A stretch of DNA of 64,000 nucleotides from Lingula anatina (GCA_051362555.1 CM120641.1:27100401-27164400); one strand, 5' to 3'; shown: positions 1 to 64,000, counted from the stretch's first letter. Notes: generated from the letters alone by a model not told the origin. Made by a program: numbers and translations.

Positions 1-45
1 ACTGTAAATCTGCATTTTTAATTGATATAGTGTTGTATATGCTGC

Positions 46-215
46 TTAAAGGGATAATAACTCTACGTTTTGGCCAAAAAATGAATTTTCCTGGAGTAAA
101 CAACAATTTTCCCATACTTACCAATGGTGAATGAATCCATTTTTACATTCAAAGTTAGTCCCTGGTTTTTTTCTAAAAAGTTTGGTTTTTTGTTAAAATC
201 TCTTAAGAGATTATA
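46..215. mobile_element. Partial copy of a TTAA-type MITE (left end; same family as 3698-4343)
   Basis: ttaaagggataataactctacgttttggccaaaa...ttcaaagttagtcc...aaatctcttaagagatt aligns by eye with 3698-3868. Confidence 0.7.
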
Positions 216-435
216 ACAGAGTATAGCCATCAATGGAGGTCACGTGGTCTGAAGACAAGCTGAGATATCAGAATAAGAGCTATAACTCTTGTTTTTGTCG
301 TAAAACAGAATATATTATATTTCTATGAGTTATTCACAATGTTTTTATTGTGAATGTAGACCTCATACGAAGAGATATTATCCCTTAGTTTAATTGTTGA
401 TTGCTTCTATATTACAATTCCACAGAGGGCAAAAA

Positions 436-3400
436 ATGGCATCTTCAGCCACCCATGAGAGTCTGACAGGAAGTTCATCAGTGGCCAGTATAGGGTCAGC
501 AGAACAACGGCCAAACTTTGTCCACCTTGATGAGCGTTATAAGTGCGCCAAGTGTAAAGATGCCCTGTTAAATCCAATGCAAACTTCATGTGGACATCGC
601 ATTTGTGAACTCTGCCTTGATTCACTGTTCGGAGAAAATCAGGTCGAGGTCATGTGTCCAGGTGGTGAAGAAGATTGTGACAAACTGAATAAAAATGATG
701 TCAACTCTGTGAGTATTAATGTCCATTAGCTGTAGAAAAATGTCATTGGTAAAAAATGTCCTCATTGATGATAAACACAAAACTTCTTTTTGAGTTTGGG
801 TTATCTTTACTAATCTGAAAATATAAACTTTTCTTTTCATTTTCATATGTTTATCTGAAAACCTGGTGATTTTCCAAAATATTCTAATGGTATTTTACCA
901 TGACTAATTAATGTGAAACTGAGAGCTATTGAACTTTTAGTATCATTTGCAGTCATTCTATTATTATTATGAACCATCATTTACTGGAAGTGCTGCCTGT
1001 TTTAAAATCTGTATAAATTTATGTCCCTGTCTTGATAAATACTTTTTTATATACTAGGTTTTCAAGGACAAGAGCGCTCACAGAGAAATGCAAAGACTTG
1101 AAGTTTACTGCTCAAATAAAAACTATGGATGCCCTAAAAAGATGAAATGGAAAGAGTTGGATGTAAGTACTAATTAGAAGGTCCACATTATTTTAAACAA
1201 AAATTTAATGTAATCTTTCAAATGGCTGAAAATTTAATGAGTTATTGAAGTAAAACTACACTGAATGGCTGACTGTATGTTTTTACACCTAAGTTACATA
1301 TTTCATGTGTGTATTTTAGAAACATTCAGCAGATTGTGAATATACCCCTGAGTGTTGTGTATTTTGTGGCAACCCTATTCCACGTATACAAACAAACCAT
1401 CACCAGACTGAAGAATGTTCACAGCGACCAGTAGCATGTCGGTATTGCCTACAACAGGTGCCCTTTTCAGAGTATGAGGTAAGATTAATGTAATATTGTA
1501 AAATCATTTTTGATTTTAGCAAAAAATAATAGTGACCTTAACTGGCCAAACATCAAACTATATATTATTGTGTTAATGTTCAATATCTTTAAAGCAGTTG
1601 TACTTTTTGGGATGGAAATGATAATTATTAATGCTATTTAAAAAAAATTTTAAGCGATTCTTTTAAATTTGTCCATTGCGACAAAAGCATTTGGAGTTTT
1701 TACATTAGATAATTTTGTATTACCACAGAGGTATTAAAACTGTACAGTTTTTTTACATATTGTTTTTACATACTTAATTGTTTTGACTTGGTTGCAGACA
1801 CACATAGATGAAACATGTCTTGAAGTCCAAGTGGATTGTCCACACAAATGTGGTGCAACTGGAATTAAAAGAGGGGAGGTACAATATCTTTTTACTAGTA
1901 GCATTTGTTAGGTCTGCTATCTAATATTTCTTCAAAATTTCTTAGAATTATTTCTCTGAATGACAATCTATAACTTTCTTAATAGACAATCTTAAAAGTT
2001 TTACTCAAATCACGCATGTACTCACAGACTATGTTTAGTATTGATTTATGATTTGTACTAGTACTTTACATTTTATATTCTGATATATTTTTATTATACT
2101 CTCATTTTAGTATATTGTAAATTTGTGATGCTGTATTTATTTACTTATGGCTTTTGACAAAATATGTTAACTCTGTGTCTTGTGTTTATCAAGCTTGAAG
2201 AGCATTTTAGAATATGCCAAGCAAAGCCAGCAGAATGTCCATACAGAGTTTACGGATGTGAATTTCAGGTAAGAATATAAACAGTACATTTTCATAGGAG
2301 TAGAGTTGGATTAAAATATGTATATATCAGGGGGAATTATGAAAAATACATAATGAGGTAATGGTTATGTAATTAGAAAAAGATTGTCACTTAAAGTATC
2401 AAGGACCCTCCAGTATAAATGTGTCAAAATTAAGCAACATTCACATTATAGTTTGTTCCATCCTTCTATGATCTGTCAGGTTAAACTTGGCTCACAAAAT
2501 GTATAGCAAATGTAATCCCACTGTCAAGTTATTTTGGAAAAAAGGGGGAAAGTAAATTTTGAAGTTTTTTATATGTGTTTATTCTTTATTGTTTTGCGGA
2601 CACTTTTATAGATTTGGTGGTTGTATTTTTAGGGAACACAACCAGAGGTTAAGACACATGAAGATGAAGATAAAGTGAACCACATACATTTATTAGCTGT
2701 ACAGTTAGGTAGACTAGCACTTGACAAGATGGAGGTCACACGAAAAACTGAGGTAAGGAATACGTAGTAACAGCTCCAAACAGTGTTTAAATTTGTTAAT
2801 AAAGTTTGCATGTGCAAATTGGTTTAAAAGATGTTAAAAGGTCTTGGATAATAGTGGATGAATTCTTTAGGATAAAAAGATGTATTGAACATTCTTCTGA
2901 TTGATGGCAATTTTTGCAGTTTCATAGTACATATATAGATTAACTATCCTTACTGATGATAGACTTGGTTTTCATTTAAAATCTGATGATTATTGTTGTC
3001 TACAGTGATCAGATTGTAATTATTATAACATTATTCCCTGTCTCAATGTAGGAATGCCTAAATCAGTTAGATGCTTTAAAGAACCAGGTCCAAAGTTTCG
3101 AAGCAGACAACGAGCAACATAAGCAGACTGCAGAAAACTTTGAAAAGAAAATGAAAAGCTTACAGGTAGGTCTTGTGGCATGGTTTATTTAACCTACTTT
3201 CATGAATTCCGATCTGATGCATGCTATCTTTGTTAAATATATTTTGTGCTAAGCAGCTCTGACCTTAAATGGACCCTCCATGTGATAATGAAAGTTTACA
3301 AATTTTAAAGTTAAACAAGTATAAACCTGTTTGAATTGAAATTGAAAAATAAATGTTTACTTTCAAAAATGATATAGAAACTTAAGTCTGTGTGTGGTTT

Positions 3401-6400
3401 GATGACAATACTTGTTTTAGCCAATGCAGACAAAGTAAATTGTAGTATGAATATTCAATGAGGAGAAGTGCACGTCATCATCGTGAACCAAAAACATCCC
3501 CACCTTCCTTTATTCTTATTTTTACTGTTGTCAGTTTACTATTTCCAACTAGTTGCAAGGCTTAATTCACACAGTTCTCTTACATTTCCTTGTTCATTCT
3601 TCTGAAACTGCCACCTTTGCCTTTGAGAGTTTCTTTTGATTAAGTAGAACATGTTGCTTGAATATTTAAAGATGATGTCATATAAACTGGCATGGTCTCA
3701 AAGTCATAATAACTCTTCGTTTTGGCCAAAAATTGGATTTTCCTGGAGTAAACGGCAATTTTCCCGTACTTACCAATGGTCAACTACCCCATTCCTGCAT
3801 TCAAAGTTAGTCCAGGGTTTTTTTCCTAAACGTTTGGTTTTTTGTTTAAATCTCTTAAGAGATTTTAACTGACAGAGCCCTCTCTGACATTGCATAGTCA
3901 CGCTATATCGAGCGATAGTTTCTGGTGACCTACTTAAAACCACTATATAACAATAATATAAGATTTATAAGATATATTTGTCTTATTGCTCAAAATGCAT
4001 TAATATCTACAATGTGTGCAATTCTGGGCTTTTCGTTATCCAACACACTATACAAAAACTCGCAACTTATATCTGAGGATTGCATCAACGCGTTTCCCGC
4101 CATGTTATTTTGGTCTCGAATGAATGCGAGAATCCGCGTGACACCTCAACGTCATAAACAAGGGATGCCTTGACGACTGTGAAGAAAGGCATCGAAAGCC
4201 CTATTGACAAGCACAGATTTTAGTTTTACTACAATGACAGTCGTTTTAGTGGTAAAATGCAATAGAATATATTTCCATGTGTTGTTTACAATGTATTTCT
4301 TGCGGAATTTTGAATCTCAAAGGAAGAGTTATTATTGCTTTAAGGAAACCTGCTAAATGTGTCACATTCCCTTTTATGGAAGCAAGGAGTCTGGATGATG
4401 AAAGGAGCAATATGAAATCAACGTGTAATCGACATGGTTAAATTAAATCAAGGTGAAAGTCACAGTGAGAAGTTCCTCATTGATATGGAGATTTGAAAAT
4501 GTGGTAGCTGGTATTCATCAAGTCTGTTGTGTGTCAGACTACAAACAAAATTTGAAGAGAAACATTCAGGTTATTTATGTTTTGAAATGTGGCTATATTC
4601 TTTTTGGAAAGCCTGTGCAAAAAGGTACATTTATGCCTTTAAAAGCTCACAAACATCTTGGATCTTTTAAAAAAGATACTGAAACAAATGCCCCTACTCA
4701 CAGAGGCATTTAACATTTGAAATAATGACATACTTGTTCAACACACACCTTGTTCAAACATAAGTATTTTACATGGAATGGGATAACAAGGAAAAGGTAT
4801 AGCCATCCATGCACTTAATTTAATTGATCCCTTTTAAATAGCTTATTTGGATTGTTATTTTGGTATTTGCAAATGCACATGATATAGTATGTGGAGTACT
4901 TAGTACCAGGACTATGATTTTTCTTTAGAAAATGATGGCCAGTCATGGCGAAAAAGTCTATAAACTGGAAGACAAGGTCGAGGGAGTTGCAGAGAAAAAA
5001 GTTGTCGAAGACCATGGAAGACAAATAACTGCTATGAAAGAAACACAGAAGAATCACGAAGATAGGATCGTCAGAATCGAGCGTGGAGGTGGAGGAGGTA
5101 CCGGTGGGAACGTGGGTGTCAGTGGTAAGGAAATGTTACAGTGGGGACAATGCCTCGTGAAAGGGAACAACAAAATTTTGATACTTTTATGCCCTGGAGT
5201 TAGATGGAGAAACTTGATTTAAAGATACTAATATGCATATTTTGTAAAGGGAGAGATTGCTTTTTACATTCACTGACAGTCTGTGAGAATGAAAGATGGA
5301 TGGTTTTTCAGTTGGGAACCACAGTTGAAAGACTCAGTAGCTTTAGGGTGGTCATTAAGATTACATTAAATACTGCTTTTGGGTCTGTACTATTATTGTA
5401 CCACCAGCGTTAGCGCTGGCGGTACACATGGTTTCGGTCCCGTCCGGATCGTTCCGCCGGCTCCGTTGGCTCCGCCGGCTCCGCCGGATGGCTACTGTTA
5501 CCGCTTCTCCTCCTAGACGGTAAGGGCCCCCGTACCCATCTCATGGATTTAGGTCACCTATAATCTCAACTCGTTCCACGTAAAATTTGGGCTTTGTCGG
5601 TATTGGGGTCTGGGTGTGGCACTCATTGCAATGCACCCTTGTCTAAAAATGGCAAAATTAAATGCTAATTATCTACCCTACGGAAGGAGTTATGGGAAAA
5701 ATTTCTATAGACGGCTTTCCAAAAGTCATATGTGTAGATTTCAAATATACCCTTGGATTTGACCTTTGACCTTTACTTCAAGGTCAAATGGGCCAAAATT
5801 TTCAAAAAAATGAAATTTTTTACGAAAAAAAATTTTTTTGCCCTGTTATTCAGACACCACACAGACTTAACCAATAATATTATTGGAAAGTGTTACCCTT
5901 CAGGTCATCTTTCATCTCCATGAATTTGGGGTCAATCGGTGCATTTTCACGGGAGTAGCGGCCATAAGATACCGAAACTGAAAACTGTCTCTAATTCGGG
6001 AACCGTTAATGCTAGAGACCCATTCTTTTTTGCATTTTGTAGAGCATGTAAAGCCCAACACTGGAGGTGGTCTCGGTTTTTTTGTATTCCATACGGTTTT
6101 CGAGTTACGCTGTATCAAAAAGTACATATTGGTGGTGAAAGCAAAATGTGCAGTACGGTAATGGATAATAAATTTTGAACTCTGGAAAAATAAAACATAA
6201 GGCTTGGCAAAGCAGACAACTTGTGTTCAAAAATGACATTATTTCATCAAATTTGAACTTCTGAAACTTCAGAGCACCTCCTATTTCAAGAATTTTGACC
6301 AAAATGACATTTTCTTTATTTTAATTAATTTTTTCTGTACGAAATTTAAGGCACATTATGGTAACTCCAAAATTATAACATTTAGTCCCTTATATCTCCA

Positions 6401-9400
6401 AAACTGGCAGAGATAGGTCCATAGTTACTATTGAAGTTGAATAGGAAGTCATATACTGGCAATCTTACTATGACCTTGAAATTGACCTTTGACCTACTTT
6501 TCACCATGAACTGAACTTTGCAAATTTTTCTTCCCTTTTATCTCCAAAACTGGCAGAGATAGGTCCATAGTTACTATTGAACTTGAATAGGAAGTCATAT
6601 ACTGGCAATCTAAATGTGACCTTAAAATTGACCTTTGACCTACTTTACACCATGAACTGAATTTTGCAAATTTTGCTTTCCTTTTATCTCCAAAACTGGC
6701 AGAGATAGGTCCGTAGTTACTATTGAACTTGAATAGGAAGTCATATACTGGCAATCTATATGTGACATTAAAATTGACCTTTGACCTACTTTTCACCATG
6801 AACTGAATTTTGCAAATTTTGCTTTCCTTTTATCTCAAAAACTAGCTGAGATAGGTCCATAGTTACTATTGAACTTGAATAGGAAGTCATATACTGGCAA
6901 TCTAAATGTGACCTTAAAATTGACCTTTGACTTACTTTTCACCATAAACTGAACTTTGCAAAATTTGCTTCCCTTTTATCTCCAAAACTGGCTGAGATAG
7001 GTCCATAGTTACTATTGAACTTGAATAGGAAGTCTTATACTGGCAATCTAAATGTGACATTAAAATTGACCTTTGACCTACTTTTCTCCATGAACTGAAC
7101 TTTGCAAATTTTTCTTCCCTTTTATCTCCAAAACTGGCAGAGATAGGTCCATAGTTACTATTGAAGTTGAATAGGAAGTCATATACTGGCAATCTAAATG
7201 TGACCTTAAAATTGACCTTTGACCTACTTTACACCATGAACTGAATTTTGCAAATTTTGCTTTCCTTTTATCTCCAAAACTGGCTGAGATAGGTCCGTAG
7301 TTACTATTGAACTTGAATAGGAAGTCATATACTGGCAATCTAAATGTGACCTTAAAATTGACCTTTGACCTACTTTTCACCATAAACTGAACTTTGCAAA
7401 TTTTGCTTCCCTTTTATCTCAAAAACTGGCAGAGATAAGTCCATAGTTACTATTGAACTTGAATAGGAAGTCGTATACTGGCAATCTAAATGTGACCTTG
7501 AAATTGACCTTTGACCTACTTTTCACCATGAACTGAACTTTGCAAAATTTGCTTCCCTTTTATCTCCAAAACTGGCAGAGATAGGTCCATAGTTACTATT
7601 GAAGTTGAATAGGAAGTCATATACTGGCAATCTAAATGTGACCTTAAAATTGACCTTTGACCTACTTTACACCATGAACTGAATTTTGCAAATTTTGCTT
7701 TCCTTTTATCTCCAAAACTGGCTGAGATAGGTCCGTAGTTACTATTGAACTTGAATAGGAAGTCATATACTGGCAATCTAAATGTGACCTTAAAATTGAC
7801 CTTTGACCTACTTTTCACCATAAACTGAAATTTGCAAATTTTGCTTCCCTTTTATCTCAAAAACTGGCAGAGATAGGTCCATAGTTACTATTGAACTTGA
7901 ATAGGAAGTCATATACTGGCAATCTAAATGTGACCTTAAAATTGACCTTTGACCTACTTTTCACCATGAACTGAACTTTGCAAACTTTTCTTCCCTTTTA
8001 TCTCCAAAACTGGCAGAGATAGGTCCATAGTTACTATTGAACTTGAAAAGGAAGTCATATACTGGCAATCTAAATGTGACCTTAAAATTGACCTTTGACC
8101 TACTTTTCACCATAAAATGAATTTTGCAAATTTTGCTTCCCTTTTATCTCCAAAACTGGCAGAGATAGGTTCATAGTTACTATTGAACTTGAATAGGAAG
8201 TCATATACTGGCAATCTAAATGTGACCTTGACATTGACCTTTGACCTACTTTTCACCATGAACTGAACTTTGCAAATTTTGCTTCCCTTTTATCTCCAAA
8301 ACTGGCAGAGATAGGTCCATAGTTACTATTGAACTTGAATAGGAAGTCATATACTGGCAATCTAAATGTGACCTTGACATTGACCTTTGACCTACTTTTC
8401 ACCATGAACTGAATTTTGCAAATTTTGCTTCCCTTTTATCTCCAAAACTGGCTGAGATAGGTCCATAGTTACTATTGAAGTTGAATAGGAAGTCCTATAT
8501 TGGCAATCTAAGTGTGACCTTGAAATTGACCTTTGACCTACTTTTTATCATGAACTGAACTCTGCTAATTTCTTTCTCTTTTAACTTCAAACTTGACAGA
8601 GATAGGTCCATAGTTACTCTTGAACTTGAATAGGAAGTCATATACTGGCAATTTACTGTGACCTTGAAATTGACCCTTGACCTACCTTACGAAGAACTTA
8701 AATTTGATTGTGCCATATATATTTTTTGCAATAGTTTAAAAATTCTTGTTGATTGCATTTTTACAGCTTGTCAAGCACAAAACTGGTGGCTGTGTCCCTT
8801 ATTTTGTGTATGTTGGGGTCTATACGAATGCGCTTGCTCCAGCTGGTGGTACAATATTCGGAGGCGGTATCGCCTCTCTGATCCTCTAGTTGGATATTAA
8901 ATGATATAAATTTGACATGTACGTAATGCATTTCAATCAGTCATGAAAATTTTTTTTTCTAAAAAGGATAATTTAAAATGCCTATTTACCTATATTATAC
9001 ATGTATGATGTCATAATTTCAGAGGCCTTAATGAATCAATTAACTGCTCATGACCGCCAAGTAGGTATCCATGATGTGAGATTGGCAGAGATTGATCTTC
9101 GCTTTCAAGTTCTAGAGACTGCTTCCTACGATGGCATCCTCATCTGGAAAATCAGAGATTACACAAGGAGGAAGCATGAGGCCACCACTGGGAAGACATT
9201 GTCTTTGTACAGCCAGCCATTTTATACCAGCAGATTTGGATACAAAATGTGTGCCAGGGTGTACCTCAACGGTGACGGAATGGGCAAGGGAACCCACATG
9301 TCATTGTTCTTTGTTGTGATGAGAGGTGATTATGATGCCCTGCTTCAATGGCCTTTCAGACAGAAGGTCACTTTGATGCTCCTGGACCAAGACTCCGGTC

Positions 9401-9594
9401 GCCGCCATCTGTCAGACACCTTCAGGCCTGACCCGACCAGCAGCAGCTTCAAGAAGCCCACCTCCGAGATGAATGTTGCTTCGGGATGCCCTCTTTTTGT
9501 GTCCCAATCAGTACTTGAATCAAAAACCTATGTGAAGGACGATACAATTTTCATTAAAGTCATTGTAGATACAGCTGATTTGTATGGACCCTAA
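436..9594 (+). CDS. TRAF3: TNF receptor-associated factor 3-like (RING, TRAF zinc fingers, coiled coil, MATH/TRAF-C), ~564 aa; exons 436-708, 1058-1162, 1320-1478, 1798-1878, 2194-2268, 2633-2752, 3052-3165, 4929-5124, 9023-9594
   Basis: RING motif CAKC...CGHRICELC; repeated zinc-finger exons (HSADCEY..C..C, HIDETCLEVQVDCPHKC, HFRICQAKPAECPYRVYGC); heptad-rich exons; C-terminal MATH domain YDGILIWKIRDY...SLYSQPFYTSRFGYKMCARVYLNGDGMGKGTHMSLFFVVMRG...FRPDPTSSSFKKP typical of TRAF3. All introns are GT-AG and phase-compatible; total 1695 nt. Confidence 0.93.
3698..4343. mobile_element. Non-autonomous TIR element (MITE) with TTAA-like ends (Kolobok/piggyBac-like) in TRAF3 intron 7
   Basis: Left end tcaaagtcataataactcttc; right end gaagagttattattgctttaa (reverse complement ttaaagcaataataactcttc). 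A second copy of the left part lies at 46-215. Confidence 0.7.
5391..8891 (+). mobile_element. Non-autonomous Helentron-associated element (HINE/DINE-1-like) carrying a central satellite array
   Basis: Sub-terminal inverted repeat tattgtaccaccagc (5394-5408) / gctggtggtacaata (8842-8856); 5' hairpin gtaccaccagcg..cgctggcggtac; short (ccggctccg)-type microsatellite at ~5450-5490; 3' stem-loop gaggcg-gtat-cgcctc (8861-8876) followed by a ctagtt terminus (8886-8891). Confidence 0.8.
6390..8690. repeat. Tandem satellite, 146-bp unit, ~16 copies
   Basis: aaactggcagagataggtccatagttactattgaacttgaataggaagtcatatactggcaatc... recurs at 6401, 6547 and onward with a 146-nt period; copies are highly similar. 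Confidence 0.97.
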
Positions 9595-9728
9595 GTAACT
9601 CATCCCCAGTAAACACACCATGTTGGGCTGTCATGGACATTATTGCAATGTGACTGTGACCCCAACATGGTGTGTTTACTAAGATCATCCTGCCAGTGCC
9701 AATGTCTTGTGTGTATGTGTATTTGTAG

Positions 9729-9896
9729 CATGGGCGGATTTAGGCTGTCTTCTGGGTCTTCTAGAAGACGGTCAGATTTTCAAATTTACATTGACGGGTA
9801 TCTATTTTTTTCTGTTGGAAGACGGTCAAAAATGTAGGATGGATCAACAAAGATAATTTAGAAGACTGTCGGAAAATATCTCTAGATCCGCACCTG
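9729..9896. mobile_element. Short MITE of the GGCGGAT(C/T)..ATCCGCC family in the TRAF3 3' region
   Basis: catgggcggatttagg ... tctagatccgcacctg inverted ends; related ends at 62608-62852, ~11990-12186 and ~30770. Confidence 0.5.
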
Positions 9897-10729
9897 TGTA
9901 TATATACTGGTAAATACATATTCGTGTACCTATACAGCTGTGCAATCAGTGCATACTTGACATGGGCCCCAGCAGGTGTCTATTATAATAGTTACATAAC
10001 TCCTTGTATGAAGCGCCTCCCAGAAGTCCAACCCCTCCGTCCAAGTCGTGGGAGGTGGTAAACAAAGTGATTGCGATATACTTGCCTGGGATTGAGGTGC
10101 TTGCATGCCTACAATCCTAAATCAAATGGCTAACAGGGGCACTGGCAAACTTTAATATTAGCTTGTATTACAGCCTCAATTTTTTTTTAGAATTGCAGAT
10201 AGTCATGTATTATACTGCATAGAATGAAAAAGTAAAAAAAAAATTAAAAATTAAAAAAAAAATTTTTAATTAAATGAAGAATATTACAGTGATGTGTATA
10301 TGCACTGCAATTGATAAATGAGGTAATTATATATATACAAATGGAAATTGGTTTTGTCATATCATTGTTTGAATCAGTAGTTTTTCCAGAAAACTTAGTG
10401 TTTTAATTGTGGGATGATGTTATTGCTGTGTTTGCTTACATTTTATATTCTCCGTAGATTCTGCTTATAAATATTTCTGCATACAAGGAGTTATTGTAAT
10501 TACCTGTATTGCATCAATTACGCTCCTGAACATTATATGCAACCCTGTCAGTAATTAAGTAGCTTGCTAAGTGCATTGAGGAATGATAATGACCTTGAGC
10601 TAAGGTCTATATATAGAGCTCTTGTAATCAAGGGGTTGGACTACCAAAAATGAGGTATGTTGAGTACAGCAAAAATTGTGGTATTTTGTCTGTTTTACAC
10701 ACAGTGCACTTAAAATGATATGTGCACAA

Positions 10730-11318
10730 AGTGGAATTCCCAAGACGGAAGTAGTTTAAGTATATTGATAATTTTGGGATTTTTGTTTCTTTCACACCTA
10801 GTCCACTTGAAATAATATGTGCAAGGAGTAACCATACCCCCAGTACATATCATGGCTTTCTTCGTCCCAAATGTGGGCAAGAAATACAGCACAAGTGCCA
10901 ACCTCATTAACGTCCAGTGTCAAAAAAAGACTGCATTCCCATAAACCCATCGTACTAGCTGGATCAATCTAACTCTGCAGGACTTCTCGCTAAAGAGCTT
11001 TCAGTGTAATCAGCTTGTCTGGCACACCCCCTAATTTAAGGTGCTGACGCTGAATGCAATTTAGCAAGAATCCCTGCAGAGTTAGATGGATCCAGCTTGT
11101 GCAGTGGGGTTATGGGAATGCCCCCCTTGGGCTCACCAAATTGGGACATAACGTAGGATCAGCACCAGTGCTCTATTCTATAGGCACATTTGGGACGAAG
11201 AAAGCCAAGATATGTAGTTACTCGTTGCGCATATTGTTTCAAGTGGACTACGTGTGGAAGACACAAAATGCCAAAATTATCTATATACTGAGAGTACTTC
11301 CGTCTTGGGAATTCCACT
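10730..11318. mobile_element. Long imperfect palindrome (foldback MITE), ~290-bp arms
   Basis: agtggaattcccaagacggaagta / tacttccgtcttgggaattccact; agtccacttgaaataatatg / catattgtttcaagtggact; ggctttcttcgtcccaaatgtg / cacatttgggacgaagaaagcc; ctggatcaatctaactctgcagg / cctgcagagttagatggatccag; centre near 11030. Confidence 0.85.
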
Positions 11319-12211
11319 CCTTCGGTTACTATATACAACAAAATTATAATGAAATACGCGGTACTAAGTGCCTCACTGAGTATGCCCTGTTATTTTATGT
11401 ACAGTCTTCCTTGAATTTATTCACGAGCAATTGGTGCAATACAGAAATGGGATGAGTGCTTTTGGTCCATGTCAGGAAAAATGACAATTAAAATGAGTTA
11501 GACAAATAAATTTTTCGTCAATGAAGAGTTTGTTACTGTTGGTGATATGAGGTGATGAGGCATAGGTGCAATACCCATTAGGATAGATTTAAAGATTTTT
11601 ATTTGACTTTCAATTTTCCTAGTGGATCAAAGAATTTTGCCTCAGATTTGGCAATAATGATATATGAAAAAGTACAAAGTCTGGAAAATGAAAGAGTTGA
11701 GAGCGCAGTTTTTTTTTTTTTTTTTTTTTTTTTGTTTCAAATGGTGAAAGGCGAGACGAGTGTTTAAAGGAAATTCGTCTTACGCTCTCATCATGCACAA
11801 TGTACCCGGTATAAAAGCTGATTTGGTTTTGTTACATTCTAGGATTTCGTGATCCTTTTTACTCGTCACTTGCAACCTCTTAGTTCACTTTTTATTTGAA
11901 TGAAAACATAGTGATCATAATTTTTAAAGAGACCACTCATAGTTTACTCGTGCATCTGCTGTCTTCTATCGGTGCACGGCGCTTTTTACAATGGCAGACC
12001 CGGGGGTGACAACAGTGGGCCGCGTGCCACCTTGCGTTGGAGGAACCTCTCCCCCTCCCCCCCCCCCCCCCCCCCAATCTACTCTACACATTACACTTAA
12101 ACTGACCTCGCCTATCATTTCTTTAAATTTCACACTTGTTGCCCATCCCCCTCCCTCTCTTAAGCAAAATCCTGGATCCTGTAGTGTCTAATAAAGACCG
12201 TGACAAGGGAC

Positions 12212-12357
12212 AGGTGTGACAGGAATGGTCGTCCGCTAGGAACCGTAATCCGACCCCCATTACTTTGTACAGGTGACATTCGTCCAATATACTAACCCCA
12301 GTACTCCAACTAACCCTGTGTGTATCATATGAGGCTCCAGACTCCCGTTCGTAAGAC
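12212..12357 (+). repeat. Dispersed repeat (transposon end); inverted copy at 58708-58858
   Basis: ggtgtgacaggaatggtcgtccgctaggaaccgta...caggtgacattcgtccaatatactaacccc matches the reverse complement of 58745-58858. Confidence 0.75.
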
Positions 12358-13085
12358 TATCAGTCCTGTCACCACTGTGTCTGTGCATGGAAGTAGATAT
12401 ACTTCCATGATATGTGACAGATATAACTGCAACATTATCCCTGTCGCAACAAGTATTATAACAGGTACCATGCGCGACCACGCCCTCCACTGCTCTAGGT
12501 GTTGACATACAGCTAGGATCCAATATAACACTATTATATTGGATCTTAGAAAACGGGTATTTGTATAGGGTTAACACCTAGGGGGTTCGGGCATGGTGGT
12601 GACTTGAAAATTAGTGAATCATGGCCTTAAGTACACGCCCTGAAAATTACATGACCACAACAATACCCGGTGGATTGTGTTTGTTCAGCCATCCCGACTC
12701 TTAACTAGCCCCGGAATTCGAAATGATGCTAAGTCAACAGTTATGAAAAGATGTGTAATTCTACACCTTTCAGATCCGCACCTTTAAACCAGCGTTAGTC
12801 AGAAAAGAGCTAGCAATATTATTATTTGGGTCATTGATGACTACACTGCTTTAAATATCGCGAGAGGCAACATAGGTGGAGAGGTGACAGTCGTTTTTAA
12901 ATTTTGGTCCCGTTTTTTCTGTTTAATGACCCCAGGCCCCCATGTGTCAAATATACATGTACAAGTATATATAAGCAAGGACGCGTGAAAACACAACACA
13001 AATCTTTTAACTACCAGCTTGGTTTAACAAGAGGAGGAGGAATAACTTGATACGACGTGGATCTACTCTGCTGTGAATTGAAAAC

Positions 13086-14729
13086 ATGAAGCCTAAACTG
13101 TACTCCGTTTCCATAGTGCCATGTATATTCATCGAAGTCGCCTTCATCCTCATCACCATTGGTCTTGGGACGGACAGCTGGTACTGGGTGACCAGTGGTG
13201 ACCACCCGGTGGCCGAGCGACCGGAGCACAATATGAAGTACGGACTGTGGAGGACTTGCTTTACAGACTGGCCAACAGGTAGTGTACATGATGTATACGC
13301 GTCAATTTTATCAAATTAAAATTTTAACTTCCTGGGCGCAAGGAATAAACGGAAAAGATATCCATCTTACACTGAGCATCAAATTTATTGCTAATAAAGG
13401 CACATTCTGACACAGAACAACTTTAATACACATGCAATATGCATGCGGATATAAGTTCGTATAAATATGATGTTAGTAATTTAAAGTCATAAGTGAATAT
13501 GGAGCGGGAAATGTTTTAGAGAGAAACTGAGTAGACTGACATACTCTTATGATGCTTATAAAACTGCGTTCAATGTAAACGAGAGAAGGCCGCTAGAGAT
13601 TGAATAAGGTAGAGTTAGAAATGGAAAGAAAGCGGCGCTGCAAAGTAGTCAATAAATAATATGAAAGGCATGAAACAGAGTTGTATTTACTACCTCGTGC
13701 ACGTGCAGCGGCAAAAGAGAAAGACAACAACTTCGTCACAGTAGTAGCTTTATTAATATTTAAAACTGTCTAAAATCATGTTGTAAGTAGGCCTATTCAC
13801 TTTATTTGTGTACAATAAAACATGATGCAATCCATTGTTAGGCAAAGAAATAAGTAGGCCGTAAATGTGAGAGGAAAACTCAATATGGCACTATTATTCA
13901 TCTCTTTTTTTTTCATTTAGGTCCCTTTGCAAGGTTGTCGCTCGCACCACCGTATGAAGTGTGCGTGAGCAGCCTGACGAAGAGAACGAACAGCAGTACC
14001 GATAGCAGCCTTAAAAACACGTTAGAAGGTGCGACGTGATCGGAATGATGGTTTTTGCTTAATTTACTGGAGTAAATGATCCTTTGCGAACCTGCTTGAT
14101 AAAGGTTACGTGAGCGTCTCTCTTTAATAAGGTGCCCTACTTCTTCCGAATGCGAAAATAAGGTTAAAGCTATTGGCGAATACAATAGATCGTACTTGAG
14201 AGATATAGAGTTGAAAAAGACGTGTAAGAGGTCTAAAGTGAAGAAAAAAAGCCATTATATATACACACATCTTCTCTTTTACATTATTTCTTACACCGTT
14301 ATCCGATTTTTTTACTTCAGAAATTAACTTATTCGTGTCCATAGCTGTCATTAGCTCTGCCGCCCTCTTGTTGTTAGCGGTTGTTGTATGTAGTATTGGG
14401 TTCTGGAAGGAGTTGGTATCAGAAACCAAAACAGTGGTAATAGCTGCTTCCACCGGGGGCCTAGCTGTTTTAGGAGGTAAGTGCCCAGGCCCTCTTATTA
14501 CAATACTTTCGAATTATAAAAAGTTTAGGAAAAATTGAGTCAATTTGCTGTGGGTCAAAAGATAATAGAATTCCCAAGCAGTTCGTCACACTCCCCGGAG
14601 CGACGCAACCTCCCCGCCTTCAGTTTGAGACATAAATCTTGTCAACACTTTTCACTTTTTTTTTTTTTTGGCCTATTTCTAAATGTTTTGTTTATTGTAA
14701 ACTGGATCGCCCTTTTGATGTTACGGGCA

Positions 14730-14762
<33 letters not shown>

Positions 14763-15111
14763 TGACATTGCTTAAAATGGAACAGTTGATATAAAAATTG
14801 ATAAATCTCTGACTGAAATTAACGTTTTTTTGTATGAAATCATTTCAGGGTTACTGGAAGCAGCTGCTCTGATCTGTTTCATCGCACTACGCGACCTGGA
14901 GCGGCAGAACAGCCTGTTGCCCGCCACTGTGTATAGAGGCTGGGGATGGTCATTCATGGTCAGCTGGGCGGGGGTCGGGATGGCGCTCATTGGGGGATTT
15001 GCCTTCTTTTACATGGCATATCTGATGAAGCTTGAACGAAAGTACACCTATGTGTCAAAACAGATCGGGAAAAGTGACGACAAATACGGGCTTGCCATGC
15101 AGGGTTACTGA
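13086..15111 (+). CDS. Claudin/PMP22/EMP/MP20 family tetraspan membrane protein, paralog A, ~239 aa; exons 13086-13278, 13921-14028, 14321-14476, 14849-15111
   Basis: TM1 then W...GLWRTC...C extracellular-loop signature; three more hydrophobic segments with a GWSFMVSW motif before TM4; three phase-1 GT-AG introns; 720 nt total. Confidence 0.88.
14730..14762. repeat. (AAT)n microsatellite
   Basis: Run of about 11 aat units. Confidence 0.9.
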
Positions 15112-17169
15112 TAGAGATTTCATAAGTGGTAAACTTACTATGCTACGGAAGATTCTTTTAAAGTGACTTGGTATGAAATGACTGCCAACGTGAAATTTGG
15201 TCTGTAAATGACCAGTTGAAGACGGTTTTAAGAGGAAAACTGAAAACTTTTAAAGGGTGTCAAGTCTAAGAATACATGGTCAGCCTATGAATTCAGTGTT
15301 GGGGATCCGAAGGAAATTGCAAGCGGTTACAGAAACGTCAATTATTTGTTTTCAACAGTTTTACCCTTGGTAAATTCTGATTTTATATATTTACTTGTAA
15401 ATGTAGCTATTTTTATATTAGGTTTTGATAATGCTCTGTGAAATATATTTGGATACATATTTATGCTGGCGATAAGTTTCTCCGTTATTTAAGTATGTGA
15501 CGTAGGATAATCAAATAGGATAGGTACAAATGACAGAGTGTTCGTGATTCGAATCAGTGATCTTTATATTAATCGCCATCATAGATTTCACCTGTGTATT
15601 ATATTTCTGTACTCATTCTCAGTTTCATTTTTGATCTCTCATGCATAGCTGATGAGATAGTATCGCATGAATAAATGTCGCTATTATTGAATTGCTATTG
15701 CTCACACAATCATAGATATTTAAATTTGTATGCTGATCTGACAAAGTTTATGGTTTTCTGTCATTATTGATCCGTTTTTTTATATTTTAATGTTGCATTT
15801 CAACCCCCCCCCCCCCTTACTTTTTATTTTTTAGATAAAATATTTAGAACTATTTGGTTATCAGGCTATATAGTGTGATTTGAATTAAGAATTAATCATT
15901 TCTTCGGGTTGAAGCGCCTCTTGCTTGTTTATTTGTGATGACATCAACCAATTTGTAGAATTGGGCGCAATAATTTGGTTTCATATTTACATGGGAGGGG
16001 GAGGGATTAAAATTTTCCTTTGGTATTCATTAAATGTTTTTCATGCTGATATGTTGAATGAAACTGGGACGTCTAAACTATATTGTTTCTGAGAGAACAG
16101 TTTCATTAGCTCTGTATGTATCAATTCAAATTATTGTTTTTCTTTTTATCAAGAGCTTGTAAGATATGTGTATATGAGTATATTGTTTCTAACAATCCTG
16201 AACCCTTTGGTGCATCCCTTGAATACCTATGTATACCCTTTCAACTCTTCATCCGCTTTCGTTATTTCTTTACAAAATTGACATCCTAGCTGTGGACTTG
16301 TTTGTCTAAGTTTTAACTGATAAACAAAATGTCCAGTTTGGCTTTTTTTTTCAGCAATGAAAAAGTAATAACTCAAGTTTAAAGCATATCAGGCTAAACA
16401 TATTTGTAAGCCCTCTTCCTCTCACGACAAGCATGTATATATGCTCTCAGCAACGTATTATACAAAAGCACATCCTCAAGTTCAAGTGTGTTTGAAATGT
16501 GAAACTACGAAAGAGTAAGTACAACATTTTTATTCACGCATTATTCAACACGAATTCTAGTTAATCTTAGTGAAAATAACAAAAATATTCCAATAGCAAG
16601 ATGCGGGACTTCCCTTCTGCGGGATTTTCCAGTCTGTAACCTACATAGAGTCGCCCTCTACGTCATTTTACCTAGTAGGGTAACGCCCATGGTTGTCAAT
16701 AACTAATACAATTATATTAAACGCTAACAATAACAGGTGCAGTGCATGCTGCGTGAGGCAAAGAATTGCAGGGTGTTAGAATTTGTGATTAACCGGTTTA
16801 TAATCTGGGTATTACAATCGCCACCCCTGCTACACGTGCCTGGAGACCGGTAAATTGGTAAATTGTACTAGAAACCAAAGAAAAGGACGGAGATATTGCC
16901 ATGCATATTCACAATGGCCAACAGAAAGCGACTAACGGAAAGCTCGACCCAAAGCTGGATTAACTGAGACCGAGGCCTTCTCGACTGTCACTCTCACCAT
17001 CGAATACGGCATACCTGTATCAAGCTATATGGCGTGTATTGATCAGAAATAACAGTCCATACCGCGTCACAATAAGAACTCGGCCAGGTTAAAACAACTG
17101 AACCCGGGGTCCATCTTCGCCATAACACGGGCGTGGTCGCTGTCAAACTGTGTGGGACATCCCATTAAA

Positions 17170-19448
17170 ATGACCCGGCGGAGCGACTCGGTTCCCGACC
17201 CCAAGGCTATGGGGCCCAACCCGGAACATTACCAGGCGGCATTCGCACCGTGTGTATTTGTAGCCGTGGCGTTAATACTGGTCACCATCGGTCTAGGGAC
17301 GGACGCCTGGTATAGGTATGCCACAGAGGCCAACGCCGTTGACACCGACCCTTTACATAACCGAGAGTTTGGGCTATGGAGGACGTGCTTCTATAACTGG
17401 CCTACAGGTGAGTGCTAAGTGCTAAGAAATTGCCGGCCCCAGACACAGACCTACTAATTTCACCGAGGTCTGACTCACTACGTATGCTTCACCTGAGATA
17501 TTTCACATAAAACTTGTACTAGAATCGGGTGCCGTAGAGGGGTCACCTCAATATTGTTAAGCATGAAAAAAGACTCGTAGCATTAGCTCAGAACACATGA
17601 AAAAGAACATGGTTACATGTGACTTTCTTTGTGTCTGGACAAAGAACTGGAACTCGTGATCAATGAGGTTTCGATAATGAGAATTTTCTTTCTCACTTTT
17701 TACCGTGGTGTTGCCCGTGAGGTTTGATGCGCCACACGCTAGAATCACGCCAGTATCTACTGCTTACCTACACAAACCATTCGCCTTAATGACATAAAAT
17801 TCCCAAGGCTGCCGTTAAGTGTCCAATCTCCACACTTCACGAACTTCACCTTTGCACGCTAACATGTATTCAAAGGACAAATACATTCAACCTCTGCATT
17901 ATCGAGCTATTTTCTTCAAATATTTAATCGTTATATTGCATAGGTAGGTTTTAACAATTGTAAGCGCCCCAGAGATCAGAATTAAAAAACAGGCTTGAAA
18001 TTAAGGAGTTATATTAAAAACGTAGTATGTACGGGGCGTGGTGTTAACAAGGTAAGTGGTAAGTCTATTCCATCACTACCTTACTGGTATATTCGGAAGA
18101 TTTAAAAAAAATTACAGGTTTTGCTACTGAGAGGCACCTTGCAAAATTTTCGCTTAGTCATCTCATAATAATATACAAGAAATATCGCTGCTTAACTCGT
18201 TTCCTCATTTTGTCCATATCACCCCATTTACTTTATGAAACAGTATTTTCATTGGCTGGGATACACATTCCAAACGTATATTGTTTCGATTGCGATAGTT
18301 GTTCGCCGGTAAAATGCGATCCCATTTACTTTCAGGTGCAATGTCCAGAGTCAAGCTTGTTCCACCATACTTAGTGTGTATAGACGAAGTTCCCGAGACT
18401 GCCAACAGTTCAAATGTTTTGTATAGCAGAATGAAAGGTAATGCCCTGTTGTAACTCCACTGATTGGTTGGACTTTTTTCTTAAAGATCGAATAAATTCC
18501 TGACTACGTTTTTTTATATATTAAGATTATAGATATTAGCATGTGAGATAGCTTCTTAGATTTAAGAAATTAATATATTTATTCTTTTACTTCTTAATTC
18601 TCAGGTATGGTTCGTGTAACCATGGCATGCGTGCTGGCATCTGCTGGAGTGCTCCTCTTGACACTTGTGGTCATAACTCTTGGTTACTGGCGACATCTGG
18701 TGCCACAGGTCAACGTCAGACAAATAACGTGGGCCGCCGGGGGTTTCTCTTTACTTGGAGGTAAAATTATGCGTTTCATCTTCAGTCTTTAGGCTACAGG
18801 CCCGTAGCCAGCAATTGCAGAAGGAAGGGGGGTCTTTTTCCTCAAAGTGTGGGCCTTTTTTCATGGAACCTTAGTTTATCTAGATCAAATTTACCCAGAG
18901 TGGACATTTTCCCAGCTAAAAGATGGGTTCGAAAGCACTAATAGGATATATGCAATGTCAGAGGGAAAGTGACAATCACCGAATTATACTGATAATAGGA
19001 TGCGACACACTTTTTTTTTGTTTTTTGTTTTTCATTAAAATAGTCAGTTGAGCCTGTCATTTTACAATTAATTGTGTTTATTTTAATCACATACGGGGTT
19101 TCATTTTAACTAATTTGGTCAATTTTGAAGAGTATGCTGAATAGAAATAAATAGTTTCTATGATTTTCAGGTTGTTTAGAGATGGCTGGTCTGATATCTT
19201 TCATAGCATTACGAGACATGGAGCAAGAAGGAAAAGGCCTGGGCAATTCTTACTATACCAGCTACGGATGGTCGTTTATCATAAGTTGGGTTGGAGCAAT
19301 TTTTGCCGTATTAGCTGGCTTTACATTTTTCTATGTTGCATATTTAATGCTGCTGGATTACAAGTATATCAAATCTATAACTTTCCCCGGTGGATTTACC
19401 GAGGAGACTTCTCAAAACGGGAGTAGCCTAGCTGGACCAAGGGTTTGA
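17170..19448 (+). CDS. Claudin/PMP22/EMP/MP20 family tetraspan membrane protein, paralog B, ~257 aa; exons 17170-17407, 18336-18437, 18605-18760, 19171-19448
   Basis: LVTIGLGTDAWY...FGLWRTCFYNWPTG...PPYLVC; YGWSFIISW before TM4; same intron positions and phases as paralog A; 774 nt total. Confidence 0.88.
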
Positions 19449-21069
19449 CGGTGGATTTTAATTTTTTTTGTGATACTTACCGTGCTTTCATGTAGATTAT
19501 GATTCTAATTTAATACACAAGATACCGTGGACAACATTACATTTTAATCATGACGGATGACAGATGGAAATCATGTTTTCTTTAAGACGGGAAACAGCCT
19601 CCTTGTACTCAGTGAACGAGGTGAATAAAGACTCGTTTTCTGGAAGGATGGATGAATATTCACATTATCTTTTACATTACAAAATAAGCTTGTCTAAGAT
19701 CTGTCACACTGTGTCACTGAGCACTGTATACAAATACTGTAATTTGGTGTGAATAGAATAAAACTGCAAAAAAGCTACAGTTTGAGTTTCTACAATCTAT
19801 CAATTGATGGAAGATTAAATCAACTTACTTAATGAAAAAACACGTAGTCAATTTTATTTTGAAGTCCGTCGACGTCGTCTAACATTAAATTTTTCTTATT
19901 TTTATCACACGAGTGCTTAATCTCCTACTCTTTCTTACACGTTTTGCCCGAAATTCGATATATACGTTTAACTATCGGTGATTATCAAACTGCATATCTG
20001 CAACGGGGGATCCTTAGCACAGCGTGTGAGTGCTCTGCGTTAGGTTCAGAGGAACCCCCTTCCTAAAATTTTGCAATACTGGCTCTCGGTTCTATGTTCT
20101 GGGTGACTGCGGACTTTTCCATTACATTCGAGTGCACCCACCTGGTTCACGACTCCTAATAAAAGCGGGTAAACCTTGAGATGTATCTATTTCAAATAAA
20201 AAGCGCTGGATATCAATGCCAATCATTAGTTGCATTAGCTCAATAAACCTGATGCCTGGAAGTGGTATGCTTCGTGTTTGAAGCCTACCTGTACATCGCT
20301 TGTTCATTATCATCCCAAGTAAACTTAGTACAGAAATCTTGAGATGATTTCGGATAGGATAGCCCGTTACAGTCACCGTTAAGTACTTTGTTGGACGATT
20401 TTCAAACTAAGGGCAGACCGAAAACGGAGATGGCATTGCTGTAATTTGTACCTAGTACCATTTTACCTTCTACTCCGAAAAGAAACGCGGAAGCCACTGC
20501 ACCTGAATCTGTGATAGCTCCAAGAAAACAATGAAATCTTTACCTCATTTCTGTTTTTGTTTATTTTTAAGTTTGTATTGAACAGGTGTTTTGGGGTTGA
20601 GGCATTGTTTTTAAACTGGACATTTATCAAGCCCATCATTATTAAAAGTGCGGATTAATAGTGGTTGCTTTGATGTACAGTTGAATTTAATTGAATAGTA
20701 TAGAAGTATTTTGGCTGGAAATGTGACGAACAAATAATATTTACCTTGAACGAAAAAAAAGTGTGATTATCTTATTTCCTTTTATGGGATGCAAAAGAAC
20801 GCACAACATTTGAGGTACACGAAACACTTTCTCTCTTCCGACAAAAAGGGTAACCTCTTTGGTACCTATTCTTTCGCGTACATGCAAATATCTAGTATGA
20901 TAAATAAAAAAGAAAGGGGCTCCTATATTTGTCAAAATATCTAATGTTTGAGAACAGATGCACTGACGGGGCCAGGCCTAGGGTTATTTGCCAAGAGATG
21001 GGGCGGGGCAGTTTGCGAGGCATAGAGAAAATATTAGGCGAGTTTCATACTATAATATGTAGCGTGCAT

Positions 21070-21102
<33 letters not shown>

Positions 21103-23834
21103 GCTTGGTTTTGTCTCATTTCGAAAAGGAAAAATATTATATTTTAAAATGAAGACCAACATTCCGCCCGAATTTTTGCGGAACTTGCACGAGCTACATT
21201 GTGAAATAGGAACAGCGAATAGCTGCAGCTTTGATGCCCATACTACGGCCATCGTTCAATTGTTTAAATATTATTTTATCAAATCGGCTAATCAGTGATT
21301 TGATTGTGGACTGCTGAATCTCCTCGGCATTATTGTGGATTTGTGCAAATCGTTCAATCTAAGCTCGTTTTATTGTTTAAAATAACCAGTACACGAACTT
21401 AAATGTTCTTTTTTTTTTTGGTGAAGCAACTTAAGACCTCATTTGACCTGTGATAAGAGGTAATTTCCATATAGCTTGATTTATGAGATGAATTATAATT
21501 CTTTTAACTGGAAGTTGATCCGTACTTTAATTGGCTTTACTCGCAAATAATTTTCTGTTGGAATTTCCATGAAAGAAAACAGTTCTGTCGCTACTGATTA
21601 AGAAATTAATATCCGTATACATATGCCCCGCCCTCTTTTTAACTAATTAAGGTTGCTGATGCAAAAGATACCCCCCTTAGTTTGTGCTAACTGTTTTAAT
21701 CATTTGCCTAATTAGAGAGCTCTTGAGAGATTTCAAATTTCGGACGTGACGTAGGAATCGTAATACGAGCAGTTTTCTGTATATCAACATTATCTCTTCT
21801 GTGTGAGTACTTAATTGGAAACGTTTTGTGGTCATGTTTACACAAAGCACCGCCATAAACATTTCACTTCCCAGTGTAGCCCAAGCCTCAGTCATCCATC
21901 TTCTGGTGATTGTCAGCGTTAATGAGCTTACCTGTCGAGTTTACCCGGTAAAAAAGCTGAACAGGTAAGGACACGGTAAGAGCTCTCCCCGACAGGGTAT
22001 CTGTCTAATTTCCCCTTGAATCAAATTAAACAAGATGCATCCTAACCACTCCTAAGGACAAGAAAGTTGGTGAAGCCATGTTTACGCCTTTAAGTGAAGC
22101 TCGTGTGGGACAATTAATCTTAATTTTAGGACATTTTATTCTTCCTTTTTGGACCCCGGCCTCGTTTGACTCAGATTTTTCGCCAGAACATTTTGCACGT
22201 CACAAAAGCATGAGCTGAACTCGAGAACAGGGCTGAGTTACGCCTTTTTTTTCATGCCTTGCTCCCAATTATTCAAAGCTTTTAGTATAAAAAGTTGGTA
22301 ACTTTCCAGTGCACACATGTGGTGGCTATACACGGTCGTTGATGTCGAGACACACGGATTGATCTAAAATGCGTGCCGTTTTTATATCAGATGAATAACA
22401 AACACGATTGTAAGAATAAATAACGGCCGGGTGATCCCCGGGAGCCGAGTATGGTTATTGATAGGGGGAATCAAGTGCTTGGGTTAGATCTGAACTGGCA
22501 AGGTAGTCTACCATGAAACGTTGGCGCATCTTCGCTTCAGCTGAAATGACGTTTAATTCCTGGAGATTCAGCGGTGTGTGAAGAGCTGGAATGAGTTACA
22601 GTTGTGGAACCCCTTTTCCCCGATTCCAGGAGACCGCATTCCGATGCACCAATAGTATGATTAGATCTTTTGTTTTGAATTTAAAAGAACATTAGGAACA
22701 CAAGGATGGAACAAGGATGGTCTTTGTTCTTCCTTGTTTACCGCAAGGCAGCAGTTGGCCATCTTTTAGATCTACAAAACTAAATAAAATTGCACTAAGC
22801 GTAAACTACAAATAATAAAACGCGGGAAAGGCCCTAGGAGGTTTCTGCATTGCGTCAAACTTGTCCTTCCCAAAGTGTTGAATGTAATAGTATTCAGGCA
22901 GATCGTCTTGGAGGATAATCATCTTTATACTTCTAATCATGTTTATTATACTTAAAACAATTCAAGTAAGCCACTGATGATGATTACTTAGGATATTAAT
23001 TACTAAGAAGGGGAAGTCAAACATGGTTTTACGGACATCTGAACGTCGTGCATCTTGAAACTGATACTGTCAGACCCGCGGATAATGTGTTTTTTTACAT
23101 CACGTTTTGGTGTGATTGCGGTTTGAGTTAAGGACAAGTTTCAGGGTTGAATAAGTGTTCAGTAAAGTGGTGAATATTACTAAATAGATATTTAAAGATA
23201 AAATGGCACGATGAATGAAGTTCAACAGTAGCGCACAAAGATCCAATGTTTTTTGCCATATATTTCAATACAAAAGTGAAGTGAAATTTCTCGCATAGGC
23301 AGTCCTCTATGCCTTAATGCATATCCATTAAAAGTACAGAGCAAATCTACGTGGATTATGCCTGACAACACCCAAGCATTAAAATAGAAGTGACATGAGA
23401 CGAGTTTAGCTAATGTTACAGACCTGCGTATTTCCGCTGCTTAACAGTGTGCCATCTTTTGAAGGGACGGCACAATCAAGAAGGAGTAATCATTTTCAGG
23501 GGTTTGAAAGGTAGACCCTTAAATACAAATGTGAAAAGAATCGATGGCACACCATAGTCCGCATCGTGGGTAATATAAATGCATTAAAAAGGATTAGTTT
23601 AGTCAACAAAATAGTATGTGGTAGTCGCCTCCTATTTGTGTCACGTTGTATTCAACACTTGTTCTTGTGAATGGGAATTGGTTGCGTAAAAGAAAAAAAA
23701 ACTTCTATGCACATGCTGCTACGGCGTCTGTGTTGTAGTTTTGCAATTTGAAAGTTGATCTGCTGCGCACGCTTCTAAGATTGCGACGGACAACAAAAGT
23801 TCACTGGTTGACCTTTGGCGGCTGGAGCTTCCAG

Positions 23835-23840
23835 TATAAA
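23835..23840 (+). promoter_or_regulatory. Possible TATA box of the ADAMTS gene
   Basis: gtataaatg about 220 nt upstream of the first in-frame ATG, followed by a GA-repeat leader; motif only. Confidence 0.25.
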
Positions 23841-24055
23841 TGACTGCAGTGCTACCACTGGCTTCGCAGACCTGACTGGTGTTTCTGCCGTTCTCACTGT
23901 GTGTGCGGGGAGAGAAGAGAGAGAGAGAGAGAGTGACAGGGTACAAACCCAGGGGATTCTAAACCTTTGGGCTCCAACCTGGGTCGGGGATCTTTAGATG
24001 ACCGCCTATTGTCGTGACAGTGCATCATTTCCCCTCTTTTCGACTGTTCAGAACG

Positions 24056-27000
24056 ATGACGACCAAAAACACTGGGAGTTTTTTTCACGAAACACCAACT
24101 CACTTCACGAGAAATGACAGCTGCAAGGCGGATTGTGCAAACTGTTCTAAGCGATACCACAGTGAGAACCGTGCGCTAGGGCGTCAAATGTGTGCACGGG
24201 GACATTTGCAGCAGACGACTGTCGATGGGATGTTTGAAACAAGCAAAGCCCCTGGCAGGCCAGCAAAACACTGTACAGACCGCAATAGCTCTGGAAACAC
24301 GTTCCAGCTGGGACCTTCAAACTTTCGTTTACTGCATCTTTTTGTAGTTACCATCTGCCTCATAGATCAGGGTGTATGTAAGGTAAGTTACCCAATTAGT
24401 TGTATGACTCTGAACGCCACGATTTTTTTGTCAGTCAGTTTTTTTTCACTCAGTGAAGGCTTAACTTAAGAAGCTATAGTTTGCATGCTATTGTATTTTG
24501 ATGCGTTTACCCGACTTGTCAATACAGTCATCAATGTCGAAATTGGAAGCCATAAAAATGCTTCTGCTTCATTCAAACCCCTATAATTAAGAGAACTGCC
24601 ATCGGTTACGTTAAATTAGCAATCGCAGCCATAGACATTTAACAGGGAAAGCTCTTAGACAAACACTTTCGACTTTGGGAAACCCATACTATTTTGAATT
24701 ATGTCTATAACCAAACGTCTCGACGTACGTAAAGTAAACACACACCGTCCTGCTGAGTTGTACCTTCAGCGATGAGCGGGGATTATTATTGAAGTAAAAC
24801 GAGTGAGAAACAAAGGAAAATGAACCTGTGTGTTGACCTCTTCTCACTTATTTCATTGACCAGCCTTTTTAAAGCCTTTCTTATATATCGCTTCCGTGGA
24901 AAGGAAATATGCTTTAACCGTTATGCTATAAATTAATTGACGTTTCTCGGCTTAAAAGCTGTATTGGTGGGACTCAGTCGTAAAGAGTTAAACACTCCGC
25001 CGCAACTTATAAAACAGCTGTGATTTTTTTGTCAGGGCTTTTATTACTCCAAGAGTTTTTTTTTCGTTAAGTTTTAACACGTAAAACTTCTAACTCGTCT
25101 TTACTTTTAGAGAGATATCAATGAGATGAAATACTCGTTTGTTATGTAAACAGTGGGTATGTTGATACAAACTCCTCCTTATCTTCTAGGAGTCGTGGAT
25201 TTTTGCATGTAGCATATACAAGATAATATTTGTTCTGTCGGCTAGTAAGAGGGAACCCAAACACTATCATTGATGATCGGCTGCTTGTAGAAGTTGTATT
25301 TTTATTATTTCCACGTGCTGAATAGCAACTGTTACAATTTCTTTTCAGGTTATCGGCAGTGCGTCAGAGTCAGCAGCAGTAAGAGGTGAGTAGGCCGTTT
25401 TGCCACAGGTAGAATCTTTGGCTGAGTCTGATGAATGTATCAAACTGGGTGCTCGAAAGACCTAGAGCTTGGAGGGGGGGGGGGGGGGGGGGAGGATGGG
25501 CCGCCCTTATTTTTGTCAAGCACAGCCAAATGGGGTTTTAAAAGCTTCTGCCCCTGTCCACCTACAAACTTCCCTAATTTTTGAATCTGTCCGACAGGCA
25601 ACTGAAAAGTATACCACATCCAGGGCAAAACGTATTGGCGAACAAAATGTTCTTGCCATCTACGAGAAGAATATATTTCTGATTCCTTAGTTTAAGTGCC
25701 ATAAGTGGCTTGTCGTGCACCTGCATGGAAATTGCGATGAACAGGACCGCCTTACTTTATGTAGGTAAATTGATGGTATATTTTGTTTAAAGAGTGCATG
25801 TTCGAGCGGTCTAGACTACTCTTGCACCTTTGGGGTATTTCCCTTAGCTTAGTCACTCTCCGGAAACAAGGTTTTGCTCCTTAGCACAATTCGCGTGATA
25901 TTATCCAGTATTTTCGTTCAGTTAACCGACAACCTCATAATTTACGTTTTGCAATGTTTGCAAATCCGATACCAAGGCATATCGTTTAAAACGTGCGTAT
26001 TTAATATGGTTCTGTAGATCAAAACAATGCTGTCTTCACCAGGGGCGTCTGAAACATGGATAAGAACTGCTGCCTTTCACTTAAACAGAAATCTGTCTGC
26101 AACGCACGTGCTTGTCTGGTTTACAATACTAGAAAAAAGTAAGCATTAAAAAATGAAAAAGAAATAATAAGCAACAAATTATTCTAAACAAAGATGCGTT
26201 TTTAAGGGAATTCAAAAGCTTTAGATTGCCCAAGTGTTTTCATTAAAAAATCGCCTAAAATGTTGTTGATTTCAATTTTTCACCCTTCAAATTTAGGTCA
26301 CTCTGTAACCCCCCTCCCTCATTTCGTAACGTGCACTTAATGGAAAAAAGGTTTCCACTGAAATGGAAAAAAGGTTTTCATTGAACAAGTAGATTAACGG
26401 TTAACCAGTAAGCATGCATGCGTCTTCGGTTATTTTTTTAAAATTAGAGTACTACTACCATTTAGTTGTCCGTGAGAAAATAAACAAATAGTAATTTTAG
26501 TGTATACAACTGGCCAGTCGAAAATGAGTCATTTTATTTTGGGTGGAACTAAAAAGAAATGATGAAAGTTTTTGGAAATTGTATTTCGGTCGCCTGCGAA
26601 CAATTTTGTTGCGGTAAAGCTTATTATTCCCAGTAACTGTGTCAATGAAAACAAAATTTTGAATGTCGACTCTTTGACCTTGAACGATTATGTATTTCCG
26701 GTTTTAACGCGACACCAAATGGGTTTGGCACTTTTTTGTCATAGAAACCCTGGGATTCTGAGTTAATGGGTGCTGTTTATGACGATAACTTCCGTTTTGT
26801 TTGCAAGTTGGGCTAAGTATTAAAAAATAAATAAAAAATAAGAGCAACGAAATAAACCCATAAAGTGTTAGGGGGTCAGGGCCGATATCAAGGCGGAAAT
26901 TGGTTCTGTGGGCAATGGGCAGGGGTCAATAAAACCCAGGTGGTCTGACAGATGCACACATGTTCAGATAGACTCCCTACCACTATGACACCAGTCGGCC

Positions 27001-30000
27001 ATGTAGAGACACAGAATGCCGTCTTTCATCTATGAAAATATATGGAATTGACATTTTATATCAGTGTTCGCAGTGCATGGCAAATTTATTGCCTTGGCCG
27101 CTGACCTTTCGATCTTGTTCTCAAGGAATCGAACATAAGATCAAAAAGGTCACACCCGCACCGCTGACGCGTAATTGAATTAGAGTCTTATTATTTTGAT
27201 ACTAATTGAAACATGCAATTGGGCCAAAATGCTATTGCTCGGCACCACATGAGCTAACAATCACAACAGAACGCCGCTACCCTGGGAGGGCCTCGAAAAC
27301 AATGCTTCAAATCTTTTGCAGGCAAATACAGAAAATCTAATTACAATACAGGGTCAAACAGTGGCTTTGTTTTGCGGAAGGATTCGTAACATAATGCCTA
27401 GAAAATCGGCCGATTCCACTTCGTTTACAAAGGAATACCCATTAACCCCATTTAAAGAGCACACGCATCGAGGGAATGTCGAGTTGCATTCAGTTAACCG
27501 TTATGATGTTAACAAATTCTTATTGTTCTCTAGGAGTGTTAAATTGAGCTGAGCTCTGAAATAAACACCTCTTTTGGCAATGAACCATACACCGCCGTCT
27601 GCCAGATAACAACGAAATTTACTGTTGGGTTTGTTGGACCACGTTTATATCATACAATATTCAATGTGTGGGACAAGGAAAGTGATACAAGTAAATTGTT
27701 TTATATTTGTACTGACAACGTAGGCCCTTCCTAACGTAGTAACGCAATACTATTGTTTTATCTTTGTTTTGCATGCATAAGAGTTCTTATGTTGTCACTA
27801 TTAATTTTGGACATTTTTCATTTCCAGAAGCAGAGAGTCAATACAGAAATATTCTGTCAAGGAAAGAAAACACGACTGACTTTAACATCATTCTTCCATA
27901 CCTCAGTGACTTACAGGGGAGATTTCTCTCCAGTGATTTGCAAAACATTCCAAATTTGGTAAATCCGAACAAGGAAGGAGGCCATAATACCAAAAGGAAA
28001 AGAAGCATCCCTAACGAAGATGTCAATATTGCGTTTAATGTGAGAGGAGAAATAGTATTACTTTCACTCTTCAAAACGGACGATCTCATTGCGCCATCAG
28101 CCATATTGGAATCTAAGGAAGGCAATGTCACATTCGGTGGTGTCCTTCAGCAGGACTGTTATTATCAGGGACACGTGGAACACAGCTATGACTCCTATGT
28201 GGCTCTAAGTATTTGTGACGGCTTGGTAAGACATACTTTGTACCCGTACACTTGTCGTTTTTGTTTTGCATCCACAGTTGAAAGAAGTTCCTTGTCCCTT
28301 TCGGTACTTTCGTGTTAATTCTTTAGAGGGGGGACTCTTGTAGAACTCGGGGGTTGTTATTGTTTTGATCCCTTTTGCTTCGAAGAACTGTCACCGTGAA
28401 TTATAGGGGGAAATATTGATCTTTTCCGCTCTTGAGGTACTCTACATCTGCTAAAATATATAGTTCCACAGGTGCCTCATGGTGCTCATTCCCGGGGTCA
28501 CAGTACTAGTTGAGGATTCTTGCTTTGACCCGACAAGGACATAAATAATACGTAAATATACCTCCTACGTTCAACGATCACGATGAAGCACGCTTTAGCT
28601 CATGGGGAACCGATTACATGACCGTTAAACGGCCGTTTATTCCTTTGATCAACGTTTAAAATCCGCCCTTATTCCGAAGATTGCTTAGAGAGCGCCAGTT
28701 AGGTACAACGAATCCTGTTATGTTACGTCCAAAGTGACACCTGTTTTGACATCATTTAGCCTCTTTTTTGCAAGACCCTGAAACTCTGTTGAGGTCTTGT
28801 TTCCTTTCCTTTCAGTTGCCTCGTGAGTCTTAACTAGAGAATTCATGTCGCTGAAGCAAAAGTATATACTGCAAACTCTTCAAACCAACCGTTTTCAAAA
28901 CGACCACAAAGTACAGGTTTTACCAATTTGCAACTCAATTTGAACGATTGTGTCAATGTCTTTTTTTCCTTCTTGTTTTTCGGACAGTTCTCGACAGGCT
29001 AACTGCGAAGCACATGTCAATGATAGATTTTTAACGTTTGCCCTTTTTATGTTTTGTTTTTTGTCTTTAGAAGTAATGTAACAGCGTTAAACAAGGCAGC
29101 AAAGCTGTTAAATGTACAGACAAAAAGTAGAAAATAACGATGCATACTGTCAAATCTGATGCACTAATACATGATTAATAGCAAAGTCGACACCAAATAT
29201 CAATTATGCACAACAGGAAATACCGATGTAAGAAAAATGTGCAACTAACTAGCATAAGGCTTCAACCCCATGAGTGTTCAAGTCCACGCTTTGAAAATGC
29301 AGAATGAGAAAAATGAAAAAAATGCATCAATTGAAGAACAATCAAGTTGGTTTTCCAATTTGAGCTGTATGTCAATTCTAAGAATCATTCTTGTTACATT
29401 CAAGTTACAAAATAATAAGTAACACAGTTTTCATTTCGTAATGTTTGTGGTGGCAGTGCACAAAGACGTTTTTTCAGTTTTGATGCAGAAGATAATGATT
29501 AACAGCATAATCACTGCCAACGTAAGTGAATGCAATGAGACTGGTTTTCCAACTCCAACTCAAGCTGCATTTCAGTCCTTCGATCCTTTCCGTTAATTTT
29601 GAGAATCATATGCAACATGGTTATCCTTTAATGGTCATAAGTGCCCAAAATAGTTTCTTTTTCCAATTTTAATGCAATATTACATAATGTTTAACAGCGT
29701 AATGACCATCAATTTTTAATAATAAAATATAAGTATCATGGATATTCTGAAAATGTGACTAGCAAAGGTCTTTAAGCACATCTGCAATACATAATCTGTG
29801 TCTGTACATAAAAAACTACCGAAAAACCGAGAATTTTGTAAACGACCTTTGTTTCATTTTCATTTTTACACGTATTATGCACTAAAGATCATTGCCTGAT
29901 TTGGCTTAATGCACAGTTGAATAACGTGCTTTCCAGTGCAACTCCATAGGCGTAACCTTATAGCGACGAAAGGTTTTCGTAGTTTAGATTTTAATCAAAT

Positions 30001-33000
30001 TCTGTGCAGTTGTCGTGAGATATTTGTCGCGACCACCATGCATGCCTGTTGATTGATTGTCTTTGTTAACACCAAATGAAAACTTGGCTTGTTATATAAC
30101 GAAATCAAATATTCCACATCCAAAAGTACACCAATTCTCATGAACTTGGACACTTTTTAAACAAGGTTTATTTAAAGTAGTAATAGATATCGTTAATTCT
30201 TAACACTGGACATCGTAATACGATTTTGGTTGTCAACAGCTGATTGTTTTAAAACGTCTTATAACACCAAAGGATGCAATTTGATCTTAAAGCTTAATCA
30301 GACACGAAGAACACGGCAGTGACTGTTCACAAATCGAGCAATTACAATCCAGCTGTAAAGATTAATCCAGTTAGTCTGGTACATTATTAGGGATGCTTAT
30401 CAGATTTCGGGGTCACAGGAAAGTTGTTGACAATTTAAACAAACTCAAGTAGCTATGGTAAATTTTGTAACAAGGCTTTTGATGAAAAGGATGGACTTTC
30501 ATTTAATTTTGATGGCAACAGAATCAAAGAAGGCTTAATGAGACTGAAAGGGAAAAAATAAACATCAATATTTTGATAAAATTAAAATATTAAAATAGCA
30601 TGTCACAACAATGTAATAAACGGACAATCATTTTTACGTACACGTACGGAACCAGAAAATCAAGAAGAAATTGGTTATTGGCAACTCTACCAGAAATTAA
30701 AAAAGATAAAATAAGCTTCAAGCTTTCGGTTCCGGGGGGGAAATAGGGAATGGATGTCCCTCATGCCTCCTGGATCCGCCTATATGATATATCATAAGCC
30801 CCATTAAAAAATTCTCAGTGTTTTCGACACGTGAGAATTGGAATGGAATCATTGAACTAAAACATAAAACAATACAGTTGCTGTAGTGTTCTGAAAGCAA
30901 ACCAAGTTAGAAAATTATTGTACTGTTTTTCTCTACAAACTGGATACCTATAAGGCAGTAAAGAACCGCTCGTAGCTTTGGTGTCGGCATTTTCAATAAC
31001 TTTGTAAGTAGTTTTGTCTTCACAAAAATTGAATAAAGGATTTGCTTTTGATTCCAGCTTGGAATCATTCGGACAGATGAAGAAGAATACCTTGTCCAGC
31101 CATTGCCTTCAAGATCTAAAGAGGGGCGACCTCACGTCCTTAAGAAGCTGCCTCACCCAAAAGGCAAGGCCACTGGGCATAAAGGTAGCCATTATACTGG
31201 ATATTTGACTGCCAAAGGTTAACTTTTAATTCGTTGCGAGTACATGTACATCATAATGTGCTAAGCTTTCTGTTTCTAATTTCCTGTTAGATTTACAAAG
31301 ACGTTGGTTGTTTAGCTGTTTCAGATGAAGTCAGTGACAAGCACCGAAGAAAGAAGAGAGCATACGGTGACAAATATCTGGGAATTATGCTGGTTGCCGA
31401 TCAAAGCGTCGTAGACTTCCATGGGAGTAAAAAGAAAGCGAAAACCTACCTACTAACGTTGATGAATATTGTAAGTTATTTGGAAATAATCACTTTCTTT
31501 AGACATTTTTAACTGAAAGTAATTGGCAAGGCGTCAGGGTTGTTGTACTGTAAGCAGAACAAGATCGTTTCCGGCGATATCAATATTAAAGTATTATGTT
31601 TTAAATAAAGGTTATGGTGTGCTTTTGTAAAAGATTACATTCGCACGTGCACGCACTCACTCATAGGAAGGAAACTCTGTGCTGAATTCTTCCGCTTTTT
31701 AGACGTACGATCTACTTTTTATATTGATTAAGTTGCAGTTGAGCGCAGTCAATTGACAGATCTAATATATTATGGAGTGGTGTCCTTTCACCCTGAAATG
31801 ACAACTCCAATTGTTTCTGATCCATGTAGGGCTTTGATTCCACCCTGGTTAGGGGGTGAGGCTACTCTTACCTAACAGTCCTGCTTTGCACTGGCTGAGT
31901 GGTGTAATACAATTGCATACCGTCGGTCAAAACGGTATACTTTTCGTAACACGTCTGCAATCACTGAGCCCCAGTTGGCCTTGTTCACAAACGTTAGTGC
32001 ATCAACCAGTGCACTGCAAATTATCTTAACAAGAAGCACAAATCTGCACTGAGATGCGTACAGACTTAACATTTATACAATTTACAAGTAATTTGTGAGG
32101 AATGCTCCTCATCTTCGTAAATCATATGCTTGTTTGGTTAGTGCAGGCTTCAGGGTAGTTGCCGTTTACTTGATAGATTTTTGGCAAAAGACCGAGACGT
32201 TTCTTGGATTTTTAAGTGCTGTTCAGTTTTTTATGTAATTCAAGGTTCCCCCAGAAAACACATTGTGCCTTGTAACTATGCTATATCCAGACGAAAGGCG
32301 AATAAGAAACAAAGCGAAGTTATAAGATCATGGAGGCCTTTGTAGGCAATGGCTCAGTTCAGAGAGACCTGAAACACGCCAAAGCCAAATTGTCCATCTC
32401 TAAGTTAAAAATCTCTTTTTTCATACTTATAACAGTATTCAAACTTGTAATTTTATATAAATTGTACAGGACCTTTCATTTATAGCTTTAAACCCAAGGT
32501 TTGCATTGCCATATGCCTCAGTTATCTTCAAAAGGAAAGTTGCAGTTCTGTATGAAGCATATCAAAATCCCAAACTGCTTTTTACATCCCTTTCTTTATC
32601 ATATGCTTTTCCAAAGGCTGGCATTACCGATGTTACTCCAGGCATAAACACATTTAAAAGTATAAGTTCATCTCAGTTTAACTTATCTTGTAAACATTGT
32701 TTTATCTCTATTTAGATGAACTCGGTTTACCGCCACAATACTTTGGGTGTGCGCATCAACGTCGTGGTGGCCAGGGTAGTGTTTCTGGATTCTTATCAGG
32801 TATGTATTAGCATGGTGATCACTCTATCCCTCTGCTCTAGAGCCGTCTACAGAGTAACACAGCGTATAAAAGAATCAAAAGCGCTCTGTTCTTTGGAACA
32901 AAAGTCTCTAGTTACGACCCAGACAAAATATACGTGACGCTTGGCGCCTTCTGTAATATTGGTCAATGTGCAGTTTTTTTTGTTCGTTTACTGTTTTAAC

Positions 33001-36000
33001 TGTCAATCGTTAAAGAAATTATGGTTGAAAAGATCATATTTGTGGTTGACCAAGCAAGAGACTTTACGGCTCTTGGTTCTTGCGGTTCTTGCACTTATAT
33101 GATCTCGAGGCAGATGTTCGGCAAATTTGTTGCAGCCTTAAACCTGGTTACGCTTGTTCCAACCTATTAACTCCACACAGTACATGGAGCAGTGGGTAAC
33201 TCTATTGTTTTGCATCGCGTTTCATAAAATTTAATAAAAAACTTAATCTTGAGAACACTTCATTTGGTATTCTTTCGTGCCCTGCCATTTAATTTTGTGT
33301 TTTCATAATTAAACGGAAAAGCAGTCAACACGAAATAATAACAGCGATTCTTATTACGCTGGTGTGTAAGATCAAACGCTTAAAAGATGAACAGACGTAA
33401 TAAGTAGTATTCTTTGTAATTCTAGGCTAATGCAATTCTTTACCGTGGTAACGCTAGACATACCCTGGACAGGTTTTGTAAGTGGGTTCAATTAAATCGT
33501 CCTCGGAATCCAAATGACCCAACGAACCATGATCACGCCATCTACTTGACAAGGGACAATTTAGGACCAGCCGGTGAGTATAAGTTGACGTTTTTCAAAA
33601 AAAAAAAATGGACATCCATCAATCGATTATTGCTTGAAATTGTTACCTTTCTGTAGATAAAGACCAGGGAATGTTTTCTTCACAGAGTTGTGCTTAAACA
33701 ATGAAAACTCTGCTTTCTGGAAATAGTCCAATGAAGGAATCGTATACTTATTGACACAAACCGATTGTTTTCATGTGAACACACTGAAATTCTACGAATT
33801 AATACAATTTGAAACGTTTAAAGGTTTGTTTAAATGTGTTTGCATGAGTTTGAACAGTGTAAGACCACAGGCATAGACTGTATGCATGGTAATTCAAGAG
33901 TTCTATTCACTTCCACATCCAGGGTACGCACCAGTAACAGGAATGTGCCAGCCAGACCGCAGTTGCGCAGTCACTAAAGATGATGGTCTGACGTCGGCTT
34001 TCGTCATGGCCCACGAGACGGGTCACGTGTGAGTAACCTTGTGCGACAGTGTGTGTCCTGCGATTGTTGCTATTATTGATTAAACTAATGTCGATTTATA
34101 ATGAGATGGTCAACCGTGTTGTCTGAATTTACCTGGATTATTTTTACTTGTGGCAAAATCAAGCATTATCTATGAGATGTAGGTTTAATCTTCTTCTTCA
34201 TCTCTTTTTTACTTTTTGCAAATAAGCAAATTGCAGGTTCTCTTACACAAGACCTCACGTTTGTTTTTACTTTTAGGTTTGGAATGCTGCACGATGGACA
34301 AGGAAACAACTGTGATGGCAGTGGAGAATCTATCATGGCACCCCTAGTGCAATCGACATTTTCAAGATACTACTGGTCCTCTTGCAGCGCGCACGAACTA
34401 AAACTTCGCTTTCAGTAAGTTATGAAACCGGCCTCTGATTCCTTTTTTCAATTTCACCGCTGTCTTCGTATGTTGTAATGAATGGATAAAACAGACTTTG
34501 AGGACTAAATGATCAGACCAAAATCAATATGTTTTAAATTTACACACCACAGGTTGCATATAATAGCGCACAATGATATCAACACTATCAGTGGGCCCTA
34601 TACGTAGATTTTGCGTGTTGCAATCGATATTTCATGATTCCTGACCAGTATCTTTTCTATCCTATAGCGAGTATACCTGCCTTGATGATAACCCGTTTAG
34701 GCCCCCGACGGCCAGCGTTGCTGACCCAATGGGCCAGAACTGGGATATGGATGAACAATGCAGGCAGGAGTTTGGAGATGGATACGGCCTTTGCAAAGCA
34801 GTAACTACCATATTCTACTAATATATATATACACGTAGTTTCTGAGTAATTGTGGTTTAGAATATTCCAAAGCAACGACTTACAAATATTACTAAAAATT
34901 TTTAAAAAATTTACAGGTAATGGTATATCAGTAAACATGAATGCTCATAGATTAGTTGTATCTCTTTGGAAACTTTAAAAGTATTTAATGCCGGCAGTAT
35001 TAAGATTTCAATAAACAGTAGCATTTTAACAACCTTATTACAGCGTTATATTTTGTGATCTGATTAGGGAATATTTTCCTCTTCCAGTTCCATCACGTCG
35101 ATCCGTGCCAGTATCTGTGGTGTGCTACACACGACAACCCCTTACTCTGTAAAACCAAGAAAGGACCACCGCTTCCAGGGACCGAATGCAAACCTGGCTA
35201 CGTGTGTATTGCTGTTTTGATGTTTTTCCATTAATAGTGTGTTAAGCATCAATCTCTGCCACAGAAAATCCTTAGTATTATTATTATTTTTTTTTTTTAG
35301 ATTCACCCAATCCTATTCACCACGGGTATATACGTGCATATATTTACTACGTGTATTACACGTGTGTATGCGTTTCCAAAATTGGTGGAATTATCGACCC
35401 GAAGAATCCTCAAAGCTCAAATTTGTCACCAGAAATGGACTTTTTGACCCATTTTGCCTCAGAACACATTTGTCCCTCTAGAGGTTTCCAAAAAAGTTAT
35501 TTACCCTGCCCTATTATTACAGAAGTTTTTTAGTCGTTTTAGAAATCTCAGATTAATACAAACATTTCTGAAGCGATCAAACTGGTAAATTTTGTATTTG
35601 CTTAATGATAAAGTCACTCAAGAATATAAACATTTTCTCTAGTTTTCTTTCTGAAATTGATATATCTTTTCTCTTTTTTCCCCATTTGCCATCAAAACAG
35701 TGGTGCATGAATGAACGTTGCGAGCCAAAAGGCACCAGCACGGTCAGTCGTATTGAGGATGTAGACATCCACGGCGCCTGGACCACGTGGGCGGAGTGGT
35801 CGTATTGCACACAGACCTGTGGCGGAGGGATACGTCTGAGGTCACGGTCATGTGACAATCCTGAGTAAGTACTGTTACTTTGACATGGAAATTGCCAAAT
35901 TTTACTCATTTACTATGCTTCATTCTTTTTAAATTTACGTATTTTGTGAAATTGGATTTTAATTGGTATATCATTTGATTGTTTCAGACCGGACAGAAAG

Positions 36001-37236
36001 TCAAAGGAATGTGAAGGCTTTGACACAGAGCACGAAATATGCAATCAAAATGTAAGTGTGTCGATATGTTGTTATTAAAGAAACCTGTTTTCAATATAAA
36101 TCGCACTCGAACCAATTAAAACGGGCTTGGTTCCAAAAAGATCAATTGAATTTATAGGAACAATTACTATATTTGAAACAATCTGGTTTTACTGGCCTTC
36201 TACAAATTGTTCTTTTATTTACTCTCCAGGAATGTGAAAAACTGGTAGACGTTCGTTCAGAGTTATGTAAGAAGAAAAGTCCGTGGCACAACAACAAACA
36301 CCATGCATGGGCGACATTCCAAAGCAAATACAGTACGAATTGCTTTTTACTATACTTAAACAACACCTTTCTAAATGTTATTAAAGTAATACAGAAAGTA
36401 TGTTATTCCAACGTCGCTAAACTATTTAAACGCGAACGAATAGTTATCATTTCTTTACTTTGTCTGTCATTTCAGAATCTAACCAGTGCAAACTGAATTG
36501 TGTATCTGTCGATTCTGGCGAGATCGTCGTCTCCGAAGATGTCCCAGATGGCACCCCATGTACCTATGAAACACCATACCACAGGTGTATTGATGGAGAG
36601 TGCAGGGTAGGGCCTTGCTTAACAACCTTTTTATTTAACGGCCTCTCTTCCTTTCAGTTGGCCATTCGTTGAATTTTATTAAAATTATTGACTTTTAAAA
36701 ATCTCCAACCAACCCCAGAGCCCAAATGCCCTTCAAAAATAAGTATGGGCGCTTTTCCGCGAGTTTGATTGTGAAAAAGAGTTAAAGGCTCTTTTGGATA
36801 ATTTATTTGTTTAATTTATTCAGGAATTTGGTTGTGACGGAATTCAAGGCTCCAAGAAAAAACCTGATAAGTGCGGTGTCTGCGAGGGTACGGGATCGGA
36901 CTGCAGAGACGTGAAAGGCAAATACAAGGAAACACCAAAAGATGGTAAGTTGATCTCAGATCCCCAAACACTAGTGAGAAAGGACTAGTTTTTATATTTT
37001 TGTATTATTATTATTATTATTACTTTTGTAGCACGTGCAGGCCGTAGGTTGAGAGAAGTGCTTGGTGGGGGCGGGGGAGGGTGGAAGGTTATGTAAGTAG
37101 TACCTACATGTACTTGTGCAACCGGTATTACTCATCTGACTGAAGGGGAAGTAAGAGGCTTTTGGTTGACTGGAAGAAAGGAAAAATTTAATACTTTTTA
37201 AAGATACCAAAATATTTTCAAAAATCTTGAAACTTT

Positions 37237-37276
<40 letters not shown>

Positions 37277-40200
37277 TGTGGGGGGCGGGGCGGGCGGGGG
37301 GAGCACTTGTCCTCTACTCCCTCACAGTACATGTATACGGTATGGATACGGTTACGGTATGTATACGGTTCTGAGATGTTTAATTTGAATATCATTTCAT
37401 TGCCTTACAGGGTACAGGACTGTTGTAAAATTACCTAAAGGATCTAGGAACATCGAGATCAAACGAAGAGTATATTCGGCACACTTTCTTGGTAAGAAGT
37501 TAGCAGTCTATTCTTGAAATCGAGTTGCCATGGAGACAAAATAACAATACAAACCAGTGACAATCACACTGATGACATGGCTTCGGTATTATTTCAGTAA
37601 TATTTGTACAGTCGATTGAAACAGTGCCAAATTGAAATTCTCAACATTGTTTTTTAAATTAACGACATCAGTAACTGAGAAGTTTTATTTAACGGACCAT
37701 GTTTCTGATTTTAGCTCTAAAAGACGGTAAAACGGGTAAATATTTGCTCAACGGAAAGAAACGGCAGGAGTATTCTACCAAAGATATTATAGCCTATGGC
37801 TCTAGGCTTGTTTACACTAACGACGCACGTACCGAGAGCATTAAGGGCACCGGACCGCTTGGAGAAGAATTTTTTGTCATGGTGAGTTTTCTGCTTTGTA
37901 AACGTGTTAATTGTTTGAGCTTGATGCACGGATATCGTGCATGAATAATATGCATTTAACTACCAACAAAAGATATTTATTAGTGTTGCAGGAGTTTTTA
38001 AAAATAAAATTCTATCAGTTAATTCTACGCGACGTAGTAATGTAAAATGCTGAATGCCGAAAATTAAGTAAGTATTTAGTCGAACGATTGTTATATTTAC
38101 AAATATAAAATCATGACTCACCTTTAATAAATAATCACAGTATTTAATCTCTAAATAGGTGTATCCTATGCACTCTAATACCCCCACCCCCGTGGACATA
38201 GATTATCAGTTTACGGTGTCCAAAGAGGAACAAACAAACAAAATATCGGGGACCGTGTCAAAACGATATCGTTGGAAGTTTGATCATTGGACGGAATGTT
38301 CCGAGGAATGCGGAGGAGGTAAGCATGGTGGGTCCCCAGTGGGTGAGATCCATATTGTGACAGTATTACAAGGAATATATTTGAAACGTACGCAGAGACA
38401 AGTAGATGAGGTTGCCATGTAATGGTATTCTAACAGAAGTCCTCGGCCCGGTTACAAAAATGCATATAAAGGAATATAACCACTCAGGATTATTTCAATA
38501 ATTATTTTTATTCTTAAGAGAACCGTAGAAAATAAACACGTATTAAAGGGGTATCGGTGGGGGTCAAGAAGGGAGTGGGCGTGTCGCACCCTTTAAAAAA
38601 TTACTTTTTTCTAGGGACTACCCACATTGAGTATCAGTGCAGAGACGTCTATGATAATTTGAAAGCCGATGCTGAAAAATGTGCCGGCGTTCAAAAACCT
38701 GATGATTACAGAAGGGAATGCAACAAATCGCCATGTGTGGATGCAAGGTGGGCCCCAATATTTTTATACTCTTTTTTTATCTTTTTTTTTATTCGGTAGA
38801 AGTATAGCATTTGCCCAGTGGAGGGCACAATAAGCACATTCCCTTTTCCTAGCATCTTAGGCACCACTTTCCCCCTTCTTCCTCTCCCCAAAAGCCGAAA
38901 GAGACAAAACCCAGTAATTTATTTACCCTTGTGGCATACGTATTGTAGTCATCGTCTACTGCTTTATATCTGCATAGCATACTTTATCCTTGCGTACTCC
39001 TAGCAGAAGCCTAATTCAGCTAGGGTAATAGGTCTTTTTACAGGTTCTTCTGTGCCATTTTGGTACTGATGTTCCGAAAGTGTGTTACTAAATTAGAAGC
39101 TTACTAGAATTGCTTTACTTCTACTCATCATTGGCATCGTCAGTCTCGAAAGACTATGGGTTTGCGCTTTGGGATGAATCCTGTGTCCTGATGTTGTACT
39201 TAAGCTGAAAAGTCCAGTGGCAGTCTTTGGCACCGTGTGGTCTTTTTAAGTTTGATATTGTACTCATACATTTATACTGTGCTTGGGAATGTAGCCTTCA
39301 ATGTCAGTTTGCTTTCAAAGGCAGCCAGGTCTTTTGATTCAGATTACTTCCAAGCAGATCTGAAAGCACTGTCCTCCAATGACACCACGAATAATAAATA
39401 CTTTTTAAAAAAATGGCACACATAAATTTCAGAAAAGCCCAATATGCGGTCGAAATATTTTTCATTGCAATTATACAATGACCTGAATATTGCTTTCTTA
39501 CAGGTGGGAAGCGTCTCCGTGGGAGGGATGTTCCGCCACATGCGGCAACTCAGGAACGCAAGTCAGAATTGTTAGCTGCACGAAGAACGAAGGAGAAAAA
39601 GTAAAAGAAGTCAGCCCACATTTTTGCAAGAAATCGCGCAAACCAGAACGGGAGAAGCCCTGCAACAGGAGGGCTTGCCCAGGAGAATGGTCAACTGAAG
39701 AGTGGTCTAAGGTAGGTATGGTACATACACAGTTGGTTCAAGATCTTCTAGGTTGAAACAAACCCCCTCCAATATGTGTTAGAAATAGGGGTTTTGAGTT
39801 TAAGTGTAGGCGATGCCATATTTTAGTCACAACTTATAATGGGTGGGAGAACTGAGGAGGCCTGAACTTTAGATGTTGAAACATCTTGAAGGCTGTCAGT
39901 AATGATTCCGTGAATTTTACTTTTTCGTACTTCATGCTCATAGTATCGGCACAAACATGTTTCTAGGGATTCATAGCTTCACAATGAATCTTAAAGAAAA
40001 GTTGATTAATTGCCCTTCTGTAGACTTACTGCTTTCAGTCTCTCTTTTTTCCCTCTGGCGATACTGCCATTATGAAGAGACAGAGGGTGTTTTACCAACC
40101 CAGTGTTTTATCCCTTGGATATGCTTCGCTTGATCCAATGAAAAATGACAAAGGGAAACTTTGTCGGTCTTTACTTCACTCTTCAATGGCGATATTTGCG

Positions 40201-41266
40201 TTCACTCTCTAATTAAATTGCCGTCTTTTATATGTTGATCGGATTTTTTAGAATTGGGATGTAAATGGCGCATTCTGGTTTATCATTTTTTTTTCAATTA
40301 ATACTCCAGTGCTCCTCAACCTGTGATACGGGTGTACAAACTCGACGAGTATACTGTGATACTAAAGACTCTAGAGGCGTTGAGAACTGTAACGGTAGGC
40401 GACCCCCGGACACCAAAATTTGCCACCGAAAACCATGTCCAGGTAAGCGTCAGGTGTGAGAGAAATCGTCCTGCAATAAAATATTTTTTCTTGAATTGTT
40501 CTATAAACATGCTCTGAAATTAATGTTTGGGTGTTAGAAATCACCTAATTACTTCAGATAATTTGAAAGTAACATTTTGTTGAGCTTGTTTTGTTTTGTT
40601 GTTTTTTTTTCTTCTTTTTATGGTAATCAGAATTGGTTAAAACAAATATGTAGTCTGTAAACGAGCAAGCGTTATCCACGATCCTCCCTTTCATGGGATA
40701 TTACGTCACCAGACAGGCACATCTGTCTAATTGCTAGGGTCTTGCCTATTGATATTATGTTATATATGTTATATTTGTGCTTGCAAGGAATAAATATGGA
40801 TTTACAAGTATATTCTCATGCTATAGTGATAAAACTTGGCGGTGTAAATGGCTTCTATATATTTATCATCTATTGTTTTCTTACATATTTGAATATTTAA
40901 TAATTCATAACAAGGATTCATTGTGCTGAACATGTGTGGACACATAGGTGTCTTCCTCCGAAACTATAAAAAAGTGCTTTTAGCAAATATTAGACTTAGG
41001 CAACATGAAAAACTACCAACATAAATAATGAAACTGCATGTTTAACGAAACCCAATAGAAGCACCTGAGGAGAAAGCACCTGTTCTAAAGTACACATATA
41101 GAAGACAATAGATTTTTAACACTTCTCTTTCTCTATAGGCTGCACCGGGGATAAGTCTTCTTTCTGTGCCACAAAGCCCTTTAAAGCACGCTACTGCGCC
41201 CTTCCAGGCTTCAAGAGACTCTGCTGTAGAACGTGCAATAACCTGGCGAATGAAACAAGGAACTAA
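24056..41266 (+). CDS. ADAMTS3: ADAMTS2/3/14-like metalloprotease, short isoform (prodomain, M12B catalytic, disintegrin-like, TSR1, Cys-rich, spacer, TSR2-4, PLAC-1), ~1119 aa; exons 24056-24382, 25349-25385, 27828-28225, 31058-31184, ~31316-31470, 32716-32799, 33426-33573, 33923-34028, 34277-34414, 34668-34800, 35088-35201, 35701-35864, 35988-36051, 36230-36332, 36476-36606, 36824-36944, 37411-37491, 37715-37881, 38159-38318, 38615-38747, 39504-39711, 40310-40442, 41139-41266
   Basis: Prodomain [16 protein letters not shown]; furin sites RKRS and RRKKR; [24 protein letters not shown] and zinc motif [18 protein letters not shown] with Met-turn SIMAPLV, diagnostic of the ADAMTS2/3/14 clade; [18 protein letters not shown]; [13 protein letters not shown]...CCRTC then stop. 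The start codon and the 31316 acceptor are less certain. The symbol denotes the clade, not strict orthology. Confidence 0.88.
37239..37274. repeat. (TG)n microsatellite
   Basis: Uninterrupted tg run; similar runs at ~55162-55195 and ~61106-61124. Confidence 0.9.
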
Positions 41267-42714
41267 TCATAGGAACACTTCTTCTGGGAACTAATCATCT
41301 TGTACATGTAGTTTTGCAACAGCTTGTAATGCACTCTACTTCTTCATATATAAATACATATATTTGTATACGTATATACCTTTAAAAATCTGGAACTGTG
41401 CCTTACAAACTAGTCTCTTCTCTTTGTGCTTAGCTAACAATGACTGCATAATAAACTGTCATGCACGCCTGGATCTGTGTCAATTGGAATATGCTCGGCG
41501 TTTCTCGAAAAAAAGGTCGAGGTGTTCCCATTGAATCTGTGTATTGTTTGTACTTGTATTGTACATGTACATTGTGATGTTATGACGATTGTGACTGAAT
41601 AACAAGAAGAAACTGCCTTTGTCTTTCACAAAGCATCTGTGATTAGATTGAATGTATTTTTAAGTTGGGTTTGTGATAAATATTTAAAAAGGTGTGGATT
41701 TTGCTGGTGGTTTTTTAAAATAACTACTTAAGTTTTAACATGGGCCTGAAATGAAAGCAATGGGAAAGATATGCCCTGTATTAAACAGAACTGAATGAAC
41801 TGAAATAAAAAAGAGAATTAAAACGGTCAAATAATGCAACGACCTAAATATTGGAGTATTCAATAGGGTCTTTACTCATCATTGGTGGCGGCAGAATACA
41901 TTTCATTATAGAGATCAGATTCGAAGTTCTTATGCAGTACTCGATAGGCATAATTTAATAATTAGTGTTTTATGCTAGCAGTTATTAAGGAAAGCAGTTT
42001 TAAGATGCTAGTTTTCCCCTTCAAGTTAATCGTGCAATGCTGCATTTTTGTACACTTGGTTACTATGTGTATGACAATAACAACATTAGTTTGCTGAGGA
42101 CTCTGAGGGCCGTGTAGGTATTACGTGAGTAGATGTTTATCTCTATCATATGTGATCTCACCCAAAGTATTGAGAGAAAAAGTGTTGCGTTAAGAAAAAA
42201 TGCAACAGAATAGCTTACGTTTGTTCACGGTTTCAGGAAACAAATCTGTTTTTGAACTGTTATTTTAGTCAACGTTTTAGACACGTTTGATGTTTACGTT
42301 AAAATGTTTTACGTATATTGCCAATCTGTCAATAAATAACAATTTCAATAATTTTTGTGTTATTGCAATTATAACAAGCGACATTTCAGCGTAGGCAGGA
42401 CAAGATCGGTATGTTTTTGACATTATACACTGGAAAAAATTGGTGGGCGTTAAATTGATTTGAACGACTCGGATGTTTTATCATATTTATCATAAAAATC
42501 ATTCTGTAGATATTCCTGATGTTGTGGCTTAAGAAACACAAAACCCTTTGTTTTGCTTCCGCTTTGTGTGTGATTTGCTAGAAGCTAAATAAAAAACAAT
42601 ACCACTACTAGGATGTGCAAAGGCAATGAGTCATATTGTAAATTAGTATTCGATAGCATTAGAAACACCGTAAGAAACACAAGTAAGATGTAGTTTTGGA
42701 CAATTTACATCTAG

Positions 42715-45700
42715 GCACGCTCATCCCGTCGACGAAGGAAGATAATTTGATTGGTGAGGACCATACGCCTGTCAACTTGCCCGACAGCAATGTCGTCAAT
42801 AGTGTCCTTAATGACAGGTATACTTGGCGCTTCGACGAGTGGACCGAGTGCACCCGATCGTGTGGAACTGGTACGTGACCCATTGTATCTCTATAGTATC
42901 TTCTACAAATTTGCATTACCTTTAACGTGTATGTTGACACTGTTATTGAAATCCTACATGTGTTATCACATTTTTTTTATAATTTCTCAAAAATCATAAG
43001 GGATTGCGCTGGATATAAAAATTTATTTTCGTTTGTTAGATTATGATTTTGATGTCTGCTACAGGTGGGGTTTAATTCTGGAAGGCGTTGATTAAACAAA
43101 TCATAGTGGTGTAATTCGCGGGAAAGGAGAATTGAAGTGGACGAATAGGCAATTCGATTGTATTGTGTTCACGTGCATGCGTTTTGCTTTTCATATTCAG
43201 GTACTCAACATATAGTTTACCTGTGTAAAGATAAGTACTACCAAAAGGCTGTGGTTGAATCGCACTGCTCTCATCTAGAAAAACCGGACCCAGATTTGCG
43301 GCCTTGCAACCAGTTTGGGTGTCCGGAGACACGGTAGGTACATGTATTCTCGAAAGGTGTAAAAAAATCAAGACGATTGCCTCAGTTACAGAACTGTACA
43401 TATAAGTTTGCAAGTTTTCAAGTTATACCAGCAGCAGTAGTTGCTCGTCTAGCCAATGACCGCCAGCACTGAGGCAGTGTAATTGTAGGTCGCCTTCCAT
43501 AGGATGCTTTATGCAATCAACATATACATGTAAGTTTTGTGAGGGACAAATACGGTATCTACTCTAAAATCACCCAAATTACCAGTAGCTGATATAGCTG
43601 CTGTCCGATTACCTTTTTTTTTTGAAAGTCAGAAGCAATCAGGGACTACTTACACATGCGAGCCGCACGACACATATAGTTAAATATTTTAAGATTAGTG
43701 CGTGGTAGACTAGAAAAATTCACTTACAATGATTATAATCACGTTTTCATGATTAGAAATACGATTAGGAATACGAGTTATTTGTATAAATATTTACATC
43801 TCACTTCATATGGGGGATTGATTAAACTGGGACTAGGGGCGCATCACTCCCTTGGATCCTTTAACAGTGAATAAATCTGGGGGAATTGTAAGTGCTCGTA
43901 CTGCCTCACCTTAGTTTGGTAACCCTGCAATCTTGACAAACTCATATCACACGTATATTGCATATGTAAGTCCTGAGATATACATCGTAACGTTAAAACA
44001 GTGATATTTTTCGTTATAATTTTTTTTTTTTTCATATTAATGGCATTTCTTTATTTCTTTTGTTTTCTTTAACCATTAGGTGGATCGCGGGAAACTGGAG
44101 CGAGTGTACGAAAACTTGTGGTAGGGGATTGCAATCAAGACCTTTAGCCTGTCTCATCAGTCATGAGGGGGAGGATGTCGCTACCAGTCATGCTATGTGC
44201 ATTGACATAGAACCGCCGGAGACAATTCGGGAATGCAATCGTGAGATTCCGTGTCCGACCCCGACGACGACCACCACCACCTTACCTCCACCCACCCACC
44301 CGCCCATGGTGACCAGCACAGAGTATTTCATCTACAGGTGCAACCTCGTTCCAGCCTCGCCTCGCATTCCTGTCTATAGGCCTATTTTTAATAATGATAA
44401 TAATAATAATAAACTTTATTTAAAGACGGTAAAACATGTTAAGTGCACACACTTATCTTACACATGGGCCATTGCAAATAACTTCCTGTTTCTGCAACTT
44501 TTCTGTTTTTATTACATTTTCGTCAGTTAAAAAACATCATAACGTAAAAAATGAAAGAAAAAATGTTATTATTATTTTATTCGTGTCGATAGATTCTCTA
44601 TGTAACAAATGCCCTACTTATTGTTTTAGATGGGTCAGTAGAGGCTGGAGCCCATGCAGCACCACGTGCGGAGAGGGCATAGAGACAAAGTTTGTCCTCT
44701 GTGTGAAGGTTTCTTCGCAAGAAGAGATAGAGGTTGACAGCGACCTGTGTGAACCAGGCGAAAAGCCGTCCGCGGAGGAGAGGCCATGCTCCATTGCTCC
44801 GTGTGTGGAACCAGTGAAGAATATCTATCTGTAAGTGTTGTGGTGACTGACAGATGTTGGTTAACATGGAAAATCAGCGGGCCTTGTTTTTGTCTTTAAT
44901 GTAAGGGTTCTATTAAGAAGTATGTCTATTACATGTATGTGGAAGTACGTCTGTCAACAGATGGCTGAATTGCAGTGAGTTTTCCAGAACGTAATGTTAT
45001 GGATCAAGTTGTATAAGGGCAGATATGATAATTATTTAATGAGAAAAACATGTCATATGCACAAGTAATGAAGAGATAAGGGGTGTTTTTTTCTTTTTCA
45101 ATTATTGAGAGTACAGGTTCAGCACCAGCTTGTTCACCTTTTTGATTTTATGCACAAGCAACAAGTCGTCATGCATCTGTAATTCATACCAATCTTTGAT
45201 TTGGTAAAAAATGAAATAACAATAAAGGGCACCAAGTAAACAACAAAGTCATAACTCATCATATATACAAATTCATGTACAAAAATATATAGCTTATTGC
45301 AGCTTATATACTACATTGCGTATATTTGATTAAAATGATGTTAATTATACAATGTTTAAACAATGGAGTTTAACACTTAATCATATAACAATTTTGGTTT
45401 AAGTTAAACGCAGCACGATTTTTTTATTTCATATGCAGTTGGAAGGTAGGGGAATGGGAGGCATGTTCTGTCACCTGCGGAGATGGAGGCGTGCAGGATA
45501 GGCAAGTCAACTGCTGGCAGATAGACGGGCGGAGTGGAACTGAGACGCAAACTAACCCCTTTAACTGCGACTCGGATGACGAGCCATCTTCACGCCAAGA
45601 CTGCCACCTATCGCCTTGTCCGATCAACTACACTTATAGGTTTCTTTTCTTGTTTTTTAACTTGAATGAAACGGTCTCTACTTTAAATATGCTTTAATTA

Positions 45701-48700
45701 GGGAGGTCAGGTCACACCGCTCACGCGGTCGAAAACGGGAAAAAAATCTAACCTCGCTGTTTGTTTTCCATCATAACTTCCAAGATTTTGGTCCTATGAT
45801 AAATATGAAAATATATTTTAAAAGTGCATTGAATGGGCTTTCTTACAATATGTGTAACAATGCATTATTTCTCTGTTGTAAGCCCCTAGCCACAAAAATG
45901 CTGTGAGGAATCGCTGGTGATTTCACTTCCTCGTTTGGTTCCCACTATTTACGAATTTTGCTCAACATGCGCGTTTCGCGCCATTTTTCTAAAAGCTCCG
46001 TACGGCGTCCCGGATGTTTTTTCCTCGTATTTGGACACATATTCATGAGGAGAATGAAACAAGCGTTCGAGTGTGGGGTTACAGAAGTTTACTCAACGGA
46101 AAACAGCAACCAAAACTAGCTTGTAAAGTTTTTAATTGTGTTTTAGAGTTAGAATAACGAATTTCTGAAATTTCTGTAACCCCTAGCTACCTAAATTTTT
46201 AAACTAATTCTCGGTTCAAATCAGTTTTTTATTTATCATTTTTTGGTAAGATAGAGCCGTAACAGCCGTTTGAAAATCAGTGACTTTGATCTTACCGCAA
46301 ACAAAATGGCGAACGCACCAAGCTGCTCTGCTTATAAAACAGCAACTTCACTTTCAGTACCGAAAGAAGATCAAGATATTAGAATATCTAATCAGAAAAT
46401 CTTTGAATTGTTCACGAAACCCAAGGATATTGATAAAACGTGTGCAATTCAAGAATATACAGTTTATTTTATTTTTCAAACAAATTACGTACGATGTTCA
46501 GGCCCGTAGCCAGGGGGGGGGGGTTCGAAAGAACTGCCCTTTTTGCTGGGAAAAGGTCCACTCTGGGTACAATTTGATCTATGTACTTGATGATTTTATG
46601 GTAAAAGGTCTACTTTTTCAGAAAAGGAACCCCCCTCTTAAATTGCTGGCTACAGGCCTGATGTTGATGGGCCTAATGATTGAACCTTCGGACTATTGCT
46701 ACGGCCCCATTTCACCTTTGAACTCGTTAGTGATTATAAAAAGGGGAATCTTAATTAAAATCATGGAGATATGAAAAACTCTAGAATGGTAAATGACAGT
46801 CAAACAAAGTGAACAAAAGTAGTATCTATTTATTTTTGCTTAACAAAAATAAAAAAGGAAAATTCCTAAAACTGCCATTACGTTATGGCAGTCTGTCCAA
46901 ATAATCTGGCTGGTTTTTGTATTACCTAGCTGCTATGATGTCGAATATCAATTAAATTTTTTTGGTAAAATGATAACTTTCCAAAATCGGATATTACTTA
47001 TTTTCATCGTGCATTCTGGCAATTTTCACTAGTTAAACCTTAAAATTGTATATGCAGTTGTCATTGTAATATTGGTTGCCATGGCAACAGTGACATGGTA
47101 TTTGTTTACTTTTTAACTTAAATTCATAAATTGAGTACAAATAGTGTTTCCCACTTCATAATCAGTTAAAAATTTGATTATAATGTTTAAAAAATAATTC
47201 AAACTGTTACCATAGCAACAGCTATCATAATGACTATTTCCATAGCAACAGATACATTACAAGCCATTATTTTTGTTTTTAGTGATGGCACATTTTTTAG
47301 AATCATTTTCATCCAAAAGTAGCCTTTGGGCAGTGATGCTGAAGCTTTAAGGTTGAAAAATAAAAAAAATAGTATTGATCGCTATTGATATTTAGCAACG
47401 GTTGCCATGGAAATAATGAATAAATTACAGAAAATGATATCTTGTCAGATTCTTCTTGGCAACTTTCCAGAAAATTTCAAATTGGATATTTTACTCCATT
47501 CAAAAGTTATGCCAATTTTGTTTAATTGATTAGGCAATTAGGTGACACTTTTGGCTTCTACTGTTACATATGCTTGCATATAAGACTTTTTCAAAATTCT
47601 GTGGCCGACTAGCATTCTTGAAAATTTAATAACTTTTGATTGGCTTGCTTGATTTTCAAAAATTAAAATGTTTTGGAAAGCTCATGAATTTCTCTATGAA
47701 ATAAGATCACTTTGGCTGATATTTATGTTACTATCAAAGTTGACCTGACCTCCCTACTTTAATGAATATTCACTCTCAGATAGATTTAAAAGAAAAAAAG
47801 CAGTACTGTTCGAAGTAGTGGGATTTAAGGATTACGTTCTACGTTACCACTTTCCTACTAATTTCACCATTTTGCAAAAATATATAGGCCTACCTACCGG
47901 TACATATGCATTTATTCATATTCATTTGCATATACTCGCCTCATCTGAAACTAAACAATTCTTATCATTTCAATTTTTCTCGTTTTCTTGAAGTTGGGAC
48001 ATCGGCGATTGGCAATCTTGCTCCGCCTCGTGTGGAGACGATGGAATTCAAACAAGAAAAATACTCTGCAAACGAAGAGACATGGAAAGTGGCGAAGAAA
48101 TACATATTGACGATGTGTCACGTTGTTCTGAAACAAGCAAACCAGACCAAGTTCAAGACTGCAATAGAAACCCTTGCCCGGTTAATTATGAATACAGGTG
48201 CGCATTACTGCTACTGTACAGTTGTCCATAAAAGCAGGTGTCTACATATTAAACATATATTTGCTGTTTTTCATAATGAACTGTGATCGAATCATTTTGA
48301 GATGTGATTTGGTGCAATATTCCAACATTATGTTATCTGCTAATTATGAATTATTGAACCGTATTATCATTAACAGTTAACGTTTTGCTAGAGCTTATTT
48401 GCTTAACACATTTAACAATATAGATTAATCAGTGAGCTAGGATTTCAACTTTCAACTCGCTACTGGGACACCATACTCACCTAAGAAATCCATGGAAAGC
48501 TGACTTAGTATCATTAAATCAAAGTCGCCTACATTTTATTAGATAAATACAATAGTCAACACTGTTATTATTCAAGAACCATGATAATCTCCGTATTATA
48601 TTGGGCATTATATTGCATTTAGAAACGGCAATTTCCAACTTATTTACCAACGAACCAGGCCCGTAGCCAGCAAGGGAAGGGGAGTCTTTCTCTAAAAAAA

Positions 48701-51700
48701 ATGGGAACCATGAAGCCTAGATCCAAATTTACACAGAGCAGCCCTTTTTTCTGACAAAAAGGGCGGATCGTTTGAACACCGGAAACCCCACCCCCACCCC
48801 CATCCCTCTCCCTGGCTACGCGCCTGCAAACATAGTGTACACAGCACAGCGTGTACCTGGCTCCCTTAATCTCAGCTTGTGCTTGTGCTTCAGTTGGGCC
48901 ACGGAGTCGTGGTCCAGGTGTTCTCAGTCTTGCGGAGACAGCGGAGTTCAGAATCGCCACATTCATTGTCTACGTTTAAACACTGAAACCGGCCGAGAGT
49001 CGATCACAGACAACATATATTGCAATGGTAACGAGAAGCCAGACGCTACGCGAGCTTGTAATCGTAGGCGCTGCCCCTACGCCTTGTACGTCTAGCTTTT
49101 TTTTGTATTTTCTATAATATTCTACATGTATATACATTTATATGCTGCGATTAACTTTGTTGAATTTGACCAAAGATACGTTTTAATCGAACAGAATTAG
49201 GATTAAATGAATACGAATATCTCATGCAACACTGATAATGATTAAACTGCACTTTAAATGAACTAGAAGAGTGTAATATAAAAACAAAAAATAAGTGAAT
49301 TAATGATTGATCTGTGATCATTTTATTACAACCTTGGTCCACCCTTTAAAATCATTAATCGATTATTAATTATGTCAATTACTGTGGCGTCACATTTGCA
49401 GATGGTCCTACGGAGACTGGTCTCGCTGCTCAGCGTCGTGTGGAGACACGGGCGTTTACGAAAGGCGCGTTTTCTGTGAGAGAGTGGATCCGAGCACTGG
49501 GAAACGAACTGAGGTGGACATTACGGACTGTAACGACCAAACCAAACCAGTGGCCAAACAGCCGTGTAATAGAATCAACTGCCCGAGGTCCACCACGCCA
49601 TTAACCACAACAACAGAAATGCCCATCTCCTATAAGTAAGGTGTTTTGGGGGTTCAAATAACACTACATGTTTACGCTTAGAAGTATAGTTTCTTTAATT
49701 GTGTTTTAATCATGATCATGAAATATTGTCAAATATTATGCAGTTTGTCGGTTTTTTTGGCAAAAGTGTGAATGTAGGTTGGTATGGTAAGGAAAAGACG
49801 CAGAAAGGGATCAAGTACAGGTAGTAGCCCTCGAACAAGTAGGCCTGTTTAATTTATTTATACATATCAGCAACAGATTTAGATTAGTTATAACGAAATT
49901 AATAATAATAATGATAATAATATATCAATTAGATGGAAAACCAAAACCTGGAGTGACTGTTCTGCGACATGTGGCAACAACGGTTTACAAGAGCGTTTCG
50001 TGAACTGTGTTCAGGTTTACGGCGGACAGGAAGTCGTCACCAGGGCGGACTCGTGCGTAGCGGAGGAGAAACCTGAAGATAAACAGCCGTGCAACCGTGT
50101 GGCATGCCCGGCACCATGGAGAACCACCAAGTGGTCCCAGGTATGCCATTTTTTAACCCAGGGGTACCCGATAACGCTTACTGAAGCCCCCTTTACACTG
50201 GACGGCGTCCATTCTGCGTCCGTAGTACGGCTCCGTTTGAGATTTAAAAAATACTCTGTGCTGACAACTGGTCAATCATTTAGCATTCATTCTGCAACCA
50301 AAGCAATGCTTATGCCTCCCACCTACGACACAGCGATGCCAGTTTCGTATTTGTACAAAGGACGCAGAAAGGATACCGTCCATTGTAAAGTTTTTATTTA
50401 TTTATTTATATTTATTTATTTATTTATTTTGTGCACGGACGGATTGCTATTTTGCACTGAATGAAATGTTGGGGAGGGGAGCCATGATATGATTCGGCAA
50501 GGTAGTTAGAGAATTTTCCTGTGCACCCTGGATGGACATATAATGTTACATATTACTGGTAGCGTATTAAAACCTGGTTCCACATCAAAACAGCTCGTAT
50601 TCTGCAAAACATACAGGCAAATTACAGGAAAACCCTGGCAATGAACTCTGGCGACCAGTGTTTCTTAGCCAGGGACCTTGATGCTGTCGAGAAAAATACA
50701 GTTAACGACCTTTTCTGACGTATTTGGTTGTTTTCCAGTAATTTTCCAGGAATTTCCAATTTTCAAGTACATGTAGATACCAGATGTTATTGGTGACAAA
50801 CATATAGCTTTTAACACTACCTATCGTGTTTTTTAAGTGCAATTATTGTCGATACAGTGGCAATAACAATTTTGAAGAAGGTCAATCAAAAAGACATCAA
50901 AATTCTTCATTCTCGAGTTTTTTAGACTATGGTATTCGTTGGCTATTGTGCCACAGAATACCATGTAGTAAAAGTACACTCAATGACATGTTTATAAGAG
51001 CCAAGCTCCCTGGGAAGCTTGTCTAACATTGATAATCTCATCCCACATAAATTCTTTAATTGTGCCCAATAAATTATATTTATGTATACACGTTTGTGTA
51101 AACTTGATGTCTAATTTTCTTTATATACATATAATTACAGTTAACCATTAGTGAAAGCACAGCCCCATATTTCAAATCCAAACTTATTTAATTTCATGCA
51201 CACAGTGTTCGGTAACTTGTGGTACCGGGAAGCAAACACGAGACGTGTTCTGTAACATCCCTACACCAAATTATGGAATACCGTACTCCTGCTTTGGAAA
51301 GAAACCACCTATTTCCAAACAGTGCCAACTGGAGTCGTGTGACGGTGAGTGAAGATTTTGTCAAAATTGTAGTACAAATCACAGATTGTGTTCCAGTAGG
51401 CCCTACGTCTCACAAATGCCGATGTTTGTTACAATGTACCAGCAGAGCATACATGCATGTATGTTTATAAGACAAATATCACAGTTTAAAAATAAATAGA
51501 TTATAAAAGAGTTTTTCTTGACTTGGAGACTTGATAACCGGAGTCATACACAACGTTTTGATACGCCATCTGTGAACGAGCACAGGTGTCAAACATCTGC
51601 GCATGAGCGTAAAGCGCGCTCTCTGAAATAAACAATTTAATTTAATTTTGGTTGATTTGATTTAATTTGTTTTCTGGTGTCGTTTGGAAGAGTATATTGG

Positions 51701-52841
51701 AAATTTTTGTTGAATGTGCCGGTGTAACGAAACTGAGGATCCGTGTAACACGAAATCCGCCCTCCATTTAGTTATAATGGTTAGGGTTAGCCTGACCTAA
51801 GTGGGTCAACATCCAGGGCGAGGCTTACCTGTACAAATAAAGAGGAAGCGGATTTTCTGTCATGTTACACCGGTATGAGTTAAAATCTAAATCCACCAGA
51901 CTTTGTTAAAAATGACCTTTTTTTCTGTATTGTATCGGGATTCCCTTTGTATTTTTAGTGATGAATGTTATCCCACGGGAAATACCCCTTCCCTCACTCT
52001 AAATAAAGAAAATATTCTCTGTGCGGGGGTAGGGGGAGGGGTAGGTGATGAAAAATTTATTTCAAAATGCATTTAAATCGTAAGAAGGTTAAAATAAGGG
52101 TTATGCAAATGAGAAAACCTTACTGTTTGGGTGAAATTAACCGAAATACATGTAACATGTTGAACTTCCACTTCCTCGTTTTAATTGATAGTTGTAATTA
52201 CTCGAAAGCGAGGCATAGCTGTCAACAATATGTAACCTCGTAAAAAATGGAATTTTGTTATGAAGCTCATAGCTTGCGGGGATAAAAAAACTCCTCGTTT
52301 GTTATTGGAATCTACAATAATAATAAATAAAATAACACACTATAAAAATTCTTCTGTTTGGCCCATTATTTAACTTAACTGATATTTTGTAGAAATTACA
52401 GGCTCAAACACGCCATAATCGTCTGCGCGATCTCGTTCACATATCAGCGCACGACATTTGGCTCCTGTGCTACATTCAAGGCCAACCGAGGTTCACAAAT
52501 GGTGGATCAAAACTATAGACTCTCGTGATCTAGTCCCTAAGGCAAGAATGCATACAGTGTTACTTTTATCATAATATGTAGAGATAATGAGAATCCCTTT
52601 TCATATTTGTAGTGGATTAATTTCCCAGCAATAACAGTTTATGAACTGGTAAATTGCGCGATCTTTATACAGTGTTTGCTTTTTTTTAGCTGCTCCAACA
52701 ACACCGAAGCCACCATGTAACGGGGACAAGTCTAAATTCTTCTGCAAGCTGGTAACGGCAAGAGCAAAGGAGCATTGTAGATTGCAGGCATATTATAATA
52801 TGTGCTGTGCATCCTGTGACAAATTTGAAAGAACACACTGA
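42715..52841 (+). CDS. ADAMTS long-isoform C-terminal extension: 9 extra TSR repeats plus a second PLAC; exons 42715-42870, 43201-43333, 44080-44337, 44630-44830, 45439-45639, 47994-48197, 48894-49085, 49402-49635, 49933-50140, 51206-51344, 52690-52841
   Basis: Each exon encodes intact WxxxxWxxCSxxCG...R...C...C TSR sequence with GT-AG sites and matching phases. The first exon is phase 1, compatible with the donor at 40442 (skipping PLAC-1). The last exon encodes PLAC CNGDKSKFFC...CCASC then stop. Confidence 0.85.
45699..47756. mobile_element. ~2.06-kb non-autonomous DNA transposon (hAT-like termini) in an ADAMTS intron
   Basis: Perfect 16-bp TIR tagggaggtcaggtca / tgacctgacctcccta; direct repeat ctttaat on both flanks; no transposase ORF recognised. 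Confidence 0.8.
46499..46660. mobile_element. Short MITE (CAGGCCCGTAGCCAG family) nested in the 2-kb element
   Basis: TIR caggcccgtagccag / ctggctacaggcctg flanked by an atgtt direct repeat; other copies at ~18798-18930 (partial), 48656-48826 and ~53945-54004 (partial). Confidence 0.75.
48656..48826. mobile_element. Short MITE (CAGGCCCGTAGCCAG family)
   Basis: caggcccgtagccag ... ctggctacgcgcctg; flanks cgaac/caaac; internal similarity to the 18798 copy (tagatcaaattta / tagatccaaattta). Confidence 0.72.
50191..50390. mobile_element. Small palindromic MITE remnant
   Basis: ctttacactggacggcgtccattctgcgtcc versus ggacgcagaaaggataccgtccattgtaaag (31-bp imperfect inverted repeat). Confidence 0.6.
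51719..51873. mobile_element. Small MITE with CCGGTGTAAC termini and internal ggttagggttag
   Basis: ccggtgtaac ... gttacaccgg inverted ends; aaatccgc/gcggattt sub-terminal inverted repeat. Confidence 0.55.
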
Positions 52842-55159
52842 ATCATATGCCAGTAGCATAAGGCACTGAGCTTAACTAAGCTAATTTATAACACAGCATT
52901 GCCAGAAGCTTACGGCGTCAGTTATTTTCTATGTGGTCTTTTACTTTCAAGATATAGATGTTTATTTTTTACCATCGAGTTGGTTCATATATATACATGG
53001 TTGAGTAGGAATGATTAGTTGTTTAAAATATGCAAAAGGGAATTGTGTGGAATAAGAATTCCTTTCCGTCTATATGTGCTTTTCACAATAAAGGCATGCT
53101 AAAGGTATTTAATTGGTACGTTCAACAATATACTGGCATTCTGCTGTTAATTAAATGGCACATTATGTCCAAAATAGCTGCCATGGAAACCCAAGCCACT
53201 GTTTTGTAATGGACAGGGTTATACACATGTAAAAAGCATGCCTCTCAATTCCCTCCCTCGCGTTTGTTTTAATGCTGGAATGTTTAATTGGACATTGTTG
53301 CAAACCACAGACACAAAGACGGTATTTTACCAAAGTTTTATTTCTAAAACGAGCACAGATTAACATAAATGAATATTTATACGAAAAGATTTTAAAACTA
53401 TAATACGGATATGAATAAACAGGTCTTACGTCATGGAGATGAACAAAGATTTGCTGATCATATTTACTTTTGAGACCCCATAAAGAATGGTTCTCTAAAT
53501 GTACTGTCCTCTGCATTTGTCACTGATAACAGATTTCGAAAGATCTTTTCGGGTATAAAAAAACACGAAGCGATCTCTAATTACGACCTTATGCAAGATT
53601 TTACTTAGCGTCGGCTTATAATAGAAAATACAACATATGTTCTAGCGATATCAGATAAACTATGTGTACGCAACATGTAAAATCTAATCATCTGGCATTA
53701 TCTACTTAGTGCATCTCAAACACTTGTTAAATATGTTGATGATCTACTTGATGGCATCCGTTTTACATGAGATGACAACGCAATTTCATATTACAACAAA
53801 GACACTATACTATTTGCCACATTTGTGCATTAAAACCAATTTGATAATTGCTTTAAAATAAGTAGTATGATATGAAAACTTACTATTCTTAGCTGTAAAA
53901 GACCGAACGGTTCCTGTTTTACAAAAGACCTATAGCCTGAAAGCATTTGGTCAAAAAGAAAAGGCCCAATTTCCAGAAAAAGAACCCCCTTGGCTACAGG
54001 GCTGAACATATTCGGGAGTATGAATTATTGCGCCTGATCTATAACACGAGCGCATTTTCTGGGTATGCCAAATTTTGGGCTATATATATATTTTTTTGTT
54101 TGTTTGTGTGTGTGTGTGAAATCGACCATTGGGTACATCGACTTAGTCAAAAGAACGCGTCACAAGAGGCCAGGAGAGAAGAAACAAGATCAGCCAATAC
54201 AGGAAGTGACAATATAGCACAATTCAAAACCAATGGATAACGAGCTCTGCCTGCAACTAATCTGTTAGCAACAGACACTATTATACAATTTTTGAGCATT
54301 TATATCCATGCCAGCTAGTAATTACTCAAAAGGTTGCGACTGCTGCATTAAGATACATGCAATCAGTGCGTCAGCACCAGTACATCCAGAATGATCAATC
54401 AATATTTATCTGTTAGAGAGACCCATCCCAACAAATAAACGAGAGCTTGTGTTGCTTAATTTCCTCCATTCCTTACTTTACTCAATTTATGTGATTATTT
54501 ATTAACCAGTAATGTTTATCTGGATTTGTGGAAAGGTTTTCCTGGACTCGTTTCAATCCTATGAAATGTGGCCGATTTTGTGCTGAAAGCAAACACTATC
54601 GTTTAAAAGGTAACAAGTGCATAAATGTATAATATTAAACTATTTGTAATTCTCAATTTATCATACTTCAGGCTTTTTTATTTGCGAAAATGGAATTATG
54701 GTCAAGACTATGGCCGGGAGCTTTTAATGCTGACAGGTGGCAAAGAATAAAATCATTCGGGACTATATATAATACGATAATAATGCTTTTAGGTATAGTG
54801 TTTTGAATGAAGGAATAGATAAGGAAGTCTATAGATTGGGAAATGTATCTAAAATAAGGCATTGGGTAATGTATCAAGAAGGGAAATGTATCTTAATCAC
54901 AATTAAATTTTTGGGGAAGTTTGCACCAAAATTTCGGCCCTCATGCTTTATGTCTTTGTTATACTCATATATAAACTACAGGAGAGTGTAAAAATAAACT
55001 CCAGTTTAGAATGAGTCCCCTGCAAACCTGGTAAGATAAAAATCTGGATTAGACTTGCAAGATTGTTTTACTTGTTATATGTATCTTCACGTAATAGTTC
55101 TAGCCGCAATACTGAATGACCTAGAAAAAACGTTTGGGGTCTATAAAGCGATTATGCCT

Positions 55160-55208
<49 letters not shown>

Positions 55209-55218
55209 CCACCGGGTC

Positions 55219-56308
55219 TTACCACTGGTGACAAGGATAATCTCCCCAGTGATCTAAATCGTCACTGTGAGAACAGTAAACGTCGTACATGATCATGCAT
55301 CGAGTACACCAGCATCTCTTAGGGCGATAATCCATGCCTACGATTTTACCCCTATCGTCTCTAGGGAGCTTGTCCCAAACCGAGATAATCGCTGGTTCCG
55401 GAGTAAGATTACCAACCCCAGAGCCGTTTTCGGCGACCTGCTCATCCAACATTTCTAACATTACCTTGAACTCGGATGACAACTCGCTTATCCGATCTAT
55501 CTGTGACGTCTTTCGAGTTTTCTTCTCTTGACGTTTTTGTTGAAAGAAAGACGGTGGCAAACTGGTCTTTCGCAAATGCTTTTCAGTTTTCCGTGGAACC
55601 CGAACAGGGTAATTAAAAACATAATCAAAGTCCTGCTCCTCTGGGAGGAACGTGTCGGTATTCGAGGGCGGGCATTTCAAGGGTCCGATAATTGGTTGAA
55701 ATGTTTTTGAAACGCCCTGTGACGGTAGAGAATCGAAGCCTGCGCTCCCTGTTTTTCGGATCCATCCTGGTGTTGTGGAAAGAGCTGAACCCTGAACCGG
55801 TGCAGATACCATGGGGTTCTGTTGCTGGTAACTAAGAACGGTGTTCGTCTTCCGTTCTCTCTTCGCCCAGGACGGCAAATCATTGAGACCGAATCGCTGC
55901 TGAGGTGTTTTCGTCGTTTCCGGTGATTCTTGTGGGGCGTATTCGTGTTTTTGTCGGATCGGAGGTAGACATACACCACCAAAAGTACTAGGTGTTATTT
56001 GACGCCCGCTGCTTTTTCGGCGTTTATCTAGACATTTAAAATGTAAGGAGTGTTTACTCAAACTGGACGTATGCTGTTATTCTAGTCTCTTTTTTCCATG
56101 CTTTTAATTTTCATGTACTTAATGTGAGCATGAAATAAAAAACGAAAACATCACGAAAAATACATATAGGCGACTAATAGACTGACTGAGGTTTTTATCT
56201 ACCTTGTTTCTGCAATGGTGCCGGCAAGCGGTAGAGGTCCCCGGGGCTATTTTGCATTTCACTGCACGCGTGCTTGCTGCCTCGTTGTTGCTTCGGTGTG
56301 GGGTTCAT
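55219..56308 (-). CDS. Uncharacterized protein, ~304 aa; predicted exons 56308-56203 and 56027-55219
   Basis: 843-nt stop-free frame with coding-like composition in AT-rich surroundings. An upstream ATG exon (MNPTPKQQ...) has a GT donor at 56202 that is phase-compatible with the AG acceptor at 56028. Cys/Trp-rich C-terminus. The 5' structure is tentative. Confidence 0.65.
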
Positions 56309-57944
56309 GGATATCTCTAGGTAATGAACGATTTGGTTATATGCAGATTAGTTAAAAAAGGCGAAATTCATCTGCAATTGTAATTCCAATCAAGAGGGCA
56401 ACGGTAGAAATATTAATTACGAAAAGGTTATTATAGAAGAAAAATGATCTTTTGAAGTTAATAACGCGATAGATATGTTATAAATCTATAGTCCCCATAG
56501 CATTTTGCTCATAGTCACCAAACACAAAAAGAGCTTCAATATATAACGAGTTCATACATAAGTAATATCCAATCATTAAGCAACGTACAACGTAAAGAAA
56601 GCAATTTTCTCAGTTAAACACGAGGCCTCGTTTTTGTTGAGTTATTACTATCATAAAGAAAAGATCTTCATACCTCCACTTTGGTCTGTTTAATCTGTCC
56701 TTTTCGCAGTCTGTTCAGATTTTGTTTGTATCTAGAACCGCTGTGACAAGAAAGGATGTAAGATTGCTCTCGCCATTCCCATTTCGAGTGATATGTAAAA
56801 ATTACAGTGTAAGCTCCAGATGCTATTTTGTAATCCTTCTCGCGAAATAATTAACATATCTTGTTATTTCCTTTCTCGAATATCAAGTAAGAATTATTCC
56901 ATACGGCTCACAGGAACTCTTTCATAATTCCTCTCGAGCGATAATTGACACAATTTGGTGATACGTTGCCAGACAGCATACACGCACGCACGCATCACAA
57001 TAAGCACAATAGCAGTGTAATGTTGAAAGCTCATGCTATTCTAAATGCAGTTATTCCCTTAAATATATATATATTATTTATTTATTTATTTATTGGTATC
57101 ATTTTAATTAAAATGTTACCATCCATGCCAATTTGTGAGTTAATACATAATTTCTGCTTTATACAGCAATTGTGCAACTTATTTAAGGGCAACAGGACAT
57201 GCCCACTCGTTATCAAGCTAGCGTTCTAATAATATCAGAAGACGAAAACAGACTCACCCTCCCCTTCTCAACAGTCGTTGTCGGCAGTCTCTTAGAAGAT
57301 AAGGATCCGGATTTGCAAACTATTTTTCGAAATTTTTACACATGTTCACTGTCTTATATTTAAAAGTTATCAAAAACCGAATAAAATCAGTCAAGCTGTT
57401 TGGTGCTGATGCGACCATTAAGCTGTGTGTTTTTTATGCAGCACCAAAATAAGCTGTATTACAACCGATTTTTAAAGATTCTCTAGTTCGATAGTTCTTT
57501 GACTTAACAAGGAAGGAAAATTAATTTTATATTTCAAGATATCATTTAGATTTTTAAAGCTCCGTCGAGTTGCTGTGTGTAAGAATGGCACTCGTGCACG
57601 ATTTTGTTTTTGAAAAAAAAAAGTCCGTTAACTTTCTGGCCCAAAATTAAAATTTGCATGTTGCCAATTGTATTAGTTGCACTAATAAGAATCACAACCC
57701 GAAACTCAATCTGGACAATCCAATCTATGATTGTGTTAGCTGCGTTAGGCCTAGGGAATCTCACGACCTTCAATCCATGCTACATTAACAGCATTCTTTC
57801 GTTTCAAAAAATAACCTAAAATGTGCCTTCCCAAAAAATAGATCATCTCGAAATAAAGGTTCTCTTGATAGAACAGTGTTAAGTGAAGGCTCTCTTCCGG
57901 ACCACGTCAAGTGCACTGCTAAGGGATAGAGAATCAGCTGCTAA

Positions 57945-58623
57945 GGCCCCTATTTCACACAGACCACGAATCCCACGAATCGCCAGGAATTGACAAATTT
58001 CAGGATTCGCGAGGATTCGTGAGATTTTGCCAATTTTCTAGTCTAATTCGACACACTCACGATTCAGTTACGATACAGGTGCGATAGTGTTACGAATATT
58101 CGTGGGATTCGGCTGGAGTCGTGAGATTTTGCCAATTTTCTGGTCTAAATCGACACGCTCTATGATTCAGTTACGATACAGGTGCGATAATGTTACGAAT
58201 TTTCGCTGGAATCGCACGAATATTGTCCAGAAATTCACCACGATTTTTTGGAATGGGGAGTTCGTGGCCAAGACTTTGAACAGCTCAATTTTTTTTGCCA
58301 CGAATTCCCGATTGATCAAGAATTGCAAGAACTGACTACGATTATATACGAATCTATTAATAACTTCACGAACTGATATACGATTCAACCACGAATCCTA
58401 AAATTTTCAATTCCTGGCGATTCGTGGGATTTGTGGTCTGTGTGAAATAGGGGCATCAAAGTTTTTGCCACCAATTCTTGTTAATCAAGAAGTGCAAGAA
58501 CTGACTACGAATATATACGAATCTGTTAAGAACTTCGCGAACTGATTACGATTCAACCACGAATCGTAAAATTTGTCAATTCATGGCCATTCGTAAGATT
58601 CGTGGTCTGTGTGAAATAGGGGC
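57945..58623. mobile_element. PIF/Harbinger-like MITE with duplicated right end
   Basis: Left TIR ggcccctatttcacacagaccacgaat; right TIR (att(c/t)gtggtctgtgtgaaataggggc) present twice, ending 58454 and 58623; taa-like flanks; internal ~100-bp tandem duplication at ~58020-58200. Confidence 0.8.
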
Positions 58624-60904
58624 ATAAGATACTGAACTGGGTCTCCTCAGGTATGGTAGTTTAATATAGAAGCCTAGCATTAAGTCCCTGTGTGACCTGT
58701 AGGAACTCTTAGGAATGGAAGTCCGGGCTCCCATATGATTAGTACAGGTTAAGGTTAGTTGGAGTATTGGGGTTAGTATATGGGACGAATGTCACCTGTG
58801 CAAAGAAATGGGAAGCAGACTACGGTCCCTAGCGGATATCCATTCCTGTTATACCGGCTTGAGACCTTGGAAAAAAAGCAATAATGATTCAACAAGGTTG
58901 CGGCCTTTTTCATGGTTCGATTTCTTGTTGAGTGAGAAATTTTAAATCAAAATGCAAATGTGCGAGCCCCAAACATCACACGGTATAACAGTGTCATTTT
59001 ATTGTAAACGTGCTGACCTGAAGTTTGGTGTGAACGTCTATATGGACTGGATGTCGGTTATAAGGCAGGGACGTAGGAACCACATTTTTAGTGGGGTACA
59101 ACCATGAAACCAGAAACTGTCATCAATTAATCTGAACTATACTAAGAAAACTGAACAAAATGACGAAGCAAGAAGAAGAATTAGTTGAACAGAAAATCAA
59201 GCATGTTAACAATTTCATTCTCAGTTTAAGTAAGGTGTGCTGTACAACTTGACTTCGCCTAAGCGTCCTAGCCTTGGTTTCACCAGTGATGACGGACTAT
59301 ACCTTCAGAGTTTTTAAAAGTGCTTTCGGCTATGAAATATGTGAAAGAGATATATTGTATCTGTAAATCAAATTAGGCAGAAGGCATGTACACAACTTTA
59401 CCCAGTGTGTGGACAGGTGCATGTCTAATGCAAGCGATATCATTTCAACTACTACATGTGTATCATGTGTACGTGTAGTATCAATTCTTAACGTTTTTAG
59501 ATGTCTTATTTCAGGAATATCTTAAGAGATTTTTTGAAAAAATAGAATACAAAGATTTCCTGCATTACTGTTCTCGTACCTACCGTATATACAGGTGAAA
59601 CGGACACGCAGACTGATTTGGTACCTGATAAGGCACAAGATGTTTCAATTTAAATTTCAATTTATTGAAAAAATTCTTAATTCCTACTGCTAATCAGAAA
59701 GACGACTAAAAAGAACTTCACAAATATAATAAGAAAAATACTGATAATAACATTATTAATAATAATAAGTTTTTCAATCGACACTAACGTTATTTCAGTG
59801 GCATATGTTATGTATTTTCCCAAATTATTCAGTTGCGAGACATTGTTAAATTATAACAGTTTGATGAGTTTAAAGACGCTAGGCTTTTTATAGTAGAATT
59901 TTTAACGTATTTTGCCCAAGCGTGCTGTGGAATATACATTTCAGAATAAAGTGAAATTCTTCCTCAATTTTATTTAAATGACATAATGTACAAGTTCTTA
60001 ATTGTTTATTAGTGTCTGAGTACCTTCCCTTTTCTACAGGTATAGCGATATTACGTGTTGAATACCATACAGTTTAATCAGATCAACTGAAATGACGACC
60101 CTTTGCTTTCAGTGTAGTATATTCTAAATTTAGCAATATTTTCATTATATTTCTGTGGAATTAGCTTGTTTAAATAGAAATCAATTGAATGTTAGTACAA
60201 TAGTCCTTTGCTAGAAGAGGATATTTCCCCGATCAGTTTTTGTCAAAAGTTATCTTTATATAATCATAATCTTTGCTCGGTCAAGGACGACGTCAAATCA
60301 TTAGTGATTTTCATAAAATAAAAATTACAAGCCAATTCCTTCTTATTCACTCTGTGGACATCTTATTCAATTTTTCTCAAGAAGATCTGAATAGCAGGCT
60401 TTAATAATACAATTTTTTAAGGAGCGGATTAAATTTTCAACCAACATTTACAAATTCTTAGCCTGCGGGGAGGACTAGATGACCGCGGATCTGTCTCTAC
60501 AGTGCACAGGTCGGGCCCTGGGTGTCTGGCCTTGGGTGAACTAAGTTTGTTTTTATTTACTTATAATAATAATGATAAACAGTTCTGGCTACTAAAGACT
60601 AATGGCACTTTTCTTACGTTACTAGCGGTTACTAAAAGTGATTAAATGAAACAACGGGCCGAACATTTTCTTTCAGAATTTTCAAAACAAGAGAAACTTG
60701 ATATAATGCAAATAAAGTCCGATTCTTTAATTTTCTTTGCTCAGTTATTATACGTGTGTTTTATTCGTGCATAAACAGTTAAAATATTAATTCTTTAGGG
60801 TTTATTTATGGAAAATTACCTATGGAAGTAACATACAAGACAATTCAATAAACGTGTGAAACTTACACTTTTTCCTTCAAAAGTGTTAATCTATGTTGAG
60901 AAGT

Positions 60905-60905
<1 letters not shown>

Positions 60906-60935
<30 letters not shown>

Positions 60936-60937
60936 AA
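60906..60937. repeat. (GAAA)n microsatellite
   Basis: gaaagaaagaaag... run of about 8 units. Confidence 0.9.
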
Positions 60938-62168
60938 TATCAATAGCCTTCCAGTTACACTGTACCGTAAGATTGAATGTCCTTTCTATCACAATCCCCT
61001 CCCCAGTTCGTTCAATCCACATTTGAAAGCTAATTTATATACCCAGTTATGTAGTATCAAGTATGCTGACTTTGAAAATGCGTTTTAATTTTTATTTATT
61101 TTTGTTGTGTGTGTGTGTGTGTGTCATTATGATCCTCTTTTCGAGACTTATTGTGCCTTCTCATAAACCAGACAATAAATTCAAACCGAAACGTCCGCAA
61201 GGAAAGTAGGTGACCTCTTCTTCATTATGTAAATAAGGTGAGCGTTTTGGTGAGAGGTGCTCAGACAGTACCAAGGTCAGAAGAAGACGGAGAAGGATGT
61301 CCCGAGCCCTATTACTGCTACTGCCACATTTTGGTCGAAAAAATGGCACTGAAGCCGGCAGCAGTATCTGGTAAGTTCCTTACAGATGATAGAAAATGTA
61401 TTCTAGCATTTTTTTTTTTAGTTTTGCATTGACGATATTTTCCCGAAATGGTGCACTCTATAGGCATAATCACCATGGGTACATCTAACTGACGTGAAGG
61501 AGACTTTCTCTTAGCTTTCCCTCAGTGCCTTTTGGGAACCCTTTTGTTTCTGATACCATAATAGGATTAAATAAGAATATATATATTTGTGTAATTTTAA
61601 TGCTTGATTGCGATTTGTTAATTGTAAGGCAAAGGATACTGACACGAATTGCTGTAATGAACATGTAACTGTGCTGCTTTATCAGATCTTTAGACGTTGT
61701 TTCATGAATGTGAATCCACTCCTTTAATTCAAGTGACTCTAAGTACCGTTTACGAAGATACCAGAAGCGTCCTACTCGTTTTGTGTTGGACACATACAGC
61801 CTCACACCCATGCCAAGAATACCTCCTATGCCGACGTTTGTCTGTTCTTAAATTTGCAGGGACGACATTTAGTATGGAATGCTATGTTTGCTTTTGGTTG
61901 TAACATGCTGCTCCAAAACGTATATCAAATTAAAACTCGAATAAAATGAGCTTTTTATTTACGATAGTTCTCATAGAAATCAAATTCATACTAAGCGTCC
62001 ACCCTGCATGATGCGGGTTTACTTCTTTTGGTAAATTTATGTCACTATGTCGTAGTACAGTGCTGTATCTGATCATGGTGTTATGAGGGTAATTTATACT
62101 TTTGGGTCGGGCTTGATACCCGTCCCTTTTCGAACCTAAAACGTTGAAGTTCTTATTTAAAGGAAACA

Positions 62169-63424
<1,256 letters not shown>

Positions 63425-63796
63425 TAGGCAAACACAACTTTATATCTTGCTAGGCTTCTGGGCTTTAGTTAAAAAAGTCTTATAAAGTCTTATTAATACT
63501 TTGTTCCTTTAATGAATTACCGAATCTGCCTGGGTTCACTGTACTCAGTTTGCTTTAATCAGCTCAGTACACCTGTTTAGTCCTTGGGAGTGTCTGTAAT
63601 CGTAACCATAGAAAAAACTTAATAATATTGTGTGCATATGGCCATTAGAGTTCCTGGTCTTCCTCAAATTGATATAGAAAAAAAATGGACTGCCACAGCT
63701 TGTGTCACAAAGCAATACTTTATAATGAATGTTTAGCAGTTCAATCCCAAATATGTGAACATTTGGAGAAATTGCACTTGTCATACAACAAAATGA

Positions 63797-64000
63797 AACT
63801 GGAAAAGCACTCCGAGAGCGCAGACCTCCGCCAAGGCAGTGATTTTTGATTATTATTGATTATTGATTGATTATTGATCCGGATCACCACCAAAAACTAA
63901 TCATCTCTTCCTTGGCCCACTTCTGACAGTTCCTGAAAATTTCATCAAAATCGGTCCATATCTTTTTGAGTTATGTTGATGACAGACAAACGAACAAATA
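63797..64000 (-). mobile_element. 3' part of a second Helentron/HINE-type element (runs off the window)
   Basis: Minus strand ends ...ccttggcggaggtctgcgctctcggagtgcttttccagtt (hairpin plus near-CTAGTT terminus); gatccggatc motif and the start of an (acaa)n microsatellite. Confidence 0.7.

Follow-up and report, generated by a model that had tools for sequence, protein, structure and literature searches.

The specificity and location of ADAMTS proteases are largely set by the ancillary tail. In vertebrate ADAMTS2, ADAMTS3 and ADAMTS14, the procollagen N-proteinases, this tail is described as three C-terminal TSRs followed by one PLAC domain (PMC4349717). For ADAMTS2, it is reported that full activity requires both TSR2 and TSR4, that TSR2 probably keeps the enzyme near cells and that activity is restrained by the C-terminal domain (PMC12362006); a short form that ends in intron 10, and so lacks the ancillary tail, is reported to have no detectable activity (PMC12362006, PMC3712723). 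Alternative splicing has been reported for ADAMTS2, 4, 6, 7, 9, 13 and 17 (PMC8275829). In C. elegans, one ADAMTS-superfamily gene, Punctin/MADD-4, gives long and short isoforms with distinct roles, and differs from the gene described here in that its products are non-catalytic, arise from alternative promoters and have a common PLAC end (PMC13142758). Long TSR arrays like the one described here occur in ADAMTS9/20 (GON-1) and ADAMTS7/12, which belong to other clades; ADAMTS7/12 carry mucin-like inserts (PMC4448532).

We analysed a 64,000-nucleotide window of the Lingula anatina genome that contains an ADAMTS gene with two complete endings. Our best explanation, which we consider probable, is that the TSR4 exon is spliced to either of two PLAC last exons, giving predicted 4-TSR and 13-TSR enzymes, and that the second tail likely arose by an old tandem duplication. 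Both junctions from the TSR4 exon, 10 of the 11 long-form junctions and both 3' UTRs are observed in RNA reads.

A Lingula member of the ADAMTS2/3/14 clade

A search with the shared exon 39505–39711 returned a single protein, ADAMTS3 isoform X2 of Lingula anatina, whose cluster has two members, X1 (1769 residues, XP_013383069.1) and X2 (1705 residues, XP_013383070.1). The long form, modelled with GT-AG introns from window coordinates, differs from X1 at 20 of 1769 residues. All introns of both the short (1119 residues) and the long (1769 residues) model are GT-AG, and each has an open frame with a single terminal stop. These are the two products that had been put forward from the DNA alone, and the peptides quoted in that original prediction were all located where it had placed them.

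Eighteen shared 5' coding exons (24056..37881; this and every feature below lie on the + strand) encode the prodomain, furin site, metalloprotease, disintegrin-like domain, TSR1, Cys-rich domain and spacer. Here the model agrees with RefSeq X1. Reads were mapped from 34200 on and show the junctions from 34800 on; the exons further upstream are those of the model and RefSeq. Pfam propeptide and Reprolysin domains, the prodomain and M12B features of an ADAMTS, are present, as are the disintegrin-like, central TSR, Cys-rich and spacer domains (PF17771, PF00090, PF19236 and PF05986). A furin site, RKKR, lies at residue 308, and the metalloprotease motif HExxHxxGxxHD, here HETGHVFGMLHD, at residue 456. 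The most hydrophobic, signal-like 15-mer starts at residue 90, with methionines at 1, 45 and 59; the 5' exons lie outside read coverage.

The next three shared exons, supported by reads and model, are 38159..38318 (spacer end and first half of TSR2, phase 0/1), 38615..38747 (second half of TSR2, 133 nt, phase 1/2) and 39504..39711 (TSR3 and the start of TSR4, 208 nt, phase 2/0). The last shared exon, 40310..40442, carries the remainder of TSR4 and a donor that joins either 41139 or 42715. The short form therefore has 4 TSRs and a PLAC, and the long form 13 TSRs, each found as a TSP1_ADAMTS stretch in a Pfam scan, and the second PLAC. The Pfam PLAC model matches both terminal exons below its curated cut-off (21.3 and 16.3 bits vs 26.4). 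A PLAC profile built from ten orthologues and run over six frames of the window gave two strong matches only (E 2.7e-11 and 6.3e-7; next 0.21).

To place the gene we used a quick, midpoint-rooted tree of 65 catalytic domains, comprising the rows with near-full catalytic coverage from the best 150 matches plus seven earlier proteins, with fragments excluded. The Lingula protein falls among lophotrochozoan rows, inside a 38-row clade that also holds the vertebrate ADAMTS3/14-named rows and is split from 27 rows of other subfamilies at SH-aLRT 100; the tree holds no vertebrate ADAMTS2- or ADAMTS13-named rows. On sequence comparison, then, the locus is the Lingula ADAMTS2/3/14 orthologue, in keeping with its original assignment. 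The Pfam scan of the long form gave no PF08685 match, and ADAMTS9/20 (GON-1) forms a separate clade. ADAMTS7-named rows likewise fall in another clade, and in place of a large mucin domain the Lingula protein has two short Thr/Pro-rich linkers, one after TSR6 and one after TSR11. The ESM Atlas returned generic ADAMTS clusters only.

RNA evidence for two endings

We used six of the nine listed same-species raw RNA runs, each sampled in part (6–26%); these are short reads, which show junctions and not whole transcripts. Donor 40442 is joined to 41139 by 8, 2, 42 and 1 reads and to 42715 by 16, 8, 53 and 0 reads in runs X7, X4, X8 and X2, that is, 53 of 130 reads for the short junction and 77 of 130 for the long. 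Depth in the intron bin 40622–40993 is zero in four of four runs, and in stranded runs the exon reads lie on the strand expected of a + transcript. Thus the two junctions singled out in the original prediction both exist, both PLAC exons are transcribed, and the proposed choice between alternative last exons at one locus is upheld.

The proximal last exon encodes PLAC1 (41139..41266) and ends the short, canonical 4-TSR isoform; its 3' UTR (41267..42350) is covered to at least 42176. In X8, depth is 45 at 41370, 41 at 42044 and 25 at 42176, with no step down at AATAAA 41450 or 41804. Because the depth in bin 42482–42853 is explained by exon 42715 alone, we place the end of the short transcript, probably, after AATAAA 42331. 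The long 3' UTR (52842..53435) is covered to at least 53345, past AATAAA 53087 (X1 depth 43), and depth is near zero beyond 53456, an end that would fit AATAAA 53414. Read depth runs on past the signals at 41450/41804 and 53087, and on this ground none of them was accepted as a main 3' end. The original prediction had placed the ends near 41450–41810 and 53090; both UTRs extend further, though each PLAC exon does have a 3' UTR of its own. No poly(A)-bearing reads were found among the loose read ends listed.

The long form adds eleven exons, as had been proposed, all with an open frame and full cysteine sets. The first (42715..42870) encodes a linker and the first half of TSR5; it is a putative copy of the TSR2 exon, with a start phase of 1 and not 0. 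The second half of TSR5, of TSR2 type by profile and pairwise comparison, follows at 43201..43333. TSR6–11 occupy six symmetric phase-2/2 exons within 44080..49635, each encoding a single TSR (44080–44337, 44630–44830, 45439–45639, 47994–48197, 48894–49085 and 49402–49635). One of these, 48894–49085, is a cassette exon that is skipped in 13 of 67 reads, as in RefSeq X2. TSR12 and the start of TSR13 lie in 49933..50140, a putative copy of the TSR3 exon, the remainder of the TSR4-type TSR13 in 51206..51344, and PLAC2 in the distal last exon (coding part 52690..52841), which is reached by junction 51344–52690 in four of four runs (100, 10, 26 and 11 reads). Junction 49635–49933 is not among the junctions listed; both of its exons have read depth and it is present in RefSeq X1 and X2.

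The balance between the two isoforms shows no significant difference from run to run across X7, X4 and X8 (p = 0.25). Run X5 has zero depth at 40840–42167 vs 2.1–2.9 on long-exon bins (at a likeness cut-off of 92%, with divergent UTR alleles), a hint of isoform regulation.

Separately, two runs of one study (X1 and X2) contain a strong short transcript that starts inside exon 49933–50140, near 50084, and covers the last three exons only. It has no in-frame AUG ahead of the PLAC. Depth in X1 is 9 at 50074, 173 at 51254, 73 at 52724 and 33 at 52855; we rejected plain 3' bias as the cause of the peak because depth falls toward the 3' end after 51254.

Origin of the second tail

The original prediction held that the downstream block mirrors the upstream block exon by exon. 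This is so for four of the five upstream exons, each of which has a clear best partner: 38159 with 42715 (score 92, next 51), 38615 with 43201 (78, next 59), 39504 with 49933 (179, next 130) and 41139 with 52690 (68, next 27). The TSR4 exon is the exception: 40310 scores 92 with 51206, and exon 48894 ties with this, leaving no unique best partner. Mirror exons agree in length (133/133 and 208/208) and in end phase.

Position profiles, each built from nine orthologous TSRs with Lingula left out, assign T5 to TSR2 (73.7 bits), T8–T12 to TSR3 and T13 to TSR4 (60.3 bits), and leave T6 and T7 ambiguous. Pairwise comparisons covered 133 clade TSRs, 311 outgroup TSRs and the other TSRs of Lingula. 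Among all of these, TSR2 and TSR5 match each other best (159 vs 136 for the next); TSR12 is nearest to the TSR3s of the clade and TSR13 to its TSR4s, and for TSR6 and TSR7 the clade and outgroup scores are about the same. Each of TSR8–11 is best matched by another of the same four, which is consistent with a local expansion of the symmetric phase-2/2 exons. Cysteine spacings are identical between T2 and T5 and between T3 and T12. The Cys2–Cys3 spacing of 11 residues was tried as a mark of the clade and rejected: it occurs in 0 of 62 ADAMTS9 TSRs, but 15 of 144 from other subfamilies have it, and what it marks is position. PLAC2 scores up to 77 with clade PLACs (median 52, n=37) and up to 67 with outgroup PLACs (median 39.5, n=20); its score with PLAC1 is 72, a small margin over the best outgroup, and it keeps GDKS-x-FC. 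A TSR tree of 68 rows, for which one ADAMTS9 TSR in three was taken, was mostly without resolution and was not used. From these comparisons, the second tail likely goes back to an old tandem duplication in which the gene copied its own 3' exons. The upstream and downstream copies are 29–43% identical in protein, with no DNA match longer than 26 bases and no intron similarity; the copy is therefore old and not a haplotype artefact.

This divergence bears on the suggestion that the assembly has placed two haplotypes in tandem, as do the RefSeq record, which has the same long form despite 20 residue differences, and the reads that splice through both blocks. We found nothing in its favour, reject it and give it a negligible chance. 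The downstream exons could instead belong to a separate ADAMTS-like gene driven by a promoter of its own, the long model being a read-through or an annotation fusion, and the strong transcript over the last three exons in X1 and X2 is what such a gene might produce. However, the 77 reads that splice from the protease exon (40442 to 42715) outnumber those to PLAC1, downstream junction counts are similar in size, and the internal transcript offers no start codon in frame before the PLAC. A separate downstream gene with its own first exon was rejected on those 77 reads, and we consider this reading very improbable. Slightly less so, but still improbable, is an origin of the downstream block by capture, in which a different ADAMTS or ADAMTS-like gene would have donated, say, an ADAMTS7/12-type tail and its mucin linkers. 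The Thr/Pro-rich linkers that separate TSR blocks would fit such an origin, as would the even scores of TSR6 and TSR7 and the presence of the 11-residue spacing in outgroups. Against it, T5 is best matched by the gene's own T2, T12 and T13 by clade TSR3 and TSR4, and PLAC2 is nearest to clade PLACs; downstream exon lengths and phases also mirror those upstream.

A different kind of alternative accepts both transcripts as real and holds that the tails are functionally near-equivalent, the TSR array being a tolerated by-product of exon duplication that seems to recur in invertebrate orthologues. TSR number does vary widely across orthologues, the isoform ratios of three runs are not significantly different, and symmetric TSR exons are described as prone to duplication (PMC549037). 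Yet all eleven long-only exons have kept their frame and cysteines despite lost intron similarity, and the depth pattern of X5 hints at regulation. We regard near-equivalence as somewhat unlikely.

Relatives and predicted roles of the two enzymes

Of 151 proteins collected, 146 pass the ADAMTS filter and 137 of them, mostly vertebrate, have three C-terminal TSRs and one PLAC. The clade tally started from 41 proteins; three could not be anchored and one is the Lingula protein, leaving 37 scored. More than three C-terminal TSRs are found in eight of the 37 (Tubulanus, Antedon, XP_076458373.1, Lymnaea, Mizuhopecten, Sinanodonta, Mercenaria and a MAM-bearing protein). TSR counts by regex are off by at least one for some rows, and profile counts and sequence reading were preferred where they differ. 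The Lingula short isoform has the vertebrate layout, and the long isoform, with 12 C-terminal TSRs, does not. Because these eight members also exceed three, the three-TSR, single-PLAC layout is a vertebrate-centred feature.

The orthologues of bivalves, a snail, a nemertean and a crinoid (Mercenaria, Sinanodonta, Mizuhopecten, Lymnaea, Tubulanus and Antedon) have arrays of 4–10 C-terminal TSRs, mostly TSR3-type, and, unlike Lingula, at most one PLAC in available models, with no sign there of a canonical form alongside. Two PLACs in one chain were found in two of the 37, both gene or transcript models: a fish-like ADAMTS14 and XP_076458373.1, a RefSeq ADAMTS2-like protein that groups with gastropod rows. 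In the latter, too, the gene's own 3' cassette is duplicated, as TSR2-3-4-PLAC-TSR3-4-PLAC; its copies are closer than those of Lingula (84 of 158 aligned residues identical) and it is modelled as one chain. Judged by these sequences, Lingula is not alone in having a long arm or a doubled PLAC. The concern that the architecture might already be common among invertebrate orthologues is therefore partly justified: TSR expansions are frequent, and the long form is in RefSeq, but no other case of a whole copied tail serving as an alternative chain of last exons was found among the gene and transcript models examined.

RefSeq X1 and X2 are the long form and an exon-skipped long form, and the PLAC1-ending form is an addition here. 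This 1119-residue form was absent from the protein-collection matches and from the two-member RefSeq cluster, though within search range, which suggests that the canonical short isoform is missing from public Lingula protein annotation. We found no literature that deals with this gene or with a pair of alternative PLAC exons, in a search that mostly did not extend to subscription journals; supplements of Lingula genome and phylogeny papers could list the gene. Neither the kind of enzyme nor the kind of regulation is new; what is new is an RNA-supported variant of a known gene type. It departs from vertebrate ADAMTS2/3/14 in having a second ending, capped by its own PLAC and longer by nine TSRs, and from the short form of ADAMTS2 in that both forms end in a full PLAC.

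We propose that the TSR2-TSR3-TSR4-PLAC exons were copied downstream, that the first copied exon acquired a phase-1 start in frame with the TSR4 donor, and that the number of symmetric phase-2/2 TSR exons within the copied block then grew. The C-terminus would now be decided by competition between the proximal terminal exon and the distal exon chain, in which splicing is seen and polyadenylation inferred: use of acceptor 41139 would lead to polyadenylation near 42350, and skipping it to the long form.

Both forms are predicted to be secreted zinc proteases that furin activates and that have the same catalytic, spacer and TSR1–4 modules; by orthology, their substrates would probably be of the same kinds, namely fibrillar procollagen N-propeptides. 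In the long form the 41-residue PLAC exon is replaced by 692 residues that include second TSR2- and TSR4-type repeats. The short tail has a net charge of +10 and the long tail −13, with −28 over residues 1078–1461. The original prediction was that exon choice would switch the ancillary arm. Because both forms keep TSR1–4, the long form adds to that arm and does not swap it. The likeliest differences between the two forms are in matrix anchoring, reach and autoregulation, not in catalysis.

Lingula shells contain collagen, and COLFI-type fibrillar collagens are reported as absent from the shell proteome (PMC4595640), so a shell role for the long form is only speculation. A broader scenario, which we think unlikely, is that the ancestral N-proteinase was kept alongside a tissue-regulated switch to an acidic-arm enzyme tethered to another matrix, for which the collagen/calcium-phosphate shell is one candidate. 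Duplicating the tail while retaining the first PLAC would then be a recurring route to long arms in invertebrate ADAMTS2/3/14, of which the two-PLAC gastropod-like model would be a younger example, and the internally started RNA of the last three exons would have a role of its own.

The vertebrate-based description of the procollagen N-proteinase clade is of a fixed tail, and Lingula departs from it. This one locus provides a natural matched pair, a common catalytic unit with two complete tails, in which the effects of added TSRs and of where the PLAC lies could be compared. It also points to a simple path by which a domain array may grow without loss of the ancestral product.

A transcript within the 3′ end of the ADAMTS2/3/14 gene

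The last three exons of the long form (49933-50140, 51206-51344 and 52690-52841) are strongly expressed on their own in two same-species RNA-seq runs, X1 and X2, both from one study. The junction joining 50140 to 51206 is carried by 85 reads in run X2, and among the junctions listed the upstream long-form junctions have no reads from that run. Position 50084 is the end point of 6 of 28 molecules in run X2, and depth in run X1 is 9 at 50074 versus 173 at 51254. The resulting plus-strand transcript, spanning 50084-53435, is likely to arise from an internal promoter.

We looked upstream of the PLAC domain for an AUG in frame with it and found none in this transcript. Its reading frames are short and out of frame only (28 and 45 codons), and it is possibly non-coding.

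Isoform and N-terminus of the encoded enzyme

RNA junctions also show that the cassette TSR exon at 48894-49085 is absent from 13 of 67 reads; skipping it yields the 12-TSR form, which is RefSeq isoform X2 (XP_013383070.1). At the other end of the protein, the modelled N-terminus (24056-24382) places ~90 residues upstream of a hydrophobic, signal-like segment. Translation may instead begin further along, at methionine 45 or 59; alternatively, the segment may be a signal anchor.

Neighbouring genes and repeats

Pieces of a TRAF-family gene occupy 394-9591 on the plus strand, with a RING at 436-705 and a TRAF MATH domain at 9010-9588. A tandem array at 6385-8544 gives near-identical, repeated minus-strand translations. 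Within 14242-19423, also on the plus strand, Claudin/PMP22-like exons at 14809-15108 and 17122-17412 probably represent two tandem genes. Short intronic interspersed or inverted repeats (46500-46660, 48655-48810, 50184-50390 and 51719-51873) draw many partial-match RNA reads on both strands. The stretch at 55500-55930 is GC-richer, with a purine-rich minus-strand reading. Positions 57940-58630 hold an internally duplicated, repeat-like element.

Relatives with doubled PLAC domains or long TSR arrays

A fish-like ADAMTS14 (P0139) is a single chain with two PLAC domains. P0196, a 2050-aa protein of the ADAMTS2/3/14 clade, combines an extended TSR array with two putative MAM-like inserts. In the gastropod-like orthologue P0170 (XP_076458373.1), TSR3-TSR4-PLAC is duplicated and both copies are modelled in one chain. 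This duplication is younger than that of Lingula, and P0170 is a candidate for alternative last exons of the same kind.
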